Below, piece after piece: positions 1 to 48,929 of a stretch of DNA of 48,929 nucleotides. Source of the DNA: Bacillota bacterium (GTDB lineage: Bacteria > Bacillota > Sulfobacillia > UBA8153). The translations under genes were made by a program, and so were the position numbers. The notes beneath the pieces are model-generated. The model did no database searches. It had not been told where the DNA came from and saw only the letters and a list, made by a program, of their open reading frames with translations. Within the stretch, counting starts at the first letter, position 1, and each line of letters starts with the position of its first letter. Where the stretch lies: NCBI GenBank assembly GCA_007130145.1, contig SLSY01000086.1:1-48929 (forward strand), given 5' to 3'.

Positions 1-1
1 C

Positions 2-1324
2 GGTGTTATACAGGATCTAAAACGCAGTTTTCCCGCCACCTATCAGCAGATGCTCTCCATCGTCTATTACTTGATTCTTGAAAACAGTCCGCTGTACCGA
101 TTCTCGAAATGGAGCCGGACACATAAACACCCTTATGGCAAAGACATCCCCTCGCAGCGAAGCAGCGAACTTCTTACCACAATTGATGAAGCAGCAAAGA
201 TGAAATTTTTCAGCTTGCAGGCCGAACGACGCCTGGAGACTGAGTTTTTGGCCTTTGACATCACCAGCATCTCCTCCTACTCTGAGCTCATTAAACAGGT
301 CAAATATGGCAAGAACAAGGAAGGGGACCGGCTTCCCCAGATTAATCTCGCGCTGCTCCTGGGAGAACAGTCGGGTCTGCCGGCCTATTACCGCAAGTTA
401 CCGGGCAATGTGTCTGATGTCAAAACCGTCACCAATCTTCTCAAGGACATCACCTTCCTGGACATGGACAAAGTCAAGTTGGTGATGGACCGCGGCTTCT
501 ACAGTGCCGAGAACATCAACGCTCTCTATAAGCACCGCTATAAATTCCTGATCGGTGCCAAGCTGTCACTTTCGCTGGTAAAGAAGAAGCTGGAGGAAAT
601 CAGGGGTTCGCTCAAAACCAGAAAGCACTATTACCCGGAAGCCGGTCTCTTCGCCCTTAGTTTTCTCGATTCCTGGCCTTATGAGGAGATGAAACCGAGA
701 AGCGGTGAAACGATCCGTGAAAGCCGAAGAATGTATTTCCATTTCTATTACAACGACCGCAAAGCAACAGACGACCGGTCGCGTTTCTATCATGAATTGG
801 ATGCCTGGGAGGAAGAACTCTCCAGCGGTCACCGCAAGCCTGAACACGAGAAGAAGTACAGCAAGTATTTCAAGGTGACCACGACGCCCATCCGGGGAGT
901 GAAGATTGAACCAAAACAGAGGGCCATTGACACCGCAGAGCAAAACCTTGGATACTTTGTACTGATGTCTAATGGTATCAGCAAACCGATGGAAGCTCTT
1001 CAAATCTACCGGACCAAGGATATGGTGGAAAAAGCCTTTGGCAATCTTAAAGAGCATCTGAATATGCGCAGAGAGTCTGTGGCTTCGGAAGAAGGTCTGG
1101 AAGGGAAGCTGTTCCTGCAATTCATTGGCTTGATTTACCTGTGTCATATCAAGAAGATCATGGATGAGAAGAAACTCTTTTCTAAGTACAGCCTGCAAGA
1201 ACTGTTAGACGAACTCGATATTATTGAACTCTATCAGCACCCCGGAAAGCGTGGATATATCGGAGAGATTACCGGAAAGCAACGGGCCATCTATGAAGCT
1301 ATGAAGGTGGCTGTCCCAACCTAG
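2..1324 (+). CDS. IS4/IS1634-like DDE transposase, 5' end cut by the window edge (mobile element remnant or copy)
   Basis: The reading frame stays open from nt 2 into ORF 50..1324. It has a DDE-type core (LVMDRGFYSAENINAL) and a Y-R-x3-E-x6-K style signature (YRTKDMVEKAFGNLK) typical of IS4-superfamily transposases. It is a lone + strand gene abutting a housekeeping block. Confidence 0.7.
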   Translation, partial: GVIQDLKRSFPATYQQMLSIVYYLILENSPLYRFSKWSRTHKHPYGKDIPSQRSSELLTTIDEAAKMKFFSLQAERRLETEFLAFDITSISSYSELIKQVKYGKNKEGDRLPQINLALLLGEQSGLPAYYRKLPGNVSDVKTVTNLLKDITFLDMDKVKLVMDRGFYSAENINALYKHRYKFLIGAKLSLSLVKKKLEEIRGSLKTRKHYYPEAGLFALSFLDSWPYEEMKPRSGETIRESRRMYFHFYYNDRKATDDRSRFYHELDAWEEELSSGHRKPEHEKKYSKYFKVTTTPIRGVKIEPKQRAIDTAEQNLGYFVLMSNGISKPMEALQIYRTKDMVEKAFGNLKEHLNMRRESVASEEGLEGKLFLQFIGLIYLCHIKKIMDEKKLFSKYSLQELLDELDIIELYQHPGKRGYIGEITGKQRAIYEAMKVAVPT

Positions 1325-1363
1325 ATATAAAAACTCGGGACTTCAGGTTTCATGACAAGCATA

Positions 1364-1402
1364 GAGGCCCTGCTAGGAGCAAATGCTCACTACCAGGGCC
1401 TC
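1364..1402. terminator. Imperfect long hairpin between the convergent transposase and codY 3' ends
   Basis: GAGGCCCTG (1364-1372) pairs perfectly with CAGGGCCTC (1394-1402), and there is an inner GAGC/GCTC pairing. No clear U-tract follows on either strand, so it could be a bidirectional terminator or an IS-end structure. Confidence 0.3.
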
Positions 1403-1432
1403 GAATGTGGTGAATGGTCTCGCTTGGCGTCT

Positions 1433-2206
1433 TTAGGACCGTTTCAGTTCCAGAGGCAAGAGCTCATTAAGAACCTTGATATACGTTCCTTTCATTCCCA
1501 GCGAACGGGATTCGATGACGCCTGCACTCTCGAACTTGCGCAGGGCATTCACGATGACAGAACGAGTAATGCCCACTCGATCCGCAATCTTGGAAGCCAC
1601 CAAGAATCCTTCCATACCGTTGAGTTCTTCAAACACATGGCGGACTGCTTCCAACTCCGAATAAGAGAGACTGTTGATGGCCACCTGCACGGCAGCCTTC
1701 TGGCGCGCCAAGGCTTCTCCGCGCTCGCCGCGGGCCCGAAGCATCTCCATGGCCGCCACGGTGGCTCCGTACTCCGCCACCACCAAGTCCTCGTCACTGA
1801 AGCGTTCACCAAAGCGGGACATAACCAGAGTACCGAGGCGATTGCCATCGCCAACCACCGGTACCATCAGGTCTACCTTGCTGCCCATGATGCAGGTGGA
1901 ATCCTCCCGAAAGTCGCATATCTCGCCTTCCCGTTGCACGTTGGGTTCGGTCTCTTCCAAACGCAGTAGTTCACGATTGAAGTCGGCAGGAAAGCGTCCG
2001 GTTCCCGTGACCTCTGTGACCACAGGACATTCATTGCCGGCAAACAGAGCCATGCCCAGTATCTCCCCTGCCCGATCCACTAGGTATACGTTGGAGTCTG
2101 TAGCCTCGCTCAGCACCTCAGCGACCCTGCCAAAATCAACGGCTTGTCCGGCTTGTTGCTGCAAGAAACGGTTCATCCTGCGTGTCTTGTCCAATAAAGT
2201 ACTCAT
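1433..2206 (-). CDS. codY: GTP-sensing pleiotropic transcriptional repressor CodY
   Basis: 257 aa. N-terminus MSTLLDKTRRMNRFLQ, a GAF-like N domain and a C-terminal wHTH (ASKIADRVGITRSVIVNALRKFESAG). ATG start preceded by GGGAGAAGG. Sits in the conserved xerC-hslVU-codY context. Confidence 0.93.
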   Translation of the reverse strand: MSTLLDKTRRMNRFLQQQAGQAVDFGRVAEVLSEATDSNVYLVDRAGEILGMALFAGNECPVVTEVTGTGRFPADFNRELLRLEETEPNVQREGEICDFREDSTCIMGSKVDLMVPVVGDGNRLGTLVMSRFGERFSDEDLVVAEYGATVAAMEMLRARGERGEALARQKAAVQVAINSLSYSELEAVRHVFEELNGMEGFLVASKIADRVGITRSVIVNALRKFESAGVIESRSLGMKGTYIKVLNELLPLELKRS

Positions 2207-2233
2207 ATCCTTCTCCCTTCCGTACTGCTCCGC

Positions 2234-3655
2234 TTACAACACATACTTTGCGGTGTCCAGATCTCCGATCACTGCTTTAAGTCGGTTACGCACCTCTTTC
2301 TGGTCGATAACCACCTTCTCTTCTTCCATCTCTGGTGCAGAAAAAGCCAGTTGCTCCAACAATTTTTCCATCACAGTGTGAAGTCTGCGGGCACCAATGT
2401 TTTCACCCTGTTCATTGACCTGAAAAGCAATGTCTGCGATCTCATTGATCGCATCCGGCGAGAACTCCAAGCAAATGCCCTCGGTCTTGAGCAACGCTTG
2501 ATACTGCCGGGTCAGCGAATTCTGCGGTTCGGTAAGAATTCGCCGGAAATCGCCAGGAGTCAGGGTTTCGAGCTCTACCCGAACGGGAAACCGCCCCTGA
2601 AGTTCGGGTATTAGATCGCTGGGCTTTGACATGTGAAAGGCACCAGCGGCAACAAACAGAACATGATCGGTACGTACCGGACCATATTTGGTGTTGACTG
2701 TGGAGCCCTCAATGATGGGCAGAATGTCCCTTTGCACCCCTTCCCGGGATACGTCAACTCCGGTCATGCCTTCGCGACCGGCCACCTTATCCAACTCGTC
2801 AATGAAGACGATTCCCATTTGCTCTGCACGGCGTATGGCCTCCGATACGGCCGCATCATTGTCGATCAATTTCTGCGCCTCTTCGGCCGCCAAAAGCCTT
2901 CGCGCCTCTCTCACGGTGAGGCGACGCTTCTTTCGCTTCTTGGGCAACATCCCACCAAACATCTCCTGGAAATTGATGCCCATCTCCTGAATCCCGGTGC
3001 CATCAAACACCTCGAGGGTAGGCTTGGCCGAGTCCTCCACCTCAATCTCCACCATTTCCTCATCCATGCTGCCGGCGGTCAAGGCTGCCTGAACCTGTCG
3101 CCGGTAGGCCCGCGCCTCGCGCACTACCTCTTCATAGTCAGGGGCCTGATTCGCTTGATCATCTTCATCCTCAGCATCGTCCTCCATCCCTGACATGAGA
3201 CTGGCAAACGGATTGCGCCGAGGAGCCGTCTTGCGCTTGGGCATGGGTGCCAAGAGATTGAGCAGTTCTTCATCCGCCCGCACTCGGGCCTCTTGTTGCA
3301 CGGTCTCCAGGTGTTCGCCCTTGACCATACGTACGGAGGTCTCTACCAGATCACGTACGATGGACTCCACGTCGCGGCCGACATAGCCCACTTCCGTAAA
3401 CTTGGTTGCCTCCACCTTGACAAAGGGAGCGCTAACCAGTCGCGCCAAACGGCGGGCAATCTCCGTCTTGCCCACGCCCGTTGGACCTACCATGAGGATG
3501 TTCTTGGGCACGACTTCATCCTGAAAGTCCTTGGGCACGCGCTGGCGGCGCAGACGATTCCTAATGGCTACCGCCACCGCCCGCTTGGCCATATCCTGGC
3601 CGATGATGTATTTATCAAGTTCTTGCACGATCTGACGGGGAGTCAGTTCATCCAT
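2234..3655 (-). CDS. hslU: ATP-dependent protease ATPase subunit HslU
   Basis: [20 protein letters not shown], Walker [16 protein letters not shown], Walker [11 protein letters not shown] placed the start at the internal ATG at 3655, which overlaps the hslV stop by 8 nt. The 34-codon upstream extension of the ORF is not HslU-like. Confidence 0.92.
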
Positions 3656-4202
3656 CAATGCTTTGCCCTCCGATCTCTTCGACGGTAATCTCATCATTGG
3701 TATAGACACAAAGGCCGGCGGCAATGCGCATGGACTCCAGAGCAATGCTCCTGGCATCGAGGTCGCTGTGTGTCAGTAAGGCACGAGCTGCGGCAAGAGC
3801 ATAGGCCCCACCCGAGCCCACGGCACACACGGGCTCATCAGGTTCAATGACCTCGCCGTTACCGGACACCAAGAGCAGGTGTTCTTTATCCATAACCAGC
3901 AGAAGTGCTTCCAACCGGCGTAGCATGCGATCAGTACGCCATTCCTTGGCCAAAGCCACGGCGGCCCTGAGCAACTGTCCTCTGGCTTCCTCCAGCTTTC
4001 CCTCAAACTTATCAAAAAGTGTGAAGGCGTCGGCAACAGAACCAGCAAACCCGGCCAGTACTTCCCCCCGGTAGATCCGGCGCACCTTGCGCGCCCTGGC
4101 TTTGATGATGGTGTTGCTCCCGCTCAGAGTGACCTGACCATCTCCAGCCAGAGCGGCTTTCCCCTCTCGGCGCACAGCCACAATCGTGGTTCCTTCTAGC
4201 AT
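3648..4202 (-). CDS. hslV: ATP-dependent protease subunit HslV
   Basis: [15 protein letters not shown] provides the N-terminal Thr nucleophile motif, and [14 protein letters not shown] is present. The start at Met17 of the ORF lies just after the xerC stop at 4207. Confidence 0.9.
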
Positions 4203-4206
4203 AATA

Positions 4207-5154
4207 CTATGAACCCTCTCTTCCTCCGGCGCGCGGGTGATAGCGGTCATAGACCGCCTTCAAGCGGGCCGGCATGACATGTGTGTAAATCTGTGTGGTA
4301 GACACGTTTGCGTGCCCCAACATCTCCTGCACGGAGCGCAGGTCCGCCCCCTCAGCCAGCAAATGGGTGGCAAAGGAGTGCCGCAATGTATGGGGACTCA
4401 CGCTTCCGTCGACCTTCAAAGGCTCCAAGTGCTTATCCAGTATGCGTCGCACACTACGACTGGAAAGAGGTCCTCCGCGAGCGTTGAGAAAGAGCCTTTG
4501 GCCTGCTTGGCTTCGGCCCTTGGAGGCCTTTCTCAAACGGGGGTAGGAATACTCCAGATAGTGTGCCAGACGGTCCAGAGCCACCGACCCGAGCGGAACG
4601 AAGCGCTCCTTTCCGCCTTTTCCTCTAACCTGTACGCATCCAATGGTGTAATCCACATCATTCCTATCCAGGCCCGTCAATTCCGCCACCCGCAAGCCTG
4701 CGCCGTAGAGCACTTCCAAAAGAGCAGCATCTCTCGTGCCAAGAACACTGGAGCGATCCGGATTGTCCAACAGTGCTTCCACTTGCTCAACCGTAAGAAA
4801 GCGGGGCAGGCGCTGAGCTCGCTTTCCGGTCTCCACGTCAATAGCTGGGTTTTCAGCCACGTCCGCATGAATTGTGAGGTGCTTGTAAAAGGAACGGAGC
4901 GAAGAAATCTTGCGAGCAATGGAGCTGGGAGCCAAACCCATCTGGGCTAACGTGCGGACATACTGCCGGATCAACGCAGTCTTCACTGCAGTCAAGCACA
5001 TGCGCTGCGCGGTAACGAAAAGAGCAAACTGTTCCAAATCGCCCGAGTAGTTTACAATCGTATGATGCGAACGGCGCTGGGTTGCCACCAAACTCATCAC
5101 GTAGTCCTCGATGAGAGCGAAGTTTTCGAGCCGCAAACTCTCCTCATGTTCCAC
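4207..5154 (-). CDS. xerC: Tyrosine recombinase XerC/CodV
   Basis: Phage-integrase fold with catalytic-region motifs [23 protein letters not shown] and [18 protein letters not shown] start with GAGG 8 nt upstream. Conserved position upstream of hslVU. Confidence 0.87.
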
Positions 5155-5205
5155 CTACAAAACCTCACATAACAAGCTATTCACAAAGCACAAAACGTTG
5201 TTTCT

Positions 5206-5234
5206 ATATTACCATATGTGTCCTCACATATCAA
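5206..5234 (-). promoter_or_regulatory. Candidate sigma-A promoter for xerC-hslVU-codY
   Basis: The minus strand reads TTGATA-17 nt-TAATAT with TGn immediately upstream of the -10. The spacer contains the perfect palindrome ATATGTG-N4-CACATAT. Confidence 0.45.
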
Positions 5235-5242
5235 CTTTTTAG

Positions 5243-6556
5243 TCATAATATTCGACCATTCCCCAACTGGGACCAGAATATTCTCATACTACGCAAGGCC
5301 TGGTACGCCTGCTTCGGACGGCGCGTCTTGCGACCGCCTGCCATGAGAGGTAACAGACCAAAGTTGGGGTTGATGGGTTGAAAGTCACGACAGGGTCCTT
5401 GCGATACATAGTTTGAGAGCGCACCGGTCAGTGTATCGACGGGCCAATTGAGAAGGGGCTGCTCCAGCGCCCTTCGCGCTGCATTTACTCCACATAACAG
5501 TCCGGTGGCCACCGCCGCTACATAGCCTTCGGCACCAGACAGCTGACCGGCTATAAAGAGCCCGGGACGTTTCCTACACTCGAAAGCGGGGTTGAGGATG
5601 TGGGGGGCACGGACAAAGGTATTACGATGCATAACGCCATAGCGAAGGAACTCTGCCCCCTCCAGACCGGGTATGAGGCGGAACACACGGCGCTGCTCAG
5701 GCCAGGTTAGATTGGTCTGAAAGCCTACCATATTGTAAAGTCGGCCGTATCGATCGTCTTGGCGCAGCTGCACCACCGCATGCGGACGTTCTTGCGTCTT
5801 AGGGTCAACCAAGCCGATGGGGCGCAGTGGCCCAAAACGAAGGGTATCAAGGCCTCGACCAGCCAATTCCTCCACGGGCATACAGCCAGCAAACAGTTCC
5901 TTGGGTTCAAACGAGCGGCGCACAACCCGCTTGGCCCGATTGAGTTCCTCTACCAGGTGCGCGTACGCCTCGGCGTTCATAGGGCAGTTGATGTAGTCGC
6001 CACCGCCATGCCGTCCGGCCCGGAAGGTCTTCTCTCCATCAATGGAATCTGCCTGAATGAGGGGAGCCGCTGCGTCATAGAAGTGCAGCATGGACTCGCC
6101 GGTGAGTTTCTGCAGGTCCTGAGCTAGGTCTGTGGAGGTTAACGGTCCACTGGCCAGCACCACAGCCGATCCTTCGGGGATGGATGTAACCTCTTGCCGA
6201 CAAATCTCTATCAAGGGATGACCGACGAGAGCGTCCTCCACCCGCGAGGAAAACTCCTTGCGATCGACAGCGAGGGCGTGCCCGGCCGGAACCTGACTGG
6301 CCTGCGCCAGATCCAAGAGCAAAGAACCCATGATGCTAAGCTCAGCCTTCAGCAGCCCACTGGCGCTGTTCTCCTGTAACGAGCCCAGTGAGTTGCTGCA
6401 CACCAACTCGGCCAAATCTCCTGTTTGGTGGGCGGGAGTTTGCTTGTGAGGCCGCATTTCGTAGAGAATACAGTGCACATTCGCTCGGGCAATTTGCCAA
6501 GCTGCCTCGCATCCTGCTAAACCTCCGCCCACAACCACCACCCGACGCTCCTTCAT
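5243..6556 (-). CDS. trmFO: Methylenetetrahydrofolate--tRNA-(uracil-5-)-methyltransferase TrmFO (Gid)
   Basis: MKERRVVVVGGGLAGCEAAWQIA is an FAD Rossmann motif, followed by a Gid/TrmFO-like body. Start placed at Met22 of the ORF. Sits in topA-trmFO-xerC synteny. Confidence 0.9.
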   Translation of the reverse strand: MKERRVVVVGGGLAGCEAAWQIARANVHCILYEMRPHKQTPAHQTGDLAELVCSNSLGSLQENSASGLLKAELSIMGSLLLDLAQASQVPAGHALAVDRKEFSSRVEDALVGHPLIEICRQEVTSIPEGSAVVLASGPLTSTDLAQDLQKLTGESMLHFYDAAAPLIQADSIDGEKTFRAGRHGGGDYINCPMNAEAYAHLVEELNRAKRVVRRSFEPKELFAGCMPVEELAGRGLDTLRFGPLRPIGLVDPKTQERPHAVVQLRQDDRYGRLYNMVGFQTNLTWPEQRRVFRLIPGLEGAEFLRYGVMHRNTFVRAPHILNPAFECRKRPGLFIAGQLSGAEGYVAAVATGLLCGVNAARRALEQPLLNWPVDTLTGALSNYVSQGPCRDFQPINPNFGLLPLMAGGRKTRRPKQAYQALRSMRIFWSQLGNGRIL

Positions 6557-6569
6557 GTGGAAAGACCCC

Positions 6570-8672
6570 TTAAGACGTCTCCTCTCCTTCTTCCACGCTG
6601 CGGGCATAGCCGCATTCACGATCGGGGCACACGTGCCGCAACCCCAACCGTTTGGTGCTCTTCTCTACCAGCAATTTGCCGCATTCAGGACACATCTCAT
6701 CCACCGGACGATTCCAGCTAACGAACCGGCACTCCGGGAATCCAGAGCAACCGAAGAACTTACGCCCTTTGCGGCTGGTTCTCTCAACAATAGCCTCACC
6801 GCACTCAGGACATGCTACACCAATTTCCTCGAGCAGCGGCGTGGTGAAACGGCACTCAGGAAAACCGGGACAAGCCAGAAAACGCCCATAACGACCGTGC
6901 TTAATCACCAAGAAACGATGGCATTCCTGGCAACGCTGATCGGTGGGCTCATCGCCCTGCTCCAAGCCTCCGATTTCTTCCTCTGCCTTATCCAACATGG
7001 AGGCAAGACCGGGGTAGAATTCTTCCATGATATGACGCCATTCCACTTCCCCTGCCTCTACCAAGTCCAACTGGCGCTCCAAGTGGGCAGTGAAGTCCAC
7101 ATCAATGATGGGTGCAAAGAACTTGGTCAAGACACCGGTAACCAACAGGCCCAGTTCCGTTGGCACGAAACGATTACTATCCTTTCGTGCATATCCCCTT
7201 CTTTGCACGGTATCGATGATGGGTGCATAGGTGCTGGGGCGGCCAATCCCCTTTTCTTCCAGCGTGCGCACCAAGGTCGCTTCGGTATAGCGTGGCGGAG
7301 GTTGGGTGAAATGCTGCTGGGGAACAAGTTTAGCGACATTGAGAACATCACCCTCGGTCAGTGCAGGCAATAACATCTCTTCCGGCTCGACTTCATCCTC
7401 GTCCTTCCCCTCAATGTATACCTGCATGAAGCCGGAGAATCTCAGCACAGAACCGCTGGCACGAAACTCATCATCGCCCGCACGAATGTCGACACTTACC
7501 GTATCATACACCGCCGGTGCCATCTGACTGGCCACAAAGCGCTCCCAAATCAACTTGTACAAACGGTACTGCCGGGGGGTAAGATGTTCGCGGAGCATCT
7601 CGGGCTCGCGATGTACCGAGGTAGGACGGATGGCTTCATGGGCACCCTGTTGACGAGGATTCTCGCCACTGGTGCGCTCAACCTTGCCCACCATCTTCTC
7701 ACCGTATCTTTCTTTGATATACGCGCTGGCCTCAGCCAGAGCGCTCTCGGCCACGCGAGAAGAATCGGTCCTGACATAGGTAATTAACCCTACGGTGCCC
7801 TCTTTTCCCATGTCAAGGCCTTCGTACAACTGTTGGGCCAGCGCCATCGTTTGCCGGGCGGTGAAGTTTAGCTTTCGTGCGGCTTCTTGTTGGAGCGTAC
7901 TGGTGGAAAACGCCCGGGAAGGCTGCCGGCGTCGTTCACGCCGTTGCACTCCATCCACCTGAAAGCGTGCCCGGGAAACTCGCTCCATAACCCTCTGCAC
8001 ACTGGGTTCATCACCTAGACGCACCCGCTTTTTTCCTTGCCCTAAGTAACGTGCACTCAACGTAGCTTTCTGGGGCGTGAGGAGTTCGGCGTGAAGTGAC
8101 CAGTATTCCTCGGGTTCAAAAGTTTCAATCTCCTTCTCACGCTCACATATCAAGCGCAACGCCACCGACTGCACCCGTCCTGCACTCAAACCCGGCCGGA
8201 TCTTGCGCCACAGCAAGGGGCTGAGCTTGTAGCCCACCAGTCGATCAAGGATGCGCCGCGCCTGCTGGGCATCGACTAGCTGAACATCAATGGGTCGGGG
8301 GTTTTTGACCGCCTGGCGAATGACATCACGAGTGATCTCGTGAAACTCCAACCGGCAATCGATCGCGTCGTCCAGTTTCAGCGCTTGGGCCAGGTGCCAG
8401 GAAATGGCTTCCCCTTCACGATCGGGGTCAGTGGCCAGGAGCACTCGCTTGGCTTTGCGAGCATGCTTACGCAACTCCTGCAACACGGGTCCCTTCCCGC
8501 GAATGGTAATGTACTTGGGTTCGAAGTCAGCCTCAACGTCGACTCCAAATTGACTGCGCGGAAGATCGCGCACGTGCCCCATAGACGCCTTAACCGTAAA
8601 TCGCCTTCCCAGAAACTTCTCTATGGTTTTGGCTTTCGCCGGTGACTCGACAATAATCAGGTCCTTCGACAA
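6570..8672 (-). CDS. topA: DNA topoisomerase I
   Basis: 700 aa. TOPRIM N-terminus (LIIVESPAKAKTIEKFLG, ATDPDREGEAISWH) and C-terminal repeated Cys4 zinc ribbons (CxxC...CPxC three times). TTG start after AAGGGGTGA. Confidence 0.95.
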   Translation of the reverse strand: MSKDLIIVESPAKAKTIEKFLGRRFTVKASMGHVRDLPRSQFGVDVEADFEPKYITIRGKGPVLQELRKHARKAKRVLLATDPDREGEAISWHLAQALKLDDAIDCRLEFHEITRDVIRQAVKNPRPIDVQLVDAQQARRILDRLVGYKLSPLLWRKIRPGLSAGRVQSVALRLICEREKEIETFEPEEYWSLHAELLTPQKATLSARYLGQGKKRVRLGDEPSVQRVMERVSRARFQVDGVQRRERRRQPSRAFSTSTLQQEAARKLNFTARQTMALAQQLYEGLDMGKEGTVGLITYVRTDSSRVAESALAEASAYIKERYGEKMVGKVERTSGENPRQQGAHEAIRPTSVHREPEMLREHLTPRQYRLYKLIWERFVASQMAPAVYDTVSVDIRAGDDEFRASGSVLRFSGFMQVYIEGKDEDEVEPEEMLLPALTEGDVLNVAKLVPQQHFTQPPPRYTEATLVRTLEEKGIGRPSTYAPIIDTVQRRGYARKDSNRFVPTELGLLVTGVLTKFFAPIIDVDFTAHLERQLDLVEAGEVEWRHIMEEFYPGLASMLDKAEEEIGGLEQGDEPTDQRCQECHRFLVIKHGRYGRFLACPGFPECRFTTPLLEEIGVACPECGEAIVERTSRKGRKFFGCSGFPECRFVSWNRPVDEMCPECGKLLVEKSTKRLGLRHVCPDRECGYARSVEEGEETS

Positions 8673-8737
8673 AGGTTCACCCCTTATTATGTGTGGATTC
8701 CACCCTCTGCAAGACAGGGATGTGCAACACCTAACTT

Positions 8738-8766
8738 ATAATATATCGAGAAGCCGCGCCGGTCAA
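8738..8766 (-). promoter_or_regulatory. Candidate sigma-A promoter for topA
   Basis: The minus strand reads TTGACC-17 nt-TATTAT, about 65 nt upstream of the topA start and immediately downstream of the hairpin at 8774-8801. Confidence 0.45.
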
Positions 8767-8773
8767 ACGGTAA

Positions 8774-8801
8774 TGAGGGCATCCTTGTTGGCATGCCCTC
8801 A
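8774..8801 (-). terminator. Hairpin after the ABC exporter operon
   Basis: TGAGGGCAT (8774-8782) pairs perfectly with ATGCCCTCA (8793-8801) around a 10-nt loop. On the minus strand it lies about 30 nt after the stop at 8833. The trailing T-tract is weak (TTACCGTTT). Confidence 0.4.
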
Positions 8802-8832
8802 GTCATTCATCCCTACTTCTTTCGTTCTTACC

Positions 8833-10629
8833 TCAAATCTCCTCCTGAATCTTGAACTGCCGCTCATATAACAGGGCATAGACGCCGTCTTTGGCTAGCA
8901 ACTCATCGTGCTTGCCGCGTTCAACGATGCGCCCCTCATCCAAAACCACGATGAGATCCGCATTGCGTATGGTAGACAGCCGGTGAGCGATGATAATAGC
9001 AGTGCGCGCGGCCAAAAGCCTTTCCAGACCCCTCTGTATGACCAATTCGGTATAGGCATCAACACTGGAAGTGGCCTCATCCAGAATGAGAATGGTCGGA
9101 TCGCACAGGAGGGCACGTGCAAACGAAATAAGCTGCCGCTGCCCGATGGACATGTGTGAGCCCCTCTCCCCCACCTCTGTCTCATAGCCATCCTCCATCT
9201 TCTCGATAAAATCGTGGGCCCCGACCACTTTCGCCGCTTCCACCACCTGCTGAAACGTAGCATCCGGGCGGCCATAACAGATGTTCTCTATGATGGTTCC
9301 AGAAAATAGAAAACTGTCCTGCAGGACGATACCCAAGTGTGTCCGAAGGGACTTCAACGTCACATCGCGCACATCGTGCCCAGCAATGAGAACTCTCCCC
9401 TCCTGCACATCATAAAACCGCGAGACCAAGTTGATGATGGATGACTTTCCCGCCCCCGTTTCGCCCACCAGAGCGACACGACGACCGGCTTGCACCGTGA
9501 GATTGATGTTGTGCAAGATGGGCCTTTCGGGGTCGTAACCAAACGTAACATCCTCCAGTTGTACCCGGCCTTCAATACCTTTGAGCTCAATAGCATCGGT
9601 CTTGTCCTGGATCTCAGGCTCCTCATCCATGATGCCAAAGACCTTCTCACAGGATGCCATGGCCGATTGCATCATATTGTAGATGTTGCTAATTTCCTGG
9701 ATGGGTTGAAAAAACCGCGTGAGATAGAGAGTAAAAGACACCAGAACACCGATGGTCAGACCACCGGTACCTCCAATGATCATGGTCCCGCCGTACCAGA
9801 GGACGACACAGGTCCCCGTCGCACCGATCAGCTGCACAAAGGGTCCGAAAATGGCAAACAGGGTGATGGCATGCATGTTGGCATCCATGTTCTCCTGGCT
9901 CACCACGTTAAAACGGGCATGATTCACGTCTTCTCTGACAAACGATTGGGTGACACGAATGCCTGAAATGCTCTCCTGCAAGTTCGCGTATACCATGGCC
10001 AGTTTTTGGCGCACCTCGGCATAAGCCCGCCGCACATGCCCCCTGAACACCGTAGCCGCCCAGATCAAGATGGGAATGGTGACAAAGGAGGCCAGGGCCA
10101 ACCTAGCGTTCATGCTAACCAGGATGATGACAATGGCCACAACGGTGATGACGTCGGCTACCAGATGCACAAGACCGGATGAGACCAGCTCGCTCATGGC
10201 GTTGACATCATTGGTTACCCGTGACATGATCACACCGGCCGGTTGCCGGTCAAAGAACCTAAAGCTTAAGCGCTGCAGGTGAGAATAGAGATCTTGGCGG
10301 ATTGCGAACACGGCCTTCTGGCCCACCCAGGTCATGAAGTATGTCTGCCAGTAGCTGGCAAACCAATGCACCAGTTGGGTGGCGATGAAGATAGCGGATA
10401 ACCAAGCTAAACCCACCATATCATGCTGGGCGATGTGGTTATCTATCGCCAAACCGATAAGATAAGGCCCCACCAAACCGGTCAGCGACACGATCACCAT
10501 CATGAGCATGGCTAAGGCTAAACGACCCGAATAGGGTGCGACATAGTTCCACAATCGCTTGGCCAGGCGAGCATCATACTTGCGGTAACGTGATTCTTCA
10601 TCGGTGTGAAGATGGTGATGCATGCTCAT
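8833..10629 (-). CDS. ABC exporter fused permease/ATPase, catalytically competent Walker B half
   Basis: Six-TM exporter domain plus an NBD. Walker A GETGAGKSS and Walker B ILILDEATS (catalytic Glu present), but a degenerate signature MSIGQ. Overlaps the upstream partner by 4 nt. Confidence 0.9.
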   Translation of the reverse strand: MSMHHHLHTDEESRYRKYDARLAKRLWNYVAPYSGRLALAMLMMVIVSLTGLVGPYLIGLAIDNHIAQHDMVGLAWLSAIFIATQLVHWFASYWQTYFMTWVGQKAVFAIRQDLYSHLQRLSFRFFDRQPAGVIMSRVTNDVNAMSELVSSGLVHLVADVITVVAIVIILVSMNARLALASFVTIPILIWAATVFRGHVRRAYAEVRQKLAMVYANLQESISGIRVTQSFVREDVNHARFNVVSQENMDANMHAITLFAIFGPFVQLIGATGTCVVLWYGGTMIIGGTGGLTIGVLVSFTLYLTRFFQPIQEISNIYNMMQSAMASCEKVFGIMDEEPEIQDKTDAIELKGIEGRVQLEDVTFGYDPERPILHNINLTVQAGRRVALVGETGAGKSSIINLVSRFYDVQEGRVLIAGHDVRDVTLKSLRTHLGIVLQDSFLFSGTIIENICYGRPDATFQQVVEAAKVVGAHDFIEKMEDGYETEVGERGSHMSIGQRQLISFARALLCDPTILILDEATSSVDAYTELVIQRGLERLLAARTAIIIAHRLSTIRNADLIVVLDEGRIVERGKHDELLAKDGVYALLYERQFKIQEEI

Positions 10630-12407
10630 GCCATGCCACCTCCTTGCTCTGGGTCGATACGTTCGCGGCCGTCTTCCACCTGCAAATGATATATTTCCTG
10701 ATAGCGACGGCCCGTCTTCATCAATTGCTCGTGGGTTCCTCTTTCCACCACGCGCCCATCCTCCAGTACGATGATCTCATCAGCGTCCTTGATGGAAGAC
10801 AACCGCTGAGATATAACAAACGTTGTGCGGTTCTCCATGAGTACCGCTAGGGCCTGCTGGATCAAATGCTCGGTCTCTGTGTCCACGCTGGATGTGGCAT
10901 CGTCGAGAATGAGAACACCGGGATTAATGAGAAGAGTGCGCGCAATAGCCACCCGTTGCTTCTGACCACCAGAAAGGCCCACACCCCGTTCGCCCACCAC
11001 CGTATCATAACCCTTGGGTAAGGTCATAATGAAGTCGTGGATACGGGCAGAACGAGCCGCCCATTCGATCTCTTCTTGGCTGGCGTCGGGTCGGCCGTAG
11101 CTGATATTCTCGAGAATGGTTGCTGAGAAAAGGAACGTATCTTGCATCACTACACCGACCTGTCGACGCAAACTGGACAGGGTCACATCGCGAATATCCT
11201 CACCGTCAATGAGCACCCGCCCATGGCTCGGATCATGGAAGCGTGGAATCAGACTGACCAGAGTGGACTTTCCAGAACCGGTACCACCCAGCAAGGCAAT
11301 GATCTGGCCAGGCTTGGCCTCGATGTTGATATGGGAGAGTACGGGCTCAGAAGCCCCGGGATAGACAAAGAAGACATCATCAAGTCGCACATGCCCCTCT
11401 ATCTCGCCCAGCTTCCGGGCGCCCGGTTTCTCTTCAATGAGTATCGGTTCGTCGAGCACTTCGAACACGCGCTCCCCCGAAGCGATACCCCGTTGATACA
11501 GGTTTACGATCCATCCCACCATGCGCAAAGGCATGATGAGCATCAGAAGGTATGCGTTAAACGCCACCAATTCTCCCAAGGTGAGCCGCCCCTGCATCAC
11601 CTCCATGCCTCCGTACCAGATGACAAACACCGTACCCAACTGTGACAAGAAGTTCATCAGAGGGAAGTAGAAGGCCCACATCTTGACCGCTCTGAGTTCT
11701 TTCTGAAAGTAACCCTCATTGACGTGTCGGAATTTTTCCCGCTCTGACTCCTCTTGAGCAAAGGCCCGCACCACCCTCACGCCGGTTACATTCTCCTGCA
11801 ACGTTGAAGTAAGGGTGGCCAGCTGCGCCTGAATATCGCGGTAGGCAGGGCGCACCTTGGTAGCAAACTGTGCTACTGTGTAAACAAGGAAAGGCATGAG
11901 AAGCAGTGATACCAGCGCCAAGCGCCAATGCAAACTGAACAGCAAGAAAAGAACGATACCGAAGGTGAAAATATTGGATAGAAGGTTGATGATGCCAAAC
12001 CCAATCATGCGGCGCAGAGTTTCCACGTCACCGGTGACTCGAGCCATCAGTTGCCCTGTACGCATATCGTCATAATAGCTAAAAGAAAGCGCCTGCAAAT
12101 GCCGATAGAGATCGCTGCGCATATCATACACAACGTGCTGCGCCACATATTCCATGGAGTAGCGCTGGAAAAAGGCCGCCACGCCGCGAAGAGCAGCCAC
12201 ACCCACCACCGCCAAGGAGAGGGGTATGAGCAGGTGGTGCTGTCCCAGGGTGAGCGCTTCATCGATGACTCTCTTGGTCAACCAAGGGATCATCATGTTC
12301 AGCGTCACCATGCCCGTCATTCCCATGGCAGCCAATATCATCCACCGGATATAAGGCCGAGTGTATCTTAAGATGCGATAAACAACTTTCATTCCAACTA
12401 TGCCCAC
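10626..12407 (-). CDS. ABC exporter fused permease/ATPase, degenerate-site half
   Basis: Walker A GGTGSGKST and canonical signature LSGGQ, but Walker B is VLILDDATS (Asp replaces the catalytic Glu). The start is either GTG at 12407 or ATG at 12392. Confidence 0.9.
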   Translation of the reverse strand: MGIVGMKVVYRILRYTRPYIRWMILAAMGMTGMVTLNMMIPWLTKRVIDEALTLGQHHLLIPLSLAVVGVAALRGVAAFFQRYSMEYVAQHVVYDMRSDLYRHLQALSFSYYDDMRTGQLMARVTGDVETLRRMIGFGIINLLSNIFTFGIVLFLLFSLHWRLALVSLLLMPFLVYTVAQFATKVRPAYRDIQAQLATLTSTLQENVTGVRVVRAFAQEESEREKFRHVNEGYFQKELRAVKMWAFYFPLMNFLSQLGTVFVIWYGGMEVMQGRLTLGELVAFNAYLLMLIMPLRMVGWIVNLYQRGIASGERVFEVLDEPILIEEKPGARKLGEIEGHVRLDDVFFVYPGASEPVLSHINIEAKPGQIIALLGGTGSGKSTLVSLIPRFHDPSHGRVLIDGEDIRDVTLSSLRRQVGVVMQDTFLFSATILENISYGRPDASQEEIEWAARSARIHDFIMTLPKGYDTVVGERGVGLSGGQKQRVAIARTLLINPGVLILDDATSSVDTETEHLIQQALAVLMENRTTFVISQRLSSIKDADEIIVLEDGRVVERGTHEQLMKTGRRYQEIYHLQVEDGRERIDPEQGGGMA

Positions 12408-12576
12408 CCAATGTCATGCCCGGCCACTGAGGGCCGGGCCCTAATGCTGCGATGGGCTCCTCCGCCTCCTCCACTGTTAAAACTCCCTATTTTATCTTCT
12501 CTTGTGATGATAGAATCCCTCTTATCAACACCGGAAAAAGCCACACGTCGAAATGAAACGTAGACTTGGCTCCGTA

Positions 12577-13770
12577 TCACGATACTTCCTTCTTCAAGGC
12601 GGCCGTTAGAGCGGGTATCACCTCAAACAAGTCGCCCACAATGCCATAAGTTGCCACCTGAAATATGGGGGCATCGGCATTCTTGTTGATCGCCACGATC
12701 ACATCGGCCGATTGCATGCCGGCCAGATGTTGAATGGCCCCGGAAATACCCACAGCAATGTAGAGTTTGGGAGCTACTGTCTTGCCGGTCTGGCCCACTT
12801 GATGACGATAGGGTATCCAGCCGGAGTCGACAGCAGCTCGTGATGCCCCCACTGCGCCGTTGAGCATACTGGCGAGTTCTTCCAAGAGACTGAAGTTCTT
12901 GCTGTCTCCGAGCCCGCGTCCGCCTGACACAATAATATCAGCCTCTTCAATGTTGATGCTGTGTATTAGCTCGGGAATGTAATCAAGTAGGCGCGTGCGG
13001 CTGGTTAACTGATGCGCGTTTAGGCTTAGTTCCACGATGCGGCCCTGGCGCTTGGTATCTGCTATTGCTCGCTTCATCACTTTGGGTCTCACACTGGCCA
13101 TTTGCGGGCGGTGACGCCGACAGAGAATCGTAGCCATGATATTGCCACCCCAGGCAGGGCGCGTTTGCTCCAAGAGCCTGGCCTCACCGGCAATGCTCAG
13201 TTCGGTGCAATCCGCGGTGAGTCCCGTCCGCAGGCGCCCGGCCAACCGGGGTGCTAAAGAGCGGCCGGTAGAGGTGGCCCCAAACAAGAATATCTCTGGC
13301 TCGAATTCCTCTACACCTTGGGCAATGATCGCCGTGTAAGGTTCATCGCGGAAATCCTTGAGTTCGGGATGGTCAGCCAAATACACAATATCAGCCCCAT
13401 GAGCAATGAGGTCACCCGTCAGCTTCCCCACTTCGTGCCCCAAAAGCACGGCACAAAGCGGTGTGTCCAGCTCATCGGCTAACTTCCGTCCCTCCCCGAG
13501 AAGCTCGTAGACAACGCCGGACAGTTGTCCGCTGCGTTGCTCTGCAAAGATCCAAACGCCCCCTTGCGCAGGGGGGCTTACTATGGCTTCCTCGCTCTGT
13601 TCCATCTCGATCGCCCCAAAGGCACAGTGGTCAACACAAGCACCACAGAGGTTACAGGCATCACCAATACGCGCGATCCCATCCTCAATGGTAATGGCAC
13701 CAAATGGGCAGCTGGAGAGGCACTCTTCGCAACCAGAGCAATTCTCCTCTATGATTCGTATGTATTTCAT
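12577..13770 (-). CDS. etfA: Electron transfer flavoprotein alpha subunit with N-terminal 2x[4Fe-4S] ferredoxin domain
   Basis: The N-terminus carries CSGCEECLSSCP and CNLCGACVDHC. The C-terminal FAD-binding EtfA core is present (VSGGRGLG, SRAAVDSGW, QVGQTGKTVAPKLYIAVGISGAIQH). Confidence 0.88.
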   Translation of the reverse strand: MKYIRIIEENCSGCEECLSSCPFGAITIEDGIARIGDACNLCGACVDHCAFGAIEMEQSEEAIVSPPAQGGVWIFAEQRSGQLSGVVYELLGEGRKLADELDTPLCAVLLGHEVGKLTGDLIAHGADIVYLADHPELKDFRDEPYTAIIAQGVEEFEPEIFLFGATSTGRSLAPRLAGRLRTGLTADCTELSIAGEARLLEQTRPAWGGNIMATILCRRHRPQMASVRPKVMKRAIADTKRQGRIVELSLNAHQLTSRTRLLDYIPELIHSINIEEADIIVSGGRGLGDSKNFSLLEELASMLNGAVGASRAAVDSGWIPYRHQVGQTGKTVAPKLYIAVGISGAIQHLAGMQSADVIVAINKNADAPIFQVATYGIVGDLFEVIPALTAALKKEVS

Positions 13771-13781
13771 GTCGCTCCCCC

Positions 13782-14576
13782 TTACATTAAGCCAGCCTGA
13801 CGCAACCCGTGTATCAGTTGCTTTGCTTGCTCATCAGGCGACCCTTCCAGAATCTGTGTATCCTTTTCTAGTTGGGGAGTGAAGACCTTTACCACCTCTG
13901 TCGGCGAGCCAGCGAGCCCCACCCGCTCTGCATCCACTGCCAGTTCTGCTGCATCCCACACGGTTACTTCCATACGTTTAGCCTTCATAATCCCTCTAAG
14001 CGAAGGGAGGCGGGGCTCGTTGATCTCCTTGACCACCGTCAAGAGAGCCGGCATTGTCATTTCGACTTGTTCAATGCCGCCTTCGACCAATCGTTCCACC
14101 TCGATGGCTTGGGGTGACAAGGACGCGATCTTGCGGACATAGGTAGCATGAGGTATATCCAATTCCTCCGCCACTCCCGGCCCAACTTGCGCCGTATCAC
14201 CATCCACTGCCTGCTTACCGCAGAGGACCAAGTCACATCCACCCAATGTCTCGATGGCCCGGGCCAGTGTGTAAGCGGTAGCGAGTGTATCGGCTCCGGC
14301 AAAAGCTCGATCGGACAAAAGCACCGCCCTATCACAACCGAGAGCCAGTGCTTCTTTGAGCATTTCCTGCGCTTGGGGTGGCCCCATGCTCAAGGCAACA
14401 ACTTCATGATCACCTTCCTGTTTCTCCTTGATGCGCAGCGCCTCTTCGAGAGCGTACATATCAAAAGGATTAGTAATCGAAGCGACTCCCTCTCGCATCA
14501 AAGTACCCGTTTCCGGGTTAATCTTGGCCGACTCCGTGGTCTCTGGAACTTGCTTTACGCATACTACGATCCGCAA
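13782..14576 (-). CDS. etfB: Electron transfer flavoprotein beta subunit
   Basis: LRIVVCVKQVPE matches the typical EtfB N-terminus. I placed the start at TTG 14576, which is preceded by GGAGGGAGG with a 7-nt spacer. The ORF extends to 14627. Confidence 0.87.
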   Translation of the reverse strand: MRIVVCVKQVPETTESAKINPETGTLMREGVASITNPFDMYALEEALRIKEKQEGDHEVVALSMGPPQAQEMLKEALALGCDRAVLLSDRAFAGADTLATAYTLARAIETLGGCDLVLCGKQAVDGDTAQVGPGVAEELDIPHATYVRKIASLSPQAIEVERLVEGGIEQVEMTMPALLTVVKEINEPRLPSLRGIMKAKRMEVTVWDAAELAVDAERVGLAGSPTEVVKVFTPQLEKDTQILEGSPDEQAKQLIHGLRQAGLM

Positions 14577-14652
14577 CGTTTTGCCTCCCTCCGTTCTGGT
14601 GCCCTCCCTTCCCTGCGCTGTGGTCACGCTGGCAAGAGGTTAGGCATAACAC

Positions 14653-14670
14653 AACTCTCCAAACTCTCCA
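14653..14670. repeat. Perfect tandem 9-nt duplication (AACTCTCCA x2) in the etfBA upstream region
   Basis: Read directly from the sequence. It lies between the rnhB stop (14684) and the proposed etfB start (14576). Confidence 0.6.
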
Positions 14671-14683
14671 CAAACGATCAACC

Positions 14684-15490
14684 TCAATCACCGAGCGACG
14701 GCGCCTCCCAAACCGGCCGGAAGGACCGACGGTGAAGCGGGCAGGGACCAAATTCGCGCAGTGCCTGTAAATGTAGGGGGGTAGCATACCCCTTGTGGCG
14801 TGCAAATCCGTACTGAGGGTACATCTCATGATACGTCTCCATCATCCCGTCGCGCGTCACCTTAGCAACGATAGATGCAGCGGCAATGGAGCCCGACCGT
14901 GCATCGCCGCGAACCATGCTCCATACCGGGATGCCCACCTCATGCAAGGCGATCGCATCAACCAAGAGATGATCCGGTTGAATAGCTAACCCTTCCACGG
15001 CGCGCGACATGGCCTTTCTTGTGGCTTGATACACGTTGATGTCATCGACTTCTTGCGCCGGGGCACATCCTATTGATACGGCCAGGGCCTTGTCGAGAAT
15101 CATTTGGTAAAGACGGTTACGTTTTTGGGCACTGAGCACCTTGGAATCTGCCACCTCGTCGAGCGGGTAAAACCGCGGCAGTAGAACGGCACTGGCGACG
15201 ACCGGGCCGGCTAGACAACCTCTGCCGACTTCATCCACCCCTGCCACCTGGTAATCTAAACTCCACAGCACTCGTTCATACCGGTATAGCTTAGCAGGCT
15301 CTCCCTGAGCACGCTCCATCTGCCCCCCGGTCCTTGCGGCCAGCTGCCTGACCTGGCCGCGTGGGTCCTGGCCAAGACACCACATCACCCGGCGCCAGCG
15401 CCTATCGTTCCAAGCGTGACACTTCATCTGCTCCAGCGCTTGGGCCAGCGCAGCCGGGGACTGATGACGACACCACTTGCCTTGCCTCAC
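14684..15490 (-). CDS. rnhB: Ribonuclease HII
   Basis: GVDEVGRGCLAGPVVASAV is the catalytic DEVGRG motif, followed by SKVLSAQKR and DHLLVDA. It has a Bacillus-like N-terminal extension. ATGA overlap with the rbgA stop. Confidence 0.9.
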   Translation of the reverse strand: MRQGKWCRHQSPAALAQALEQMKCHAWNDRRWRRVMWCLGQDPRGQVRQLAARTGGQMERAQGEPAKLYRYERVLWSLDYQVAGVDEVGRGCLAGPVVASAVLLPRFYPLDEVADSKVLSAQKRNRLYQMILDKALAVSIGCAPAQEVDDINVYQATRKAMSRAVEGLAIQPDHLLVDAIALHEVGIPVWSMVRGDARSGSIAAASIVAKVTRDGMMETYHEMYPQYGFARHKGYATPLHLQALREFGPCPLHRRSFRPVWEAPSLGD

Positions 15491-16347
15491 AACTCACCAT
15501 CATGTGGGGGTTCCTCCAAGGTGAAGCGACCCCACTTACCCTGCTGTAAGCCTCGGGCAAACTGAAGCGCGGCGTCCTCCAGCTCAGGTCGTCCACCGCT
15601 GGCAAGACGACCGCGACTCACAGCAAAAGACCGCAGAAACTCCATCTCTTCTCCGGGACGATAGGAAATGCCCACACCCGAAGCGATCTCCTCGGTTTGG
15701 TGACCCAAACCTTCCTTCAGCAGCCAAGTACATAACTCAACGGCATCAAAGCGATCCAAGGAGAGGATGCCCACGGTCTGAAGTATGCGGGCCGCGTCAG
15801 TGTCGCCTGCCTGTACAGGCAGCATTCCCGGCAGATCCAACAGCTCGATGTTACCACTCCGAAGCCACTGTTCACCTCGGGTGATACCGGGCTTGGCCCC
15901 GGTACGAGCTTTGGCTTTCCCTCGCGTCAGCCGATTGAGCAGTGAGGACTTGCCCACATTGGGCAAGCCTATCACAATAGCTCGCAGGGGGCGATGGCGC
16001 CTTCCCCGTTCCGCCAAACGCTCATTGAGACCCATCCCCGCTCTTTTCAGCTGGGTTTGCAAGGGGCCGAGCCCTTCACCTCGCACGGCGTCAATGGCAA
16101 AGGCATATACATTCTGCTGCTGCCAGTAGGACAACCACTTGCTGGTACTCATTGGTGCGGCTAAGTCACTGTGACTCATGATGAGCAAGCGTGGTTTGCG
16201 CTCGGCTAGGGCATCAGCATCAACGCTATGAGTGGCCAGAGGAGCTCGCGCATCCACTACTTCGAGCACCATGTCGACCAAGCCGACTTTCTCGCGCGCA
16301 ATGCGCCGCGCCTTAGCCATATGTCCAGGGAGACCGCCCCGTCGCAT
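15487..16347 (-). CDS. rbgA: Ribosome biogenesis GTPase A (YlqF/RbgA)
   Basis: LPGHMAKARR is followed by a circularly permuted GTPase: the G4-like SHSDL precedes G1 GLPNVGKSSLLN and DLPG. Confidence 0.88.
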   Translation of the reverse strand: MRRGGLPGHMAKARRIAREKVGLVDMVLEVVDARAPLATHSVDADALAERKPRLLIMSHSDLAAPMSTSKWLSYWQQQNVYAFAIDAVRGEGLGPLQTQLKRAGMGLNERLAERGRRHRPLRAIVIGLPNVGKSSLLNRLTRGKAKARTGAKPGITRGEQWLRSGNIELLDLPGMLPVQAGDTDAARILQTVGILSLDRFDAVELCTWLLKEGLGHQTEEIASGVGISYRPGEEMEFLRSFAVSRGRLASGGRPELEDAALQFARGLQQGKWGRFTLEEPPHDGEL

Positions 16348-16357
16348 ACTCTTCCCC

Positions 16358-16882
16358 CTAACCCGGCACGGGTGAAGCCGACAGGGTCTTCATTCTACCC
16401 AGCGGCCAAAATACGATGAAGGCACGACCCTTAATGAGGTCGTAGGGTACTGGGCCAAAGGAACGGCTATCATCACTGTTGGCCCGGTTATCCCCTAATA
16501 CGAAAACATGTTCCTCCGGTACAGTCATCGCAGGAAAACTCGCCCCCCCCATGCGTATAACATAGGGTTCGGTGACAAGTGCTCCATCCACATACACCCG
16601 CCCCATCTTAATCTCAATGGTTTCGCCCGGCAAAGCGATCACTCGCTTCACATAGTCTCTATCGGGCGAACGCGGGTAACGGAAAACCACTATGTCGCCA
16701 TGTCCGGGCAGAGCGAAGCGATAGAGCATCTTATTCACAAGCAGTCGCTCACTATCGACCAGCGTGGGCTCCATAGAAGTACCCTGAACAACGAAGGACT
16801 CCACCATGTAGGCCCTTAGCACCAGTGCAATGAGCAGGGCTATGACTATGGTTTCCAGCGTCTCCCGTACCGCCCTGTTCAA
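16358..16882 (-). CDS. lepB: Signal peptidase I
   Basis: N-terminal TM segment, then catalytic boxes GTSMEPTL, KRVIALPGE and GDNRANSDDSR. Confidence 0.9.
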   Translation of the reverse strand: MNRAVRETLETIVIALLIALVLRAYMVESFVVQGTSMEPTLVDSERLLVNKMLYRFALPGHGDIVVFRYPRSPDRDYVKRVIALPGETIEIKMGRVYVDGALVTEPYVIRMGGASFPAMTVPEEHVFVLGDNRANSDDSRSFGPVPYDLIKGRAFIVFWPLGRMKTLSASPVPG

Positions 16883-16898
16883 TCGGATTCACCTCATT

Positions 16899-17249
16899 CT
16901 ACTTCACGCGGATCCGCTCACGAATGCGCGCCCGTTTGCCCTTGCGCTCCCTTACGTAATACAGTTTGGCCCGGCGCACGCGGCCGAGTTTGAGCACTTC
17001 AATTTGGGCCACATTGGGTGAGTGCAACGGAAAGGTTCTCTCCACGCCAATGCCCGATGTTACTCGCCGTACCGTGAATGTCTCGTTAGCGCCTGTGCCT
17101 CGCCGGGCAATGACAACCCCTTCAAACGGCTGCAACCTCTCACGAGCTCCTTCCACGACCTTCACATGAACTCGCACCGAATCACCGGGACGAAACTCAG
17201 GTACATCCTTCTTCATCTGTTCTCTTTCCACTATTCTCAGTAAGTTCAC
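16899..17249 (-). CDS. rplS: 50S ribosomal protein L19
   Basis: 116 aa with [16 protein letters not shown]...[16 protein letters not shown]-type overlap with the trmD stop. Confidence 0.95.
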
Positions 17250-18010
17250 TTGTCTTTGCCTCCTTGCTCACACTGCTCAATCTCTTCCAAGAGGCGGCGA
17301 TCTTCATACGTCAGCACCGCCTTGGCCAATAGATCAGGTCTGCGGTGATAGGTTCTGCGAAGTGCTTCCTTGCGACGCCATTGCCGAATGCGCTGATGAT
17401 CGCCGGAAAGCAAGACCTCCGGAACCGTCTTGCCCCGAAACTCGCGCGGACGCGTGTACTGGGGACCCTCCAGTAATCCAAAGGAGAAGGAGTCGTAACA
17501 TGCCGAATCCATATGGCCCAGTGCTCCTGGGAGCAAGCGCACCACCGAATCGATGATGGCCATCGCCGGTATCTCCCCCCCCGTCAGCACGAAGTCACCG
17601 ATAGATACCTCTTCATCAACCCAATCACGCACCCTCTCATCGATGCCCTCGTAGTGTCCACAAAGCAACACCAATGCAGGCTTAGTAGCCCACGCCTCAG
17701 CCAACTTCTGCGAATAGGGGCGTCCCTGTGCACAGGCCAGAACCGCGTGTGCCCCACGGGGGCATTGCTGTCGTGCCCATTCTAGCGCCTCCACGACGGG
17801 CTCTGGCTTCAGCAGCATTCCCGCTCCCCCGCCATACGGATAATCATCGACCGTCTTATGAGTATCCGTTGAGAAATCCCGGATGTCCACGGTGCGCAGG
17901 GTCACCCGTCCCTCCTCCTGAGCCCGGCCCAATATGCTCTGGCCCAGTACCCCATGGAACATGGAGGGAAACAATGTCAGCACGATGACGTCCAAACTTC
18001 TCCCTCCCAT
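17246..18010 (-). CDS. trmD: tRNA (guanine37-N1)-methyltransferase TrmD
   Basis: [39 protein letters not shown] and GDFVLTGGE. The start may instead be TTG at 17995. Confidence 0.92.
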
Positions 18011-18504
18011 TCCAGGCTCGGACCTGGTGCCACTATCATGCGGTTGCCTTTGACGTCTACTTCGACCACGACCTCTTTTAGCGCCGGTACCAGCAGCTGG
18101 CGACCATCCTTAGCGCGGACCACGTATACGTCGTTGGCCGGTCGAATCAATACTTCTTCCACGAATCCAAGAGGTTGACCGCAGGTGGTGAATACCTCAA
18201 GACCCTCGAGCTGCCATATATAGAACTGATCTGGCGGCAACGGCACCAGTTGCTGACGGGGCAAGAATAGATAGCTTCCGCACAAACTGTGCGCTTCTTC
18301 CTCGTCTCTGATCCCTTCCAGTTTAACCAAGAAGAAGCGATCATGGTTGCGTACGGACTGAACTTCACGCCGTCGTCTTTCTTCCCCCAAGTAAACCCAC
18401 TTGAGCGCGAAGAAACGCTCGGGGAAGTCCGTCAAGGGATCCACCCGCACCTCACCCTTGTAGCCGTGGGCTCCCAGCACTTGGCCAATGGCTATTCGTC
18501 GCAC
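17977..18504 (-). CDS. rimM: 16S rRNA processing protein RimM
   Basis: [28 protein letters not shown] is followed by a PRC-barrel C-terminus. I placed the start at GTG 18504. The ORF extends to 18618, but that extension overlaps ylqD and is not RimM-like. Confidence 0.85.
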
Positions 18505-18962
18505 GGCTCTTGCTCCCGAAAAGACCCCATCTGAGCCTCCACGATCACACCGTCCTTGATAATGATGCGACCAGAGTCCAGCTGATCCCAGCTCATCCCC
18601 GCCTGCACTCTGACCCAAGCCTCAACCGTCCCTTGCAGCAAGAGAGCGCCGGGGGCCAGCTGCGCTATCTCCTTTAGCCGCTCCCGCCATTGGGAGCGCT
18701 GTGTGTTGCAATTGTCGATTTCCTCTTGGAGTTTCCTCTCCGTCTCCCCGTCGTCGAGGCGGGCGCGCGCTTTCTGCCGGCGGCGCAAACGATTCGTCGT
18801 TTGCTCCGTCTCATAGTCGATTCTGCCCAGGTTTTCCTGGCACTCCTTAGCCAGTTCTTGCCGGAGTGTCTCGGTTACCACGGCCATGACCTTGACCGGG
18901 ACCTTGATGGTCAAGCCCGGTTGGTCAGGGTCAAATAACGTCAACATTGACCCGTTCGCCAC
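18492..18962 (-). CDS. ylqD: YlqD-family protein
   Basis: It occupies the KH-ylqD-rimM position as in Bacillus. It has a coiled-coil middle and a C-terminal VRVQAGMSWD...IIIKDGVIVE pattern that I recall for YlqD. The start is uncertain (18962 or 18947). Confidence 0.65.
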   Translation of the reverse strand: MANGSMLTLFDPDQPGLTIKVPVKVMAVVTETLRQELAKECQENLGRIDYETEQTTNRLRRRQKARARLDDGETERKLQEEIDNCNTQRSQWRERLKEIAQLAPGALLLQGTVEAWVRVQAGMSWDQLDSGRIIIKDGVIVEAQMGSFREQEPCDE

Positions 18963-19161
18963 TGCGCACGGCTGCTGCCTTTACCAGCTGCCGCACGGCA
19001 CGAATGGTTCTGCCTTGCTTACCGATGACTTTTCCCGTATCTTCTGGAGCCACCCGGATTTCATACCGCGTCCATTCGCCGTCTTCTACCTGGCGGATAT
19101 CAATGGAGTCGGGATCGTCAACCAGAGCCCTCACCAGCGTCTGCAGCAATGCTTGCATCAT
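18931..19161 (-). CDS. KH-domain RNA-binding protein (YlqC family)
   Basis: [15 protein letters not shown]...[23 protein letters not shown] contains the GxxG KH motif. ATG at 19161 is preceded by GAGGGA. Confidence 0.82.
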
Positions 19162-19450
19162 CGGTTCCCTCACTTTCACGCTTGCCCTGCTTCATCTCAC
19201 GGTACTTGGCCAGCACCCCTGTCTGATTGAGCAAACGCTTCACAGTTTCCGAAGGCTGTGCGCCTTTTCCTAACCATTCAAGCACCTTGTCCTCGTCTAC
19301 CTTGAGGGTAGTGGGCTTCGTAGCCGGGTTATAGTAACCCACCTCAGCGATGAAGCGACCATCACGTGGTGACCGCGAATCGGCTACGACCAAACGGTAG
19401 AAAGGAATCCTTTTTGCCCCCATCCTCCTGAGTCGAATTCGTACTGCCAC
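19118..19450 (-). CDS. rpsP: 30S ribosomal protein S16 with an acidic, Gly-rich C-terminal tail
   Basis: [42 protein letters not shown]. At 110 aa it is about 20 aa longer than a typical S16. Confidence 0.93.
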
Positions 19451-19468
19451 TTGAACTCCCCTTTCTAA

Positions 19469-20803
19469 TTACAGCTGCGGGAAACGTCCTCCACGCTTAA
19501 GCTCGCGTTCGAGTTTGCCCACATTCTTGAGCATATGTCGCATCTGTTCAAAACTCTTGAGCAAGCGATTTACGTCCTGCACTCGCGTGCCGCTCCCTCG
19601 CGCTATACGACGCTTCCTGCTGGCATCTATGACAACGGGCTGCCGGCGTTCCACGACCGTCATGGAATTTATGATTGCTTCTGCCCGTTTCATTTCATCT
19701 TCACTCTGGCTCAGATCTACCTGCCCCTTCATACGATCCATACCGGGCAACATGCCCATGAGGTTCTCCAAAGGTCCCATCTTACGTATCTGCTTCATCT
19801 GACTAAGAAAGTCATCCAAGGTAAACTCCTGTTTGCGAAGCCGGCGCTCCAAGTCTTTGGCTTCCTCTTCAGCAAAGCTCTGCTCGGCTTTTTCGATCAG
19901 GGTCAGAACATCCCCCATGCCCAGGATGCGCGAGACCAAACGATCGGGATGAAAGATTTCAAATGCATCCATCTTCTCGCCCACTCCGGCAAATTTCACC
20001 GGTGCTCCCGTGGCTGAACGAACAGAGAGGGCGGCCCCGCCCCTGGCATCACTGTCGAGTTTGGTCAGTATTACGCCGCTTATGCCCAAGCGGCGGTGAA
20101 ACTCCCCGGCAATGTTGACGGCTTCCTGACCGGTCATGGCATCAGCCACCAAGAGGATCTCGTCGGGCTTGACCATTGACTTCATCTCTTCGAGTTCCTG
20201 CATGAGATCATCGTCTATTTGCAATCGGCCGGCCGTATCGATGATGACGGTATCCTGACCTTGGTGTCGCGCGTGGCCCACGCCCGCTTGCGCTACATCC
20301 ACCGGAGAAGGACGATCACCCTGTGTAAAAACAGGGATGTTAATGCTCTTTCCCAAGACTTGCAATTGTTTGATCGCGGCCGGTCGGCGCGTATCACACG
20401 CCACCAGTAGTGGTGTTTGCCCTTTCTTTCGTAAGTGCAACGCTAGTTTGGCAGCGGAGGTCGTCTTGCCCGAACCTTGCAAACCCACGATCAGCAACAC
20501 GCTGGTATCACCACCGCCTCGTTGGAGATGGGCTGGCTCTCCGCCGAGCATGTTGATGAGTTCCTCCTTGACCATCTTGATCACGTGCTGAGCCGGCGAC
20601 AGGCTCTTTAGCACTTCAATGCCCACCGCTCGCTCTTTCACCCGGTTGGTAAACTCCTTAACCACCGGCAAGCTGACATCGGCCTCGAGCAAAGCCATGC
20701 GCACCTCGCGCAGCGCGGCATTAACGTCGGCTTCCGTCAGTTTTCCGCGCCCTCGCAGGCGGCGCATCGTCTCCTGGAGTCGCTGTGACAGAGTATCAAA
20801 CAG
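19469..20803 (-). CDS. ffh: Signal recognition particle protein Ffh, probable CTG start
   Basis: NG domain (GLQGSGKTTSAAKLA, DTAGR, TKLD) and a Met-rich M domain. The conserved N-terminal helix FDTLSQRLQET is encoded upstream of the first ATG (20767). See the corresponding finding. Confidence 0.93.
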   Translation of the reverse strand: MFDTLSQRLQETMRRLRGRGKLTEADVNAALREVRMALLEADVSLPVVKEFTNRVKERAVGIEVLKSLSPAQHVIKMVKEELINMLGGEPAHLQRGGGDTSVLLIVGLQGSGKTTSAAKLALHLRKKGQTPLLVACDTRRPAAIKQLQVLGKSINIPVFTQGDRPSPVDVAQAGVGHARHQGQDTVIIDTAGRLQIDDDLMQELEEMKSMVKPDEILLVADAMTGQEAVNIAGEFHRRLGISGVILTKLDSDARGGAALSVRSATGAPVKFAGVGEKMDAFEIFHPDRLVSRILGMGDVLTLIEKAEQSFAEEEAKDLERRLRKQEFTLDDFLSQMKQIRKMGPLENLMGMLPGMDRMKGQVDLSQSEDEMKRAEAIINSMTVVERRQPVVIDASRKRRIARGSGTRVQDVNRLLKSFEQMRHMLKNVGKLERELKRGGRFPQL

Positions 20804-20816
20804 AAAGGACTCCCCC

Positions 20817-21146
20817 TTATTTGCGAAGTTCCCCTAGCATATCCAAGATGATGTGATCGTCGGCCATCCCTTGCTCTTGCAACCGCTCAAGCATTCGATC
20901 CACCAACTCGTTCCTCACGCGATGGCTTTCTAACAAGCCCAGTCTTGTCTCATAGTGAGTGAGGATGGCTTCAGCACGCTTGAGCACACTGTGTACGGCC
21001 GCGCGGCTCACCGCCCGGATGCGAGCAATCTCTGACAGTGACCAATCTTGATCATAGTACAGGTCAAGCACCTGGTCCTGCCATGGCGTTAGAAGAGGAC
21101 GATACAGTTCGCGCAACAAGCTGATGTGCACGCGTGGTTCCATCAT
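20817..21146 (-). CDS. ylxM: YlxM/UPF0122 sigma-70 region-4-like HTH protein
   Basis: 109 aa with LTPWQDQVLDLYYDQDWSLSEIARIRAVSRAAVHSVLKRAE. Conserved position immediately upstream of ffh. Confidence 0.85.
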   Translation of the reverse strand: MMEPRVHISLLRELYRPLLTPWQDQVLDLYYDQDWSLSEIARIRAVSRAAVHSVLKRAEAILTHYETRLGLLESHRVRNELVDRMLERLQEQGMADDHIILDMLGELRK

Positions 21147-21187
21147 CCCACCCCCCTAACTGTTAAGCATTTCTACTAGACAGACTT

Positions 21188-21216
21188 ATTCTAACCATGC
21201 TGGGGGTGGATGTCAA
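21188..21216 (-). promoter_or_regulatory. Candidate strong sigma-A promoter for the ylxM-ffh-rpsP... operon
   Basis: The minus strand reads TTGACA-17 nt-TAGAAT, about 40 nt upstream of the ylxM start and just after the ftsY stop. Confidence 0.5.
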
Positions 21217-21234
21217 CTCATGTGGGTCGAATCA

Positions 21235-22149
21235 TCAGCCAAAGATGGCCTCAACAAACTCAGCGGCGTCAAATGGACGCAGATCGTCCATACCCTCACC
21301 TATCCCTATCATCTTCACCGGTATGCCCAGTTGATCGACAATGGACACGACCACCCCGCCCCGGGCCGAACCGTCAAGTTTGGTGAGGATGATGCCCGTA
21401 AGCTCCGTGACGCTTTGAAACTCCTCGGCCTGCCGCATTGCGTTCTGTCCTGTGGTCGCATCGAGCACCAACAACACCTCATGAGGTGCTCCTGGCAAAG
21501 CTTTGCCCGCCACCCGTCGCACCTTACCTAGTTCCTTCATCAGATCACTGCGCGTGTGCATGCGACCCGCCGTATCCAAGATCACAGCATCCGCGCGGCG
21601 GGCAATCCCAGCGGCGATGGCATCGAAGGCAACGGCGGCCGGATCACTTCCTTCTTGATGGCGGATGATATCGGCACCAGTACGCTGGGCCCATACCTCC
21701 AACTGATCAATGGCGGCCGCGCGGAAGGTGTCAACAGCACCCAGTATCACCCGTTTCTTATCGGTGCGAAACCGGTGCGCCAGTTTGGCGCACGTGGTGG
21801 TCTTTCCAGAACCGTTCACGCCTACGATCATAATCACCGCCGGCGTCTGGTCTGTTAGGAGATCCGATGTTCCCTGTCTTAGCCTGTCTTCAACTACATC
21901 ACGGATGAGCGGCATAACAGCCTCCGAATCGGTAATGCGCTCATTTCGGCAACGCTGGCGCAGTTCTTCCACCAAAGCGTGGGCTGTGGCGAAACCCATA
22001 TCGGCCTGGATCATGGTTTCTTCTATTTCATCAAACAGTTCGTCGTCCACACGCCTCCCACCGCTTAGAACAGTGTTTAGCATATCGCGCATGTGTGAAC
22101 GCGTTCTTTCCAAACCCGCCCGGAGTCGTTCAAAGACCACTTCCACCAC
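21235..22149 (-). CDS. ftsY: Signal recognition particle receptor FtsY (short form, no A domain)
   Basis: NG domain with GVNGSGKTTTCAKLA, DTAGRMH and TKLDGSARGG. Confidence 0.93.
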   Translation of the reverse strand: MVEVVFERLRAGLERTRSHMRDMLNTVLSGGRRVDDELFDEIEETMIQADMGFATAHALVEELRQRCRNERITDSEAVMPLIRDVVEDRLRQGTSDLLTDQTPAVIMIVGVNGSGKTTTCAKLAHRFRTDKKRVILGAVDTFRAAAIDQLEVWAQRTGADIIRHQEGSDPAAVAFDAIAAGIARRADAVILDTAGRMHTRSDLMKELGKVRRVAGKALPGAPHEVLLVLDATTGQNAMRQAEEFQSVTELTGIILTKLDGSARGGVVVSIVDQLGIPVKMIGIGEGMDDLRPFDAAEFVEAIFG

Positions 22150-22158
22150 CTCCTCTAG

Positions 22159-25100
22159 CTAGGCTGAACCTTCACTGGCCTCAACAAGATTCACCGATAT
22201 CAAGCGGGAAATGCCCGTCTCTTGCATGGTCACTCCGTACAGCACGTCTGCCGCTTCCATGGTGATCTTTTGGTGGGTAATCAATATGAATTGCGTACGA
22301 GACTCAAATTCCCTGAGCAGCTTCAAGAACCGCTCTGCGTTGCTCTCATCAAGCGCCGCTTCAATCTCGTCAAGAAAGCAAAAGGGAGATGGCCGGATCG
22401 TCAAAAGAGAAAACAGCAGGGCGATGGCCGTCAACGCCTTTTCACCGCCGGACAACAAGTTGATGTTACGCAGTTTTCGCCCGGGTGGTTGGACCACGAT
22501 TTCGATCCCGCTTTGGATAGGGTTATCTCCGTCAGTAGCCACAAGATCGGCTCTGCCCCCACCAAAGAGGCGACGAAACAGTGTTTGAAAACTCGTGCGG
22601 ACCGCCTCCAACGTAGCGGCAAACATCGCTTCGATCTGTTTGTCCGTCTCCTGTATTGCCCGCTGTAGATCCTGACACGCAGCCTCCACATCCGCCTTTT
22701 GCTGTCTGAGAAACTCACTGCGCTCCGTGAGTCGCTGGTATTCACCGATGGCGCCAAGGTTTACCTCGCCGAGTTCGGACAGCTCTTCGCGGAGTTGATC
22801 GATATTCACATCTTCCTCAGATGACGGCGGACCGTCCAAGTCATCGGGAAGAGCGTGAGCATCAAGCCCATAGCGTTCGCGTAATTTTTGCCGGATGTGG
22901 TCCGCCTCCATCTCCCGCCGGGCCTTCTCCAATGCCAAATTGTGCAGCCTTGTCTCCAACCCCTTTTCGCGGCGCTGCACCTGCTCCTCTTTCGTCTCCC
23001 ATTCGGTACGCACCTTGCGGGCATCTTGATAACGATTACCACAAGCCTCTTTTTCCTTCTCCATTTTGTCCCGGTGCTCTTGAATGGTGCCACGCTGCAT
23101 GTCTATCTCCTCCAGCTCGGCCTTGGCCTTTGCCTTTCTTGCCCGGAGACTCTCGCGGCGACCAGCACATTCTTCCAGCTGAGTTTGCACCTCGACCAGA
23201 TCGGCCTCGGCTCGAAGCAACTGTTCTTGATGCCGGACTTTCTGCTCCTTAAGCCCGGCAACGCGTACCCTCAAATCGGTAAGGCCCACACCGGCTTGCT
23301 CGAAGGCTTTCTTTTTCTTTTCATATTCTTGACTGGTGCGCTCCGCCGTATCGCGCACTGTACTGGCTGACTGTTCCAGTTTGGCCGCACTGGCCGCCGT
23401 CTCCTCCATTGATGCATTCAGCTCTTGCATCTGCTCGGTTAGGACCTGCAGTTCGCGTTGCCGCGATTCCTGTTCGCGGGTGAGACGATCACCTTCAGAT
23501 TCCTGGCTTCTCAACTCACTACGGACACCTTCCCGTCGTACTTGCAAGCCGGACCATTCGCGCTGGGCTTGGTGGAGTGTCTCGTTGATCGTGTTGAGCT
23601 GGTTTACGGAGCTTTCTTCCTCTTCTTTCCACTGCTGCCACTTCATACGCTCACCCTCGAGGCGCTGTTGCAGCTGGCTGATCTCATGCTTTCGCCCCAA
23701 GAGCGGCACACCCCCGGTGGGTCTACCTCCTCCGGTAAGGACCCCTCCCGGCGCAATTAACTCACCCGATAGCGTGGCAATGCGACTGCGCAAGTCCGTC
23801 TGACGTCCCATGGCCAGTGCCTGTTTGAGATCACGAGCAATGAGTACGCGGCCCAACAGATGCTCTATGGCCCGACTGATCGTATCATCATATTGCACCA
23901 CCAAAAGAGCCGCAGAGGCCCCGGGCATCTCTTGGAGCACGCGTCTTTCTCGGTCGCTCAGGCCAAAAGGCTTGACCAGATTCAATGGAAGAAATGTTGC
24001 CCGGCCCGCTCGGTGGGTCTTGAGATACTCGATGCAGGCTTCGGCTACCTCATCGGTATGTGTGATGATGTATTGCAAGGCACCGCCCAGAGCGGCTTCG
24101 ATGGCCTTTTGGTAATCAGCCTCAACGGCCAACAGATCTGCCACCGAACCCAGGACACCCCGTAGATTTGGCTCGGTTTCTGCTGCCCGAAGCAATTGGC
24201 GTGGCCCGCGGCTGTATCCCTCATAAGAATTGAGCATTTCACGCACCACATTGAGGCGACTTTGGACGCGTTCAACGCCGGTTTGGCAGGTCTCTTTCTC
24301 GTGCCGCACGCGCTGGATCTTCTGTTCGAGTTCATGGCCAAGACGTTCGTCATCCTCGATGACCCTCCTTAACTGCTCAACCTGTTCCTCTAACTGAGCC
24401 AGTTCTTGGCGTAAGCTACCTCTGGTGCCGTCCCAGCGCTCTTTGGCTTGCGCAAGCCCGGCCAGTTCCTTCTGCAGCCGGCCATACATCGCCTCAAGAT
24501 GACATTTTTCTAGTTCTTGCTGGCGCAGCTGGTTACGCTCGGCTGCCGCCTCATTCAGAGTCTCGAGAGCATCGCTCTTTGCCGTTTCTACCTGCAGTTC
24601 AAAGCGTTTGAGAACTGCTCGTAACGCCTCCATACTCTCCTGGCGCTCCTGGTATTCCTGCTGCACTCGCGCGTATGCAATGACCGTCTCGTCCAGCGTC
24701 TGTGTAGCCTGATTCTTCTCCCGGCCGCGCCCGTCCTCACGGCTCTGTAAGCGGGAAACACGCATTTCAAGTTCATCGATCTCCTCATCGACGGAGGCAA
24801 GGGTCTGTTCATGAGCGCTCGTGCGAATGCTTAGTTCCCGTTCTTCCATCTCAGACTCACCCAGCACCTTGTCCAAAGCTTCGAGCGCTCGATGATGCTC
24901 TTCTTCCTCTTGTCGAGCCAAACGCAGCTTCTCCTTGACCGCCTCCAACTCGGATCTTGTATCACGAACTACTTGTTGGCGCTGACTGTAAACCCTGCGG
25001 CTCTTGGTCACCTGCTCTTCTGCCTCTTTCCACTGGCCCAAAAGCTGGGATAGCTCGTGACTTCGCAACCGTTCCACTAGTTGGCGGTATCGGCGCGCCT

Positions 25101-25731
25101 TGTCCGCCTGTTCCTGGAGTGGACCCAACTGGGATTCGACCTCCGTCAATATGTCATGCAGGCGCTGCAGATCCTGCTCGCTGCGTTGCAAACGGCGCAG
25201 TGTCTCCTGGCGCTGATTGCGATAGCGGGTAATACCTGCGGCCTCCTCCAGCAAACCACGACGCTCATCGCCATGGGCATTGATCATCTCTTCCACCCGA
25301 CCCTGCCCAATGAGAGAGTAAGAATCACGCCCCAGACCCGTACCTGCCAATAGCTGCACGATATCCTTGAGGCGGCACGGCGTACCGTTGAGCTGGTATG
25401 TACTGTCACCTGCACGCGAAATCTCACGTGTGATCTGAACTTCACTAAAGGGCACGGACAATGCCCCATCCTCATTGTCCAGTGTCAAGCGTACCCGAGC
25501 AACATTCAAAGGTCTTCGCCGGTCCGTTCCTGAGAAGATCACCTCATCCATACGGCTGGTACGCAGCAAGCGGGGACTTTGACCGCCCAAGACCCACCTC
25601 ACGGCATCAGCCACATTCGATTTTCCGCTGCCGTTGGGTCCAACAATCGCGGTCAATCCGGGGGAAAACTCCAGGGACGTCTTATCGGGGAAGGATTTGA
25701 AACCCATGATTTCGATTCGGCGAAGAAACAC
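22159..25731 (-). CDS. smc: Chromosome partition protein Smc
   Basis: FLRRIEIMGFKSF and Walker A GPNGSGKSN. A long coiled coil flanks a hinge (LGSVADLL...YQKAIEAALGG). C-terminal LSGGEKALTAIALLF and FCFLDEIEAALD. I placed the start at GTG 25731, preceded by AGGGGG. Confidence 0.95.
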   Translation of the reverse strand: MFLRRIEIMGFKSFPDKTSLEFSPGLTAIVGPNGSGKSNVADAVRWVLGGQSPRLLRTSRMDEVIFSGTDRRRPLNVARVRLTLDNEDGALSVPFSEVQITREISRAGDSTYQLNGTPCRLKDIVQLLAGTGLGRDSYSLIGQGRVEEMINAHGDERRGLLEEAAGITRYRNQRQETLRRLQRSEQDLQRLHDILTEVESQLGPLQEQADKARRYRQLVERLRSHELSQLLGQWKEAEEQVTKSRRVYSQRQQVVRDTRSELEAVKEKLRLARQEEEEHHRALEALDKVLGESEMEERELSIRTSAHEQTLASVDEEIDELEMRVSRLQSREDGRGREKNQATQTLDETVIAYARVQQEYQERQESMEALRAVLKRFELQVETAKSDALETLNEAAAERNQLRQQELEKCHLEAMYGRLQKELAGLAQAKERWDGTRGSLRQELAQLEEQVEQLRRVIEDDERLGHELEQKIQRVRHEKETCQTGVERVQSRLNVVREMLNSYEGYSRGPRQLLRAAETEPNLRGVLGSVADLLAVEADYQKAIEAALGGALQYIITHTDEVAEACIEYLKTHRAGRATFLPLNLVKPFGLSDRERRVLQEMPGASAALLVVQYDDTISRAIEHLLGRVLIARDLKQALAMGRQTDLRSRIATLSGELIAPGGVLTGGGRPTGGVPLLGRKHEISQLQQRLEGERMKWQQWKEEEESSVNQLNTINETLHQAQREWSGLQVRREGVRSELRSQESEGDRLTREQESRQRELQVLTEQMQELNASMEETAASAAKLEQSASTVRDTAERTSQEYEKKKKAFEQAGVGLTDLRVRVAGLKEQKVRHQEQLLRAEADLVEVQTQLEECAGRRESLRARKAKAKAELEEIDMQRGTIQEHRDKMEKEKEACGNRYQDARKVRTEWETKEEQVQRREKGLETRLHNLALEKARREMEADHIRQKLRERYGLDAHALPDDLDGPPSSEEDVNIDQLREELSELGEVNLGAIGEYQRLTERSEFLRQQKADVEAACQDLQRAIQETDKQIEAMFAATLEAVRTSFQTLFRRLFGGGRADLVATDGDNPIQSGIEIVVQPPGRKLRNINLLSGGEKALTAIALLFSLLTIRPSPFCFLDEIEAALDESNAERFLKLLREFESRTQFILITHQKITMEAADVLYGVTMQETGISRLISVNLVEASEGSA

Positions 25732-25877
25732 CAGACAACCCCCTGTACGTGTCAATTCTCTGTCCTACTACCCATGTTATGTATATCTTTTCCCTTGTTC
25801 AGGGTAAAGGTTTTGCCCTCAGTTGCCAGTAAGAATGCACCTTGTCGGCGCACACGCCCGGGAAGGAATGAGTTCCC

Positions 25878-26504
25878 TTGTCCGCGCATCCGGTGATTGA
25901 ACAGCTGGCCCAATTGGTTCGAGACGAACCTTCTATCACTGTGGCCGAGCTGGCCCGAAAGATGGGCTACGCTGAGCAAAAATCTGTATACTACTGGCTT
26001 GAGAAGGCGGGCTTTCGCTCCATTCGCCTCTTTCGCGATGCGGTCCTAACCGGACGCTTCCCCCCTGATACGCAAGTGCCACAATGGCCAGCCCACGTCC
26101 GCGACAGCGACGAGACCTTCTCGCCAGGAACTCTTCCCCTCATGGCGATCACAACCCCGGGTGTTGTGCGAAAACAAGGTATGACCATTCAAAACGTCCT
26201 ATCTGACACGCTTTCCCCGGCAGGCTACAGTATTGTGCTCGCCACCGATGATTATGTTCCCTTGCTGATCAAAGGCGATCTGCTTCTCATCGAACCTGGT
26301 AGTGAACCTAGCAACGGCGCACTGGCCCTGGTGTGGATTCCCACAAAGCAAACCACAGGAGTGTACCGTCACCACCGGTTATCGCCTGCGGGACCCTCCC
26401 GGTTCTACCATCCCGTCACGGGTCAAGAGCAAACAGACGATATCGCCATGCTGGGTCTGGTGATGGGAAGTCTGCGCATGTTCGCTCCCTCAGTGCCAGT
26501 CTAG
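25878..26504 (+). CDS. Hypothetical regulator: N-terminal wHTH-like segment plus C-terminal S24/LexA-fold-like domain lacking the Ser-Lys dyad
   Basis: ITVAELARKMGYAEQKSVYYWLEKAG resembles an HTH. The C-terminal LIKGDLLLIEPGSEPSNGALALVW resembles the S24 beta-barrel, but DDYV sits where G(D/N)SM would be. TTG start. It is the only + strand gene inside the 45-kb minus-strand block. Confidence 0.5.
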   Translation: MSAHPVIEQLAQLVRDEPSITVAELARKMGYAEQKSVYYWLEKAGFRSIRLFRDAVLTGRFPPDTQVPQWPAHVRDSDETFSPGTLPLMAITTPGVVRKQGMTIQNVLSDTLSPAGYSIVLATDDYVPLLIKGDLLLIEPGSEPSNGALALVWIPTKQTTGVYRHHRLSPAGPSRFYHPVTGQEQTDDIAMLGLVMGSLRMFAPSVPV

Positions 26505-27142
26505 GACCGTACCTTCTGCAAAGCCTCAACAGCTGCCTGCTTCTCGGCCGCCTTCTTGCTCTTGCCCCAGGCCTGTGCTACCAGCTGGCCAGCAACAAAA
26601 ACCCCCACCTGGAAACAGGGCTCATGGGAAGGTCCTTCTTGCCTTAGGACGCGGTATTCCAAATGTCCGTTGGGTTCTCCTTGGACCCATTCTTGCAATT
26701 GCGCCTTCGGGTTCTCAGGGCGCTCCTTTTGCATGTAATGGGCGAACCAACCCCGAATCAGCTCCTGGGAACGGTCCAAGCCTCCATGCAGGTAGACCGC
26801 ACCGATCACGGCCTCTAAGCTTGCCGCCAGGAGTGATGGACGGTGACGGCCACCCCCTCGCACTTCACCCCGGCCGAGCAAAAGGCGCGATCCCAAATCT
26901 CGTGATTGTGCCACTGCTGCCAAGGTATCCTCGCAAACGAGCGCTGCGCGCCGGGCGGTAAGTTCTCCCTCGCTATCGTCGGGGAACTCCTCATAGAGCC
27001 ACTCACTGATAATCAGATCCAGCACCGCATCACCCAGAAACTCCAGCCTCTCGTTGTGGGGCAACGCACCATGCTCGTGTGCATACGAAGAATGAGTCAA
27101 TGCCAGGCGCAGCAAATCATCAGGCAACCCCAGTTCTTTCAT
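26501..27142 (-). CDS. rnc: Ribonuclease III
   Basis: The signature [11 protein letters not shown] is followed by a C-terminal dsRBD (KAQLQEWVQ...[12 protein letters not shown]). The start at Met10 abuts the fabF stop. Confidence 0.92.
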
Positions 27143-28434
27143 GAAACAAATCTCCTTGCCACCAGGCACGCGTTCTGCCCGCCAAAGCCAAAAGAATTAG
27201 ACAAAGCAGCATGTACTTCTTCTTGTCGAGCATGATTGGGGACATAGTCCAAGTCACATTCCTCATCAGGCATGCAAAGGTTGATCGTGGGAGGAATCAC
27301 GCTCCGATTGATGGTCAGAAAGGTTGCGATGAGTTCCACCGCACCGGCCGCTCCCAAAAGATGCCCAATCATTGACTTGGTTGAAGAAATGACGATCTTC
27401 TTGGCATAGTCACCAAACAGAGTCTTGATGGCTATCGTCTCTGCCCGATCATTGGCCGGAGTCGATGTGCCGTGTGCGTTGATGTAATCCACTTCGTGCG
27501 GCAATAGACCCGCATCATCCAATGCCACACGCATGGCTTGAATAGCACCTTCGCCATCGGGTGGTGGTGCGGTGATGTGATATGCATCAGCGGTGGTGCC
27601 GTAGCCACTGATCTGTCCCAAAATGGTCGCTCCCCGTTCCCTGGCATGCTCCAAGCTTTCCAGCACCAACATGCCGGCGCCCTCGCCCATAACAAATCCA
27701 TCGCGCTGAGCATCAAAAGGACGCATGGCACGTCCCGGTTCATCATTGCAGGTCGACATCGCCCGAAGCGCACAGAAGCCTGCGAAGGCCAGGGGCACAA
27801 AGGGAGCTTCTGCGCCTCCTGCAAGCATGACATCGGCATCGCCACGTTGAATGATGCGAAAGGCATCGCCCACTGCGTTGGATGATGAAGCACATGCGGT
27901 AACGACCGTCTCATTGGGACCTTTGAAGTTAAACCTCATTGCGATTTGTGCCCCGGCCATATTGGCTATCATGGTAGGAATGAAAAATGGACTGACCCGC
28001 CCGGGCCCTCTCTCTAGCAAAACGTTGAACTGATCGCAAAGGGTCTCGATCCCACCGATACCGGTGCCAAACAGCACGCCGGCCCGCTGGGGGCTGCGCA
28101 CCTGCGAAAGTGACGCCTGCTCCAACGCCATGGAAGCAGCTGCTAAACCATATTGGGTAAAACGGTCGGTCCTCTTTGCCAACTTCCTGTCCATGTAATC
28201 CACCGGATCAAATGCAGGCAGTTCAGCCCCAATGCGGGTGGAGTATTGGCTCACATCAAAGCGGGTAATCTCTCGCACCGCACCCTTGCCGGTCACCAGG
28301 TTAGTCCAAAACGTCTCCAAATCATTGCCAATAGGTGATACCACGCCCATACCGGTAACCACTACACGCTTGTGCAAATCATGTCGCCCAAGACCCTTGC
28401 CGAGTCTTGCACTTTCCTCCCCTCGCCGCCCCAA
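27139..28434 (-). CDS. fabF: 3-oxoacyl-ACP synthase II
   Basis: [15 protein letters not shown], the active-site Cys in VVTACASS, the His-His pair (HITAP..., [12 protein letters not shown]) and GFGGQNA. The start is uncertain (TTG 28434 or TTG 28374). Confidence 0.92.
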
Positions 28435-28487
28435 GGTATCCTAAAGTCCCGCACGATTGGGTGCGGGACTTATACGATGCACTACCT

Positions 28488-28727
28488 TCAGGAGTGTTCC
28501 TTTATGTATTCAATGGCATCGCCCACGGTGGCGATCTTCTCAACGTCTTCATCAGGAATGGACATTCCGAACTCTTCCTCCAAAGCCATGATCAACTCAA
28601 CGATCTCCAGGGAATCGGCACCCAAATCATCGATGAATGATGCCTTGGCGGTCACCTCATTTGCCTCCACACCGAGTTGCTCCACAATAATTGCCGTAAC
28701 CTTCTCGAGCATTTTTTCTTCCGACAT
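28488..28727 (-). CDS. acpP: Acyl carrier protein
   Basis: 79 aa with the phosphopantetheine site [20 protein letters not shown]. Confidence 0.95.
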
Positions 28728-28755
28728 GCGAGTACCTCCTTGTCATATACCTACT

Positions 28756-29499
28756 CTAGGCCAACATGCCTCCATCCACCACTAAAACCTGACCGGTAAT
28801 ATACCCTGCAGCCTCTGAGGCAAGGAAGGTCACAAGCGATGTAACCTCCTCAACCCGGCCCATGCGACCCATGGGCACACGCGACAGCAGCTGTTCTCTG
28901 GCCGCCTCGGGCATGTCCTGGGCCATACCGGTCTCAATGAGGCCGGGAGCAATGGCGTTTACGGTAATACTCCGTGGCGCCAACTCACGCGCTGCCGCCC
29001 GGGTGAAGCCAATAACACCCGCCTTGGCCGCACAGTAATTGGCCTGACCAGCATTGCCTGTAAGCCCGGCCACCGAACACATGTTAATGATCCTCCCCCA
29101 GCGCTGCTTCAGCATGGTTCGTGATGCAGCGCGCGTACAATGAAACGTCCCGTCAAGGCTTGTGGCGATGACATCGCGCCAATTGTCATCGCTCATACGC
29201 ATCAAGAGCCCATCGCGGTTGACCCCAGCATTGTTGACCAGAATATCCAGCCGGCCGAACTCCTTTGCGCACTGGCGGACCATGTCCTGTGCTTCATTGG
29301 CATCGCTCACATCCGCCTGGTATAGAACACCTTTTCTGCCCTCTGCTCTCAGTTCCTGCAGAACGGCCTCGGCGGCTTCGCCATGGCTGCGGTAGTTAAC
29401 GATCACCGTCGCTCCCTGTCGCGCCATAGCCAGAGCCATGGCCTTCCCCAAACCGCGGGAAGAGCCGGTAATTAATGCTACTCGATTTTCAAGTAACAT
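28756..29499 (-). CDS. fabG: 3-oxoacyl-ACP reductase
   Basis: SDR motifs TGSSRGLG, NNAG and YCAAKAG. Start placed at Met10 of the ORF, adjacent to the fabD stop. Confidence 0.92.
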   Translation of the reverse strand: MLLENRVALITGSSRGLGKAMALAMARQGATVIVNYRSHGEAAEAVLQELRAEGRKGVLYQADVSDANEAQDMVRQCAKEFGRLDILVNNAGVNRDGLLMRMSDDNWRDVIATSLDGTFHCTRAASRTMLKQRWGRIINMCSVAGLTGNAGQANYCAAKAGVIGFTRAAARELAPRSITVNAIAPGLIETGMAQDMPEAAREQLLSRVPMGRMGRVEEVTSLVTFLASEAAGYITGQVLVVDGGMLA

Positions 29500-29500
29500 C

Positions 29501-30436
29501 TTAGCAAACCTCCTCCCACATATCAAGCAAATTCTCCAGGGTTATAGCGTCCTCTACCTGCATGATCTCGACATCGTTCGCGATACGCTTGACGAAACCT
29601 GAAAGGACTCGACCCACACCTACTTCCACAAAGTAACGGCACCCGCTCAGGTGCATCCGCTCTACGCACGTCTGCCATTGAACAGGAGAATAGACTTGCT
29701 CATAGAGCGCCTGGCGAATGATATCGGGTCGGTCCAGCAAACGGCCCTCCACATTGCTGAACACATCAAAAACCGGGGATGCAAACTCCACCCCCACCAG
29801 ATCTTCGTACAGACGATGTGCTGCGGGCTTCATCAAGTCACAATGGAACGGGGCACTCACCTCCAAGACCACTGCGCGTTTGGCCCCACGCATCCTGGCT
29901 GCTTGAGCACAAGCTTGGACAGCAGCCAGCTCACCGGATATCACCACCTGTCCGGGACAGTTGTAGTTGGCGGCTTGTACAAGACCCACCTCCTTCAACT
30001 GAAGACACAGTCGTTCCACCTCTTCAGAGTCCAGTCCCACGATGGCGGCCATACCCCCTACACCGAGGGGAACAGCCGATTGCATGTAACGACCGCGACG
30101 CTGGACCAAGGTGACAGCCCGCGAAAACTCCAATGCCCGACCTGCCACGAGGGCACTGTATTCTCCCAGACTCAGCCCTGCGGCCATGTCCGGCTCCACC
30201 CCTTGCTGGGCGAGAACCCGGCACGTTGCCACCGCGACGGTAAGCAAGGCAGGCTGGGTATACTCGGTCTGCTTCAGCAGATCGGCTGGGCCCTCAAAAC
30301 ACAGACGCGCCATGTCATACCCCAGTGCGTCGGAGGCAGCATCAAACGTCTCCCGGGCAATGCCCCAACGCCGGTACAGTTCCTGGCCCATACCCACCCG
30401 CTGCGCACCTTGGCCTGGGAAGATAAACCCGATCAT
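29501..30436 (-). CDS. fabD: Malonyl CoA-ACP transacylase
   Basis: MIGFIFPGQGAQRVGMG and the active site GLSLGEYSAL. The start at Met58 of the ORF overlaps the degV stop. The upstream extension is not FabD-like. Confidence 0.92.
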   Translation of the reverse strand: MIGFIFPGQGAQRVGMGQELYRRWGIARETFDAASDALGYDMARLCFEGPADLLKQTEYTQPALLTVAVATCRVLAQQGVEPDMAAGLSLGEYSALVAGRALEFSRAVTLVQRRGRYMQSAVPLGVGGMAAIVGLDSEEVERLCLQLKEVGLVQAANYNCPGQVVISGELAAVQACAQAARMRGAKRAVVLEVSAPFHCDLMKPAAHRLYEDLVGVEFASPVFDVFSNVEGRLLDRPDIIRQALYEQVYSPVQWQTCVERMHLSGCRYFVEVGVGRVLSGFVKRIANDVEIMQVEDAITLENLLDMWEEVC

Positions 30437-31299
30437 TGGCTTTTCCCGCACTCGTAAAATGTCACACCTAAAGTTCCTGGTCCCACATGGGTACCTATAA
30501 TGGCCCCCAGGGGCGCCACCAGCGAGTATTCCACTTGATACAACTTCTTGAGTTCGTTCAGAATCAGCTCGGCATCCTCCTGAGCATTGCCATGCATCAC
30601 CGCACAACGGATGGTTGCGCCCGGGCTGGTATGCTCCTGGACCAATTCCAGTAAGCGCTTGGTGACCTTGCGGCGTCCTTTTCCTCTTACCCTCTCCACC
30701 GGCGCGACATACCCATCTTCGCCCACGGTCAAGATGGGCTTCATGCTAAGAAGTGTGCCCAGAAGATGGGCGGCACCGCCAATGCGACCGTTCTTACGCA
30801 AGTATTCGAGAGTATCGACGGAGAAGTGTAAAAAGAGTCGGCTCCGCACGTCCTTGAGAGATCGGACAATGTCCTCCACGCTGGCCCCCGCCTCGGCCAT
30901 GCGCGCGGCTTCCATTACCATCAGTCCATAGCCGAGGGAACCGGTGCGCGAATCCACCACATGGACATCAAGGTCGGGAACCAAGGTCTTGGCCAGTTCT
31001 GCTGCCTGATAGGTGCCACTGAGACCCGACGACAGGTGTATGGAAATGACACTGTCTCCTTCAGAGGCCACGCCCTGGTAACACTGGGCAAAGTCGTTGG
31101 GGGAAGGTTGCGATGTACGCGGATGATGCGGTGAAGACTCCAGCGTACCGTAAAACTCCTCCGCCGTCATCTCCAGCGCGTCTTGGAACTGATCATCTCC
31201 AAAATGAACAGTGAGTGGAACCATGCTAACCCCGATCTCCTTCAACAGCTCAACCGGCATGTCGGACGCGCTGTCAGTGACAACTCTGACCTTTCCCAT
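30433..31299 (-). CDS. DegV-family fatty-acid-binding protein (FakB-like)
   Basis: VRVVTDSASDMP, TSQPSP, IHLSSGLSGTYQ and a GPGTLGV C-terminus. Start placed at Met18. Confidence 0.88.
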   Translation of the reverse strand: MGKVRVVTDSASDMPVELLKEIGVSMVPLTVHFGDDQFQDALEMTAEEFYGTLESSPHHPRTSQPSPNDFAQCYQGVASEGDSVISIHLSSGLSGTYQAAELAKTLVPDLDVHVVDSRTGSLGYGLMVMEAARMAEAGASVEDIVRSLKDVRSRLFLHFSVDTLEYLRKNGRIGGAAHLLGTLLSMKPILTVGEDGYVAPVERVRGKGRRKVTKRLLELVQEHTSPGATIRCAVMHGNAQEDAELILNELKKLYQVEYSLVAPLGAIIGTHVGPGTLGVTFYECGKSQ

Positions 31300-31322
31300 C
31301 CTGTCGCCCTCCTCATCAGAAT

Positions 31323-32309
31323 CTACCAACGAACTACCGCAGAACCCCAAGTCAAACCACCACCAAAAGCAACCATCACCACATGATCTCCTTTTTGCAA
31401 CCGCCCCGTGGATTCCGCCTCCTCCAATGCCACGGGTATGGAGGCGGCCGACATGTTGCCATAACGATCAATGTTTATCATGACCTTCTCCATCCCCAAA
31501 CCAAAACGCTCGGCTGCCGCTTCAATGATCCGCAGATTGGCCTGGTGGGGAACTAAGAAATCCAGATCATCCATGGTCAGCCCGGCCTTCTTCAAGCCGG
31601 CAAAGGTAGCAGCCCCCATCGTTCGCACCGCAAAACGAAAGATCTGATTCCCGTTCATGTGCACATAGTGCATGCCATCGGCCAACGTCTGAACCGTAGC
31701 CGGCAAACGTGAGCCTCCGGCTGGTTGCTTGAGCAAATCAGCTCCGGCGCCGTCCGCGCCTAAATATGTCGACAGCAGCGTTCTCTCTCCCCGTGAGGGG
31801 CCCAGAACCGCCGCACCGGCTCCATCCCCCAGCAAGACACAGGTATTGCGGTCCTGCCAGTTCACGATACGAGACAATACTTCCGCACCGATGACCAGAA
31901 CGTGCCGATACATTCCCGTGGCGATGAACTGTGAGCCGACCGAAAGAGCATAAATAAAGCCCGAACACGCCGCTTCCAGGTCAAATGCTGCTGCTCTCAC
32001 CGCCCCCAGACGCTCTTGCACCAGACAGGCTGTAGACGGGAAGAGCATATCCGGCAGCACCGTAGCCACAATAATCAAATCAATATCCTGCGGCCGGACC
32101 TCAGCCCTCTCCATAGCTAGCCGGGCTGCGACAAGAGCCAGATCCGAGGTAGCTTCGTCGGGCGCAGCAATGCGTCGCTCACGAATGCCGGTCCGCGTAA
32201 CGATCCATTCATCGCTGGTATCCACCATTTGCTCCAAATCCTGATTGGTGAGACGGCGCTCGGGCACCATCGCCCCTAAACCCAGTATTCCGACGGGGAT
32301 GTCTGCCAT
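31323..32309 (-). CDS. fabH: 3-oxoacyl-ACP synthase III
   Basis: Active-site Cys in AACSGFIYAL, VPHQANLRI, and NMSAASIP...GGGLTWG. Confidence 0.92.
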   Translation of the reverse strand: MADIPVGILGLGAMVPERRLTNQDLEQMVDTSDEWIVTRTGIRERRIAAPDEATSDLALVAARLAMERAEVRPQDIDLIIVATVLPDMLFPSTACLVQERLGAVRAAAFDLEAACSGFIYALSVGSQFIATGMYRHVLVIGAEVLSRIVNWQDRNTCVLLGDGAGAAVLGPSRGERTLLSTYLGADGAGADLLKQPAGGSRLPATVQTLADGMHYVHMNGNQIFRFAVRTMGAATFAGLKKAGLTMDDLDFLVPHQANLRIIEAAAERFGLGMEKVMINIDRYGNMSAASIPVALEEAESTGRLQKGDHVVMVAFGGGLTWGSAVVRW

Positions 32310-32319
32310 TCTCTTTTGC

Positions 32320-33336
32320 CTACTCCTTCTTTGCCATGTTCTCTAACACGCTAGCCATCTCTTCCAGCGCTCCGCTGTCCAAATATTTCATCGCGTACAG
32401 AATTCCATTGGCTATCGCTTTGCCGTTGGAGGCACCGTGGCACTTTATACAGGGCTGAGCCAAACCCAAAAGAGGTGCTCCACCATACTCAGTATAATCA
32501 AGACGAGATTTCAATTCTCTCAGTGCCCCTTGCGCCAACCAGCCACCCATACGCGCACGAGTGCTACTATTCAAGGCGGACCCAAACATGGTGAATACCG
32601 CCTGCGCCACTCCTTCGGTACTCTTGAGAAGAAGGTTACCGGCGAACCCATCTGTCACCACCACTTCAACATCTCCCTGGTAGACATCGCGAGGCTCGAT
32701 GTTACCCACAAAGCGAATGGTCTCGGCTTCACTCAACAGCTGATAAGACTTCTTCGTGAACTCAGTTCCCTTGTTGGCTTCACCGCCAATATTGAGCAGG
32801 CCCACGGACGGGTTCTCACATTCGAGGGCGCCGCTGGCATAGGCCGATCCCATGACAGCCAGCTGTATCATCTGGCCGGGCCTCATGTCTGTGGATGCTC
32901 CAACATCTAGCACCGCGACCCCACGTCCTGTTACGGTCGGCAGTATGGTGCACAAAGCGGGTCGACTGATACCGGGCAAACGCCCCAGTACCAATGAACC
33001 ACCCACCAGCAATGCACCTGTATTGCCGGCGGAAACGAAGGCATCCCCCCGACCTTCCTTTACCAATCTGAGTCCCACAGCAATGGACGAATCGGGCTTA
33101 TGACGAAAGGCCTCAACCGGTGATTCATCATTGCCGATGATCTCGGATGCATGGACGATCTCCAGGTTATCGGGGCGCTTGAGCTCGGCTTCCTCAAAGG
33201 TGTCCTCCAGCACTTGCCGGTCACCGACCAACACCACATCGACATCAAGATAACAAGCAGCGGCCGTTGCGCCAGAAATGAGGGACAAGGGTGCTCGATC
33301 TCCACCCATACCATCAACCACTATGCAATGTCTCAT
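32320..33336 (-). CDS. plsX: Phosphate:acyl-ACP acyltransferase PlsX
   Basis: IVVDGMGGDRAP, VSAGNTGAL and GASNGKAIANGI. Confidence 0.93.
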   Translation of the reverse strand: MRHCIVVDGMGGDRAPLSLISGATAAACYLDVDVVLVGDRQVLEDTFEEAELKRPDNLEIVHASEIIGNDESPVEAFRHKPDSSIAVGLRLVKEGRGDAFVSAGNTGALLVGGSLVLGRLPGISRPALCTILPTVTGRGVAVLDVGASTDMRPGQMIQLAVMGSAYASGALECENPSVGLLNIGGEANKGTEFTKKSYQLLSEAETIRFVGNIEPRDVYQGDVEVVVTDGFAGNLLLKSTEGVAQAVFTMFGSALNSSTRARMGGWLAQGALRELKSRLDYTEYGGAPLLGLAQPCIKCHGASNGKAIANGILYAMKYLDSGALEEMASVLENMAKKE

Positions 33337-33916
33337 TGCTCTTATCGTCCTCCTCGTCCGGTTTGGACTCTAGGGCAAACACCACGAACTTACCACGGAA
33401 CACCTGCTTACCTTCAGCGCGGGTTACCACCAGAACGACGGTCTGACCACGGCGCTGCCGGATGACTTCAGCTCGGGCCACCAAACGATCTCCTACCTGT
33501 ACGGGCCGCTTGTACTTGACATTAGCCAAACCGGTCAGCACCGTATCGGCATCCACCAGCGCAATGGCCAGTGAATCGGCCTGTGCAAACACAAAATGCC
33601 CCCTTACCACTCCACTGCGGGCAAAGCCCATATCGCTGGTGGTTTCCAGGATAGAGACGGCACTTTGTCCCAGCTGCAAGTCAACCAATTCTCCCACAAT
33701 GTCCTGCGCCGCTATGGACTTAAGGGAGCTGTGTTCTCGCTGTGCTACCGCCCGTGTGCGCCGGCGTAACTCGGGGATGCCCAGCGCGAGGCGATCCAAG
33801 CGAATCGTCTGCACACTGACATCCAGCTGCTCGGCCAGATCGCGATCAGGCAGGAAGGGGTTATCCTCAAGCAATTCCTTGAGTGTGCATTGGCGCTCGG
33901 CGCGACTTGATGTCAA
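33314..33916 (-). CDS. fapR: Fatty acid/phospholipid synthesis repressor FapR
   Basis: SRAERQ..LKELLEDNPFLPDRDLAEQLDVSVQTIRLDRLALGIPELR is followed by a hot-dog thioesterase-like C-terminus. I placed the start at TTG 33916, 8 nt after GGGAGGTG. The ORF extends to 33952. Confidence 0.85.
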   Translation of the reverse strand: MTSSRAERQCTLKELLEDNPFLPDRDLAEQLDVSVQTIRLDRLALGIPELRRRTRAVAQREHSSLKSIAAQDIVGELVDLQLGQSAVSILETTSDMGFARSGVVRGHFVFAQADSLAIALVDADTVLTGLANVKYKRPVQVGDRLVARAEVIRQRRGQTVVLVVTRAEGKQVFRGKFVVFALESKPDEEDDKSNETLHSG

Positions 33917-33942
33917 CGGGCACACCTCCCTGAGACCTTCTA

Positions 33943-33993
33943 ATATGACCAACTACTAAGAGCAAGTATACATTAGTTTGGCCCCGGGGGCAA
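33943..33993 (-). promoter_or_regulatory. Candidate fapR-operon promoter (TTGCCC-17-TATACT) with an inverted repeat bracketing the -10
   Basis: The minus-strand -35 maps to 33988-33993 and the -10 to 33965-33970. ACTAA-N13-TTAGT (33955-33977) brackets the -10. A TTAGTA half-site is followed by GTTGGTCATAT (33943-33959). TTAGTA resembles my recollection of the FapR-box half-site. Confidence 0.3.
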
Positions 33994-34019
33994 TAGTTGA
34001 AAAACACCGCGCGAACGCC

Positions 34020-34052
34020 AAAAAAGCCCCGCTTAGACGCATCCAAGGGGGC
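34020..34052 (-). terminator. Rho-independent terminator after rpmF
   Basis: The minus strand reads GCCCCCTT-loop(10)-AAGCGGGGC, an 8 bp stem with a 1-nt bulge, followed directly by TTTTTT. Confidence 0.6.
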
Positions 34053-34077
34053 CCTGATCGCCTGCAAACAGGCAGAA

Positions 34078-34260
34078 TTATTTCTCTTCGACTTTAATGA
34101 CAGACCGATTATTGTAGTAACCACAACTGCCGCAAACCTGGTGTGGCATCTTCCAGTCGTGGCATCGAGGGCACTTGGCCAAATTCGGAGGCGTCAGTTT
34201 CCAATTGGCCCGACGCTTATCCCGTCTCGCCTTGGATGTCTTCTTCTTTGGTACAGCCAT
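34078..34260 (-). CDS. rpmF: 50S ribosomal protein L32
   Basis: MAVPKKKTSKARRDKRRA with Cys4 (CPRCHDWKMPHQVCGSCG). Start placed at Met3 of the ORF. Confidence 0.93.
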   Translation of the reverse strand: MAVPKKKTSKARRDKRRANWKLTPPNLAKCPRCHDWKMPHQVCGSCGYYNNRSVIKVEEK

Positions 34261-34262
34261 CG

Positions 34263-34802
34263 TCACCCACCCTTTTCTTGCTCTTCGATCTTCTTGCGTA
34301 ACTCTGCTAGAGCCTGCATGCGAGGATCAGGCGTTGCCTCTTCATCCTGCGTTACTCTCTCAAGTCCGGCACAATCCTCATCGCACAACGGTTTCATGGG
34401 AAGGGCCACAAGCAAGTGTTGCCGGATCGGCTCGAGCAAATCAATGTATTCGCCTTCTACCAGAAACCAGTCCTCTACATCCTCATCACTGTCCCGGGGC
34501 GCTTGTGATGCGATACGATACTCAATCAAAACCGGAATCTGTACGGGAAAGTCGCATCGCTGCAAACAGCGGGCACAGGTCTGTCGAGCAAGGCCCGCGA
34601 CTTCACCTCTGGCCAGTATTCCGGTACCGGTTGGACTCAATGTCACTTTCACCCGCACGGGCTCAGGAAACACCCGGTCATCGTCCGTCTCTTCGGGGAT
34701 GGCCATCTCGGCATCAATGTGGATGACTTCTCCAAAATCAGCCCGCTCCAACAGTGTCTGTACGCGAACTTTCACCTGAACACACCCCCACGCCACGCTC
34801 AT
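34263..34802 (-). CDS. yceD: YceD/DUF177 family protein (23S rRNA accumulation protein)
   Basis: Conserved position upstream of rpmF. It has a C-terminal Cys cluster and acidic tail (CARCLQRC...CDEDCAGL). Start taken at Met61 (34802), just after the stop of the upstream gene. Confidence 0.78.
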   Translation of the reverse strand: MSVAWGCVQVKVRVQTLLERADFGEVIHIDAEMAIPEETDDDRVFPEPVRVKVTLSPTGTGILARGEVAGLARQTCARCLQRCDFPVQIPVLIEYRIASQAPRDSDEDVEDWFLVEGEYIDLLEPIRQHLLVALPMKPLCDEDCAGLERVTQDEEATPDPRMQALAELRKKIEEQEKGG

Positions 34803-34812
34803 TCTACAGGCG

Positions 34813-35847
34813 TCAGGACGCCTTGTCAAGGGAAAAGAGCACTTGCACCGCCTCATCCAGGTTCCCAACGGGAAACACGTCGACGGTAGTGGCGGCTTGC
34901 TCCGCCTCTCGTGCGTTGGCTGCTGGCACCAGGAAGACATCGGCCCCCGCCTTCTCAGCGGCCTGAACCTTCTGCCGAACACCGCCCACGGGGTTCACAT
35001 TGGCATCACGATCCAGAATTCCGGTCCCGGCAATCACCAAACCCTGGGGCACCAGTTCCCGGTCGTAACGTCCCATAACCTGTAAGGTGAACATAAGACC
35101 AGCCGAAGGGCCTCCCACCTCACCAGCATCTATGGTAACATCACTGGGGCCAATGACTTGAGGACCAGCGGTCAGAACCATAATGCCGATGTACGATCTC
35201 ATCGCATCCTCTGGATGCTCACCCGTCTCTATCTCCACACTAGCGATCTCTTGCTCACGTGCATAGCGAACCGCTACTATGTCTCCCGGACTAATCTCCT
35301 GCAAGTAGGCAAGGAGTTCATCGCCCGTTTGGACCGTCATACTATCAAGATGAGTTATGACATCGCCCACCTTCAGCTCCCCATGAGCGGGAGCATCAGG
35401 AAGGACATAGGTAACCACCGCGCCTTCGCCCGCCATATGCACCGGATAACCCAGTTGCTCAAAGGCCAGCTGAATGGCTAGCGCCTGACTGTCCTTCATG
35501 AGCCACTGATTTTGAAGGTAGTATTCCTCGATCGTTTGCCCCGGTCGCAAGATGTTGGACAGATGAACCATGTCAATCCCGGGATGGAAGACACCGACCA
35601 CTGCCAGCCATAAACGGGCCTGATTAGTGAACACGGTTGTCATCAAGAGTCCTTGAGATTCTCCCGCCTGACCATCAACACTGATCATAGGACCCACATC
35701 CACAGCTTGTCCCGGCCGGAGGATTAAATAGTTGGTGGGCCAGCTAAGAAAGTAAAACGCCACAACGAGTATGACAGCTAGCACGGCAAGTCGCGCCACC
35801 TGGCGACGAGCGGCTCGCATCATAGCCACCAATCGATTACCCGTCAT
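34813..35847 (-). CDS. Membrane-anchored PDZ plus Lon-protease-C-terminal-domain protein (YlbL/SepM-like)
   Basis: N-terminal TM segment, a PDZ segment (GELKVGDVITHLD), and an S16 Lon catalytic domain with GGPSAGLMFTL (Ser) and GGVRQKV (Lys). Confidence 0.85.
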   Translation of the reverse strand: MTGNRLVAMMRAARRQVARLAVLAVILVVAFYFLSWPTNYLILRPGQAVDVGPMISVDGQAGESQGLLMTTVFTNQARLWLAVVGVFHPGIDMVHLSNILRPGQTIEEYYLQNQWLMKDSQALAIQLAFEQLGYPVHMAGEGAVVTYVLPDAPAHGELKVGDVITHLDSMTVQTGDELLAYLQEISPGDIVAVRYAREQEIASVEIETGEHPEDAMRSYIGIMVLTAGPQVIGPSDVTIDAGEVGGPSAGLMFTLQVMGRYDRELVPQGLVIAGTGILDRDANVNPVGGVRQKVQAAEKAGADVFLVPAANAREAEQAATTVDVFPVGNLDEAVQVLFSLDKAS

Positions 35848-36027
35848 CCTCTTCCTCCCGCCCCGAACCTGTTAACACTCGTCGCTACAGTGGTCCAATC
35901 CCATTTTGCCACGACCAGCATAAGCCTACACCGACGATCCCTCCACCCGCGAAATCAAGGAGATGTGAACGCCTCCCCACACTCTCCGGCAATAAGGAGC
36001 TTAGGGAATGATTTCGCACTCCACCCA

Positions 36028-36056
36028 ATCCTATTTCTATATGCTTTCTTTGTCAA
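36028..36056 (-). promoter_or_regulatory. Candidate sigma-A promoter for the ylbL-like operon, implying a roughly 180-nt leader
   Basis: The minus strand reads TTGACA-17 nt-TAGGAT. Confidence 0.4.
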
Positions 36057-36241
36057 TGAACAGAGCAAGAGCCCAAAGAAATACCTGCCCAAAGATGAGG
36101 ACACATACCCGCTGTGTCCCCTGGTAACTCCTATCCCATAGCCAGCCTCATAGCATCGCTGGCGCGAATGAGGATGGGGGGTTGTTCTGCTGACCCCTGC
36201 TCACGTCGTCCCACAACGTATGCTCAGAATACGGACACGAA

Positions 36242-36273
36242 ACAAGGGGTGGGCCCAAGAGCCCACCCCTTGT
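36242..36273 (-). terminator. Terminator hairpin after the HydA-like gene
   Basis: A perfect 13-bp stem ACAAGGGGTGGGC/GCCCACCCCTTGT with a 6-nt loop lies 10 nt after the stop at 36284. It is followed on the minus strand by TTTCGTGT, a short T-run. Confidence 0.6.
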
Positions 36274-36283
36274 TGCCTCCGGA

Positions 36284-38068
36284 TCAATCAGCGTCAGAAG
36301 CTACATCCTTAGCCTTGTCCTCCGCCTTATCCTCCGCCTTATCGGTAAAACGACCGCGTGCTGTATAGTGTGTGTGCAAGAGCTCGTGAGACTTGTGTCC
36401 TAACGGCTTCTCCAGATACTCCTCGTACAGCTCCTTTACGGCTGGATTGTCATGGGACTTGCGTAAGGCTAAGTCCTTATCGGCTTGGTAAATGCCACCG
36501 ATTCTCTGTTGGCGGGTCTCGGTGTTGGTGGGAATGGGTTGTCCGCCACCACCAATGCATCCACCGGGGCAACACATGATCTCGACGAAGTGCCAATCGG
36601 CCTCTCCGCTCTTGATGCGTTCCATGAGCTCGCGGGCATTGCTCAACCCATGGCTCACAGCGACCTTAACCGTTGTGCCGGCCACGTCCACTTCCGCTTC
36701 CTTGATACCCTGGAGACCGCGCACCGGTTCAAAGTCCAGACCCGGCAGTTCATCGCCGGTGAGAACCTCATAGGCCGTGCGCAGGGCAGCCTCCATCACA
36801 CCACCAGTAGCGCCGAAGATCACTGCAGCACCCGTGCTCATGCCCAGCGGTGCATCATAATCTTCCTCTTCCAAGGATCTGAAGTCGATGCCTGCCTCAG
36901 CTATCATACGACCCAGCTCGCGAGTGGTGAGCACATAGTCCACATCCTGGTAGCCACTGGAGTTCATCTCGGGGCGCTGGGCCTCGAACTTCTTGGCAGT
37001 ACAAGGCATGATGGACACAACCACAATGCTGGCCGGGTCAATGCCCGCCTTCTCTGCGTAGAAGGTCTTGGCTAACGCACCGAACATCTGCTGCGGCGAC
37101 TTACACGTGGACAGGTTGGGCAACAACTCCGGATAGAAGTGTTCAATGAACTTGATCCATCCCGGGCTGCAAGACGTGAACATGGGCAAGACTCCGCCAC
37201 TTTGGATCCGGTCGATCAGCTCGTGCCCTTCCTCCATGATGGTCAGGTCTGCCGTGAAATCAGTATCGAACACGCGATCAAATCCCAATGCGCGCAGAGC
37301 GGCTACGAGTTTGCCGGTGCTCACTTCACCCACATCCAGACCGAAGGCTTCTCCAATCGAGACACGAATGGCTGGAGCAGTCTGCACCACCACGTGTTTT
37401 TCTGGATCGGACAGCACAGCCCAAACATCGTCTACGTATTCCTTCTCCGTCAGGGCTCCTACCGGGCACACCAGTGTGCACTGACCGCACATGGTGCACG
37501 CTGCCTCCTGCAGCTTGTCCCCGAAGGCAGGACCCACCGTGGTTTCCATGCCACGTTCGTTCAGGCCAATGGCGGATACACCCTGCACATGTTCGCACAC
37601 AGCAATGCAGCGGCGACACAGGATGCACTTCTCCGGATCTCGCACGATGGACGGGGTAGACGAATCAACCGGTCTCTCTACACGCTCGCCTTCAAAACGA
37701 GACTCTCTAATGCCCATCTCCGCGGTCAGATCCTGCAGTTCGCAGTGCTGATTGCGCACACATGTAAGGCATTCAAACGGGTGATCCGATAAGATCAATT
37801 CCAGATTCAAGCGCCGCGCTTTACGCACCGGGGCACTATTGGTTGAGATCTCCATGCCTTCACCCACTGGAGTTACGCAAGCGGCCTGCAAGGTGCGGGC
37901 ACCCTTGACTTCAACCACGCAAATCCGACACGAACCGACCACATTGACGTCTTCCAGGTAACACAACGTCGGGATCTTGATCCCAGCCTGCTGCGCCGCC
38001 TCCAATATGGTGGTTCCACTTTCGACCTGTACCTTTTTCCTGTCTATGGTCAATGTAACCAAAGCCAC
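36284..38068 (-). CDS. [FeFe]-hydrogenase HydA-like large subunit (bifurcating HydABC / StnC-like) with a variant L1 motif
   Basis: N-terminal plant-type 2Fe-2S and His-ligated/2x[4Fe-4S] domains (CYLEDVNVVGSCRIC, HPFECLTC, CILCRRCIAVC, CTMCGQCTLVCP). H-domain motifs are L1 FTSCSPGW, L2 MPCTAKKFE and L3 EIMCCPGGCIGGGGQP. Confidence 0.92.
   Translation of the reverse strand: MALVTLTIDRKKVQVESGTTILEAAQQAGIKIPTLCYLEDVNVVGSCRICVVEVKGARTLQAACVTPVGEGMEISTNSAPVRKARRLNLELILSDHPFECLTCVRNQHCELQDLTAEMGIRESRFEGERVERPVDSSTPSIVRDPEKCILCRRCIAVCEHVQGVSAIGLNERGMETTVGPAFGDKLQEAACTMCGQCTLVCPVGALTEKEYVDDVWAVLSDPEKHVVVQTAPAIRVSIGEAFGLDVGEVSTGKLVAALRALGFDRVFDTDFTADLTIMEEGHELIDRIQSGGVLPMFTSCSPGWIKFIEHFYPELLPNLSTCKSPQQMFGALAKTFYAEKAGIDPASIVVVSIMPCTAKKFEAQRPEMNSSGYQDVDYVLTTRELGRMIAEAGIDFRSLEEEDYDAPLGMSTGAAVIFGATGGVMEAALRTAYEVLTGDELPGLDFEPVRGLQGIKEAEVDVAGTTVKVAVSHGLSNARELMERIKSGEADWHFVEIMCCPGGCIGGGGQPIPTNTETRQQRIGGIYQADKDLALRKSHDNPAVKELYEEYLEKPLGHKSHELLHTHYTARGRFTDKAEDKAEDKAKDVASDAD
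36313..36345. repeat. Tandem 12-nt repeat (about 2.7 copies) encoding the (K-A-E-D)n tail of the HydA-like protein
   Basis: CCTTGTCCTCCG / CCTTATCCTCCG / CCTTATCGG, read directly from the sequence. The protein tail is DKAEDKAEDKAKD. Confidence 0.7.
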
Positions 38069-38093
38069 AGTCTATCCCTCCCTCCTATCTAAC

Positions 38094-41000
38094 CTACTCA
38101 GGCACGTCACAACGCAGGCAGCGAGCCGCTTCTTTCTTGGCCGCCTCCTCGTCATATCCGGTCTCCACTTCAGTGAAGGAACCCAAACGCTCCTCACAGC
38201 TGACACATATCGCGGGCATCTTCTCCCGCGGCATGACTTGCTCGGACACCTCGGCACGCAACACGCGTTCCACCGGCAGTTCCGGAACCACATCCCCGTG
38301 TCCGCCAAGGTACTTGTCAATGGAGCCGGCGGCCAGCTTACCAGCCTGTACGGCCTTAATCACCGTCGCTGGCCCTGTCACCAAATCGCCTCCGGCAAAT
38401 AGGCCGTCCACTCCGGTAACGCCGGCCTCGGTCGCCAGCACTGTGCCATTTCGCATGGTTTCCAGACCACACTCGGCCATAAGTTCTCCGGTGGGAACCT
38501 GGCCAATGGCGGTAATGACTACATCAGCTGGAATCTCGAACTCGGAGTCTTCCACCGGCAGGCTGCGACGCCGTCCGCTGCTGTCAAAGTCACCTGACCG
38601 CATGGTAATGCACTGTAAGGCCGCTACCTTACCATCCTGCCCCAGTGCCTTGACCGGGTTGACCATGGGCAGGATCTTGATGCCTTCATGAAGAGCTTCC
38701 TCGATTTCCAGACGCTCGGCCGGCATATCCTGCAAGCTGCGACGGTAAACAATGGTCACGCTCTCGGCACCCAAGCGTAGCGAAGAACGAGCGGCATCGA
38801 TAGCTACATTGCCACCGCCGACCACTACGACTCGCTTGCCTTGCACCTCACCCTGGCCGGAGATGTTCAACAGGCGCAAGAAAGCAGCACCGGGCTTAAT
38901 ACCCTCCAAATCCTCACCTTCAATACCCAAACTCTGATCGTTATGGGCACCAATGGCCAGGTAGATAGCATCAAAGCCTTGATCCTTCAAGTCTTGTAGC
39001 GTGAAGTCACGTCCCAAGGCTTGTCTGGTGCGGATCTCAACGCCAGCCTGGGTTATGGCCTGTATCTCTTTGTCCAGAACAGCTCTGGGCAAACGGTACT
39101 CAGGGATGCCCACCGTCAGCATACCACCAGCGACGGGCTGTGCTTCAAACACCGTGATATCATAGCCCTTGCATCCCAGATAGTATCCGGCACTCAAACC
39201 CGCTGGCCCCGCCCCTACAATGGCTACCTTCTTACCGTTATCCGGCAACCTGTCCACTTCGGGCCAGCAATCGTTCTCGATGACATAGTCCGAAGCAAAG
39301 CGCTTCAGGGCGCGGATGGCAACCGGTTCGTCGATCTGTTCACGCCGGCACCGCGCTTCGCAGGGATGGTCACATACCCGGCCACATACCACCACGAAGG
39401 GATTCTGACGGCGCACCGTCTTGTAGGCTTCCACGTACTCACCGGCCCTGACTTGATCGACGTAGATCGGCACGTCCACCTCGGCCGGACAGGTGTTTTG
39501 ACACGGCGAATCAAACAGAGAAGCGCACACAGACGCCGGACACTTGCGATCGCGGATGTGTGCTTCGTATTCGTCGCGGAAGAAATTGATGGTGCTAAGA
39601 ACAGGGTTGGGAGCCGTCTGCCCCAAGCCGCACAGCGCTGTGCTCTTGATTGATTCGCCCAGTTCCTGCAGCATCTCGATGTCCCCGTCTTGGCCTTCGC
39701 CCCGGGTGATGCGCTGGAGGATCTCCAGCATACGCTTGGTGCCGATACGACAAGGCGTACACTTGCCACAAGACTCATCCTGCACGAATTCCAGGAAGAA
39801 CTTGGCCAAGTCCACCATACAAGTATCTTCGTCCATAACGACGAGCCCACCAGAGCCCATGATGGTTCCCAACGACTGTAACGATTCATAGTCAATGGGT
39901 GTATTCAAGTGCTCCACCGGGATACATCCACCGGAAGGACCACCGGTTTGCGCGGCCTTGAACTTGCGATGGTTGGGAATGCCGCCACCGATATCATATA
40001 TGATGTCACCCAACGATGTTCCCATGGATACCTCGACCAGACCATTGTTGTTGATGGCCCCAGCCAGAGCGAACACCTTCGTACCCGGCGACTTCTCCGT
40101 ACCCATGGTAGTGAACCAGTCGGCACCTTCACGCAAGATGGGTGCGATATTGGCAAATGTCTCCACGTTGTTGAGAACCGTTGGCTTGTCCCACAAACCA
40201 GAATTGGCAGGAAACGGTGGTCGCGGACGCGGTTCGCCGCGCCGCCCCATAATGGATGTGAGAAGAGCCGTTTCTTCTCCACACACAAAGGCACCCGCAC
40301 CGAGCCGGATGTCAATGTCGAAGTCAAACCCGCTGCCAAAGATGTTCTTGCCCAAAAGGCCCTTTTCTCTCGCCTTTTCAATGGCCAGATACAGGCGCCT
40401 AACGGCAATGGGATACTCGGCGCGGATATAGATGTAACCTTGGTTGGCCCCAACGGCATAGCCAGCAATGGCCATACCTTCCAGGATGGAATGGGGGTCG
40501 CCCTCAAGGATACTGCGATCCATGAAAGCACCAGGATCACCTTCATCTGCGTTACACACCACGTACTTGGGTGAACCATCAGCTCGAGCGGTGAATTCCC
40601 ACTTCATACCCGTTGGGAATCCGCCTCCGCCCCGGCCTCGCAATCCTGACTTTCTGACCTCGGCCACCACATCTTCGGGCTTCATTTCAAGCAAGACCTT
40701 GCCGAGACCAAGATAGCCATCTTGCGCAATATACTCTTCCAGAGACTCAGGATCAATAAGTCCACAGTTGGCCAGCACGATACGCTCTTGCTTCTTGAAA
40801 AAGTCGATATCCTGAAAATCAGATACCGTCATCTCTGCATCAGGCGGATGATACAATAGCCGCTGGACCACACGTCCTTTTAGGAAGTGCTCAGACACAA
40901 GTTCGGGTACATCCTCCAAATGGACTTCACAGTACATGACGCCCTCAGGATACACCACCATGTTAGGACCAAAGCGACAAAAACCGAAGCATCCGGTTTC

Positions 41001-41156
41001 GACAATGCGAATCTCACGCTCGAGCCCGTTATCCTCGATTTCCTCCTTGAGCGCTTGGCGCAAGGCCGTACTGTTTGAGGCCTCACATCCAGTACCGGCA
41101 CACACCAGCACATGGCTTCGGAACAAATCCACAGAGAACCTCCTCCCTTCTTCCAC
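38094..41156 (-). CDS. Fusion protein: Trx-like [2Fe-2S] + NuoF/HydB-like FMN/NADH module + GltD/NfnB-like FAD/NADPH module
   Basis: aa 1-100: VLVCAGTGC...GCFGFC. aa 125-535: GRGGGGFPTG, ADEGDPGAF, ESCGKCTPCR...LCGLG. aa 538-1020: CPASVC..CQNTCP, VCGRVCDHPCEARC, VAIVGAGPAGLSAG, VVVVGGGNVAIDAARS, TIVYRRS..DMPA. Confidence 0.93.
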   Translation of the reverse strand: MEEGRRFSVDLFRSHVLVCAGTGCEASNSTALRQALKEEIEDNGLEREIRIVETGCFGFCRFGPNMVVYPEGVMYCEVHLEDVPELVSEHFLKGRVVQRLLYHPPDAEMTVSDFQDIDFFKKQERIVLANCGLIDPESLEEYIAQDGYLGLGKVLLEMKPEDVVAEVRKSGLRGRGGGGFPTGMKWEFTARADGSPKYVVCNADEGDPGAFMDRSILEGDPHSILEGMAIAGYAVGANQGYIYIRAEYPIAVRRLYLAIEKAREKGLLGKNIFGSGFDFDIDIRLGAGAFVCGEETALLTSIMGRRGEPRPRPPFPANSGLWDKPTVLNNVETFANIAPILREGADWFTTMGTEKSPGTKVFALAGAINNNGLVEVSMGTSLGDIIYDIGGGIPNHRKFKAAQTGGPSGGCIPVEHLNTPIDYESLQSLGTIMGSGGLVVMDEDTCMVDLAKFFLEFVQDESCGKCTPCRIGTKRMLEILQRITRGEGQDGDIEMLQELGESIKSTALCGLGQTAPNPVLSTINFFRDEYEAHIRDRKCPASVCASLFDSPCQNTCPAEVDVPIYVDQVRAGEYVEAYKTVRRQNPFVVVCGRVCDHPCEARCRREQIDEPVAIRALKRFASDYVIENDCWPEVDRLPDNGKKVAIVGAGPAGLSAGYYLGCKGYDITVFEAQPVAGGMLTVGIPEYRLPRAVLDKEIQAITQAGVEIRTRQALGRDFTLQDLKDQGFDAIYLAIGAHNDQSLGIEGEDLEGIKPGAAFLRLLNISGQGEVQGKRVVVVGGGNVAIDAARSSLRLGAESVTIVYRRSLQDMPAERLEIEEALHEGIKILPMVNPVKALGQDGKVAALQCITMRSGDFDSSGRRRSLPVEDSEFEIPADVVITAIGQVPTGELMAECGLETMRNGTVLATEAGVTGVDGLFAGGDLVTGPATVIKAVQAGKLAAGSIDKYLGGHGDVVPELPVERVLRAEVSEQVMPREKMPAICVSCEERLGSFTEVETGYDEEAAKKEAARCLRCDVPE

Positions 41157-41177
41157 TCTCCAAAACTAATTGCATCT

Positions 41178-41552
41178 TCATTCTTCTCGTGACTCACTTA
41201 CGTTGAGCGCCCATTCGGATATGACATTGCCATTGGCCACGTGTTGTGCCACGATCTGCCGGGCTCGGCTGGGCGAAACTTCTCCATACGTCACCCGGGG
41301 CTGTCCAGGCATGAAGACATCTACCAGGGGCTCACGCGAGCAAATGCCCACGCATCCTGTCTGTGTCACGACGGCCTTGAGGCGGCGCTTGTTCAATTCA
41401 TCCAGGATAGATTCCAGTGCATCACGAGCGCCAGCAGCAATACCACAGGTACCCATACCCACGACGATGCGGGCCTCATCCTGTCCCTGACGGACCCGGA
41501 TATCTTCCTTCACTCTATCCTTGATCTCTCTGAGCTCTTCCAGAGACTTCAC
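41178..41552 (-). CDS. Thioredoxin-like [2Fe-2S] ferredoxin (HydD/HndB-like)
   Basis: 124 aa with VVGMGTCGIAAGA and QTGCVGICSREP (four Cys). GTG start in a TAGTG overlap with the upstream stop, preceded by GGAGGTG. Confidence 0.85.
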   Translation of the reverse strand: MKSLEELREIKDRVKEDIRVRQGQDEARIVVGMGTCGIAAGARDALESILDELNKRRLKAVVTQTGCVGICSREPLVDVFMPGQPRVTYGEVSPSRARQIVAQHVANGNVISEWALNVSESREE

Positions 41553-42103
41553 TAGATTTCACCTCCTCTGAGGTCTTGGATACTGGTCCGGTATGTGTCC
41601 CGTACCCACTTTACCACTTGCGGATGGTTGATGGGTAGATCATCCAACTCCTCACGCATGCGGCGCGTGTCGAACACGCACTCTTGACCATTATAACAGT
41701 GGTGATACACGAGGTCTAGATGGGGATTGGTTGCCACAATGATAGCCAGTGTGCCACCCATATCGCCCAGTGGCGGTCGATCAACGTGCGAATGCTGAAA
41801 GACTGCTACTACCCGTGTTCCGCCCCTTGGTGCCGCCGTTACCTTCAGGTACCCGTCACTTTGCTCACATGCTTGCGCCAGCAAGGGTAAGCCCAATCCT
41901 ACCCGCCGGGTCTTGCGCGTGGTGACAAAGGCATCGGCCACACTCGCACGCATTTGTTCATCCATGCCGGGGCCGTCATCATCCACCATCACGGTCAACC
42001 GATCCTCGGTTGTGTCTTCATCGATGTTGACCCAGATGCAGCGAGCGCCAGCCGCACGGCTGTTCTCATACAGGTCCAACAGGTGAAGAGCCAGTTCCTC
42101 CAA
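41552..42103 (-). CDS. Stand-alone GHKL (HATPase_c) ATPase domain protein, no DHp/HisKA domain
   Basis: N-box-like LDLYENSRAAGA, G1 VDDDGPGMD and G2 RRVGLGLPLL. Only 183 aa. Wedged between the NuoE-like and Trx-like genes. Confidence 0.8.
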   Translation of the reverse strand: MEELALHLLDLYENSRAAGARCIWVNIDEDTTEDRLTVMVDDDGPGMDEQMRASVADAFVTTRKTRRVGLGLPLLAQACEQSDGYLKVTAAPRGGTRVVAVFQHSHVDRPPLGDMGGTLAIIVATNPHLDLVYHHCYNGQECVFDTRRMREELDDLPINHPQVVKWVRDTYRTSIQDLRGGEI

Positions 42104-42104
42104 T

Positions 42105-42602
42105 TCAGTTGCTTTCCGGCTTGCGATAGCGTTCTAGCAGGGCAGACACGCGATCAGCCTTAATCCGCGCATGGGTGTCTTCGTTAACCGTCAGCACAGG
42201 AGCCAAGCCACATGCGCCCAAACAACGAACCACCTCTAGTGAGAACTCCCGGTCATCGGTGGTATCCCCGGGTGAAATGCCCAATTCCCTCTGCAGTCTC
42301 TCCAGCACCTTGGGAGCACCTCGGACATAACAGGCTGTTCCCTGACAACAGTTCACTTGAACGCGTCCCTTGGGTTTCAGTGAGAAGAGTGAATAGAACG
42401 TGACCACACCATAGATCTCGGCCAAGGAGACGTTCAGTCCCTCAGCGATCATCTCCTGAGCTTTTCTGGGCACATAGCCGAGTGACTCCTGGGCTGTGTG
42501 GAGCACCTGAATCAACGCACCTGCGTTACCACGATTTGTCTCGATAGCCTTCTCAAGTGCACCGTAATCCTCTTCCTGGCAAACACAAACCTTTTCCTCC
42601 AA
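42105..42602 (-). CDS. NuoE/HydC-like [2Fe-2S] subunit
   Basis: CCQGTACYVRG...VRCLGACGLAP is the Cx4C...Cx3C NuoE motif, with LIQVLHTAQE near the N-terminus. Confidence 0.9.
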   Translation of the reverse strand: MEEKVCVCQEEDYGALEKAIETNRGNAGALIQVLHTAQESLGYVPRKAQEMIAEGLNVSLAEIYGVVTFYSLFSLKPKGRVQVNCCQGTACYVRGAPKVLERLQRELGISPGDTTDDREFSLEVVRCLGACGLAPVLTVNEDTHARIKADRVSALLERYRKPESN

Positions 42603-42604
42603 CT

Positions 42605-43366
42605 CTAGTTCCTCCCTTCTCTGACGCCTACTAAGGCCAGCCGGTGGCCATCATCACCCCGGCAAGCCTTACGAAATGATTCTAGATCCAGCCGCTGACA
42701 ATACACACCCGTCTTCTGTCGCCCCACCTCGCTTCTGTGATGCGCATCAGACGATGTTACCAAGGCGATCGACTCGCCAATGGCATGCATCCTCCGCAGC
42801 GCATCCGTATTTCTGCCACCGGACACCTCTAGAGCTGTGACCCCGAGGCCTTCCGGCACAAAACCCAGTACTCCTAGCAACCCGAAGCTCTCTCTCTCAA
42901 TGTGGGCCGGTATACTTACCCCCCCTAAGGCCCGGGTCATATCAACCACCTGCTCCAGTGAATAGCCACTGGCTGTGGATAGCATGTTGTCCTCTTCTCC
43001 GACCACCCGGTTCGTGCAGTCGTAAATCAGCTGCTCTCCTAACACACGCGCCATAGATCGCCGGCGGAGAAGAGTATCACCTATTTGCTGCGACATATCT
43101 TTTGCTTGCTCAAGGGACGAGAAGATGCAAAGGACATGGACTTCTTCACTGGTCTCCACCTCAAGGCCCGGCCAAACGATCAAGTCGAAGGGCTCTGCCT
43201 GGCACATCACCGCCTCGCAATTGAGAGCACTGTTATGGTCGGTTATGGCGATGGCATCCAATCCCACTTCCAGGGCTGCCGTCACCACACCGTGAGGATC
43301 CATATCAGCTCCAGCGCAAGGCGAGAGCGCAGTGTGCACATGGAGATCAACCAGGTGCCACTTCAT
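42605..43366 (-). CDS. PHP-domain metal-dependent phosphoesterase
   Basis: VDLHVHTALSPC, AITDHNS and SDAHH. The start at Met13 forms an ATGA overlap with the upstream stop (43363-43366). Confidence 0.85.
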   Translation of the reverse strand: MKWHLVDLHVHTALSPCAGADMDPHGVVTAALEVGLDAIAITDHNSALNCEAVMCQAEPFDLIVWPGLEVETSEEVHVLCIFSSLEQAKDMSQQIGDTLLRRRSMARVLGEQLIYDCTNRVVGEEDNMLSTASGYSLEQVVDMTRALGGVSIPAHIERESFGLLGVLGFVPEGLGVTALEVSGGRNTDALRRMHAIGESIALVTSSDAHHRSEVGRQKTGVYCQRLDLESFRKACRGDDGHRLALVGVREGRN

Positions 43367-43716
43367 TCTTTGTCCTTTAGGCATGCAAACAAGCGACCAC
43401 ACACCTCAAAACTGCGCGACGATGCACTGAACAAGGCCACCTGCTCTCGCCTGGCCGTCTCGAGCGTCTCGGGTTTAACTGGCCGATCTCCCGTGATCAC
43501 TATGCCAGCCATTCCCACCAGAACGGCCACAGCCACGATGTTCTGATGGCTTTGCATCGTAACCCACAAACTGCCTTCTTGAGCATGCGCCATCACGTCC
43601 GAGAGCAGGTCTCCCACATACCCTGCCTTTACCGGGCGCTCGGGATCATATGAGCCCTGAGGACACAATTCGAGTGCTTCCACAACTTCAACCAGCTTCA
43701 CCATCATCATCCTCAC
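43363..43716 (-). CDS. DRTGG-domain protein
   Basis: About 115 aa with GYVGDLLSDVMAHAQEGSLWVT and AGIVITGDRPVKPETLETARREQVALF. The start lies among clustered Met codons at 43704-43716 and overlaps the upstream gene end. Confidence 0.78.
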   Translation of the reverse strand: MRMMMVKLVEVVEALELCPQGSYDPERPVKAGYVGDLLSDVMAHAQEGSLWVTMQSHQNIVAVAVLVGMAGIVITGDRPVKPETLETARREQVALFSASSRSFEVCGRLFACLKDKE

Positions 43717-45019
43717 TCTGTTGAGTATGCGACTTCATCCCCATGGAGCGGGGCAGGTGCCGGGCCAAGTCAACTATTTCTTCAGCCATTCCGTGAACTC
43801 GTTCACGCAGCTTCAGCACACAATCCATCTCATCTGCGTAACCGCGTACAATATCCTCTGCCAAGGCTCGACAGCTGGGAGCGCCACAAGCTCCGCAATC
43901 CAAGCCGGGCAGTTGATCTTCCACCGCTTCCAGCTGGCGGAGTTTGTCAATGGCGCGAGATATATCATCGTCGAGTCTGAGCACGGGGCGCGCTTTTACC
44001 TCGCTCAGGTAGGTGAAGTAGTCACTCTTTAGACGTTGCTCTAACCCGGGGGTCGCCTCCTCGCCATGTGCCCCGCGTTCGGCAGCCAGATTACGCACTC
44101 GTACACGAGCGACAAAGGGATTTTCCACGGCCAAACACCCACCCACGCAACCCGTAACACAAGCCTGGGCCTCTATGAAGTCCAGTCCGGCCAGCTTGTC
44201 TCGCTCCACTTCTTCAAAGACTTTAATGCACTGGTGAATGCCATCCACGGCAAGAGAATCTCGCCCCATGATCGTGGTCTCACCGCCGGAGCGCCCCCAA
44301 CCCATTCCGTAACCCGAAGCCTTAGGAATGAGAGGAGCGCGGGCCGCATGCTCCATTTGCCGCAAACATTCGGCATAAATAGCAGACATGGAGAAGGCTC
44401 CATCAACCGCGCTCTTGTCACGACCCACCGGCTGCTTGATCGCCGTTACCTTGGCCGGACAAGGAGAAACGAAAAAGACTCCATGCTCGGGACCGAGAGT
44501 GTCCTTGGCAATCTTAGCTGCCATCTCCATGGGAGACTCTAGTTTGATCAAATGATCGAGAAGCGCGGGGAAACGCACCTGAATCAGGCGCACCACGGCC
44601 GGACAAGCAGAAGAAATCAAGGGACGGGGTGAGGAATGTTCCTTCAAGTAACGCCGCATCGCCATGGATACGGCATCGGCGGCCAGCGCCACTTCATACA
44701 CTTCGTCAAAACCGATCAACCGTAAAGCACTCAGTACCACTCCTGGATCAGGCGTAGGAAACTGTCCCATGAAAGCCGGCGCCGGTATGATCACTGACTT
44801 GGGATATGCCTTCACGAGGTCCAGCGAATCGGTGACGGCCAGCTTAGCATGGTTAGGGCAGACACGAATGCATTCCCCGCAATCAATGCACCGTTCTTCA
44901 AAGATCCAAGCTCGCCCGTCCCTCACCCGAATCGCTTCGGTAGGGCAGCGCTTAATGCAGTTGGTACACCCTTTACACTTTTCTGCATCTAAGGTGACTG
45001 AATGGTAGTAGTCGGCCAC
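43688..45019 (-). CDS. Sensory-type [FeFe]-hydrogenase homologue (HydS-like) lacking a PAS domain
   Basis: N-terminal 2x[4Fe-4S] (CKGCTNCIKRCP, CIDCGECIRVCP). H-domain variants are SSACP, SPCPAK and EAQACVTGCVGG. C-terminal CGACGAPSC-x16-C. I placed the start at GTG 45019, 6 nt after AGGAGG. The ORF is open to 45106. Confidence 0.85.
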   Translation of the reverse strand: MADYYHSVTLDAEKCKGCTNCIKRCPTEAIRVRDGRAWIFEERCIDCGECIRVCPNHAKLAVTDSLDLVKAYPKSVIIPAPAFMGQFPTPDPGVVLSALRLIGFDEVYEVALAADAVSMAMRRYLKEHSSPRPLISSACPAVVRLIQVRFPALLDHLIKLESPMEMAAKIAKDTLGPEHGVFFVSPCPAKVTAIKQPVGRDKSAVDGAFSMSAIYAECLRQMEHAARAPLIPKASGYGMGWGRSGGETTIMGRDSLAVDGIHQCIKVFEEVERDKLAGLDFIEAQACVTGCVGGCLAVENPFVARVRVRNLAAERGAHGEEATPGLEQRLKSDYFTYLSEVKARPVLRLDDDISRAIDKLRQLEAVEDQLPGLDCGACGAPSCRALAEDIVRGYADEMDCVLKLRERVHGMAEEIVDLARHLPRSMGMKSHTQQSEDDDGEAG

Positions 45020-45111
45020 AGCCGTCCTCCTGAATTGAACTAGTTTTGTCATGCATTGCATGGGTCCTGCCGCTGCCCGTATATCCGGGCCTCCGTCAGG
45101 GAGCAAACGTC

Positions 45112-45567
45112 TTACTCTCGACCTTTGCTGAAAAAAAGCAATCGCAAGGTTGTACCCTTGTCCACAACCGAATCAAGGTGCATTTGATCGACACAACGCT
45201 TAATGTTGGTCAGCCCCATGCCCGCCCCGAACCCCATTTCCCGCACGTGCGTCGGGGCCGTCGAGTATCCATCCTGCATCGCCAAATCAATATCTGGAAT
45301 GCCTGGCCCCTCATCCTCAACGCATATTTCTATGCGCTCCGGACCAATCTTCGCCACCAAGCATCCGCGGTGCGCGTGAATCACCACATTGATTTCGGCT
45401 TCATAGGTTGCGCTGGCTACACGTCTAATCATATCCGCCGGCATGCCCAGTTGCGTCATAGTGCGCTTGATTCCTGTCGCCGCTTCCCCGGCCGTTGTGA
45501 AATCCATTCCCTTGATTCTAAACTCCAGTACGATACGGGAATCATTGTTCGGTCGGGCGTCATTCAC
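45112..45567 (-). CDS. RsbW/SpoIIAB-like GHKL serine-protein-kinase (anti-sigma-factor-like)
   Basis: 151 aa with AGEAATGIK, N-box YEAEINVVIHA, G1 VEDEGPGIPD and G2 GFGAGMGLTNIKR. Confidence 0.8.
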   Translation of the reverse strand: MNDARPNNDSRIVLEFRIKGMDFTTAGEAATGIKRTMTQLGMPADMIRRVASATYEAEINVVIHAHRGCLVAKIGPERIEICVEDEGPGIPDIDLAMQDGYSTAPTHVREMGFGAGMGLTNIKRCVDQMHLDSVVDKGTTLRLLFFSKGRE

Positions 45568-45593
45568 CCCTTACTCACTCCTGTTCAGGCCAT

Positions 45594-46148
45594 TCACGAA
45601 TTACAACCGGGAAGACCCGCTTTATAGAGTAAACCACAGCTCGTGTACAGCAAGTGGTCGGTGGCAAGCAGAGGTAAACCGCGCTCAGCTGCCATTTCCA
45701 GCACCTTTTCAGACGGGAGTGGACGCTTGCCCCTGACGAACACGACGGCACTGGCATCAATGATATACGCACTGTGAATCACTTGGACGTTCGTCAACCC
45801 GGTCAAAAGGACAACACCGGGCTTGCCAAAGGTCAAGAAGTCGCTCATCATGTCGCAACCAAAGGCCGACTCAACCACCAGTTCCTTGTGCTCCTCGCCG
45901 GTCAAGAAGGTAGCATCAAGCAACTCCTGTATCTGACCTAGTTTAATGGGTCTCAACCTCCTGGTCTTGGTAATCCATAATGTCTGTGCAACCAATAATA
46001 CATTCAGCACGCGCCAAGGTATTTCCTGCCCTTCCAACCCACTTGTCGGAGAACTATTTGGTTTTCGCATGAATAAGCGGCATAAGCGGATCAAAATATG
46101 GGCCAGAGGGCGTGAGACGGCATGTGAAGTAGAATATCCAACCGTCAT
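45594..46148 (-). CDS. DRTGG-domain protein, true start probably near 45945
   Basis: The C-terminal roughly 115 aa are DRTGG-like (CDMMSDFLTFGKPGVVLLTG, AVVFVRGKRPLPSEKVLEMAAERGLPLLAT). The N-terminal roughly 65 aa of the ORF look non-protein-like. AGGAGG sits at about 45954-45959. Confidence 0.7.
   Translation of the reverse strand: MTVGYSTSHAVSRPLAHILIRLCRLFMRKPNSSPTSGLEGQEIPWRVLNVLLVAQTLWITKTRRLRPIKLGQIQELLDATFLTGEEHKELVVESAFGCDMMSDFLTFGKPGVVLLTGLTNVQVIHSAYIIDASAVVFVRGKRPLPSEKVLEMAAERGLPLLATDHLLYTSCGLLYKAGLPGCNS
46073..46089. repeat. Tandem ATAAGCGG-N1-ATAAGCGG upstream of the hyd/stn-like operon
   Basis: Read directly from the sequence, with a period of 9 nt. It lies in the probable untranslated region upstream of the first DRTGG gene. 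Confidence 0.5.
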
Positions 46149-46330
46149 GGTAGTTTTACCCCCTCGCGCGCCCCAGACCCTCTACCGCTGAGACAACGTT
46201 TCAAAAGCAGGATTATGCCACAATAAGGGCGAAGGATTGACTTTGTGGTACGTAGCGAGCCCATGTGACGAGGGTAATCGCTCTTCGAGCTGAATGGTAT
46301 AGCATTGGGTGGGGACGGTGAGTCACCGGC

Positions 46331-46702
46331 ATGCTCGGCAATATCATCAGGCAATACCGCATGGATAAAGGCCTTTCACTGCGTGCATTTGCTTCTAGAT
46401 GTGGACTGAGTCACAGTTACGTAGACATGCTCGAGAAGGGACACGACCCTCGCAACGGTCAATCGCCCCGGCCGAGTATAGACACCCTGATCGCGCTGGC
46501 CAAGGGGCTGGAAATTGAGGCGCGTGAACTGATGGCCCATGCGGACCACCTGTCGTCGGCAGAACGACAAGACATTGAGTCCTTCGCCATTGCGTACAGA
46601 GAAGACCCCCTGTCCGATCTTCCTGAGCATGCACGTCTTTGTGTCGAACGATTCATCCAAAGAATGCGGCATAAATACGGGGTAAAGGAAACACGCGACT
46701 GA
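46331..46702 (+). CDS. XRE-family helix-turn-helix transcriptional regulator
   Basis: IIRQYRMDKGLSLRAFASRCGLSHSYVDMLEKG is a Cro/C1-type HTH. The palindrome CGGTGAgTCACCG (46316-46328) lies just before the ATG. Confidence 0.8.
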   Translation: MLGNIIRQYRMDKGLSLRAFASRCGLSHSYVDMLEKGHDPRNGQSPRPSIDTLIALAKGLEIEARELMAHADHLSSAERQDIESFAIAYREDPLSDLPEHARLCVERFIQRMRHKYGVKETRD

Positions 46703-46964
46703 GGCCCGCAGGCTTACCCATCACAGCCCCTTGCGTTTCGTCCTAAGCGCACCTCCTCCGCTTTTCCTGCCGCATAGGAATGTATCTTCTCGATCCATAA
46801 AGACAGGTTTGGCAGCAGGCAGGGCGGAGAGTAGCACGCGTATCATTCGGCTCTGGAGCAGTTTGCCGAGGATCCGGTCTGGCAGCTTGCATGCGCCCTT
46901 ACTTATATGCAACGACAAATACACCCACGGAGGACCAGACTACCAAAGTCTCTGCATCACGTTC

Positions 46965-47507
46965 TCACTCATCCCTTAGTCTCTCCACAGCGTTCATGAG
47001 CGCTACCGTGTCTATACCGGTGCCATAAATCACATAGTTGCCGCCGTTGAGCTGGATGGTCTTAGCATCGGCGAAGATCACAAGAAACGTATCCTCCTTG
47101 TCGGGCGCTGCAAAATCAAAGGATAACTCGAGGCGGTCGGGCTTCTCCAATTCGGCGCGGAAGTAATACATTCCACCTGCATTAATGCGCCTCCTCATAT
47201 GATGGTTGGAGAGTGCCCCCGTGACCTTACCAATGAACGCCTCATCGGTTACATCGTGTATGGTCAATGACTCCCTCTGCATGGGCAATGAAGCATCCGA
47301 TTGATAGTACGTGTCCATCGTTATTGATATACTGGATATGTCACTTGCCGAAAACCCATAAATACCCGTGGCACGCTCCAAACTTCTTGGATACATGAAG
47401 AACGTCAAGACTGATAAAAGCACAATAGGCACAAGCAATACGAACCGGTTCTCCTTCAACCTCACGAGCATGAACCCATTCTCTCCCTTCGCGAGCCACT
47501 TCATCAC
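46965..47507 (-). CDS. Hypothetical membrane-anchored protein
   Basis: A single N-terminal hydrophobic segment (FVLLVPIVLLSVLTFFM) is followed by a roughly 140-aa soluble domain with balanced composition. I recognise no motif. Confidence 0.5.
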   Translation of the reverse strand: MMKWLAKGENGFMLVRLKENRFVLLVPIVLLSVLTFFMYPRSLERATGIYGFSASDISSISITMDTYYQSDASLPMQRESLTIHDVTDEAFIGKVTGALSNHHMRRRINAGGMYYFRAELEKPDRLELSFDFAAPDKEDTFLVIFADAKTIQLNGGNYVIYGTGIDTVALMNAVERLRDE

Positions 47508-48453
47508 CTACTACTATCAGTTCACTTCTCCATCGTCACTGACTCTGCCACCGGAATACCAAGCCTCGTTCTCTTCTTTTGTTTGGCATGAGTGAAAACC
47601 CACTCGATCTTGCCTGGACACAGTCCCCTATACGGGACGTCTAGCAAAGGCTTTTGTTCCTACCAGCCAAACACGCTCCACAAAGAATCAACACCGATCT
47701 TGACATCCAAAGACAAATCATGTGCCGGCATCAATGGTCAGCACCTATGATTGGTCCTTAATGCACGAGCCCTATCGCCATCCAGAGAGACCGAGAACTG
47801 GCGCTGCATTCCCTTTTGGCTGCGAGAGCTACTCACCGATTCACGACTGCGCCCTACGGCCCTACCATTGGCGATTTGGCTCTTCGGAGCATAACCGGCT
47901 CTTCCTCCCTGCCCTGAGCCATGTAACGCCGGGAATCATCACAGGAGGTGCGTTTGCTGTGGTCTCTTATCACAACCACAGCTCTCTTCTGTCTACCACA
48001 TTCCTTTCCACTGCAATGTCTCACCCACCCCATCCTCGGCATGCCTGTAGGTGCCTCTCAGCGTTCCACACAGCTGGAGAAACCCCAAAGGTGTTCTGCC
48101 CCGTCCCAAAGGCCCGGAGGATGCCCACGCCCAAGGCGATTGGCTACTTGATTATCTTGCTTCGATATAAAAAATGTGCGTCAAGACTTGATTGCAGGTA
48201 ACCCACCCGTGCAGCTCTCGCAGAGTCATTTGTGCCATATAAATGAGGCATGGAGCAACCAAACGGGGGAACGCGAGGCATTTGCTGCTATTCCTCTTGT
48301 TGGTTACACTCACCTTGCTTCTTCTTGGCAGAAGACGGTTGCGAAAGAACTCCGCTCCCCGCCTGATGGCCGCAGCTCGGGTGGCTTGTGTCATTTCTAT
48401 GATCCTCTACCCGGCGGCAGCCTTCGAACCAACAATGAGGGGCCTGTTCATAG

Positions 48454-48702
48454 GAGGATATTGTATTCCCAGGTCTACTCCCCTTCTTCATCGGGGCCGA
48501 TCTCCTCGTGGGGCTGGGGCGAATTCACTTCATGGGCGTTCTTCTCAAACCGCTAATGCGCCCCGTTTTCCGGGTCCTGGGACGTCCCATTGGTTCGGTC
48601 TCGACAGCGCGCCGTCGCCGCGAAAGGATGTGCACCAAGGCCGAGGCCGAGCGGCTCTTGTATTTTCCTACCTCTTGCTCATTGGAACTCCTCTCGGTCT
48701 AA
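48454..48702 (+). pseudogene. Possible fragment of a nucleoside-recognition (Gate)/YjiH-YlbJ-like membrane protein
   Basis: The frame reads LLPFFIGADLLVGLGRIHFMGVLLKPLMRPVFRVLGRP, which resembles the N-terminal region of Gate-domain proteins. It then degenerates into an Arg-rich stretch. There is no plausible start after the in-frame stop at 48451, and a membrane-like continuation appears in another frame. Confidence 0.3.
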
Positions 48703-48728
48703 TGAACATAGAGCCATCAAAACGAGCC

Positions 48729-48929
48729 TCACCATTCGTCCTGCCAGATCACTACTCCGTCTTCATCCAGGGCTTTGAACTCGAGATGTTCAATAGGCTG
48801 CACATTGCCCGGTCTGCCCTGTGGTCTTCTGATAACAGCAAATTCCGAGCCAGAGATCTCAAAAGACTGCTCATCTACTGCAACGACGATTTGCTGCACT
48901 TGCGCGCAATTGCTCCACACCACGATGTA
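48729..48929 (-). CDS. 3' end of a hypothetical gene running off the window edge
   Basis: The frame is open to nt 48929. The composition is balanced (…VVAVDEQSFEISGSEFAVIRRPQG…WQDEW). I see no recognisable motif. Confidence 0.3.
   Translation of the reverse strand, partial: YIVVWSNCAQVQQIVVAVDEQSFEISGSEFAVIRRPQGRPGNVQPIEHLEFKALDEDGVVIWQDEW

Follow-up and report, generated by a model that had tools for sequence, protein, structure and literature searches.

The ten co-directional open reading frames that fill positions 36284-46148 of the reverse strand, according to ORF calls and the sequence, probably constitute a single transcription unit built of two conserved modules. The window, namely the whole 48,929-nucleotide stretch of Bacillota DNA analysed here, would thus combine an H2/redox-sensing cassette and a HydABC-type enzyme in one operon, with the cassette tuning the hydrogenase to H2 pressure, a reading favoured with moderate confidence. 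The enzyme itself would couple H2 to NAD(H) as well as NADP(H), whether or not ferredoxin also takes part, and the explanation as a whole is considered reasonably probable. This reading was built on observed gene order, domain identities, intact catalytic motifs, a conserved linkage, natural HydS::DRTGG fusions, and the close gene spacing and lone strong hairpin at the operon end. The features concerned are as follows, in the direction of transcription.

45957..46330, reverse strand: non-conserved upstream region between a divergent XRE-type HTH gene and the DRTGG1 core
45594..45956, reverse strand: DRTGG1, a small stand-alone DRTGG protein of about 118-120 aa (Pfam PF07085)
45112..45567, reverse strand: SpoIIAB/RsbW-type serine-kinase-like GHKL protein, 151 aa (PF13581, PF02518)
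43688..45019, reverse strand: HydS, a group D (M2e, TamHydS-type) putative sensory [FeFe]-hydrogenase, 443 aa (Pfam, motifs)
43363..43710, reverse strand: DRTGG2, a second small DRTGG protein (PF07085), its start overlapping the hydS end
42605..43366, reverse strand: PHP-family metal-dependent phosphoesterase, 253 aa (PF02811), its ATG overlapping the DRTGG2 stop
42628..42671, reverse strand: local RNA hairpin, the second-strongest of the operon, within the 3' end of the PHP gene
42105..42602, reverse strand: HydC, a NuoE-like thioredoxin-fold [2Fe-2S] subunit (PF01257, E = 2.8e-50)
41552..42103, reverse strand: stand-alone GHKL ATPase, 183 aa (PF02518)
41178..41552, reverse strand: HydD-like thioredoxin-fold protein, 124 aa (NCBIfam NF041612, below cut-off)
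38094..41132, reverse strand: HydB::GltD fusion, 1012 aa (Pfam, structure-sequence matches)
36284..38068, reverse strand: HydA, the catalytic [FeFe]-hydrogenase subunit (Pfam, NCBIfam NF040763)
36243..36272, reverse strand: terminator-like GC-rich hairpin, 11 nt 3' of the hydA stop codon

The domain content determined with Pfam and NCBIfam was exactly that of the first-pass annotation, which had listed DRTGG, RsbW-like kinase, HydS-like, DRTGG, PHP, NuoE-like, GHKL, Trx-like, NuoF::GltD and HydA-like genes in this order; all ten assignments were correct, and gene order and domains confirmed its view that signalling-type genes are interleaved with structural subunits. It had also described all ten genes as translationally coupled, which holds for the five of nine junctions that overlap or leave a gap of ≤2 nt and not for the other four (25-92 nt), each of which carries its own ribosome-binding site. 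The tight junctions are as that annotation had placed them: a 1-nt TAGTG overlap of the GHKL and Trx-like genes at 41552; an ATGA overlap of DRTGG2 and PHP at 43366-43363; gaps claimed as 0-2 nt and measured as 1 nt between the NuoE-like and GHKL genes (42103/42105) and 2 nt between the PHP and NuoE-like genes (42602/42605), the latter being the boundary of signalling and structural genes; and a HydS/DRTGG2 overlap within 43688-43716, which measures 14-29 nt (15-29 nt had been claimed) depending on the choice among five start codons (43716-43701). Start choices rest on homologue N-termini, gene calls and Shine-Dalgarno sites. The gap from the kinase gene to hydS is 92 nt and not 5 nt, with the HydS start at GTG 45019 (AGGAGG, then 6 nt); 45 nt separate the Trx-like gene from HydB (start GTG 41132), 26 nt DRTGG1 from the kinase gene, and 25 nt HydB from HydA.

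The terminal hairpin folds with a dG of -37.4 kcal/mol (z = -6.5 versus shuffles; 0 of 200 shuffles fold as well) and is the strongest 44-nt fold on the operon strand within 36100-46400 in a sliding fold. The claim that a good terminator hairpin follows only the last gene is upheld in so far as the strongest fold lies there, and is weakened by a poor U-tract (UUUCGUGU). Inside the operon, neither promoter-like consensus matches (8 vs 6.8 ± 2.8 in shuffled sequence) nor terminator-like ones (12 vs 8.3 ± 2.7) were enriched. The hairpin in the PHP gene reaches -25.1 kcal/mol (mean -9.7, sd 3.5 over 3419 windows of the sliding 44-nt fold), lies 25 nt ahead of the signalling/structural boundary without a U-tract, and may be a chance fold. 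The region 45957..46330 is a putative promoter and leader, in which no Rfam family matched and no convincing Rex box was found.

The upstream module centres on HydS. The protein first annotated as "HydS-like" is, from its sequence, a group D putative sensory [FeFe]-hydrogenase, so assigned because its domains and motifs match TamHydS features (PMC8163306, PMC13104023). Its N-terminal part holds two [4Fe-4S] motifs and is followed by an H-domain and, at the C-terminus, a cluster domain with the motif Cx2Cx4Cx16C; Pfam matches are Fer4 (twice), Fe_hyd_lg_C (E = 2.6e-33) and PF04060 (residues 399-430 of the long ORF), and no PAS domain was found by Pfam. The H-cluster cysteines C139 (SSACP), C187 (SPCPAK), and C287 and C291 (QACxxGC) are invariant in the alignment. 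The proton-relay cysteine (CpI C299) is replaced by Ala (SSACP), CpI M353 by Ser (SPC) and CpI M497 by Gln (EAQAC), and the C-terminal cluster C375/C378/C383/C400 is adjoined by D374 and D399 in D-C pairs. TamHydS of Thermoanaerobacter mathranii has the same domain order, also without PAS (PMC8163306, PMC13104023), and shares the Ala, the Ser for Met353 and the Asp beside two C-terminal cluster cysteines; its gene likewise lies upstream of a multimeric group A hydrogenase and adjoins a histidine-kinase-like ATPase. It differs in having Leu at the Met497 position, and in the window the hydrogenase that follows has a GltD-fused HydB. Relatives from Thermoanaerobacterium and Thermoanaerobacteraceae are 48-53% identical to the window HydS. 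TamHydS, encoded upstream of a bifurcating hydrogenase, has sensor-like properties in vitro (PMC8163306), and group D has been termed 'functionally undefined' (PMC11216029); the remark in the first-pass annotation that the signalling function had never been established agrees with both papers. H2 sensing by the window HydS is putative.

The two DRTGG proteins are candidate signalling partners. The DRTGG1 start is uncertain: TTG 45956 abuts AGGAGG, ATT 45947 lies 9 nt after AGGAGG, ATG 46070 is the choice of the gene caller, and ATG 46148 gives the longest ORF. The conserved core starts near 45947-45956, not at ATG 46148; homologues are 111-125 aa long, and the 64-66 extra N-terminal codons of the window ORF are not conserved. 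The AlphaFold model of DRTGG1 (pLDDT 92) best matched the DRTGG of AF1212 (2ioj, TM 0.81), with the CBS-pyrophosphatase DRTGG domain and the HPr-kinase N-terminal domain among the other top structural matches; by structure comparison, the fold is not STAS and has no HTH. Databases label DRTGG proteins 'predicted transcriptional regulator', which is annotation and not evidence. Of 73 DRTGG1 orthologues, 72-73 keep D33, S36 and T50, and in DRTGG2, D36, L38, S39, W51 and T53 are invariant in the orthologue alignment; the invariant Ser within D-L-[LM]-S-D may have a structural role shared by DRTGG domains at large. DRTGG2 is fused to the HydS C-terminus in six independent 50%-identity clusters, and two small proteins join it to the C-terminal FeS domain of HydS alone. 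These fusions point to DRTGG as the output partner of the HydS sensor, and a role of DRTGG in signalling is presumed on this basis.

The kinase gene is the most constant neighbour of hydS (78 of 80 loci). Its product matches the SpoIIAB structures 1til/1th8 (E = 1.6e-8), and the N-box E56/N60/H64, the G1 box D85xGxG and the G2 box G112-F-G-A-G-M-G-L are invariant in 78/78 orthologues; the DRTGG proteins are its candidate substrates. With ATP boxes N, G1 and G2 intact, it belongs to the same small GHKL Ser-kinase family as the kinases of the SpoIIAB-SpoIIAA and RsbW-RsbV pairs, but those systems employ a STAS antagonist, a PP2C phosphatase and a sigma factor, whereas the small partners in the window have the DRTGG fold. 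Classical partner switching was rejected because the ten genes encode neither STAS nor PP2C proteins, nor a sigma factor or a response regulator. The PHP metal ligands (H21, H23, D55, H56, E81, H89, H167, D219, H221) are invariant in 67-68 of 68 orthologues; the protein is only weakly similar to solved PHP enzymes (best, an exoribonuclease, E = 0.007) and therefore need not be a protein phosphatase. The 183-aa GHKL protein comprises a histidine-kinase catalytic domain (residues 10-102), which among solved structures most resembles those of CpxA, PhoQ and EnvZ, and a C-terminal extension of ~75 aa; D10, N14, D42xGxG and G69-L-G are invariant in 56/56 orthologues. It was rejected as a two-component histidine kinase, given that it has no DHp/HisKA domain and that the window operon has no response regulator; the closest relative (locus L081) has an OmpR-type gene after hydA. 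The published map of the A. mobile NiFe-HydABCSL operon includes an equivalent 'hisK', whose product is reportedly no component of the holoenzyme (PMC9304861).

The downstream complex is assigned as a HydABC-type [FeFe]-hydrogenase with a complete H-cluster domain in HydA. HydA carries an N-terminal [2Fe-2S], a His-ligated [4Fe-4S], a 2x[4Fe-4S] and an H-domain followed by a small-subunit-like tail; it scores 945 bits (cut-off 765) against NF040763, 'NADH-dependent [FeFe] hydrogenase, group A6', and matches T. kivui HydA1 (8a6t_A, E = 1.4e-212) and A. woodii HydA1 (7q4v_A, 4.7e-212) over its full length. Its motifs are TSCSPGW (L1, identical in A. woodii HydA1), MPCTAKKFE and EIMCCPGGCIGG. HydC also matches NuoE/HoxE NCBIfam models. 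The HydD-like protein has no Pfam match and fits the 2Fe-2S ferredoxin model NF041612 below its cut-off (E = 2.2e-11); cluster binding is uncertain because only three cysteines (C36, C67, C71) lie in the cluster region, C67 and C71 being conserved in 52 of 57 orthologues. The N-terminal half of HydB::GltD consists, in order, of a Trx-like [2Fe-2S] domain, an FMN/NADH site and an NADH_4Fe-4S domain (PF01512 at 4.1e-48, PF10589 at 1.6e-35), and the HydB structures of A. mobile (7t2r_B) and A. woodii (7q4v_B) are matched by residues 11-552 at E about 1e-250. The C-terminal half is a GltD/NfnL-like module, with two [4Fe-4S] clusters, FAD and an NAD(P)H site, and ends in a Cys-rich tail; residues 550-1017 match NfnA (9n5u_A), C. 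saccharolyticus NfnA (9bov_A) and Stn (8oh5_C) at E 1e-106 to 1e-119. The HydB C-terminal ferredoxin-type 2x[4Fe-4S] domain is absent: the HydB-structure matches end at ~552, and 540-628 is the Fer4_20 of the GltD module. Since this domain has been exchanged for an NADPH/FAD module, H2 would be linked to both NAD(H) and NADP(H), in a presumptive cofactor stoichiometry. Fusions of ~1010 aa that are 61-73% identical to HydB::GltD are common in Bacillota.

Compared with HydABC of A. woodii (7q4v), T. kivui (8a6t) and T. maritima (7p5h) and other Bfu enzymes, the window HydA, HydB 11-552 and HydC are close (E 1e-200 to 1e-250) and keep all core cluster and FMN motifs, and the 'hisK/hydD' of Bfu operons correspond to the GHKL and HydD-like genes embedded here (PMC9304861). 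Those HydB proteins end in a 2x[4Fe-4S] domain, which NfnABC work implicates in ferredoxin binding, whereas the window HydB has a 470-aa GltD/NfnL-like FAD/NADPH module there. NuoE-like, NuoF-like and GltD/NfnL-like blocks are shared with Stn/NfnABC (Nfn-Bfu) of Sporomusa ovata and Caldicellulosiruptor saccharolyticus (PMC7483475, PMC10482914, PMC11829005), and HydB 550-1017 aligns with NfnA/StnC residues about 102-567. In Stn/Nfn, however, it is the NuoG/Fdh-like subunit that houses the module; this subunit lacks an H-cluster (PMC7483475, PMC11829005), and no H2 is made. An Stn/NfnABC identity was rejected, and the earlier label 'Stn-type' misdescribed the architecture: in the window, the module extends the NuoF-like HydB at its C-terminal end, and HydA, a complete [FeFe]-hydrogenase, takes the NuoG-like position. 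Vallitalea guaymasensis HydB (PMC6163223) and archaeal hybrid hydrogenases (PMC11216029) likewise carry a glutamate-synthase-type domain after the FMN/NADH domain, replacing the two-[4Fe-4S] domain; GltD/GltA-bearing HydB has been read as offering a further site for NAD(P)H or for a low-potential acceptor, but in these genome studies no attached group D sensor cassette is described (PMC6163223, PMC11216029). Group C systems, such as those of R. albus HydS and Thermoanaerobacterium hfsABCD, similarly place an H2-sensor-like [FeFe]-hydrogenase with a C-terminal cluster, together with Ser/Thr kinase and phosphatase-type genes, beside a catalytic hydrogenase, and hfsB genetic data indicate a regulatory role (PMC11837493). 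They use a fused PAS and a PP2C-type phosphatase, whereas the window cassette has DRTGG proteins and a PHP phosphoesterase and no PAS.

The survey of the linkage covered 80 species genomes that carry a close relative of HydS, of which 77 were scorable; HydS relatives occur in >574 genomes. The signalling genes lie directly upstream of hydC/GHKL/hydD/hydB/hydA in 57/77, in Bacillota, Armatimonadota, Coprothermobacterota and deltaproteobacterial/Syntrophorhabdales MAGs. This bears out the statement of the first-pass annotation on a DRTGG/kinase/Fe-hydrogenase-like/PHP neighbourhood beside hydABC(D) (Thermoanaerobacterium, Tepidanaerobacter and Acetivibrio are included). The neighbourhood search it had suggested for co-occurrence with NuoF::GltD versus plain HydB gave nine GltD fusions among the 57 linked loci, with plain HydB in most. 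The ten-gene order with HydB::GltD is identical in L002, L016 and L074 and near-identical in L081; the cultured Thermanaeromonas toyohensis (L082) has a near-identical order with HydB::GltD, minus DRTGG1 and PHP. PHP and DRTGG1 are absent from some equivalent clusters (L021, L028, L066, L051, L082), and thus neither is indispensable. In 20/77 loci, the signalling genes occur without hydrogenase genes (the five-gene module in 13, just two or three of its genes in 7); the target of these genes may therefore extend beyond this hydrogenase. The modules had been described as welded together, a wording that does not carry over to the family: the 2-nt junction is lineage-specific, and the gap elsewhere has a median of about 100 nt (>100 nt in 28/57, >300 nt in 6, up to 2.8 kb).

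On this evidence, module 1 (DRTGG1, SpoIIAB-like Ser kinase, group D HydS, DRTGG2, PHP) would act as a hydrogen/redox-sensing signalling cassette. HydS would bind H2 at a low-turnover H-cluster without the normal proton relay, and its redox state would be relayed to the atypical C-terminal [4Fe-4S] domain, which would communicate with DRTGG2 in the place of the PAS of group C sensors. The kinase, with its intact ATP site, and PHP, with its intact metal site, would set a phosphorylation or partner-binding state, most likely with the two DRTGG proteins as acceptors or partners. The product of module 2 (HydC, GHKL ATPase, HydD-like, HydB::GltD, HydA) is a HydABC-family multimeric [FeFe]-hydrogenase in which HydB has swapped its C-terminal ferredoxin-type domain for an NADPH/FAD module of the Nfn/Stn kind. 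Because no DNA-binding protein or sigma factor was detected by Pfam among the ten genes, the cassette would most likely adjust the hydrogenase to H2 pressure post-translationally, or via an unlinked regulator; this signalling output is putative.

Transcriptional control is a somewhat unlikely alternative. The SpoIIAB-like protein would be an anti-sigma factor, or control an unlinked regulator, with DRTGG proteins as antagonists, and HydS-sensed H2 would switch this operon and possibly other redox genes. The kinase resemblance to SpoIIAB/RsbW, the stand-alone modules, as expected of a global regulator, and, as annotation, the database label of DRTGG proteins fit this alternative. T. toyohensis moreover has a HydS-like H-domain+FeS module fused to a sigma-54 activator directly after hydA, wiring H2-type sensing to transcription in a related cluster; this fusion, which shows such a module used as a regulatory input domain, also counts in favour of the preferred sensing-cassette reading. 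However, no conserved sigma factor or DNA-binding gene accompanies the module, the divergent XRE gene of the window has no counterpart among the 80 loci, and the DRTGG fold, being neither STAS nor HTH-bearing, speaks against it.

Alternatively, the accessory genes (DRTGG1/2, both GHKL, PHP, HydS) might encode assembly, maturation or stabilising factors or low-activity subunits, co-transcribed for supply. These genes are interleaved with and tightly joined to structural genes, some GHKL ATPase families are chaperone-like, the T. toyohensis cluster is directly preceded by hydG/hydE-like radical-SAM maturase genes, and the operon has no recognisable output domain. Nevertheless, we hold this quite unlikely: the upstream kinase is specifically of the SpoIIAB/RsbW type, whose members are protein Ser kinases and anti-sigma factors, the complete five-gene module lacks nearby hydrogenase genes in 13 loci, 'hisK' and hydD are reported to be absent from the A. 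mobile holoenzyme as purified (PMC9304861), the active HydABC enzymes isolated for structure determination consist of three subunits, and TamHydS acts like a sensor, not a catalyst (PMC8163306). Adjacency without functional connection, the tight junction being a by-product of genome compaction, fits the loose junctions elsewhere and the stand-alone module but is highly improbable, since recurrence in 57/77 scorable genomes of several phyla, kept despite 47-57% protein identity and structural-gene rearrangement (GHKL-Trx-NuoE order), argues against the coincidence that the first-pass annotation had named as its refutation.

The sensor-cassette and hydrogenase arrangement is widespread in anaerobes and partly described before: group D HydS upstream of a bifurcating hydrogenase, 'hisK' in hyd operons and GltD-bearing HydB are already in print, separately (PMC8163306, PMC9304861, PMC6163223, PMC11216029). 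A bolder version of the preferred sensing-cassette reading, which we consider unlikely, is that DRTGG2 docks on the HydS C-terminal [4Fe-4S] domain and reads its redox state, while the kinase and PHP write and erase phosphate on the invariant Ser (D-L-[LM]-S-D) of DRTGG1 and/or DRTGG2, thereby forming a non-STAS, non-PP2C switch that controls an NADH/NADPH-coupled hydrogenase post-translationally, with DRTGG proteins as the missing transducers of group D sensors. If this is true, hundreds of anaerobe species would share a novel kind of bacterial protein-phosphorylation pathway that responds to H2.

The best-supported reading of the operon is that HydS, a putative group D sensor, would form a hydrogen/redox-sensing cassette together with its kinase, DRTGG and PHP partners. 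This cassette would be co-transcribed with the hydrogenase that it tunes, and the hydrogenase would link to NAD(H) as well as NADP(H). We infer the steps that lead from H2 binding to output. Ten consecutive open reading frames on the minus strand make up the operon, of which the first five form the signalling module and the last five the structural (hyd) module.

Genes of the operon at window 36284-46148 in operon order, with Pfam and NCBIfam assignments
Gene 1, minus strand: DRTGG (DRTGG1)
Gene 2, minus strand: HATPase_c_2, SpoIIAB/RsbW-like (kinase)
Gene 3, minus strand: two Fer4, Fe_hyd_lg_C and PF04060 (HydS)
Gene 4, minus strand: DRTGG (DRTGG2)
Gene 5, minus strand: PHP
Gene 6, minus strand: 2Fe-2S_thioredx, NuoE (HydC)
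Gene 7, minus strand: HATPase_c (GHKL)
Gene 8, minus strand: thioredoxin-like, without Pfam match, 2Fe-2S ferredoxin model below cut-off (HydD-like)
Gene 9, minus strand: Complex1_51K, NADH_4Fe-4S, Fer4_20 and Pyr_redox_2 (HydB::GltD)
Gene 10, minus strand: Fer2_4, NuoG-type 4Fe-4S, Fer4, Fe_hyd_lg_C and Fe_hyd_SSU (HydA)

The first-pass annotation had described the ten genes as translationally coupled, and every junction that it quoted was found in the sequence: TAGTG at 41552, ATGA at 43366-43363, gaps of 2 nt at 42603-42604 and 1 nt at 42104, and an overlap of 14-29 nt between the 3' end of hydS and the following gene. The starts of three genes were revised using homologue N-termini, gene calls (proteins P0121 and P0001) and Shine-Dalgarno sites. 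The revised hydS start (45019) leaves 92 nt after the kinase gene, the revised hydB start (41132) leaves 45 nt, and the conserved core of gene 1 begins near 45947-45956. Coupling is thus a fair description of five of the nine junctions, which overlap or are separated by at most 2 nt, whereas the other four are 25-92 nt long, and a good ribosome-binding site is present in each. The start region of gene 1 (45945-46148, minus strand) offers no convincing start codon: an ATT codon at 45947 opens the conserved core 9 nt past a perfect AGGAGG, an in-frame TTG at 45956 directly abuts the AGGAGG, and initiation at the ATG codons 46070 or 46148 would lengthen the protein by 38-64 non-conserved residues. 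Translation may begin at the AUU.

The strong hairpin reported after the last gene was confirmed at 36272-36243 (dG -37.4 kcal/mol, z -6.5), and it is the top local fold on the minus strand over the whole operon. The second-strongest local RNA hairpin (42628-42671, minus strand; -25.1 kcal/mol in 44 nt, without a U-tract) lies at the 3' end of the PHP gene (final 65 nt), just ahead of the structural genes; it may act in mRNA processing or stability and so give unequal mRNA levels of regulator and enzyme, or it may be chance. Consensus promoter and terminator matches within the operon occur at shuffled-sequence level, and the scan is uninformative for or against internal promoters. The top sigma-70-like match (41690-41718, minus strand; TAGACC, 17-nt spacer, TG-extended TATAAT, 10/12) sits within the GHKL gene, with hydD, hydB and hydA downstream of it, and may be chance because the total match count equals the shuffled expectation. 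A riboswitch or other known RNA in the leader was rejected, with no Rfam match anywhere in the window, as was an upstream Rex box, for which the matches carry 4-5 mismatches at best. A divergent XRE-family HTH gene (46331-46702, plus strand) is found 180-370 nt upstream of the operon and was rejected as a conserved local regulator; it is probably not dedicated to the cluster, since none of the 80 related loci carries a homologue. Downstream of the operon (29501-35847, minus strand) are genes for a Lon_C/PDZ protease-like protein, yceD, a thioesterase-like protein, plsX, fabH, a DegV-family protein and fabD. These housekeeping neighbours place the cluster in the core chromosome rather than in an obvious island, and most of the window has a uniform GC content (0.52-0.58), with 0.505 confined to the first 2 kb.

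HydA scored 945 bits against the NCBIfam model of NADH-dependent group A6 [FeFe]-hydrogenases (cut-off 765) and matched HydA1 of T. kivui and of A. woodii over its full length (E ~1e-212). Its L1 motif reads TSCSPGW (window 37140-37160, residues ~303-309), where the textbook motif is TSCCPxW and CpI has a second Cys in place of the Ser. An inactive, Stn-like HydA was rejected on this point: 56 of the 58 HydA proteins encoded next to the sensor modules have TSCSPGW, as does the active HydA1 of A. woodii (7q4v), and two divergent copies (L030, L069) carry TSCCPAW instead. HydB (1012 aa) is bipartite: its first part (residues 11-552) matches A. mobile and A. woodii HydB (E ~1e-250), its second (residues 550-1017) the NfnL/GltD-like portion of NfnA and StnC (1e-106 to 1e-119). 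Stn/NfnABC complexes carry the GltD-like module in the NuoG-like subunit, which lacks a hydrogenase site (PMC7483475, PMC11829005), whereas the window module takes the place of the ferredoxin-type domain at the C-terminus of HydB. The earlier description of the complex as Stn-type was therefore abandoned on architecture, and the complex is a HydABC hydrogenase with a predicted second nicotinamide/FAD site. An enlarged beta subunit of this kind has been noted before, for Vallitalea guaymasensis in its genome paper (PMC6163223) and for archaeal hybrid hydrogenases (PMC11216029), and no report of its purification was found in the literature searched. Fusions of ~1010 aa with 61-73% identity are common in Bacillota, including the cultured genera Thermanaeromonas, Moorella, Zhaonella, Anoxybacter and Desulfitibacter.

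HydS (443 aa) is a member of a very large, well conserved family. In the HydS alignment (A1) none of the four H-cluster cysteines varies, SSACP places Ala at the proton-relay Cys of catalytic enzymes, SPC replaces MPC, no PAS domain is present, and the C-terminus carries Cx2Cx4Cx16C, with two of its cysteines flanked by Asp. The same features are published for TamHydS (M2e/group D), which behaves as a sensor would in vitro and whose gene lies upstream of those for a bifurcating hydrogenase and adjoins that of a histidine-kinase-like ATPase; its authors describe signal transduction as unexplained (PMC8163306, PMC13104023), and group D was still "functionally undefined" in a 2024 survey (PMC11216029). 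In Thermanaeromonas toyohensis ToBE (L082:15056-17347, LT838272.1), a 763-aa gene directly after hydA joins Fer4, Fe_hyd_lg_C and PF04060 to a Sigma54_activat AAA+ domain and HTH_8. The product looks like a hydrogenase-domain enhancer-binding protein, and this fusion of a HydS-like H-domain and FeS module to a sigma-54 activator suggests that the module serves as a regulatory input. A second HydS-like gene (31% identical) follows hydA in a Moorellaceae locus (L074).

In the kinase and the second GHKL protein the N, G1 and G2 boxes are invariant across orthologues, as are all nine metal ligands in PHP, which argues for working enzymes rather than relics. The kinase is the most constant neighbour, adjoining HydS in 78 of 80 loci; PHP and DRTGG1 are absent from some. 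In both DRTGG paralogues a D-L-[LM]-S-D motif is invariant and a Thr is conserved. The confident DRTGG1 model (pLDDT 92) superposes on AF1212 and the CBS-pyrophosphatase DRTGG domain and, less closely, on the N-terminal domain of HPr kinase; it does not superpose on STAS. DRTGG2 is joined to the HydS C-terminus in six independent 50%-identity clusters, and three such fusions also occur among the HydS homologues; this puts DRTGG2 in the position that PAS holds in group C sensors. Proteins P0395 (214 aa) and P0461 (195 aa, N-terminus possibly truncated) consist of the HydS Cx2Cx4Cx16C domain and DRTGG2 only, without an H-domain. No DRTGG1 fusion was found among 145 homologues, and no DRTGG-PHP fusion among the top 150 DRTGG2 clusters. 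The window operon itself includes no gene for a sigma factor, STAS, PP2C, response regulator or DNA-binding protein. As rivals to this reading, the accessory genes could encode assembly factors, or an unlinked sigma factor could mediate purely transcriptional control.

The distribution of the sensing cassette was analysed by a scan with the HydS alignment over one genome for each species. At least 574 genomes had a relative, and the top 80 loci (L001-L080, 47-57% identity) were compared, with 10-kb flanks, to the window proteins by tblastn. The neighbourhood named in the first-pass annotation is indeed recurrent: in 57 loci, signalling genes are followed by hydC, the GHKL gene, hydD, hydB and hydA. 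Twenty loci have signalling genes with no hyd gene downstream for at least 2.9 kb (13 with the five-gene module, seven with kinase and HydS only, with or without DRTGG1), and three were unscorable. Linkage extends across Bacillota, Armatimonadota, Coprothermobacterota and deltaproteobacterial-type MAGs; it is therefore conserved, and chance adjacency of the modules is effectively excluded. The "weld" between modules holds for the 2-nt junction of the window, whereas elsewhere this junction is looser (median ~100 nt; >100 nt in 28/57, >300 nt in 6/57), so the tight form is a feature of the window's lineage. Junctions inside the signalling module are consistently tight.

Plain HydB predominates in the linked loci, and nine have HydB::GltD, either in the window order (L002, L016, L074 and L051, the last without DRTGG1 and PHP) or as GHKL-HydD-HydC-HydB::GltD-HydA (L049, L071, L075, L076, L078). 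In nine further loci, a sensor cassette attached to a plain-HydB hydrogenase has a second NuoE-NuoF::GltD(-HydA) set as its neighbour, upstream (L013, L031, L046, L048) or downstream (L030, L032, L055, L067, L069); the two hydrogenase types are thus often adjacent and are possibly co-regulated isoenzymes. The closest relative (L081, 73% HydB identity) begins with a 168-aa gene without DRTGG match and otherwise keeps the order, and T. toyohensis has the window order without DRTGG1 and PHP. Directly upstream of kinase-hydS in T. toyohensis (L082:3355-6221) are Radical_SAM+BATS, TM1266-like small protein and Radical_SAM genes, resembling H-cluster maturases; the window operon is not flanked by such genes. 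Two loci (L079:11325-18419, L080:14009-21323) carry the sensor cassette, hydC, GHKL and hydB, with no HydA homologue within 5.5 kb after; by analogy with other Bfu enzymes, the catalytic partner may be of another type, e.g. NiFe or formate dehydrogenase. Stand-alone modules have no conserved downstream target, and methyltransferase, LacI-type regulator and phosphorylase genes are found there. A CheW-like gene lies directly upstream of the kinase in the place of DRTGG1 (L039:9065-9532) or directly upstream of DRTGG1 (L061:8490-8945); neither locus has DRTGG2, PHP or hyd genes after HydS, which hints at a chemotaxis-linked sensor variant.

The single pieces and the sensor-upstream-of-hydrogenase arrangement are already in the literature, and the ten-gene order with HydB::GltD is also present in other public genomes, of which the window is an uncultured-Bacillota example. 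The anatomy and frequency of the five-gene cassette, its occasional independence of hyd genes and the HydS::DRTGG fusions were not found in the searchable literature, outside which key older subscription papers lie; nothing relevant was found there on DRTGG with hydrogenase, group D with PHP and kinase, or M2e gene clusters.

Multimeric [FeFe]-hydrogenases fix the H2/NADH/ferredoxin balance in fermenters, syntrophs and acetogens, and to our knowledge the way in which cells adjust them to H2 pressure has yet to be explained. How PAS-less group D sensory hydrogenases relay their signal is an explicit question in the literature. The window locus and roughly 60 relatives provide a concrete conserved parts list, comprising a near-constant kinase, two DRTGG proteins, one of them fused to the sensor in several lineages, and a PHP enzyme. 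The same cluster is carried by cultured T. toyohensis and can be tested there, thereby making group D signalling, an acknowledged open question, directly testable. The HydB::GltD variant predicts an uncharacterised hydrogenase touching the NADPH pool, which would be relevant for redox engineering of thermophilic biofuel strains.

Follow-up and report, generated by a model that had tools for sequence, protein, structure and literature searches.

The hydrogenase locus in this window, the 48,929-nucleotide stretch of contig SLSY01000086.1 from a Bacillota bacterium (UBA8153) that was analyzed as a whole, raises the question of what a serine at a cubane-ligand position of motif L1 means for its [FeFe] hydrogenase subunit, HydA: a faulty base, the loss of the H-cluster, or a variant that works. 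The identity of the protein is clear, as it passes the cut-offs of NCBIfam NF040763 (945 bits against 765) and TIGR02512 (558 against 406), matches PF02906 with E=8e-106, and has 8a6t_A (E=1e-212) and 7q4v_A (E=5e-212) among its PDB matches. According to Pfam, it has a [2Fe-2S] domain at its N-terminus, a [4Fe-4S] domain of the His-ligated NuoG type, two [4Fe-4S] clusters of the ferredoxin type, and an H-domain, together with a fused small-subunit domain. On the minus strand, the codons ttc acg tct tgc agc ccg gga tgg translate to F-T-S-C-S-P-G-W, and in a phmmer alignment of HydA with CpI, along which the CpI residues were counted, CpI C299 falls on HydA C300 and the cubane ligand CpI C300 on S301. 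A first, sequence-only reading of this DNA had described this serine, the retention of the first L1 cysteine (the proton relay) and the integrity of L2 and L3, and our alignment bears it out on all of these points. HydA thus departs from the strict L1 consensus TSCCPxW, with both cysteines, while its L2 (MPCTAKKFE) and L3 (EIMCCPGGCIGG) follow the group-A consensus MPCxxKxxE and ExMxCxxGCxxG. All five proton-transfer residues of CpI (C299, E279, S319, E282, and R286) are conserved in the alignment, the pathway motifs being MEEGHELIDR and NLST. L3 also carries an additional cysteine, Cys499, at the position of CpI A498, which the first reading did not mention. The features of the locus are listed in table 1.

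Table 1. Positions in the window of the hydrogenase genes, their motifs, and the neighboring genes
Feature	Position	Strand	Description
hydA	36284..38068	minus	594 aa, M3-type group-A [FeFe] hydrogenase (Pfam, NCBIfam, PDB matches)
Motif L1, Ser form TSCSPGW	37157..37177	minus	Residues 298-304, context PMFTSCSPGW; Cys300 is the proton-relay Cys
Ser301 codon AGC	37166..37168	minus	Opposite CpI Cys300, L1 cubane ligand
Motif L2 MPCTAKKFE	36983..37009	minus	Equivalents of CpI Cys355 and Lys358
Motif L3 EIMCCPGGCIGGGGQP	36536..36583	minus	Equivalents of CpI Cys499 and Cys503
hydB::gltD fusion	38094..41156	minus	1020 aa, adjoins hydA
GltD module of fusion	38106..39512	minus	Best PDB match StnABC / NfnABC-Bfu chains
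PCQNTCP of GltD module	39486-39506	minus	First cluster, together with RCLRC
RCLRC, extreme C-terminus of fusion	38109-38123	minus	First cluster; circular permutation relative to NfnB
GxGxxA...VYRRS in GltD module	38736-38819	minus	NADPH signature motif
HydD-like protein	41178..41552	minus	124 aa, thioredoxin-like ferredoxin fold, only 3 Cys
HATPase_c-only protein	41552..42103	minus	183 aa, conserved within these operons
hydC	42105..42602	minus	165 aa, NuoE-type [2Fe-2S] subunit
PHP-domain protein	42605..43402	minus	Belongs to conserved upstream regulatory block
HydS-like protein	43688..45106	minus	Putative H2-sensing [FeFe] hydrogenase homologue, C-terminal PF04060 FeS domain
SpoIIAB-like protein	45112..45567	minus	Anti-sigma/serine-kinase ATPase, co-conserved with HydS-like gene

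The serine is widespread. TSCSPGW is found in 117 of the 120 closest HydA homologues, including the nearest relative (75% identical), and across 80 genome loci serine occupies the site in 53 of the 58 HydA L1 motifs found, where all six of its codons (AGC, AGT, TCG, TCC, TCT, and TCA) are in use. Among 126 motif-bearing group-A representatives of a 50% identity set, 25 (about 20%) carry serine, and the literature gives a natural frequency at this ligand position of about 20% of sequences (PMC5855289). On a neighbor-joining tree of 172 H-domains, a Fitch count gives at least 21 changes between Cys and Ser, which should be read as a rough figure. Because the motif is conserved family-wide, chance is not an issue here, and judged from these sequences Ser301 is an inherited, normal variant, neither an error nor a mark of H-cluster loss. 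The first reading had also proposed scoring this column beside fusions of NuoF and GltD; TSCCP turns out not to be uniform there but occurs at four fusion loci, against 25 with serine. A specific tie between serine and the fusion context was considered and rejected, as serine is equally found beside plain HydB, in 28 cases against 1 with cysteine.

Serine as a ligand is itself already known from alignments, as given above, and from cryo-EM and FTIR of Acetobacterium woodii HydA1. That protein (PDB 7q4v) is, like HydA, of the M3 type, shares TSCSPGW, and is 56% identical to it over 570 residues. In the structures of the A. woodii HydABC complex (PDB 7q4v, 7q4w, and 8a5e), Ser301Aw replaces a Cys ligand of cluster A1, with the infrared signature of the H-cluster apparently unaffected and the enzyme active (Katsyv et al. 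2023, PMC10021017). L3 reads MAC in A. woodii and MCC here, so the two ligand sets do not match exactly. As the serine is common in nature and has already been seen in a solved and active enzyme, we regard the variant as ordinary; of the suggestion in the first reading of an unusual Ser-ligated H-cluster, the Ser ligation is supported by A. woodii HydA1, but the word unusual does not hold. The same exchange at the same ligand position behaves differently when engineered: Chlamydomonas reinhardtii HydA1 C115S (in the numbering of that paper) is inactive and has lost most of its cubane (Kertess et al. 2017, PMC5855289), so serine works only in the right protein context. This contrast between the functional natural serine and the failing algal variant is worth keeping in view, as it raises the question of what protein context Fe-O(Ser) ligation requires. 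For annotators, TSCSP should not be taken as a defect.

The odder feature of the locus is not the serine but the partner subunit, which is fused to an NADPH-binding module. Residues 13-100 of the fusion form a thioredoxin-like [2Fe-2S] domain and residues 136-538 the NuoF FMN/NADH core, followed at 549-1017 by a GltD/NfnB-like module with two [4Fe-4S] clusters, FAD, and a predicted NADPH site. Matches to PF01257, PF01512, and PF10589 identify a NuoE-type HydC and a NuoF-type HydB core with an FMN/NADH site and an N3-type [4Fe-4S] cluster; the best PDB matches of the NuoF part are HydB chains. A HydC subunit and an FMN/NADH core in HydB are likewise found in A. woodii HydABC, but there the C-terminus of HydB carries the ferredoxin branch, two ferredoxin-type [4Fe-4S] clusters, and GltD is lacking, the reverse of what is seen here; the fusion aligns to A. 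woodii HydB only as far as residue 546 of 599. The motif CxxCxxCxxxC (B3/B4), of which plain HydBs have two, is absent from this fusion and from every full-length fusion examined (44 ORFs, 80 loci). Conservation across 163 fusions supports the clusters of the GltD module: C552, C556, C595, C599, and C603 are present in all, and C591, C1013, and C1016 in 162. The four cysteines of the N-terminal domain (Cys19, 24, 56, and 60) are conserved, and Cys411, 446, 539, and 544, which may form the B2 site near the FMN, are invariant. A CVSC pair in the tail (Cys984/987), considered as an additional metal site, was rejected as it is unconserved in the same set. Fusions of this kind are found in many phyla, the best match in the genome collection being 65% identical. 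Carriers in cultivation include Moorella sp. Hama-1, Pelotomaculum terephthalicicum JT, Thermanaeromonas toyohensis ToBE, and Zhaonella formicivorans. Searches of the literature outside subscription journals returned no description of a HydB::GltD hydrogenase.

How does this arrangement compare with known systems? The circularly permuted GltD module finds its best matches, permutation included, over fusion residues 550-1017 in StnABC and NfnABC-Bfu (PDB 8oh5, 9n5u, and 9bov; E=1e-107 to 1e-120), and a NuoE/NuoF-type core is common to those complexes and to the one studied here. In them, however, GltD lies inside a NuoG-like subunit that has no H-domain, NuoF retains its C-terminal clusters, and H2 is not used, whereas in the present complex it is NuoF that carries GltD, and a full H-domain is found in the NuoG-like subunit. 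NfnAB (PDB 4ylf and 5jca) has the same NfnB/GltD fold, including a pair of [4Fe-4S] clusters, FAD, and a site for NADPH, and in T. maritima NfnB the second cluster is held by four cysteines in VCGRVC...C...C, as in the fusion; the differences are that NfnB has an NfnA partner, for which there is no counterpart here, and that RCLxC is N-terminal in NfnB but C-terminal in the fusion. Of the HydDB classes, the uncharacterized A2 (“glutamate synthase-linked”) also has a GltD-type NADPH module encoded beside a group-A hydrogenase, but its definition asks for a neighbor with GltD “but not NuoF”; as both occur in one neighbor here, the HydDB rule assigns A3. The NuoE-type HydC and NuoF-type HydB of A3 (the HydABC/Bfu type) are indeed present, but the C-terminal B3/B4 domain is not.

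Moorella offers the closest comparison with a plain HydB. The HydA of M. thermoacetica (P0056) is 71% identical to ours, with the same TSCSPGW and MCCPGGC, and is encoded in an operon HydC-HydB-HydA. Its HydB is plain, 619 aa long, with a C-terminal ferredoxin domain and a HydD-like domain fused at the N-terminus, and the HydS/PHP/HATPase block of the present locus is not found directly upstream. M. thermoacetica HydABC is a published reversible bifurcating hydrogenase (Wang et al. 2013, as cited in PMC6288185), and P0056 is presumably a subunit of that purified enzyme. In Moorella sp. Hama-1, a fusion occupies the same locus as this plain HydB; the loci are syntenic, and the HydA beside the fusion is 95% identical to that of M. 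thermoacetica.

These comparisons bear on the ways in which the serine might be explained other than as a working ligand. A single base separates AGC from TGC, and the first reading accordingly allowed for a single-base error, which could come from sequencing or assembly, or for a mutation of TGC that arose very recently; with the motif shared by nearly all of the closest homologues, the nearest relative included, and its serine spelled by six different codons in other genomes, we dismiss this as having next to no chance of being correct. The same reading considered a hydrogenase-derived subunit without an H-cluster, as it took to have been proposed for StnC, which it described as likewise pairing with a NuoF-GltD fusion. 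HydA would then be only an iron-sulfur wire, comparable with the inactive FdhF-like domain of StnC, in an H2-independent NADH/NADPH transhydrogenase, and the missing cubane cysteine, the failure of C. reinhardtii HydA1 C115S to hold its cluster, and the close relationship of the GltD module to that of Stn/NfnABC all lean in this direction. So does the absence of maturase genes from the window, where the statement of the first reading on hydE, hydF, and hydG stands, as no ORF of at least 90 aa matches a radical-SAM family or a HydF profile. However, this description of Stn is wrong: according to the Stn papers, StnC resembles NuoG/FdhF, carries a GltD module as an insertion, and has no H-domain, and StnB is a plain NuoF homologue. 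L2, L3, the proton-relay cysteine, and the proton pathway are moreover conserved across phyla, the Ser-type HydA1 of A. woodii has a normal H-cluster, the fusion-adjacent HydA of Hama-1 is nearly identical to one from a plain operon, and the upstream region has a co-conserved putative H2 sensor, all of which make the loss of the H-cluster very unlikely. Only slightly less improbable is a third account, in which Cys499 of the MCCPGGC-type L3 supplies the fourth thiolate of the cubane and Ser301 is merely in the second sphere. The extra cysteine does co-occur with serine, in 93 of the 119 nearest homologues (78%) and in 3 of 16 Ser-type against 1 of 96 Cys-type representatives. This co-occurrence comes mostly from one clade, though, and the position, which tolerates small residues, is taken by A, G, T, or S in many enzymes of the Ser type; in A. 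woodii, with MAC, serine is the modeled ligand; and from the geometry of a beta-strand, residue i-1 would be expected to point to the opposite side from residue i.

We therefore return to serine as a ligand, and consider it quite probable that HydA is the competent, Ser-type group-A H2 module of a HydABC-type complex in which a GltD module replaces the ferredoxin domain of HydB and NAD(H) and NADP(H) are coupled. In such a complex of HydC, HydB, and HydA, Ser301 would be the normal fourth ligand position of the H-cluster [4Fe-4S] in this clade, its oxygen substituting for the thiolate of CpI Cys300 as in A. woodii HydA1, while Cys300 (the proton relay), Cys356, Cys500, Cys504, and the Glu/Ser/Arg proton pathway would keep their usual roles. 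The protein is probably matured and active. The C-terminal ferredoxin-reducing domain of HydB, with its two [4Fe-4S] clusters, would be replaced by the GltD-type module with two [4Fe-4S] clusters, FAD, and NADP(H), and given this replacement the complex would most likely couple H2/H+ reversibly to two nucleotides, NAD(H) at the FMN site and NADP(H) at the FAD site, with NADP(H) using the outlet that normally serves ferredoxin. This coupling is read from the order of the domains, and ferredoxin might dock elsewhere. Another possibility, which we hold to be appreciable though the weaker one, is a non-bifurcating, dual-nucleotide hydrogenase, in which electron exchange with the H-cluster would run separately for NADH and for NADPH, similar to the NADH-dependent enzymes of S. 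wolfei and S. aciditrophicus. The HydB of these enzymes lacks the C-terminal clusters, just as the fusion lacks the ferredoxin-type ones, and published criteria (context in PMC7311640) link such a loss to non-bifurcating enzymes; the NCBI name of the HydA family, “NADH-dependent, group A6,” points the same way. Against this, the fusion retains features of the bifurcating core, namely the N-terminal [2Fe-2S] domain of HydB, HydC, and the invariant cysteines of the putative B2 site.

More speculatively, HydC-HydB::GltD-HydA could represent an uncharacterized class spanning multiple phyla, in which electrons from H2 are split between NAD+ and NADP+, or NADH and NADPH are confurcated to H2, with no ferredoxin involved; we put this forward as a tentative proposal that may well not hold. 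If true, a ferredoxin-free coupling of NAD and NADP would be thermodynamically sensible in syntrophic habitats, where H2 pressures are low, and the Moorella pair of M. thermoacetica with its plain HydB and Hama-1 with its fusion would provide a natural comparison. The fusion is widespread and does away with the ferredoxin domain by which bifurcating HydABC enzymes are defined. As current schemes silently file it under A3 or A2, predictions of H2 metabolism may assume the wrong redox partners, possibly affecting anaerobes such as Moorella, Pelotomaculum, Atribacteria, Thermoleophilia, Dehalococcoidia, and others.

Two further observations concern the neighboring genes. In the HydS-like protein, L1 reads SSACP, with the proton-relay cysteine replaced by alanine, and in M. 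thermoacetica, HydB has a homologue of the small HydD-like protein as its N-terminal domain.

By HMM cut-offs, HydA is assigned to the group-A [FeFe] hydrogenases, with Pfam matches to Fer2_4, NADH-G_4Fe-4S_3, two ferredoxin-type 4Fe-4S motifs, Fe_hyd_lg_C (E=8e-106) and Fe_hyd_SSU, and 945 bits against a cut-off of 765 for NCBIfam NF040763 ("NADH-dependent [FeFe] hydrogenase, group A6"). Its closest solved relatives, 8a6t_A from Thermoanaerobacter kivui (E=1e-212) and 7q4v_A from Acetobacterium woodii (E=5e-212), are both HydA subunits of electron-bifurcating HydABC complexes. [quoted passage not shown] The CpI proton-pathway residues E279, E282, R286 and S319 are all kept in the alignment. 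HydA misses only the strict TSCCP consensus, a deviation already known within the group-A family. The protein ends in a low-complexity acidic/lysine tail (DKAEDKAEDKAKDVASDAD), which its PDB relatives do not have.

An error or recent mutation, a lost H-cluster and an unusual Ser ligation had all been proposed for this serine. Among the best 120 HydA homologues in a 5.8-billion-protein collection, which include Moorella, Desulfofundulus, Pelotomaculum and Zhaonella, the motif is TSCSPGW in 117, SSCSPGW in one and TSCRPGW in one. Scored across 80 genome loci from many phyla, the site is not uniformly TSCCP: L1 of the HydA genes reads (T/S)SCSPxW in 53 cases and xxCCPxW in 5. By genome, the serine is encoded by AGC (13), AGT (10), TCG (10), TCC (9), TCT (6) and TCA (5), and a recent single-base event therefore cannot account for it; given this codon diversity and the conservation in homologues, we consider an error or recent mutation excluded on comparative grounds. 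Fitch parsimony on a neighbour-joining tree of 172 H-domains gave a Cys root and a minimum of 21 Cys/Ser changes, a rough and tree-dependent figure; evidently the site has accepted both residues many times over. Loss of the H-cluster is very unlikely, since all other defining residues are kept across phyla and Ser-type enzymes are active. An engineered C115S variant of Chlamydomonas HydA1 lost most of its cubane and all activity (C115 being the equivalent of the Ser site, C114 the adjoining proton-relay Cys and C170 the L2 cysteine; PMC5855289), and Ser is therefore tolerated in the right context only. Ser ligation itself is real and has a precedent in A. woodii HydA1 (PDB 7q4v), which has the same TSCSPGWIKFIE at 56% identity over 570 residues. 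According to the structure paper, one of the Cys ligands at cluster A1, Cys299 of T. kivui, "is replaced by a serine residue (Ser301Aw)" in this enzyme, which is active and shows no apparent change in its H-cluster infrared spectrum. It can hardly be called unusual, however: Ser occupies the site in 25 of 126 motif-bearing sequences (about 20%) among the best 150 representatives of 50%-identity clusters, and Kertess et al. 2017 (PMC5855289), citing Winkler, Esselborn and Happe 2013, give about 20% of analysed sequences. Serine in place of the cubane Cys is a clade character already known from alignments, cryo-EM and FTIR. The TSCRPGW form, with Arg at the ligand position, comes from a single MAG sequence (P0068, a close homologue) and may be an error. 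Another protein, P0246 from the representative library (4122 aa), has seven separate HydA-matching stretches (2315 bits), which reflect either a giant protein with multiple hydrogenase domains or a fault of assembly or gene calling.

The hydA gene is the last of a minus-strand cluster running from 45567 to 36284, in the order SpoIIAB-like ATPase, HydS-like, PHP, HydC/NuoE, HATPase_c-only, HydD-like, NuoF::GltD and HydA. The HydS-like protein has Ala in place of the proton-relay Cys, and its gene is co-conserved in many fusion loci with those of the PHP protein and the SpoIIAB-like ATPase, a set that is probably an H2-sensing regulatory unit. The thioredoxin-fold domain is fused to the HydB N-terminus in M. 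thermoacetica. The remaining genes of the window are ordinary Bacillota housekeeping genes (fab genes, plsX, rnc, smc, ftsY, ffh, trmD, topA, codY, etfAB), and the earlier statement that it holds no hydE/F/G agrees with our finding no radical-SAM or HydF-like gene among its ORFs of 90 aa or more.

Coordinates of the hydA gene cluster, of motifs within HydA and the fusion, and of a transposase gene
Feature	Positions	Strand	Basis
SpoIIAB-like ATPase	45112-45567	-	
HydS-like sensory hydrogenase homologue, L1 = SSACP, C-terminal PF04060 FeS domain, no PAS domain	43688-45106	-	
PHP-domain protein	42605-43402	-	
HydC/NuoE	42105-42602	-	
HATPase_c-only protein	within minus-strand cluster, after HydC	-	
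HydD-like thioredoxin-fold protein, 124 aa, three Cys only	41178-41552	-	
NuoF::GltD fusion, 1020 aa	38094-41156	-	
PCxxxCP opening GltD module of fusion	39486-39506	-	
RCLxC half of GltD first cluster motif, very C-terminus of fusion	38109-38123	-	
hydA ORF, 594 codons	36284-38068	-	direct ORF reading
Motif L1, TSCSPGW	37157-37177	-	sequence read
Ser301 codon AGC	37166-37168	-	sequence read
Motif L3 of HydA, EIMCCPGGC, extra Cys at CpI A498 position	36536-36583	-	
Acidic/lysine tail of HydA	36284-36340	-	
DDE transposase gene, window edge, adjoins codY, hslU, xerC	50-1324	+	

In the HydB::GltD (NuoF::GltD) fusion, residues 13-552 match residues 5-546 of the 599 of A. woodii HydB (E=7e-249), with the FMN/NADH site intact (GRGGGGFPTG, CNADEGDPGAF), and residues 550-1017 align at E=1e-107 to 1e-120 to the inserted GltD module of NfnA-Bfu (9n5u_A), 9bov_A and StnC (8oh5_C); NfnB of NfnAB (4ylf_B, 5jca_L) is a weaker match to this second part. 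The N-terminal end of T. maritima NfnB (40 residues, ...EAQRCLQC) aligns to the extreme C-terminus of the fusion (...EAARCLRCDVPE-stop), and NfnB from residue 46 on aligns to PCQNTCP at fusion residue 551. The GltD module is thus circularly permuted relative to NfnB/GltD, as it also is in StnC and NfnA-Bfu. Its GxGxxA...VYRRS signature, read as in the Stn paper, indicates NADP(H). Over 163 fusion sequences, the NuoF cluster cysteines 463, 466, 469 and 509, cysteines 411, 446, 539 and 544 (a possible B2 site) and two further sets (552, 556, 1013, 1016 and 591, 595, 599, 603) are invariant or nearly so. The motif CxxCxxCxxxC is absent from the window fusion and from all full-length fusions in the 80 loci (44 ORFs), whereas two C-terminal copies are found in the majority of plain HydBs (27 of the 29 that are intact). 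B3 and B4, the two ferredoxin-type [4Fe-4S] clusters at the HydB C-terminus that form the ferredoxin branch of the published HydABC mechanism, have therefore been replaced, not supplemented.

Two Moorella loci provide the most telling case. M. thermoacetica (L081) has HydC-HydB(619 aa, Fer4)-HydA, and the syntenic locus of Moorella sp. Hama-1 (L082), likewise with ThiC/DBI_PRT upstream and a GDSL lipase downstream, has the HydS/PHP block and, after it, HydC-HATPase-small protein-HydB::GltD(1011 aa)-HydA. The two HydAs are 95% identical, both with TSCSPGW and MCCPGGC. The HydB alignment (75% identity overall, much closer over the FMN/NADH core) stops just after RDHxCPAxVC, where a ferredoxin motif (CTGCGACSRVCP) in one faces PCQNTCP in the other.

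The complex is HydABC-like, but lacks the B3/B4 clusters, which are among the features that define the bifurcating Bfu core. The sequence-only reading took StnC for a hydrogenase-derived subunit paired with a NuoF-GltD fusion, which is incorrect according to the Stn papers: StnC (1172 aa) is NuoG/FdhF-like, with a GltD module inserted in it, and lacks a hydrogenase H-domain, and StnB is a plain NuoF homologue (PMC10482914, PMC7483475). With GltD in the wrong subunit and an H-domain present, an Stn identity is ruled out, as is HydDB A2, whose rule needs a GltD neighbour "but not NuoF", where here there are both; the HydDB rule would place the hydrogenase in A3. The open-access literature searched yielded no description of a HydB::GltD fusion, which, if confirmed undescribed, might tentatively be put forward as a new hydrogenase variant.

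The complex has a full H-domain (with a Ser-form L1), HydC, and an NADP(H)/FAD module at the ferredoxin-domain position. Oxidation of H2, or reduction of H+, would take place at a normal H-cluster with three Cys and one Ser as cubane ligands, and electrons would travel along the HydA clusters as far as the FMN of HydB. Of two routes leading on from the FMN, one would serve NAD(H), and the other, normally C1 to B3 to B4 to ferredoxin, would lead to the two GltD clusters, FAD and NADP(H). With potentials quoted in the literature of near -280 mV for NADH and near -370 to -380 mV for NADPH, the mean of about -325 mV corresponds by our own arithmetic to roughly 100 Pa H2, so that at low H2 it would be thermodynamically reasonable for a hydrogenase to couple to NADH plus NADPH without ferredoxin. 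That this coupling is obligate (bifurcating) seems rather doubtful; alternatively, the NAD(H) and NADP(H) sites would act independently.

The best 120 fusion homologues are 945-1034 aa long, each with both domain sets, and include proteins from the cultivated Moorella sp. Hama-1, Thermanaeromonas toyohensis, Zhaonella formicivorans, Anoxybacter fermentans and Desulfitibacter alkalitolerans. In the species-representative genomes, the phyla and classes with full-length fusions are Bacillota, Atribacteria, Armatimonadota, Thermoleophilia, Spirochaetes, Aminicenantes, Chloroflexota, Desulfobacterota, Verrucomicrobiota, Acidobacteria and others. Most loci have the arrangement HydC-HydB::GltD-HydA, often with the same HydS/PHP/HATPase block as the window. 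Five (L003, L005, L006, L018, L029) have a second HydC'-HydB' pair between the fusion gene and the catalytic subunit, the HydB' (about 550-570 aa) also without B3/B4, which suggests complexes with two NuoEF-type modules. In L036, L037, L039, L040 and L043, the partner of the fusion is a NuoG/FdhA-like subunit and not a hydrogenase; its match to HydA is confined to the N-terminal ~210 residues, it has no H-domain and, in the last three loci, it is of formate dehydrogenase size (900-1030 aa). A NuoG-like protein of this kind, with the same short match and without an H-domain, also follows the fusion in L018, L020, L044 and L050. Hydrogenase is therefore not the only partner that the fusion module serves.

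Follow-up and report, generated by a model that had tools for sequence, protein, structure and literature searches.

The window, i.e. the whole stretch of 48,929 nucleotides that was analysed, carries a hydrogenase locus in which hydB is fused to a gltD-type module (Table 1). The hydA gene sits 25 bp downstream of the fusion gene. HydA comprises Fer2_4, NuoG-type 4Fe-4S, two Fer4, H-cluster and small-subunit domains (Pfam) and scores 945 bits against NCBIfam NF040763, for which the cut-off is 765. It exhibits all three H-cluster motifs (TSCSPGW, MPCTAKKFE and EIMCCPGGCIGG) in the same form as the HydA proteins adjoining ordinary HydB genes, to which it is 52-70% identical, and it belongs to the same clade as the HydA of the HydABC/Bfu hydrogenases. 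The partners named in the initial annotation, a NuoE/HydC and a HydA-like subunit, are both present, HydA being of the [FeFe] type.

The order hydC, histidine-kinase-like gene, hydD-like gene, hydB and hydA is the same in the HydABC/Bfu hydrogenases (FeFe-HydABC of T. maritima, A. woodii and T. kivui; NiFe-HydABCSL of A. mobile), whose loci also share the HydS, PHP and DRTGG regulators. The HydD-like protein has no Pfam match and matches NCBIfam NF041612 under the cut-off (E 2e-11); its gene is found at this place in ordinary hydC-HK-hydD-hydB-hydA loci as well. The placement of the HATPase_c gene between hydC and the hydD-like gene is conserved in fusion and plain HydB loci, and many Clostridia loci have the same regulatory set ahead of an ordinary hydCDBA operon. 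Neither an NfnA (PyrK-like) gene nor a GltB gene is found within the window.

Table 1. Features of the hydB::gltD locus (positions are those of the window)
Feature	Position	Strand	Basis and remarks
hydA, [FeFe]-hydrogenase catalytic subunit, 594 aa	36284..38068	minus	Pfam, NCBIfam
hydB::gltD fusion gene	38094..41132	minus	probable GTG start 41132; 1012 aa + stop codon
C-terminal tail, aa 990-1017, ending ...FTEVETGYDEEAAKKEAARCLRCD	38106..38189	minus	permuted GltD N-terminal segment; supplies C1013 and C1016
FAD and NADP(H) Rossmann domains	38322..39233	minus	VGAGPAGL, GIPEYRLP, VGGGNVAIDAAR and IVYRRSLQDMPA; Pfam Pyr_redox_2
GltD-type Fe-S domain (Fer4_20 without first ~27 profile positions)	39267..39503	minus	Pfam and structure-chain alignments
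Junction ASLFDSP, 7 residues	39504..39524	minus	last HydB ligand C544 to first GltD ligand C552
NuoF/HydB core	39525..40784	minus	Pfam and PDB sequence matches to HydB/BfuB chains
N-terminal thioredoxin-like [2Fe-2S] domain (Bfu cluster B5)	40842..41132	minus	ligands C19, C24, C56, C60
Small HydD-like thioredoxin-fold protein, 2Fe-2S-ferredoxin-related, 124 aa, only 3 Cys	41178..41552	minus	NCBIfam, position
Histidine-kinase-like ATPase (HATPase_c only), 183 aa	41552..42103	minus	Pfam HATPase_c, E 8e-14
hydC/nuoE, thioredoxin-like [2Fe-2S] subunit (Bfu cluster C1), 165 aa	42105..42602	minus	Pfam 2Fe-2S_thioredx, E 3e-50; NCBIfam NuoE/HoxE
Upstream regulatory gene set	42605..46148	minus	Pfam
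PHP-domain protein	42605-43402	minus	Pfam
HydS-like sensory [FeFe]-hydrogenase homologue	43688-45106	minus	Pfam
Second HATPase_c protein	45112-45567	minus	Pfam
DRTGG protein	45594-46148	minus	Pfam

Architecture and distribution of the fusion protein

The longest ORF of the fusion gene (38094..41156, minus strand; ORF list and translation) encodes 1020 aa, and the residue numbers used here refer to this translation. The GTG at 41132, which is preceded by a GGAGG ribosome-binding site, is probably the true start, giving 1012 aa. Residues 1-271 of the 1012-aa form align residue for residue with residues 1-271 of A. mobile HydB (7t2r_B), and the database copy P0001 has the same length.

The protein comprises a thioredoxin-like [2Fe-2S] domain, a complete NuoF/HydB core and a GltD-type 2x[4Fe-4S]/FAD/NADP(H) module. 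Pfam detected Complex1_51K (aa 167-338, E 4e-48), SLBB within the core (aa 362-410), NADH_4Fe-4S (aa 449-533, E 2e-35), Fer4_20 (aa 540-628, E 3e-24) and Pyr_redox_2 (aa 642-939, E 2e-30), and no ordinary Fer4 dicluster domain in the protein. In the PDB sequence search, aa 11-550 match HydB/BfuB chains (E about 1e-250) and aa 550-1017 match the GltD insert of NfnA/StnC (E 1e-119 to 1e-106). These searches confirm the three-part ORF described in the initial annotation, on the minus strand, and the GltD/NfnB-like nature of its C-terminal ~480 aa; together with the alignments, they bear out the proposed presence of an NADH/FMN (NuoF) and an NADPH/FAD (GltD-type) site in one polypeptide. The sequence motifs quoted there are present in the translation. 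The whole two-module chain was modelled by AF2 with a pTM of 0.85, which suggests that the HydB and GltD modules are held in a fixed mutual arrangement.

The N-terminal domain (aa 13-100) matches 2Fe-2S_thioredx and Suc_Fer-like weakly in Pfam, as well as the NCBIfam 2Fe-2S ferredoxin NF041612, and its B5 cysteines are kept in 149-157 of 158 homologues. The core exhibits the FMN/NAD(H) site motifs GRGGGGFPTG, NADEGDPGAFM and CGEETAL, and the ligands of the [4Fe-4S] cluster B1 (C463, C466, C469 and C509), which are invariant (158/158). The B2/Zn site is formed by C446, T484, H533, C539 and C544, corresponding to C438, C476 (T in the fusion), H525, C531 and C536 in A. mobile (PMC9304861). Position 484 is variable among the fusions (T, S or C), the other four residues being invariant in 158/158, as are the Bfu-specific A210 and M212, equivalent to A202 and M204 in A. 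mobile. Solved HydB/BfuB chains are 49-69% identical to the N-terminal 540 residues, and their FMN/NADH, B1, B2 and B5 sites are all present. All the Bfu-specific sites of HydB other than B3/B4 are kept in the fusion.

In contrast, the conserved B3/B4 domain that defines BfuB is absent, and a 470-residue FAD/NADP(H)/2x[4Fe-4S] module is found instead. Ordinary HydB chains can be aligned up to aa ~548-556 only and, as had been proposed, it is exactly the C-terminal ferredoxin-like B3/B4 domain that the GltD module replaces. The stretch CPASVC..CQNTCP, initially attributed to GltD as a whole, straddles the boundary: CPASVC (C539, C544) belongs to the B2/Zn site of HydB, and GltD starts at C552.

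Full-length homologues of the fusion numbered 158 and came from more than 12 phyla. The 120 database clusters, which are 61-73% identical to the fusion, include complete genomes of isolates; 39 complete fusion ORFs were recovered from species-level genomes of many phyla, and fusion-spanning matches occurred at ~47 loci. Among closed or near-closed isolate genomes, the fusion is present in Thermanaeromonas toyohensis, Moorella sp. Hama-1, Zhaonella formicivorans, Anoxybacter fermentans and Pelotomaculum terephthalicicum. The spacing between C544 and C552 is exactly 7 residues in 158/158 aligned fusions. An assembly chimera or mis-joined contig creating an artificial fusion near 39545, as the initial annotation had considered, has nothing in its favour except the unusual length of the protein, and it is refuted because homologues from independent assemblies, including those isolate genomes, exhibit the same junction. 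The fusion is a real and widespread variant of electron-splitting [FeFe] hydrogenase, whose function is predicted.

This architecture was mentioned once before, in a 2018 genome paper, and no biochemical characterisation of any member of the family was found in the literature; peg.3895 of Vallitalea guaymasensis L81 is an annotated homologue. Elsewhere, the same fusion pairs with different modules that oxidise H2 or formate, namely FdhA-type proteins, or NuoG-like and NiFe subunits, in line with the function proposed below. In some genomes, its partner is a Glu_synthase-domain protein, which hints that the GltD module can also feed a partner flavoenzyme, its classical role. The NuoF-C-terminal/GltD arrangement is shared by NADH_4Fe-4S::GltD proteins of ~650 aa (NCBIfam NF009410-like), which presumably resemble Geobacter SfrB and in which the FMN domain is absent. 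HytA-E/FdhA of Clostridium autoethanogenum presumably has one nucleotide site, located on the NuoF-like subunit, and is not known to carry a GltD module or second flavin. It is also a multimeric [FeFe] hydrogenase acting on NADP(H), and this NADP-specific bifurcating enzyme needs ferredoxin together with NADP(H) (PMC6288185).

Ligands and segment order of the GltD module

The Fe-S domain of the module was aligned to StnC (8oh5_C), NfnA (9bov_A and 9n5u_A) and NfnB (4ylf_B). Its ligands, C552, C556, C591, C595, C599, C603 and K618, are invariant or nearly so, C591 being present in 157/158 fusions; StnC and NfnA exhibit three cysteines where the fusion has four (C591-C603). K618 aligns with K170 of StnC, the lysine ligand of the FAD-proximal [4Fe-4S] cluster (PMC10482914), whereas the proximal-cluster ligand of bifurcating NfnB is a glutamate. 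With this invariant lysine, the module is assigned by alignment to the Stn/NfnABC type. The GltD half is also nearer to NfnA/StnC (E 1e-120 to 1e-107) than to NfnB (1e-94; 4e-94 for 4ylf_B).

For the Rossmann region, the aligned counterparts in StnC, NfnA and NfnB are the NADPH-binding domains. G648, G650, G653, R688, G780, G782, A785, Y804 and R805 are invariant in the fusions and R806 is kept in 157/158; the GxGxxA and YRR motifs, which are of the NADPH type, hardly vary at all, and their form is identical to that of NADPH-bound StnC.

The C-terminal tail pairs with residues 4-43 of NfnB from T. maritima and with residues 6-47 of a P. furiosus NfnL homologue (5vj7_A), and it runs contiguously in the StnC and Csac NfnA alignments, after their GltD domains. 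When the tail was moved before aa 550, the Fer4_20 score rose from 71.3 to 99.6 bits (profile positions 3-111), compared with 70.2 bits for a control linker at the same place. The GltD module is circularly permuted, and the CLRC of the tail (C1013 and C1016), kept in 157/158 homologues, is the displaced first half of the GltD CxxC...CxxxCP motif. The initial annotation had regarded CVSC and CLRC as an extra CxxC...CxxC pair, at aa 983-986 and 1012-1015; in the 1020-aa translation they occupy aa 984-987 and 1013-1016, and they do not form a cluster site. CVSC is peculiar to this protein, the C984 column being gapped and C987 substituted in 157/158 homologues.

In both sequence and fold, aa 550-1017 match best with the StnABC/NfnABC complexes (S. 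ovata 8oh5, C. saccharolyticus 9bov, T. sibiricus 9n5u). These have the same permuted module, in which the RCxxC segment follows the Rossmann domains, and share with the fusion the lysine ligand, the NADPH motifs and the NuoE/NuoF-type core. NfnAB (T. maritima/P. furiosus NfnB/NfnL) and the GltD of glutamate synthase share the fold and cofactors (2x[4Fe-4S], FAD, NADPH) of the C-terminal half (5jca_L: TMt 0.81, rmsd 1.9 A, Foldseek) and the conserved arginine of GIPxxRLP, but differ in segment order.

All the ingredients of an Stn-type (NfnABC) transhydrogenase, i.e. NuoE, a NuoF-like protein, a GltD module most similar to that of NfnA/StnC and a NuoG-like Fe-S chain, are at hand. Such an enzyme, one of two options in the initial annotation, would use the HydA-like subunit as a mere electron wire. 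Nevertheless, in Stn/Nfn the GltD module is inserted in a NuoG-like A subunit without H-cluster, and the B subunit keeps B3/B4 (PMC10482914), whereas here B carries the module at its C-terminus and has no StnB-type B3/B4 domain, and A is by sequence a true hydrogenase, which passes the NCBIfam cut-off and resembles the HydA of ordinary loci. As the H-cluster motifs of HydA are intact, the complex is predicted to be a hydrogenase, and a transhydrogenase of the Stn type appears highly improbable.

Predicted function of the complex

The fusion would serve as beta subunit (diaphorase) in a [FeFe]-hydrogenase of the multimeric HydABC/Bfu type, acting with HydC (NuoE-like), HydA and possibly the small HydD-like protein. 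We lean towards a complex that couples H2 to NAD(H) at FMN and to NADP(H) at FAD on the usual ferredoxin arm. The permuted Stn/NfnABC-type module would contribute two [4Fe-4S] clusters, the FAD-proximal one being Lys-ligated, located at the place of B3/B4, in addition to FAD and the NADP(H) site. Two arms, one with NAD(H) at FMN and the other with NADP(H) at FAD, would carry electrons away from or to the FMN/B1/C1 site, and HydA would supply or remove mid-potential electrons in the form of H2. Overall, this would give 2 H2 + NAD+ + NADP+ <-> NADH + NADPH + 2 H+, NADP(H) standing in wholly or partly for ferredoxin.

B3/B4 is the ferredoxin-reducing arm of Bfu enzymes (PMC12018979; PMC9304861; PMC10482914). 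As this arm is replaced by an NADPH-binding flavin module, H2 is probably linked to the NADH and NADPH pools. The initial annotation had seen the layout expected for an NADH/NADPH/ferredoxin enzyme; this expectation is not supported, since the missing domain is the one to which Bfu models and cryo-EM assign ferredoxin reduction (PMC12018979; PMC9304861). The layout speaks equally for an enzyme in which NADP(H) replaces ferredoxin and for one with three carriers, and the earlier caution that the substrate set cannot be deduced from sequence is still valid. In Stn/NfnABC, the same type of GltD serves as a mid-potential input, not as a low-potential output, so the Lys-ligated cluster of the fusion may not suit a low-potential arm. 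Passing electrons from that arm to NADP+ instead of ferredoxin would also throw away driving force.

There could still be a docking site for ferredoxin, either on the GltD Fe-S domain, where NfnB has it, or at the interface of HydC with the beta subunit. With FAD/NADP(H) as an additional entry, a four-substrate enzyme would then combine the activities of a bifurcating hydrogenase (H2 + NAD+ + Fd) and an Stn-like transhydrogenase (NADPH + NAD+ + Fd), or use NADPH and H2 interchangeably as mid-potential donor. This is possible, if rather unlikely. It is consistent with the retention of all Bfu core features, with a module of the type that gives Stn/NfnABC its mid-potential NADPH input, and with the homologous subunit of NfnAB, whose two [4Fe-4S] clusters lead to ferredoxin. 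In NfnABC of T. sibiricus, ferredoxin is bound between the C subunit, at its C-terminal domain, and the B subunit, not at the B4 tip (PMC12018979). However, the B3/B4 clusters, which lie <=13 A from the bound ferredoxin in that enzyme, are missing here, and loss of B4 alone nearly abolished its bifurcation (PMC12018979). Moreover, the point at which the module is attached is probably that of B3/B4, a long way along the chain from the B1/A1 entry of mid-potential donors.

HydAB enzymes without B3/B4 exist in Syntrophomonas wolfei and Syntrophus aciditrophicus (PMC9304861; PMC7311640), and standard potentials let H2 reduce both nucleotides uncoupled. NADH (at FMN) and NADPH (at FAD) could accordingly each exchange with the H-cluster separately, without bifurcation or energetic coupling, which we regard as improbable. 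The beta subunits of these non-bifurcating HydAB(C) enzymes, which like the fusion have no B3/B4 domain, are also without the B2-B5 clusters and the B2 histidine (PMC9304861), whereas the fusion retains its N-terminal domain in 149-157/158 and the B2 histidine and cysteines in 158/158, and adds a second flavin. In addition, an ungated path from FMN to FAD would amount to an uncoupled NADPH:NAD+ transhydrogenase, collapsing the NADPH/NADH disequilibrium.

For the coupled reaction that we favour, the in-cell potentials of NAD and NADP, about -280 mV and about -380 mV, respectively (PMC9304861), have a mean of -330 mV, which a Nernst estimate places level with the H2 couple at an H2 pressure of roughly 100-150 Pa. 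Because of this match, the enzyme could run in either direction: if the proposed mechanism is true, reversible operation would be possible at the H2 levels of anoxic habitats.

Domain organisation of the HydB-GltD fusion

The end points initially given for the reading frame hold. It lies on the minus strand, and translation probably starts at GTG 41132, because a GGAGG site stands in front of this codon and the resulting 1012-aa product has the length of the database copies and can be aligned without offset to A. mobile HydB (1-271 to 1-271). Residue numbers refer to the 1020-aa translation; subtracting 8 gives the A. mobile numbering. In sequence searches of the PDB, aa 11-550 match HydB/BfuB from bifurcating hydrogenases and from Stn/Nfn-ABC (E 1e-186 to 1e-250), and aa 550-1017 match the GltD-like insert found in NfnA/StnC (E 1e-106 to 1e-119). 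Together with the Pfam order, these matches bear out the initial description of three modules (thioredoxin-like 2Fe-2S, NuoF core, GltD-type), and the domain search that had been proposed confirms, through Fer4_20, Pyr_redox_2 and the NfnA/StnC matches, that the C-terminal part is GltD-like. An AF2 model of the window protein (74 sequences; mean pLDDT 88.3, pTM 0.85), of which the confidence values and fold matches were used, resembles BfuB chains in its N half (TMt 0.80-0.95, Foldseek) and the GltD parts of NfnA/StnC and P. furiosus NfnL in its C half (TMt 0.81, rmsd 1.9 A). Foldseek with this model found no solved chain spanning both halves (TMq <=0.52).

Features of the fusion protein (aa, 1020-aa translation) and of other genes in the window (nt)
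Feature	Position	Strand	Basis
hydB::gltD fusion, 1020 codons	38094..41156	-	ORF list and translation
Thioredoxin-like 2Fe-2S domain	aa 13-100		Pfam (weak)
Complex1_51K	aa 167-338		Pfam, E 4e-48
SLBB	aa 362-410		Pfam
NADH_4Fe-4S	aa 449-533		Pfam, E 2e-35
Fer4_20	aa 540-628		Pfam, E 3e-24
Pyr_redox_2	aa 642-939		Pfam, E 2e-30
CVSC segment, aa 984-996	38169-38207	-	
hydA (BfuA), 594 aa	36284-38068		Pfam
HydD-like thioredoxin-fold protein, 124 aa	41178-41552	-	
NuoE/HydC (NuoE-like BfuC)	42105-42602	-	Pfam, NCBIfam
HydS-like sensory [FeFe]-hydrogenase homologue	43688-45106	-	Fe_hyd_lg_C E 3e-33, 2x Fer4, C-terminal 'FeS' PF04060
Two ABC exporter genes	8833-12407		
EtfB/EtfA pair	12577-14627	-	
plsX, fabH, DegV-family gene, fabD, fabG, fabF	27139-33336	-	
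DDE transposase	50-1324	+	
XerC-type tyrosine recombinase	4207-5154	-	
Several ORFs of 159-260 aa, no Pfam match	33314-34779; 25878-26504; 46965-48201		Pfam, E <= 1e-5

The alignments to solved HydB chains all stop at aa ~548-556, and the GltD-type Fer4_20 domain then begins. In ordinary HydB, the sequence AHIRDxKCPAxxC is followed by the ferredoxin-like domain that carries the Fe-S clusters B3 and B4; the GltD module thus stands in place of this domain, as initially proposed. Pfam finds no ordinary 2x[4Fe-4S] ferredoxin domain in the window protein, which likewise shows no Fer4-type dicluster domain (IPR017896), the B3/B4 mark of BfuB, and no CxxCxxCxxxCP motif. B3/B4 form the arm along which low-potential electrons leaving the mobile HydC cluster pass to ferredoxin (PMC12018979; PMC9304861; PMC10482914). 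In T. sibiricus NfnABC, ferredoxin was seen at 12.8 A from each of B3 and B4, and bifurcation almost ceased when B4 was lost (PMC12018979).

The remainder of the HydB half is retained, including the NuoF-type FMN/NAD(H) domain and the B1 cluster, whose ligands C463, C466, C469 and C509 do not vary in any of the 158 full-length fusions. The B2 site of A. mobile comprises C438, C476 (a threonine in FeFe enzymes), H525, C531 and C536, and its histidine is absent from non-bifurcating homologues (PMC9304861). With the offset of 8, the corresponding residues of the window protein are C446, T484, H533, C539 and C544, of which only position 484 varies (T, S or C) among the 158 fusions. The CPASVC motif, which had been assigned to GltD, therefore belongs to HydB, since C539 and C544 are B2 ligands. 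The B5 ligands C19, C24, C56 and C60 are present and are kept in 149-157 of the 158 fusions, while A210 and M212, equivalent to the Bfu-specific A202 and M204 of A. mobile, are invariant (158/158).

Circular permutation and type of the GltD module

As read from alignments and profile scores, the GltD module is circularly permuted. Two N-termini align with the C-terminal tail of the fusion (...FTEVETGYDEEAAKKEAARCLRCD): that of T. maritima NfnB (residues 4-43) and that of a P. furiosus NfnL homologue (residues 6-47). In NfnB/NfnL, the tail-like segment directly precedes PCxxxCP, the motif with which the window protein opens its GltD module at C552. The segment of StnC and NfnA likewise comes after the Rossmann domains, and the tail RCLRC aligns with the stretch that follows GltD in StnC. 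The native order gives a Fer4_20 score of 71.3 bits (profile positions 29-111), which rises to 99.6 bits (positions 3-111 of 113) when aa 980-1017 are placed before aa 550. A control 38-residue linker at the same place gives 70.2 bits. Because the rearranged order raises the score and the control linker does not, C1013 and C1016 are the displaced first two ligands of the GltD CxxC...CxxxCP motif.

This bears on the additional C-terminal CxxC...CxxC pair of the initial annotation, whose cysteines, given as aa 983-986 and 1012-1015, are found at 984-987 and 1013-1016. CVSC is peculiar to the window protein, the C984 column being a gap and C987 being replaced in 157/158 sequences, whereas CLRC (C1013 and C1016) is kept in 157/158 and is the permuted half of the GltD motif. 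An additional terminal cluster was therefore rejected.

The best matches of the module are T. sibiricus NfnA (E 2e-120), C. saccharolyticus NfnA (3e-118) and S. ovata StnC (1e-106), with weaker matches to T. maritima NfnB (4e-94) and GltD (1e-57). The non-cysteine ligand of the FAD-proximal cluster is a glutamate in bifurcating NfnB and a lysine (K170) in StnC, whose FAD was shown not to bifurcate (PMC10482914). K618 of the window protein aligns with StnC K170 and is invariant in fusions. The FAD GxGxxG and GIPxYRLP motifs, the NADP-type GxGxxA and YRR hardly vary among the fusions, and their form matches that of NADPH-bound StnC. In the bifurcating geometry of NfnB, the conserved arginine is hydrogen-bonded to FAD N5. 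This arginine, R688 (GIPEYRLP), is also invariant in the fusions; its equivalent R239 is equally present in non-bifurcating StnC, at ~6 A from FAD N5 (PMC10482914).

Operon context, distribution and partners

The fusion is not an artefact of assembly. The possibility of a chimera joined near 39545, raised in the initial annotation, is excluded by 158 full-length homologues with the same junction, in each of which the gap from C544 to C552 is exactly 7 residues. The homologue search returned 120 clusters of ~1010 aa with 61-73% identity and the same Pfam set; carriers with complete isolate genomes include Thermanaeromonas toyohensis, Moorella sp. Hama-1, Zhaonella formicivorans, Anoxybacter fermentans and Desulfitibacter alkalitolerans; Pelotomaculum terephthalicicum and Vallitalea guaymasensis are further cultured carriers. 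With each species represented by one genome, a scan gave ~47 loci with matches running past the junction, in groups that include Bacillota, Atribacterota, Armatimonadota, Actinomycetota, Spirochaetota, Aminicenantes, Nitrospirota, Desulfobacterota, Chloroflexota, Verrucomicrobiota, Lentisphaerota, Acidobacteriota, Gemmatimonadota and one Thermoplasmatales MAG. A representative-cluster search found ~11-15 near-full-length fusions among the best 150 clusters at 50% identity, a count that gives no family size, as this search mixes single-domain matches with fusions. In a neighbour-joining tree of the N-terminal halves, the fusions mostly group together, apart from the main plain-HydB clade; this suggests a single origin and does no more than suggest it, because its branches carry no support values and the fusions are interspersed with a few plain or truncated HydBs.

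The fusion is a general alternative beta module rather than a one-off. A full hydA follows it in ~25 loci. Elsewhere it is followed by a Fer2_4 protein and a Glu_synthase FMN-domain protein (L017, L035, L044), FdhA-type molybdopterin enzymes (L020, L039, L040, L043, L050), NuoG-like and NiFe small/large subunits (L036, L037, L041) or a 590-aa polyferredoxin-like protein (L010), several of these non-HydA assignments being drawn not from a Pfam scan but from the ORF layout and from partial matches to HydA. At five of the scanned loci (L003, L005, L029, L018, L006), the fusion gene is succeeded by another nuoE and another hydB, the latter just 536-556 aa long; this second HydB has the FMN loop and the H-x5-C-x4-C site, ends there and shows no ferredoxin motifs, so that both beta subunits lack B3/B4. 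A single hydA follows in L003, L005 and L029, and in L018 a HydA-like gene matches the N-terminal Fe-S part only. Database proteins such as P0193, P0209, P0221 and P0234, among others, are ~650 aa long, with NADH_4Fe-4S (the C-terminal Fe-S domain of NuoF), Fer4_20 and Pyr_redox_2 in the same arrangement and no FMN domain. Their match to the window protein runs from aa ~400 to 1008; they resemble NCBIfam NF009410 and may be SfrB-like.

In the window, hydA begins 25 bp downstream of the fusion and encodes Fer2_4, a NuoG-type cluster, two Fer4 motifs, the H-cluster domain and the small-subunit domain (Pfam). Its product scores 945 bits against NCBIfam NF040763 ('NADH-dependent [FeFe] hydrogenase, group A6'; cut-off 765), and the motifs L1 (TSCSPGW), L2 (MPCTAKKFE) and L3 (EIMCCPGGCIGG) have the same form as in HydA beside ordinary HydB, e.g. 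in Thermoanaerobacter thermocopriae. Upstream, tightly spaced on the minus strand, are genes for the HydD-like protein, HATPase_c, NuoE/HydC, PHP, the HydS-like protein, a second HATPase_c and DRTGG. Since many Clostridia loci have this gene order around ordinary hydB, the fusion sits in a standard bifurcating-hydrogenase operon. The HydD-like protein has three cysteines only (C36, C66, C70) and may lack a normal [2Fe-2S] cluster. A simple pattern search found none of the three canonical H-cluster motifs in the HydS-like protein, whose gene has PHP, DRTGG and two HATPase_c genes as neighbours, the usual H2-sensing set of such operons. Operon limits are taken from gene spacing, because a promoter/terminator scan of 35500-48000 gave counts no higher than shuffled sequence; an Rfam scan of the whole window returned no match.

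Among the other genes, EtfA carries an N-terminal 4Fe-4S ferredoxin domain, and the ABC exporter genes adjoin the EtfB/EtfA pair. The hydrogenase operon is followed, a few kb downstream, by the fatty-acid/phospholipid synthesis cluster, a typical NADPH consumer. The transposase is at the contig end with the recombinase nearby, and the rest of the window (G+C 55%) is housekeeping (topA, trmFO, smc, ftsY, ffh, rimM, trmD, rnc, rnhB).

Relation to known families and proposed function

The fusion protein works like HydB with a Stn-type NADPH module and is a full member of neither family, because it lacks the B3/B4 domain of BfuB and its GltD module is not inserted in a non-catalytic A subunit as in Stn. 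With the Bfu enzymes it shares the FMN/NAD(H) domain, B1, B2, B5 and the operon partners BfuC and BfuA. Stn/NfnABC carry the GltD insert in an A subunit without a catalytic metal site, whereas in the present enzyme it forms the C-terminus of the B subunit, and an intact HydA serves as the A subunit. A Stn-type transhydrogenase, one option of the initial annotation, would agree with the permuted module and the Lys ligand common to StnC and the fusion, but the intact H-cluster motifs of HydA and its score above the NF040763 cut-off led us to reject this assignment, which is highly improbable. NfnAB has a glutamate where the fusion has the lysine on the proximal cluster, and no NfnA-like (FAD/[2Fe-2S]/NAD) partner is found among the window ORFs. 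The beta subunit of S. wolfei-type HydAB(C) lacks the B2-B5 clusters including the B2 histidine, whereas the fusion keeps the B2 His/Cys and B5 Cys residues. GltD proper is unpermuted and has a GltB partner; no GltB or Glu_synthase gene is present in the window, although a Glu_synthase-domain gene does follow the fusion in three other genomes.

The distal GltD cluster, with ligands from C552, C556, C603, C1013 and C1016, would most likely occupy the position of B3, because C552 lies seven residues past the last B2 ligand, similar to the short linker before the B3 motif of ordinary HydB, and the model predicts a single rigid body for the entire chain. In that case the arm that normally serves ferredoxin would end in the FAD/NADP(H) site. 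We slightly favour such a placement of NADP(H), with ferredoxin replaced wholly or partly. Strict ferredoxin independence, in which the low-potential arm ends in FAD/NADP+ and both the NAD and the NADP pool receive a share of H2 (or, in FdhA-linked relatives, of formate), is a more tentative proposal that would make the fusion the mark of a ferredoxin-independent class of Bfu enzymes, and a four-substrate enzyme still using ferredoxin appears rather unlikely. If NADP(H) replaces ferredoxin on the arm, the net reaction would be 2 H2 + NAD+ + NADP+ <-> NADH + NADPH + 2 H+, and in the reverse direction NADH and NADPH would be confurcated to H2. In-cell potentials are -280 mV for NAD, -380 mV for NADP and -414 mV for H2 at 1 bar (PMC9304861). 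The mean of the two nucleotides, -330 mV, equals by a Nernst estimate the H2 couple at about 1.5e-3 bar, so that at H2 levels close to those of the environment the reaction would run in either direction. The conformational gating of Bfu enzymes would be kept, because the B2 His/Cys residues, B5 and HydC are retained; this makes an uncoupled dual-cofactor hydrogenase improbable. An ungated path from FMN to FAD would, we infer, be a futile transhydrogenase.

The architecture was already noticed once, in a genome paper, and the window copy is one of many. We found no functional or structural study of the fusion, a negative that is not airtight, especially for subscription journals, and no description of the permutation or of the exact replacement of the ferredoxin arm in the literature found. 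Neither GltD nor fusions are mentioned in the Bfu survey (PMC9304861), the multimeric-hydrogenase review (PMC6288185) or the HydB comparison paper (PMC7311640). Schut et al. selected BfuB by IPR017896 (ferredoxin-type 4Fe-4S) (PMC9304861), and since this is absent from the fusion, the variant may have been left out of their survey. No dedicated NCBIfam family exists for the fusion, which falls under NuoF models and is automatically annotated as 'NuoF'. HydA with motifs L1-L3 and an adjacent NuoF-domain gene place the enzyme in [FeFe]-hydrogenase group A3; the HydDB rule 'GltD ... but not NuoF' would also file it as ordinary A3. With the protein annotated as 'NuoF' and the enzyme classed as an ordinary bifurcating A3 hydrogenase, the ferredoxin stoichiometry now built into metabolic models may be incorrect.

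Among electron-bifurcating families, the Bfu-type enzymes are both the most abundant and the least understood, and their defining core, including B3/B4, has been reported as invariant. The present variant, found naturally in many phyla, has exactly B3/B4 removed and an NADPH-reducing flavin module on the same tether, which makes it a ready-made test of the role of the low-potential arm and of the tightness of gating. A direct link from H2 to NADPH, if it exists, would change the redox and ATP bookkeeping for the fermenters, syntrophs and acetogens that carry it. If true, this would be a widespread and so far unrecognised route by which anaerobes of more than a dozen phyla tie H2 directly to the NADPH/NADH disequilibrium.

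What the first reader, a model, noticed from the sequence alone, without database searches (positions are those of the whole stretch)
41552..46148. Kinase-like, phosphoesterase and DRTGG proteins with no recognisable output domain: a possible non-canonical partner-switching circuit
The operon encodes five candidate signalling proteins:
- An RsbW/SpoIIAB-like GHKL kinase (45112-45567).
- A second, domain-minimal GHKL ATPase (41552-42103).
- A PHP phosphoesterase (42605-43366).
- Two small DRTGG proteins (43363-43716 and 45594-about 45945).

No STAS/anti-anti-sigma protein, sigma factor, receiver domain, DHp/HisKA domain or DNA-binding protein is present in the operon.

By analogy with SpoIIAB/SpoIIAA/SpoIIE, I infer the following. 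The DRTGG proteins could be the phosphorylatable switch partners and PHP the phosphatase. Input would come from the HydS-like sensor. Output might act directly on the redox complex (post-translational control) rather than on transcription. This is pure inference. DRTGG has no established function that I know of.
Basis: inference. Interest (0 to 1): 0.7.

Follow-up and report, generated by a model that had tools for sequence, protein, structure and literature searches.

The report
Conserved kinase-DRTGG cassette beside bifurcating hydrogenase
The five small "signalling" genes are real and belong to a widely conserved, uncharacterised cassette that sits next to NADH-flavoprotein modules of hydrogenases, formate dehydrogenases and even complex I, which makes its proteins the best current candidates for how group D hydrogen-sensing hydrogenases pass on their signal.

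Summary
On the minus strand, 46148->36284 is one tightly packed operon: DRTGG-up, a SpoIIAB-type GHKL kinase, a group-D (TamHydS-like) sensory [FeFe] hydrogenase, DRTGG-down, a PHP phosphoesterase, HydC, a second GHKL ATPase, HydD, HydB and HydA. No STAS, sigma, receiver, DHp or DNA-binding domain is present.

The cassette is not a local oddity.
- It is colinear in about 75 of 80 genomes found through HydS.
- In 80 metagenome loci found through the second ATPase, about half lack HydS altogether.
- There it precedes NuoE-HydD-NuoF modules of hydrogenases and formate dehydrogenases, sits inside complex I operons, or precedes rnf.

Catalytic motifs of the kinase, PHP and second ATPase are invariant. 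Both DRTGG paralogues carry an invariant D-x-x-S motif (252/252). DRTGG-up is naturally fused to the kinase (at least 8 cases) or to HydS (2 cases).

DRTGG is not STAS-like. The second GHKL resembles a mini MutL/TopoVI-B ATPase rather than a kinase. PHP is missing in some lineages.

Best reading: an ATP-driven phospho- or partner-switch acting post-translationally on the flavoprotein module, with HydS as an optional H2 input. DRTGG phosphorylation is plausible but untested. This is a new variant of a known kind, and interest is fairly high.

The parts
45594..45947 (-). DRTGG-up (DRT2), 117 aa. Single-domain DRTGG protein encoded directly upstream of the kinase. Probable ATT start.
   Evidence: PF07085, 25.2 bits. 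AF2 pLDDT 95, with Foldseek match to 2IOJ at TM 0.80. Invariant residues D32, S35, D36, T49, G50, R72, K74 and G111. RBS followed by ATT. Fused to the kinase or to HydS in other genomes.
45112..45567 (-). GHKL-A, 151 aa. SpoIIAB/RsbW/RsbT-type serine kinase-like ATPase.
   Evidence: PF13581 4.4e-10. Matches SpoIIAB structures at 1.6e-8. The N-box (Y55 E56 E58 N60 H64), G1 (D85xG87xG89), lid (G100 S102 T103 A104) and G2 (G112-FGAGMGL-N121) are invariant in 76 orthologues.
43688..45106 (-). HydS-like group D (M2e) putative sensory [FeFe] hydrogenase, 472-aa ORF. The true start may be the internal Met near 45058.
   Evidence: Two Fer4 domains, Fe_hyd_lg_C at 2.6e-33 and a C-terminal PF04060 domain. 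No PAS domain. Motifs: ISSACP (proton-relay Cys replaced by Ala), SPC (M353 replaced by Ser) and a C-terminal Cx2Cx4Cx16C. These match the description of TamHydS in PMC8163306.
43363..43716 (-). DRTGG-down (DRT1), about 113-117 aa. Paralogue of DRT2, encoded directly upstream of PHP.
   Evidence: PF07085, 27.9 bits. hhalign against the DRT2 family gives 99.7%, E 2e-25. Invariant residues D36, S39, W51, T53, N59 and A64. The stop codon overlaps the PHP start.
42605..43366 (-). PHP-family metal-dependent phosphoesterase, 253 aa.
   Evidence: PF02811 1e-7. Invariant metal-site residues H9, H11, D43/H44, E69, H77, H155, D207 and H209, plus unusual invariant C17 and C80. A family profile hits EndoQ at 1.5e-12, RNase AM at 8e-9, and TrpH-like and pAp-phosphatase PHP domains.
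42105..42602 (-). HydC (NuoE-like [2Fe-2S] subunit).
   Evidence: PF01257 2.8e-50.
41552..42103 (-). GHKL-B, 183 aa. Two-domain mini GHL-type ATPase, consisting of a Bergerat fold plus a transducer-like domain.
   Evidence: PF02518 8e-14. Invariant residues D10, N14, D42xG44xG46, F59, T61, R63, R66, G69, G71, D108, P111 and G113. AF2 pLDDT 86. In Foldseek the full length aligns best to PMS2/MutL/MLH1 and TopoVI-B (176-200 columns), whereas histidine-kinase CA domains align over only about 100-114 columns. It is followed by HydD in 82/97 loci and preceded by PHP or DRT in 108/113.
41178..41552 (-). HydD-like small thioredoxin-like [2Fe-2S] ferredoxin (Fd2).
   Evidence: NF041612 2.2e-11. It accompanies GHKL-B in nearly all loci.
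38094..41156 (-). HydB, a NuoF-like FMN/NADH subunit fused to a GltD-like NAD(P)H-flavin domain, 1020 aa.
   Evidence: Complex1_51K 4e-48, NADH_4Fe-4S, Fer4_20 and Pyr_redox_2.
36284..38068 (-). HydA, the catalytic [FeFe] hydrogenase subunit.
   Evidence: NF040763 at 945 bits (cutoff 765). Closest solved relative is A. woodii HydA1, 7Q4V.

Best explanation
The five genes are this genome's copy of a widespread accessory cassette: DRTGG-up, a SpoIIAB-type GHKL kinase, DRTGG-down, usually a PHP phosphoesterase, and a MutL-like mini ATPase. The cassette is dedicated to NuoE-HydD-NuoF NADH-flavoprotein modules.

It most likely works as an ATP-driven protein switch that acts post-translationally on the flavoprotein module or on its HydD subunit, not on transcription.

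In this organism a group-D sensory hydrogenase (HydS) is inserted between the kinase and DRTGG-down and supplies an H2 input. DRTGG-up docks the kinase to HydS.

The kinase and PHP would set the phosphorylation state of a small partner. The best candidate site is the invariant Ser of the D-x-x-S motif in one or both DRTGG proteins. The alternative target is a Hyd subunit. GHKL-B would act as an ATP-dependent clamp at the enzyme.

Shown here: the gene content, its conservation, the fusions, the intact motifs, the folds and the range of genomic contexts.
Inferred: the physical complex, phosphotransfer, the identity of the substrate, and the direction of the effect on HydABC.
For: 1. Synteny.
- DRT-GHKLA-HydS-DRT occurs in 74/80 genome loci, and DRT-PHP in 69/80.
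- In the 80 loci seeded on GHKL-B, PHP-(NuoE)-GHKLB occurs in 67.

2. The cassette follows the flavoprotein module, not HydS.
- 22 cassettes lack HydS against 19 that have it.
- Contexts are HydABC(D) in many loci, FdhA-NuoEF (L084) and complex I. In L085 the order is nuoA-D, cassette, nuoE-L. In L093 the cassette is split around nuoABCD. L089 and L127 are further complex I cases.
- In L044, L046 and L076 the cassette sits upstream of rnfCDGEAB.

3. No transcription factor, sigma factor or STAS gene is co-conserved within +-10 kb.

4. Rosetta-stone fusions.
- DRT::GHKLA occurs in L003, L004, L005, L021 and L105, and in three 50%-identity cluster representatives (P0403, P0431, P0455).
- DRT::HydS occurs in L072 and P0433.

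5. Catalytic motifs of the kinase, PHP and GHKL-B are invariant.

6. The D-[LMIV]-[LMIV]-S motif is present in 252/252 DRT proteins. The AF2 model places it at the N-terminus of a helix, next to conserved T, N and R/K residues. The motif is absent from the generic DRTGG protein AF1212.

7. Cassette proteins co-vary with each other and with HydD beyond the NuoF phylogeny. Partial Mantel r is 0.28-0.57 with p = 0.001. They do not co-vary with NuoE (r = 0.00).

8. Literature.
- The partners of TamHydS are still unknown and are being sought (PMC13104023).
- A flanking HK-like ATPase was noted for TamHydS (PMC8163306).
Against: - No phosphotransfer, binding or phenotype data exist.
- DRTGG has a HprK-N/MurE-N-like fold, not a STAS fold.
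- N-terminal fusion of DRTGG to the kinase or to HydS is just as typical of a sensor or adaptor domain as of a substrate.
- PHP is absent from several lineages. Its nearest solved relatives are nucleases and nucleotide phosphoesterases. No CpsB/YwqE-type protein phosphatase is matched.
- GHKL-B looks like an ATPase clamp, so its role is open.
- From my own knowledge: purified HydABCD complexes have not been reported to contain these proteins.
- Partial Mantel tests are prone to false positives when sequences are related.
- A sigma factor or transcription factor encoded elsewhere cannot be excluded from loci of 20 kb.
Confidence: 0.5

Rival explanations
1. H2-loaded HydS controls GHKL-A, which phosphorylates the DRTGG proteins on the D-x-x-S serine. 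PHP dephosphorylates them. The unphosphorylated or phosphorylated DRTGG then binds and releases the kinase or the enzyme, with DRTGG as a functional analogue of STAS.
For: - The gene order DRT then kinase mirrors spoIIAA-spoIIAB and rsbV-rsbW.
- The Ser is invariant in both paralogues.
- The kinase keeps intact SpoIIAB-type motifs.
- DRT-down and PHP are adjacent in 69/80 loci, overlap translationally, and show the strongest residual co-variation, r = 0.57.
- DRT::HydS fusions resemble RsbR, which is a sensor domain fused to the phosphorylatable domain.
Against: - The fold is not STAS.
- DRT::kinase fusions make a freely exchanging partner less likely in those lineages.
- Half of the cassettes lack HydS.
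- PHP is missing in some lineages.
- The PHP subfamily is nucleotide- or nuclease-like.
Confidence: 0.3
2. The DRTGG proteins are ligand-sensing or adaptor subunits, for example for NADH/NAD+ or adenine nucleotides, that tune the two GHKL ATPases and PHP. The real kinase substrate is a subunit of the redox enzyme (HydB, HydC or HydD). This would resemble the way the GHKL kinases PDK and BCKDK phosphorylate dehydrogenase complexes.
For: - DRTGG is fused N-terminally to the kinase and to HydS, as a sensor domain would be.
- The conserved D/S/T/N/R/K residues lie at the C-terminal edge of a Rossmann-like sheet, which is a typical ligand pocket.
- DRTGG domains sit in the regulatory parts of CBS-pyrophosphatase (3L2B) and, from my own knowledge, of Pta.
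- Cassettes without HydS still need an input.
- The cassette always accompanies NuoE-HydD-NuoF.
- BCKDK appears among the weak matches to GHKL-B.
Against: - SpoIIAB-type kinases are known to act on small dedicated partner proteins, not on large enzymes.
- No ligand is known for any DRTGG domain.
- The D-x-x-S motif is identical in two otherwise divergent paralogues, which is an odd pattern for two different sensors.
Confidence: 0.3
3. The cassette is an assembly, cofactor-insertion or repair system for the NuoEF/HydD module. The GHL ATPase would serve as a chaperone or clamp, and PHP would process a nucleotide cofactor. It would not be a signalling circuit.
For: - The cassette is embedded in structural operons, including between nuoD and nuoE.
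- GHKL-B resembles MutL and TopoVI-B clamps.
- PHP is nearest to nucleotide phosphoesterases.
- The cassette co-varies with HydD.
- hydEFG maturases lie next door in some loci.
Against: - Most NuoEF enzymes assemble without such genes.
- A SpoIIAB-type kinase and a hydrogen sensor inside the cassette point to regulation.
- The cassette occurs with rnf, where only RnfC is NuoF-like.
Confidence: 0.12
4. GHKL-A is a conventional anti-sigma factor or partner-switch kinase whose sigma factor and STAS antagonist are encoded elsewhere, so the output is transcriptional.
For: Databases name these proteins 'anti-sigma regulatory factor' or 'RsbT'. The closest solved relatives are SpoIIAB and RsbW.
Against: - No sigma or STAS gene lies within +-10 kb in 80 loci.
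- The TIGR01925 score is far below its cutoff.
- The kinase is always paired with DRTGG and is sometimes fused to it.
- Its N-terminal partner-binding motif (F..AG.A...K) differs from that of SpoIIAB.
Confidence: 0.06

Closest known systems
SpoIIAB-SpoIIAA-SpoIIE and RsbW-RsbV-RsbU partner switching, including the RsbR-RsbS-RsbT-RsbX stressosome module
   Same: - A small GHKL serine kinase of the HATPase_c_2 type.
- The gene for a small single-domain partner lies directly upstream of the kinase gene.
- A dedicated phosphoesterase gene is present.
- There are two paralogous small partners.
- A sensor fused to the small domain (DRT::HydS) recalls RsbR.
   Different: - The partner has a DRTGG fold, not STAS.
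- The phosphoesterase is PHP, not PP2C.
- There is no sigma factor or other known output.
- The cassette is embedded in operons of redox enzymes.
- A second, MutL-like ATPase is part of the set.
TamHydS, the group D (M2e) putative sensory [FeFe] hydrogenase of Thermoanaerobacter mathranii (PMC8163306, PMC13104023)
   Same: The domain layout matches: two N-terminal [4Fe-4S] clusters, an H-domain, a C-terminal Cx2Cx4Cx16C, and no PAS domain. The proton-relay Cys is lost and M353 is replaced by Ser. The gene lies upstream of a bifurcating hydrogenase and next to an HK-like ATPase.
   Different: Only the hydrogenase has been studied. Its signalling partners are explicitly unknown. A Thermoanaerobacter locus seen here lacks PHP.
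Group C sensory [FeFe] hydrogenases (TmHydS, R. albus HydS, HfsB) with PAS and PP2C/kinase partners
   Same: An H2-sensing hydrogenase-like protein is linked to Ser/Thr kinase and phosphatase genes next to fermentative hydrogenases.
   Different: Group C proteins carry a fused PAS domain and use SpoIIE/PP2C phosphatases. They have no DRTGG and no PHP. L086 carries both systems side by side.
PDK/BCKDK with their phosphatases, i.e. mitochondrial GHKL kinases acting on 2-oxoacid dehydrogenase complexes
   Same: A GHKL-fold kinase and a dedicated phosphatase regulate a large redox enzyme complex post-translationally.
   Different: The relationship is by analogy only. There is no sequence closeness beyond the shared fold, and no small partner proteins are involved.
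DRTGG domains of CBS-pyrophosphatases (3L2B/3L31), AF1212 (2IOJ), Pta and SpxR/YtoI-type regulators
   Same: The fold is the same (TM 0.73-0.80), and the domain sits in a regulatory position next to phosphoesterases or enzymes.
   Different: Here DRTGG is a stand-alone protein without CBS partners. It has a subfamily-specific invariant D-x-x-S motif in place of the TGGDR-type motif.
SiaA-SiaB-SiaC of Pseudomonas aeruginosa (from my own knowledge)
   Same: This is a non-canonical partner switch in which an RsbW-like kinase phosphorylates a small partner of its own kind, and the output is an enzyme rather than a sigma factor.
   Different: SiaC has a STAS-like fold, the phosphatase is PP2C, and the target is a diguanylate cyclase.

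Membership tests
Partner-switching module (SpoIIAB/RsbW type) | Small GHKL serine kinase of the HATPase_c_2 type with intact N, G1 and G2 boxes | tested here: met
   PF13581 4.4e-10. SpoIIAB structures match at 1.6e-8. The motifs are invariant in 76 orthologues. However, TIGR01925 scores 56 bits against a cutoff of 135, so the protein is not an equivalog of SpoIIAB.
Partner-switching module (SpoIIAB/RsbW type) | STAS-domain antagonist carrying the phosphorylatable Ser | tested here: not met
   No STAS domain is found in the operon or in 80 related loci. The small partners have the DRTGG fold, and the top 50 Foldseek matches contain no STAS or SpoIIAA structure.
Partner-switching module (SpoIIAB/RsbW type) | PP2C (SpoIIE/RsbU/RsbX) phosphatase | tested here: not met
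   The phosphoesterase is PHP. A PP2C gene is seen only in L086 and L121, beside a separate group C HydS.
Partner-switching module (SpoIIAB/RsbW type) | Sigma factor or other defined output bound by the kinase | tested here: not met
   None is found in the operon or within +-10 kb of 80 loci. Whole genomes could not be searched.
Partner-switching module (SpoIIAB/RsbW type) | ATP-dependent phosphorylation of the partner and its reversal | not testable with these tools
   This needs biochemistry. Only a candidate site can be named: the invariant Ser in D-x-x-S, present in 252/252 sequences.
Group D (M2e) putative sensory [FeFe] hydrogenase | Two N-terminal [4Fe-4S] motifs, an H-domain, a C-terminal Cx2Cx4Cx16C, and no PAS domain | tested here: met
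   Fer4 domains, Fe_hyd_lg_C and PF04060 are present, with no PAS. The sequence ...CGACGAPSC-x16-C is read from the translation.
Group D (M2e) putative sensory [FeFe] hydrogenase | Loss of the proton-relay Cys (C299 in CpI numbering) and replacement of M353 by Ser | tested here: met
   ISSACP and SPC motifs are present. SSACP occurs in 59 and SSSCP in 10 of the 70 motif matches among orthologues. The criteria are taken from PMC8163306. No phylogeny including TamHydS was made.
DRTGG domain family (PF07085) | Match to the Pfam model and the DRTGG fold | tested here: met
   The two proteins score 27.9 and 25.2 bits against a cutoff of 25.2. TM is 0.80 to 2IOJ and 0.73 to 3L2B. The name-giving TGGDR motif is replaced by T-G-L-x-N in one paralogue and W-x-T in the other.
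PHP phosphoesterase family | His/Asp/Glu ligands of the trinuclear metal site | tested here: met
   H9, H11, H44, E69, H77, H155, D207 and H209 are invariant in 65 orthologues. The third N-terminal ligand position is changed to an invariant S-P-C sequence.
PHP-type protein phosphatases (CpsB/YwqE) | Sequence relationship to the protein-tyrosine-phosphatase branch of PHP | tested here: not met
   A profile search of the PDB finds EndoQ, RNase AM, TrpH-like proteins, a pAp phosphatase, PolC, YcdX and HisJ, but no CpsB or YwqE.
GHL ATPases (MutL/TopoVI-B/Hsp90 type) for GHKL-B | Bergerat ATP-binding fold followed by a transducer-like second domain | tested here: inconclusive
   Foldseek aligns 176-200 of 183 residues to PMS2, MutL and TopoVI-B at E about 1e-6, but TMq is only 0.5-0.58. 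By sequence, the best matches are histidine-kinase CA domains over residues 8-100. The residue four positions before the N-box Asn is Asp rather than Glu.
Two-component histidine kinase | DHp/HisKA domain with a phospho-accepting His | tested here: not met
   No HisKA domain is found. The H-box-like H106 of GHKL-B is His in only 51/60 orthologues.

The most novel reading that the evidence does not exclude
Stand-alone DRTGG proteins are a new class of phospho-acceptor or switch proteins, functional analogues of STAS. Together with a SpoIIAB-type kinase, a PHP phosphatase and a MutL-like ATPase, they form a general post-translational control system. That system would serve the NADH-flavoprotein (NuoE/NuoF/HydD) modules of bifurcating hydrogenases, formate dehydrogenases, Rnf and bacterial complex I. 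Group D sensory hydrogenases would plug in as one of several inputs.
Probability: 0.25. Interest if true: 0.85.

Novelty: new variant of a known kind. Interest (0 to 1): 0.68.

Why it matters
- **Open question.** Group D [FeFe] hydrogenases are called "sensory", yet nobody knows how they signal or to whom. A 2026 study of TamHydS ends by asking for its interaction partners (PMC13104023).
- **Named candidates.** Gene order and natural fusions point to specific proteins: DRTGG-up and the SpoIIAB-type kinase, followed by DRTGG-down, PHP and GHKL-B. They also point to one residue to mutate, the Ser of the D-x-x-S motif.
- **Wider reach.** The same cassette sits beside formate dehydrogenases, rnf and inside complex I operons. 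This suggests an unrecognised layer of post-translational control, or of assembly, for flavin-based NADH modules. These modules set the H2/formate/NADH/ferredoxin balance in fermenters, syntrophs, acetogens and gut Clostridia.
- **Practical relevance.** That balance matters for biohydrogen and ethanol engineering and for interspecies H2 transfer.

Tried and rejected
- **Rex operator.** No Rex operator lies upstream of the operon. The only matches have 3 mismatches, lie elsewhere in the window, and are at chance level.
- **Neighbouring XRE regulator.** The XRE HTH gene is not the missing output, because it is absent from all 80 related loci.
- **Hidden conserved partner gene.** All-against-all clustering of unassigned ORFs found no family present in more than 10 of 80 loci. 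Rex appeared in 4 loci and a LuxR-type HTH in 5.
- **GHKL-B as a permuted histidine kinase.** I considered an H-box reading (S-H-[IV]-D-R-x-P-L-G). It is rejected as a general mechanism because the His is not invariant, at 51/60.
- **Anti-phage defence system.** PADLOC gave only weak PHP-domain hits.
- **DRTGG as a STAS-like fold.** Rejected by Foldseek.
- **Inter-protein contact prediction.** Direct-coupling analysis was not attempted, since about 120 paired sequences are far too few. Mirror-tree and partial Mantel tests were used instead and are only weak evidence.
- **Model coordinates.** They are not exposed by the tools, so the geometry of the conserved DRTGG residues is inferred from secondary structure alone.
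- **Literature searches.** Searches for locus tags and for Poudel et al. 2016 failed with database time-outs. Zheng 2014 and Greening 2016 are not held in the library. Statements from Poudel et al. 2016 therefore rest on my memory.

Full report
**What is in the window**

The minus strand from 46148 to 36284 carries ten tightly packed genes, many with overlapping stop and start codons. In order they are:
- DRTGG-up (45594-45947)
- a SpoIIAB/RsbW-like GHKL protein, GHKL-A (45112-45567)
- a HydS-like [FeFe] hydrogenase (43688-45106)
- DRTGG-down (43363-43716)
- PHP (42605-43366)
- HydC/NuoE (42105-42602)
- a second GHKL ATPase, GHKL-B (41552-42103)
- a HydD-like [2Fe-2S] ferredoxin (41178-41552)
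- a NuoF::GltD fusion, HydB (38094-41156)
- HydA (36284-38068)

They find no STAS, sigma, receiver, HisKA or HTH domain.

DRTGG-up scores exactly at Pfam's cutoff. Its AlphaFold model (pLDDT 95) nevertheless superposes on the DRTGG structures 2IOJ (TM 0.80) and 3L2B (TM 0.73). Its family aligns with the DRTGG-down family at 99.7% probability. The gene probably starts at an ATT codon 9 nt after an AGGAGG, at the position where 97% of orthologues have Met.

HydS has the hallmarks given for the group D enzyme TamHydS: no PAS domain, a C-terminal Cx2Cx4Cx16C, the relay Cys replaced (ISSACP) and M353 replaced by Ser (SPC).

**Conservation**

A scan of one genome per species with HydS returned 80 loci at 39-57% identity. 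They come from Thermoanaerobacterales, Tepidanaerobacter, Thermosediminibacter, Oscillospirales, Lachnospirales and many gut and digester Clostridia, plus an Ignavibacteriales and a Calditrichales assembly.
- The order DRT-GHKLA-HydS-DRT is kept in 74 loci.
- DRT-PHP is kept in 69 loci.
- The HydC-GHKLB-HydD-HydB-HydA block follows, is divergent, or has hydC moved upstream.

Sporomusa shows the same ten genes. Clustering all remaining ORFs found no other family in more than 10 of the 80 loci, so no transcription factor, sigma factor or STAS protein travels with the cassette. The XRE-type HTH gene that diverges from the operon in this window is not conserved.

**The cassette is not tied to HydS**

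Homologues of GHKL-B led to quite different contexts.
- In a Smithellaceae contig the order is DRT-GHKLA-DRT-PHP-GHKLB-NuoE-HydD-NuoF::GltD, followed by a molybdopterin formate dehydrogenase. There is no HydS.
- In a Thermodesulfobacteriota contig, GHKLA-DRT-PHP-GHKLB lies between nuoD and nuoE of a complete complex I operon.
- In L044, L046 and L076, DRT-GHKLA-HydS-DRT-GHKLB sits directly upstream of rnfCDGEAB.

A metagenome scan seeded with GHKL-B gave 80 further loci.
- PHP-(NuoE)-GHKLB occurs in 67 loci.
- 19 cassettes have HydS and 22 lack it.
- After HydD-NuoF comes HydA (6 loci), a NuoG-like gene (5) or FdhA (4).
- Three more loci are of the complex I type. In L093 the cassette is split around nuoABCD.

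Across all loci, GHKL-B is followed by HydD within two genes in 82 of 97 cases. It is preceded by PHP or DRT in 108 of 113 cases. The constant neighbour is therefore the NuoE-HydD-NuoF flavoprotein module, or RnfC, which carries the same Nuo51 FMN-binding (Complex1_51K) domain as NuoF.

PHP is missing in Desulfofarcimen acetoxidans, in a Thermoanaerobacter contig and in the rnf-linked loci. GHKL-B and HydD are both missing in L029.

**State of the proteins**

In 60-76 orthologues each:
- GHKL-A keeps every SpoIIAB-type ATP-binding motif.
- GHKL-B keeps its N, G1 and G2 boxes and a D108-x-x-P-x-G motif.
- PHP keeps all metal ligands, plus two unusual invariant cysteines, C17 and C80.

The "dead subunit" alternative is therefore unlikely.

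PHP's nearest solved relatives are EndoQ, RNase AM, TrpH-like proteins and a pAp phosphatase. The CpsB/YwqE protein phosphatases are not matched.

By sequence, GHKL-B resembles histidine-kinase CA domains over residues 8-100. Its full-length model (pLDDT 86) aligns best with PMS2, MutL, MLH1 and TopoVI-B N-terminal fragments, at TMq 0.5-0.58 over 176-200 columns. This suggests a two-domain GHL-type ATPase rather than a kinase. An H-box-like His is not invariant.

**The DRTGG proteins**

Both paralogues carry D-[LMIV]-[LMIV]-S in 252 of 252 sequences, whether or not HydS is present. In the model this motif starts helix 2, just after strand 2. The other shared invariant residues (a Thr ending strand 3, an Asn starting helix 3, and R72/K74 in DRT-up) lie at the same edge of the sheet. 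The motif is not present in the generic DRTGG protein AF1212.

Such a constellation fits either a phospho-acceptor site or a ligand pocket. The fold is related to the N-domains of HprK/P and of MurE/F, not to STAS.

The family is large: 2581 clusters at 50% identity have E <= 1e-3. JGI labels these proteins "predicted transcriptional regulator" although they have no DNA-binding domain.

**Fusions and co-variation**

DRT-up is fused to GHKL-A in one reading frame in Tepidanaerobacter (three genomes), in Thermosediminibacter litoriperuensis, in a metagenome locus, and in three separate cluster representatives. It is fused to HydS in L072 and P0433. This argues for a physical HydS / DRT-up / kinase unit.

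After removing the signal shared with NuoF, distances among cassette proteins still correlate:
- DRT-down with PHP, 0.57
- PHP with GHKL-B, 0.46
- GHKL-A with PHP, 0.39
- DRT-up with GHKL-A, 0.34
- the cassette proteins PHP and GHKL-B with HydD, 0.35 and 0.28
- the cassette proteins PHP and GHKL-A with NuoE, 0.00 and 0.01

This is weak evidence, because partial Mantel tests overstate significance for related sequences.

**Interpretation**

The data change the picture in three ways.
1. HydS is an optional plug-in. The cassette belongs to NADH-flavoprotein modules in general.
2. The second GHKL is likelier to be an ATPase clamp tied to HydD than a kinase.
3. DRTGG may be an adaptor or sensor rather than, or as well as, the phosphorylated partner.

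My best estimate is an ATP-driven switch acting post-translationally on the flavoprotein module (confidence 0.5). Phosphorylation of the DRTGG serine is the leading specific mechanism, at about 0.3. A PDK-like model, with DRTGG as sensor and adaptor, is about equally likely. An assembly role (0.12) and a distant sigma factor (0.06) are less likely.

**Relation to what is known**

The literature read here treats group D as functionally undefined or as putatively sensory with unknown partners. It notes only a flanking "histidine kinase-like ATPase" and a transcriptional regulator. No paper in the library links DRTGG to hydrogenases in any meaningful way.

That agrees with the post-translational reading and lowers the novelty of the general idea.

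As far as I could check, three things are new: the DRTGG/PHP/MutL-like composition, the fusions that name the HydS partners, and the spread to formate dehydrogenase, rnf and complex I operons. I therefore rate this a new variant of a known kind, with fairly high interest.

Noticed in passing
L085:4708-17578; L093:2207-8913; L089:1275-5582; L127: The GHKLA-DRTGG-PHP-GHKLB cassette is embedded in complete respiratory complex I (nuo) operons of Thermodesulfobacteriota-like contigs, between nuoD and nuoE. In L093 it is split, with DRT-GHKLA before nuoA and DRT-PHP-GHKLB after nuoD.
   Followed up: partly
L044:9192-17330 (also L046, L076); L026:16813-19157: The sensory cassette, without PHP, lies directly upstream of rnfCDGEAB. 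In a Calditrichales genome, rnf follows the cassette-linked NuoE-GHKLB-HydD-NuoF genes, with no full-length HydA detected between them.
   Followed up: partly
window 45945-45962: DRTGG-up most likely starts at a rare ATT codon, 9 nt after an AGGAGG. The source's own gene call (P0001, 158 aa) and the longest ORF (184 aa) both extend upstream of it.
   Followed up: partly
window 46331-46702 (+): An XRE-family HTH protein is transcribed divergently from the operon. It has no counterpart in 80 related loci, so it is probably an unrelated neighbour.
   Followed up: yes
window 37150-37180 (HydA residues about 296-304): HydA has TSCSPGW instead of the textbook TSCCPGW H-cluster motif, as do 30 of 31 cassette-linked HydA orthologues. 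The solved A. woodii HydA1 (7Q4V) has the same TSCSPGW, so this is a clade trait rather than an error.
   Followed up: partly
window 38094-41156: HydB is a 1020-aa fusion of a NuoF-like subunit with a GltD-like NAD(P)H/FAD domain. The same fusion occurs in L001, L084, L086, L094 and L121, which hints at an extra NAD(P)H site in this subclass.
   Followed up: no
window 42605-43366 (PHP residues 15-17 and 80): The PHP subfamily has an invariant S-P-C sequence where TrpH-like PHP domains have the metal-binding S-D-G, and a second invariant Cys at position 80. This may be a Cys metal ligand or a redox-sensitive pair.
   Followed up: no
L105:2012-13607: One metagenome contig carries two tandem DRT-GHKLA-HydS sets ahead of a single DRT-PHP-GHKLB-HydD-NuoF-FdhA block. 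The first set has a DRT::GHKLA fusion.
   Followed up: no
L086:3074-6598; L121:1096-3965: A group C-type HydS with a SpoIIE/PP2C phosphatase and an HATPase protein lies immediately next to a HydS-less DRTGG cassette, so the two kinds of H2-signalling gene sets co-occur.
   Followed up: no
window 50-1324 (+); 12577-14627 (-): A DDE transposase sits at the window's left end. An EtfA with an N-terminal ferredoxin domain has a possible EtfB gene next to it. The rest of the window is housekeeping: SMC, TopA, TrmFO/GidA-like, Ffh, FabF and ABC exporters.
   Followed up: no

Follow-up and report, generated by a model that had tools for sequence, protein, structure and literature searches.

A stretch of 48,929 nucleotides from a Bacillota bacterium (GenBank assembly GCA_007130145.1, contig SLSY01000086.1), here called the window, contains a gene, hydS, that the original prediction described as encoding a PAS-less putative H2 sensor of the HydS type. 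This description raises the question of which class of [FeFe]-hydrogenase the protein belongs to and, if it does sense H2, how a signal could leave it. We found that the description corresponds to a published class, called M2e or group D, of which the active-site substitutions, the C-terminal cysteine motif and the missing PAS domain are hallmarks (PMC8163306, PMC3561251). Our overall explanation is that HydS is a group D enzyme and a putative H2 sensor whose output would pass through the products of a gene cassette around it. We assign this explanation a probability of roughly 0.6.

The open reading frame was confirmed at 43688..45106 on the reverse strand, with 472 amino acids counted from its TTG codon. 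All features of the window for which we give coordinates are on this strand, apart from one divergent gene mentioned below. Although the start had been called ambiguous, GTG at 45019 is preceded by AGGAGG (45026-45031) with a 6-nt spacer, and translation from this codon gives the N-terminus MADYYHSV, which matches the M-x-x-[YF][YF]HSV pattern of aligned homologues. The database form of the product (P0001) has 443 amino acids and begins at the same codon. We therefore place the hydS coding sequence at 43688..45019 (443 aa, GTG start, TGA stop), and residue numbers are counted from this GTG. The open in-frame stretch on its 5′ side (45020..45106), which contains the AGGAGG sequence, is most likely untranslated; no homologue in our alignment has a sequence that corresponds to the 29-amino-acid extension up to TTG 45106. 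We rejected TTG 45106, ATG 45061 and ATG 45052 as starts because they lack a usable ribosome-binding site and the extension is absent from homologues.

At the other end of the gene, the chain stops 43 amino acids past the last cysteine of the C-terminal motif, and not about 50 as had been predicted. The acidic tail SEDDDGEAG that was noticed there is indeed present, but it appears to have no functional weight. It is not conserved among homologues, and the next gene, which overlaps hydS, uses the same bases (GAGG ATG ATG ATG G) for its ribosome-binding site and its start codons. This argues that the tail is most likely a by-product of the gene overlap. We therefore discarded it as a functional feature.

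HydS consists of an N-terminal ferredoxin-like domain with two [4Fe-4S] motifs (44846..44998; Pfam Fer4 family matches), an H-domain (Fe_hyd_lg_C, 44138..44797; Pfam E = 2.6e-33) and a C-terminal [4Fe-4S] domain (PF04060 'FeS', 43817..43912; Pfam E = 8.7e-13), with no further domain. As predicted, a Pfam scan at E <= 0.01 gave no match to PAS, HisKA, MCP or PP2C domains. A similar scan of a group C control (L036, 16022-17773) found its PAS domain at E = 2.6e-6. The N-terminal cluster cysteines are C15, C18, C21 and C25, followed by C44, C47, C50 and C54, and the H-cluster ligands are C139, C187, C287 and C291. The C-terminal domain carries CGACGAPSC-x16-C (C375, C378, C383 and C400; 43820-43897), which is the exact Cx2Cx4Cx16C motif that had been noted downstream of the H-domain. 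All 16 of these Fe-S and H-cluster cysteines, including the eight at the N-terminus, are invariant in an alignment of 48 sequences, and the lysine of the PCxAK sequence is likewise invariant in our alignments.

The three signature motifs around the H-cluster are L1, SSACP (residues 136-140; 44600-44614), L2, SPCPAK (residues 185-190; 44450-44467), and L3, EAQACVTGCVGG (residues 283-294; 44138-44173). The substitutions that had been read from them are present. In L1, alanine replaces the proton-relay cysteine (Cys299 in CpI numbering), as it mostly does in group D, and the ligand cysteine (Cys300) is kept, just as in A137/C138 of TamHydS, the characterized enzyme of Thermoanaerobacter mathranii. 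In L2, serine replaces methionine (Met353), and a hydroxyl residue, serine or threonine, at this position is a criterion of group D (PMC8163306). In L3, which contains EAQAC, glutamine replaces methionine (Met497); this position is described as variable in the published class, and glutamine is the residue found in the majority of group D. The AlphaFold2 model of HydS has a pLDDT of 91.7 and a pTM of 0.88, and its top Foldseek matches are exclusively [FeFe]-hydrogenases, with a probability of 1.0. A sequence search of the PDB returned no solved group C or D structure; the best matches were group A and HDCR enzymes (E ~1e-18).

HydS is an ordinary member of a large class that was already described. 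The group D family was described in 2010-2012, and its biochemistry dates from 2019 on. More than 8000 homologues of approximately 440-460 amino acids have the same architecture. Among the 120 closest, none has a PAS domain, and the motif forms of HydS are the most common ones: L1 is SSACP in 58 and SSSCP in 49, L3 is EAQAC in 58 and ECQAC in 49, and L2 follows the pattern [ST]PC[PA]AK, with serine or threonine at the Met353 position in 119 of 120. The Cx2Cx4Cx16C motif occurs in 120/120 group D and 120/120 group C matches. Given this universal presence and the invariance of the 16 cysteines, the motif is more than a chance occurrence. HydS is 50-64% identical to full-length PAS-less relatives, including 57% to WP_018084276.1 (P0028), which an earlier study assigns to group D (Table S6 of PMC13104023). 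By contrast, its identity to PAS-bearing group C enzymes is only 24-27%, for a group C sample of Lachnospiraceae enzymes that includes the published one of Clostridium phytofermentans (P0192).

In a distance-based neighbour-joining tree (200 bootstraps) of a small reference sample, in which group C came from one family and group B was a single sequence, a group D clade containing HydS and TamHydS had 100% bootstrap support, group C had 100%, and the two groups together had 86%. The phylogenetic placement that the original prediction had proposed as a check thus groups HydS with TamHydS, apart from groups A, B and C and not with Nar1- or RnfB-like proteins. Our alignment did not reveal the group A motifs TSCCPxW, MPCxxKxxE and ExMxCxxGCxxG in HydS, and the Pfam scan did not find an Fe_hyd_SSU domain, whereas group A has a small-subunit-like C-terminus. 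The NCBIfam models for group A (82 bits versus a cut-off of 406) and B1 (152 versus 450) also stay far below their thresholds. The sequence evidence leaves us with almost no doubt that HydS belongs to group D (subclass M2e).

HydS is related to TamHydS at the level of orthologues, and the two proteins are 50% identical. We rebuilt its sequence from the published coding sequence, and 17 of 17 published residue numbers agree. The proteins have similar lengths (435 aa in TamHydS, 443 aa in HydS) and the same domain order. They share an identical L1 motif, SPCxAK in L2 and Cx2Cx4Cx16C. The TamHydS residues E252, E289, S/T249 and D265 form a proton path that is exclusive to group D (PMC10407848), and S249, E252, D265 and E289 are all kept in HydS (within WGRSGGE, AVDG and FIEAQAC). 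Also kept are R30, R32, R42, K58, D378, C379, E392, D393, D403 and C404, as well as the interdomain salt-bridge residues (PMC10407848, PMC13104023). Some positions differ. The Met497 position is glutamine in HydS and leucine in TamHydS, K35 and S384 are changed to arginine and alanine, and E122 and K126 are not kept. The two genes also have similar surroundings, with a trimeric group A hydrogenase encoded downstream of each and a histidine-kinase-like ATPase encoded beside it (for TamHydS, PMC8163306).

Spectroscopy has verified that TamHydS carries an H-cluster (PMC8163306, PMC6984386). The enzyme has low activity and binds H2 with high affinity; its Hred state is stable, and H2 induces a change in its structure (PMC8163306, PMC6984386, PMC13104023). 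By analogy, HydS would bind an H-cluster, turn over H2 slowly and have a high H2 affinity. Exposure to H2 would also lead to the build-up of a stable reduced state and to a change of conformation. Low sensitivity to CO is a further trait expected of group D enzymes. In a 2026 study of TamHydS, H2 did not reduce the C-terminal cluster, and removal of one of the ligands of this cluster barely altered catalysis, which undermines the idea of redox signalling through this cluster (PMC13104023).

HydS is the third gene of a translationally coupled cassette with the order DRTGG, SpoIIAB-like ATPase, HydS, DRTGG and PHP. The first gene encodes a DRTGG-domain protein (45594..45956; Pfam DRTGG), whose start is uncertain. 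Its open reading frame extends to 46148, and homologues span only the last ~115 amino acids. The gene directly upstream of hydS (45112..45567; Pfam HATPase_c and HATPase_c_2) encodes a 151-aa GHKL ATPase similar to SpoIIAB and RsbW, i.e., a putative Ser/Thr kinase. It matches SpoIIAB in the PDB (1th8) at E = 1.7e-8 and the NCBIfam anti-sigma F factor model below cut-off, and its N, G1 and G2 ATP-binding boxes are conserved. The 3′ end of hydS overlaps by ~17 nt the gene for a second DRTGG-domain protein (43363..43704; Pfam DRTGG), which has no relative in the PDB by sequence search. The cassette ends with a PHP-family metal-dependent phosphoesterase (42605..43366; Pfam PHP). The PHP gene probably starts at ATG 43366, which overlaps the stop codon of the second DRTGG gene, and the metal-binding His/Asp motifs of the protein are conserved. 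Among PDB sequences it has only a marginal relative.

The cassette is located immediately upstream of genes for a HydABC-type hydrogenase, the presumed target, which are tightly packed in the same orientation as hydS (36284..42602). They encode a HydC/NuoE-like protein (42105-42602), a second GHKL ATPase (41552-42103), a [2Fe-2S] ferredoxin-like protein (41178-41552), a NuoF-like HydB fused to a GltD/NfnB-like module (38094-41156) and a group A HydA (36284-38068). The module fused to HydB is of the NADPH type, and the fusion sets this hydrogenase apart from the one associated with TamHydS. The genes annotated in this part of the window include no hydE, hydF or hydG maturase gene.

Group D has been classified as PAS-less putative sensors beside kinases and bifurcating hydrogenases (PMC3561251), and neighbouring genes for a kinase-like ATPase and a multimeric group A hydrogenase of the bifurcating type are a criterion of this group (PMC3561251, PMC8163306). 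The arrangement in the window recurs. A near-invariant cassette is found in ~80 genomes, where it adjoins a HydABC-type operon or sits inside it. Organisms with this cassette include Clostridium thermocellum (Cthe_0335 region), Caldicellulosiruptor bescii (Athe_1292 region) and Thermoanaerobacter. The ATPase is upstream of hydS in 77 of 79 loci, while the first DRTGG gene is present in 76/78, the second in 70/75 and the PHP gene in 64/71. A divergent XRE-family gene (46331-46702) was considered as a regulator and discarded; a homologue is near hydS in 0 of 80 loci. A scan for operon promoters and terminators yielded counts no higher than those expected after shuffling.

The C-terminus of HydS is fused to the downstream DRTGG protein in at least 14 distinct 90% clusters. 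The fusion clusters share 51-85% identity, and we verified one such fusion at a locus where the second DRTGG gene does not occur separately. One of the natural fusions is P0083, with 563 amino acids. The fused DRTGG domain lies where group C enzymes carry their PAS domain. Natural fusions and near-invariant synteny both support the predicted output through separate partner proteins.

We consider it probable, to the same degree as the overall explanation, that the role of HydS is regulatory or sensory rather than metabolic. An H2-dependent change in HydS might be read by the DRTGG protein encoded directly downstream. The kinase-like ATPase and the PHP phosphoesterase would then convert the signal into a phosphorylation-type or nucleotide-dependent switch, and this switch would adjust how active the co-encoded hydrogenase is or how much of it is made. 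Our confidence in this specific DRTGG/ATPase/PHP route, suggested by synteny and fusions, is well below that in a sensory role, and we propose it tentatively. On a slightly more speculative level, the second DRTGG protein may functionally replace the PAS domain, in which case HydS, the two DRTGG proteins, the SpoIIAB-like kinase and the PHP protein could form an undescribed H2-responsive post-translational switch that acts on the HydABC-type enzyme. Since hydS shares a transcript with the genes of its presumed target, plain transcriptional control would be autoregulatory. We conjecture that post-translational control of the target fits better than transcriptional control. No phospho-acceptor, DNA-binding protein or sigma factor could be identified in the cassette. 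The serine of a D-[LM]-[LM]-S-D motif, which is conserved in both DRTGG proteins, would be a candidate acceptor. A full-text literature search did not find a paper that links DRTGG proteins to hydrogenases, although the cassette could have been described elsewhere.

HydS might instead be metabolic, i.e., a low-rate module that produces or oxidizes H2 and exchanges electrons with ferredoxin or HydABC, with the DRTGG, ATPase and PHP proteins serving in assembly or being unrelated. Two N-terminal clusters are a normal electron relay, the cassette is inserted within the structural hydCBA operon in 29 loci, and Greening et al. 2024 regard group D, whose sensor role is putative in the literature, as 'functionally undefined' (PMC11216029). 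However, an enzyme of this kind would have to work without the group A proton relay, whose absence in TamHydS accompanies an activity ~200-fold lower (PMC6984386), and with a stabilized reduced state (PMC8163306). A metabolic role also does not readily fit the invariable linkage to genes for an ATPase of the SpoIIAB type and a phosphoesterase that have kept their catalytic motifs, the sister relationship to PAS-bearing group C or the fusion of DRTGG where the PAS output domain sits. We therefore regard a metabolic function as unlikely.

Far less probable is that HydS is an Fe-S protein resembling Nar1/NARF or RnfB that lacks an H-cluster and serves in redox sensing or electron transfer without H2. 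Some databases do label homologues as 'RnfB' or '4Fe-4S binding protein', the C-terminal PF04060 domain of HydS is of a kind that RnfB also has, and the Fe_hyd_lg_C score of 116 bits is much below that of the adjacent group A HydA (354 bits). Yet the H-domain is present, with its four H-cluster cysteines and the PCxAK lysine invariant, and the closely related TamHydS has a verified H-cluster (PMC8163306, PMC6984386). The NCBIfam rnfB model (TIGR01944) reaches 48.1 bits, short of its cut-off of 68.7, and it matches only residues 391-438 of the 472-aa form. The tree and the fold search, which gives true hydrogenases only, also argue against an RnfB or Nar1-like identity, and we rejected it. A decayed group C sensor that lost its output domain in this genome would explain the shared N-terminal clusters, H-domain and Cx2Cx4Cx16C motif, but its probability is negligible in view of the sequence identities, the tree, the motifs (SSACP/SPC/ExQAC versus TTCCP/GPC/EANIC in group C), a next gene that overlaps the hydS stop in a conserved arrangement, and a length and ending that are alike in 120/120 closest homologues (43 amino acids after the motif in HydS, with medians of 39 in group D and 175 in group C).

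By itself, the hydS gene of the window is one more sequence in a very large, named class and matters little. What is new here is detail on the output route, given that the five-gene cassette and the recurrent fusions of HydS to DRTGG point to concrete partners, namely the DRTGG proteins, the SpoIIAB-like ATPase and the PHP phosphoesterase. If our preferred explanation of HydS as a sensor with cassette output is true, it would account for the way in which fermentative and syntrophic Bacillota match their electron-bifurcating hydrogenases to the H2 partial pressure, and it would be relevant to the yields of H2 and ethanol and to the transfer of H2 between species.

Three known systems are relevant to this explanation. 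Group C enzymes of the Thermotoga HydS type are the sister clade of group D, and share with HydS the two N-terminal clusters, the Cx2Cx4Cx16C domain, an H-domain that lacks the proton pathway of group A, and a location near hydrogenase operons and kinase or phosphatase genes. They differ in their C-terminal PAS domain, which accounts for the ~175 amino acids after the motif, and in their motifs (TTCCP or TTSCP, GPCIAK and EAN/DIC, compared to SSACP, SPCPAK and EAQAC). In the group C example L036, a SpoIIE/PP2C phosphatase gene comes next.

The regulatory [NiFe]-hydrogenases HoxBC/HupUV are slow and inhibitor-tolerant, and report H2 to a kinase, thereby controlling an energy-converting hydrogenase. 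With the HoxJ kinase, they embody the same concept as that proposed for HydS, a parallel that has likewise been drawn before (PMC8163306). Their protein family and cofactor are unrelated to those of HydS, and their output components, a PAS-containing histidine kinase and a response regulator, are both absent from the HydS cassette.

The SpoIIAB/SpoIIAA/SpoIIE and RsbW/RsbV/RsbU modules differ from the HydS cassette in that the latter has neither a STAS-domain antagonist nor a sigma factor. In addition, the phosphatase of the cassette is of the PHP type instead of PP2C, and its small proteins are DRTGG domains. Nevertheless, the cassette likewise combines a small SpoIIAB-like GHKL ATPase with a phosphoesterase, and its two small single-domain proteins could be substrates or partners of the ATPase, as in partner-switching modules.

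HydS, a putative sensory [FeFe]-hydrogenase, is encoded by the third of ten co-oriented genes that are tightly packed or overlapping. In order, these genes encode a DRTGG protein (DRTGG1, 45594..45956), a SpoIIAB-like GHKL ATPase, HydS (43688..45019, minus strand), a second DRTGG protein (DRTGG2, 43363..43704), a PHP phosphoesterase, a HydC/NuoE-like protein, a second GHKL ATPase, a [2Fe-2S] ferredoxin-like protein, HydB and a group A HydA. Using tblastn, we examined this neighborhood at 80 loci drawn from GTDB species genomes. The ATPase gene lies immediately upstream of hydS in 77 of 79 loci and DRTGG2 immediately downstream in 70 of 75, while DRTGG1 (76/78) and the PHP gene (64/71) are found near hydS. 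The five-gene cassette precedes hydCBA, as in the window, at 23 loci and is divergent from hydCBA at 5. At 29 of the 80 loci, it interrupts the structural operon, separating hydC (nuoE-like) from the second ATPase gene. This last arrangement occurs in Oscillospiraceae and Acutalibacteraceae-type genomes (e.g., locus L054, 5346-13484). Across the compared loci, the ATPase retains its ATP-binding boxes and the PHP protein its metal-binding motifs, so both are probably active enzymes.

The second GHKL ATPase (41552-42103, minus strand, 183 aa), encoded between hydC and the ferredoxin-like gene, has conserved N and G boxes and accompanies the structural genes in every arrangement. The DRTGG1 frame (45594-46148, minus strand) has 184 open codons, of which homologues match the last ~115-120 only; an AGGAGG abuts a candidate TTG start at 45956 without a spacer. 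A divergent XRE-family helix-turn-helix gene (46331-46702, plus strand) lies upstream of the cassette. No homologue of this gene lies close to hydS in the 80 loci, and it is therefore probably unrelated.

Natural gene fusions also connect HydS to DRTGG2. Three of the first 120 homologues are ~565 aa long and have a C-terminal DRTGG domain, and with one fusion as query we recovered at least 14 distinct clusters of full-length fusions (51-85% mutual identity) from NCBI, JGI, ENA and Logan. The fused domain is 41-46% identical to DRTGG2 versus 27-32% for DRTGG1, and is orthologous to DRTGG2, not DRTGG1. In a Syntrophomonadaceae MAG (locus L081), such a fusion replaces the separate DRTGG2 gene, giving the order DRTGG, ATPase, HydS::DRTGG, PHP, NuoE, ATPase, ferredoxin, HydB, HydA. 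Because the two are joined in this way, classical gene-fusion evidence suggests that HydS and DRTGG2 work together. A full-text literature search for “DRTGG” and “hydrogenase” found no relevant paper; the literature was covered only in part, and a prior description could exist elsewhere; the cassette and fusions are the sole part of our results that may exceed the published knowledge we found.

Both DRTGG paralogues have a near-invariant D-[LM]-[LM]-S-D motif across ~75 loci (GCDMMSD and GDLLSD in the window, at 45851-45865 and 43590-43610). It is pure speculation that its serine is a candidate phospho-acceptor. The L081 cassette adjoins genes (356-4039) for a 767-aa hydrogenase-PAS-HisKA-HATPase fusion and then a sigma54-dependent response regulator, and this locus therefore combines two different putative H2-sensing systems.

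HydS has cofactor-binding residues and a group D pocket, and belongs to a conserved cassette in which fusions occur. We propose that DRTGG2 would read an H2-dependent change in HydS, that the ATPase/PHP pair would turn this signal into a reversible modification, and that the modification would control the adjacent hydrogenase. Because hydS shares a transcript with its presumed target, and often lies within the operon of that target, we favor post-translational rather than purely transcriptional control, although this is the weakest step. A metabolic, non-sensory role for HydS is a possible, less probable alternative: TamHydS, the group D enzyme of Thermoanaerobacter mathranii, has catalytic competence, and group D continues to be termed functionally undefined (PMC11216029).

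The open reading frame at 43688..45106 (minus strand) reads as the original prediction described, with H-cluster motifs SSACP, SPCPAK and EAQACVTGCVGG and, downstream of the H-domain, an exact Cx2Cx4Cx16C motif (CGACGAPSC-x16-C). Pfam detects two ferredoxin-type [4Fe-4S] motifs, the H-domain (Fe_hyd_lg_C, E = 2.6e-33) and a small “FeS” domain (PF04060, E = 8.7e-13). No other domain matches at E <= 0.01, in agreement with the predicted lack of PAS, HisKA, MCP and PP2C domains. The start codon had been considered ambiguous, but it is GTG 45019. This codon has an AGGAGG upstream with a 6-nt spacer, and no comparable site accompanies TTG 45106 or two internal ATGs. All full-length relatives in our alignment start 2-4 residues ahead of a conserved [YF][YF]HSV, as does MADYYHSV here; the 29-residue N-terminal extension is absent from every one of them, and the protein's own database entry has 443 aa. 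The acidic tail (SEDDDGEAG), predicted to end the protein after ~50 aa, is present, but the C-terminus is 43 residues past the last motif cysteine. The tail is not conserved among aligned relatives. Given that its codons (GAGG-ATG-ATG-ATG-G) also serve the overlapping downstream gene as ribosome-binding site and start, we read it as a likely by-product of translational coupling.

The adjoining HydA (36284-38068, minus strand) has TSCSPGW at about residue 300 instead of the canonical L1 motif TSCCPxW, so that a serine stands in for Cys300 (CpI numbering), a [4Fe-4S]H ligand. Acetobacterium woodii HydA1, whose structure is solved (7q4v), has the same motif, as do 30 of 31 HydA genes adjoining group D sensors, so the serine is not an error. 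HydB (38094-41156, minus strand, 1020 aa) fuses a NuoF-like module (FMN/NADH, [4Fe-4S]) to a GltD/NfnB-like FAD/NAD(P)H module, which suggests an NADPH-linked HydABC variant. Among the 80 loci, the full fusion recurs only in L001 (Ignavibacteriales bacterium MAG146); L081 has it as well (1005 aa). L001 has the highest identity to HydS among fetched genome loci; nearly all other relatives are Bacillota, and its label could be due to mis-binning or to horizontal transfer. Downstream of hydA (26501-35847, minus strand) are genes for a PDZ/Lon-like protease, plsX, fabH, a DegV-family gene, fabD, fabG, fabF and rnc, a housekeeping set typical of Bacillota chromosomes, from which we infer that the hydrogenase locus is chromosomal. 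Its composition is not anomalous (GC 0.54-0.57).

The architecture of HydS has already been named: subclass M2e (group D) differs from subclass M2f (group C) in having no PAS domain; both possess N-terminal clusters and the Cx2Cx4Cx16C motif, and both have lost the Cys299 proton relay (PMC8163306). In M2e, the Met353 position carries a hydroxyl residue and the Met497 position varies (PMC8163306). Its type enzyme, TamHydS, was characterized in 2019-2026 (PMC6984386, PMC8163306, PMC10407848, PMC11803613, PMC13104023). We rebuilt the 435-aa TamHydS sequence from an OCR-damaged coding sequence (supplement of PMC13104023), and 17/17 published residue numbers land on the correct residue. HydS is 50% identical to TamHydS and 57% to WP_018084276.1 (published as group D), versus 24-27% for PAS-bearing group C enzymes, 30% for a group B enzyme and 22-25% for group A HydA proteins. 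Clostridium sp. KNHs205 (L036, 3466-17773), with four [FeFe]-hydrogenase groups within one 15-kb stretch, provided an internal reference set. Group A is represented there by a HydABC operon, group D by the cassette, group B by an enzyme of 515 aa, and group C by a PAS enzyme of 583 aa accompanied by a SpoIIE-type phosphatase.

By neighbor-joining (200 bootstraps), HydS and TamHydS fall in a group D clade with 100% support; group C also has 100%, and C and D jointly 86%. The group D-exclusive proton path (E252, E289, S249 and D265, TamHydS numbering) is present, as are the conserved charged residues that surround the clusters. The motif forms are the commonest among the 120 closest homologues, in which Cx2Cx4Cx16C is universal. 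A confident AlphaFold2 model (pLDDT 91.7, pTM 0.88) retrieves [FeFe]-hydrogenase structures exclusively; the PDB, searched by sequence and fold, has no group C or D structure. HydS is therefore a typical group D member, ordinary in sequence, and the PAS-less HydS-type reading is supported. The tree, identities and motif census contradict a truncated group C enzyme. An RnfB- or Nar1/NARF-like protein conflicts with the Pfam domains, alignments, tree and fold search, and with the NCBIfam RnfB model, which, like the group A and group B1 models, scores far under its cut-off; a protein free of the H-cluster is contradicted by its domains, alignments with H-cluster cysteines, tree and fold search. 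In the fusions, the DRTGG domain occupies the exact position that PAS has in group C.
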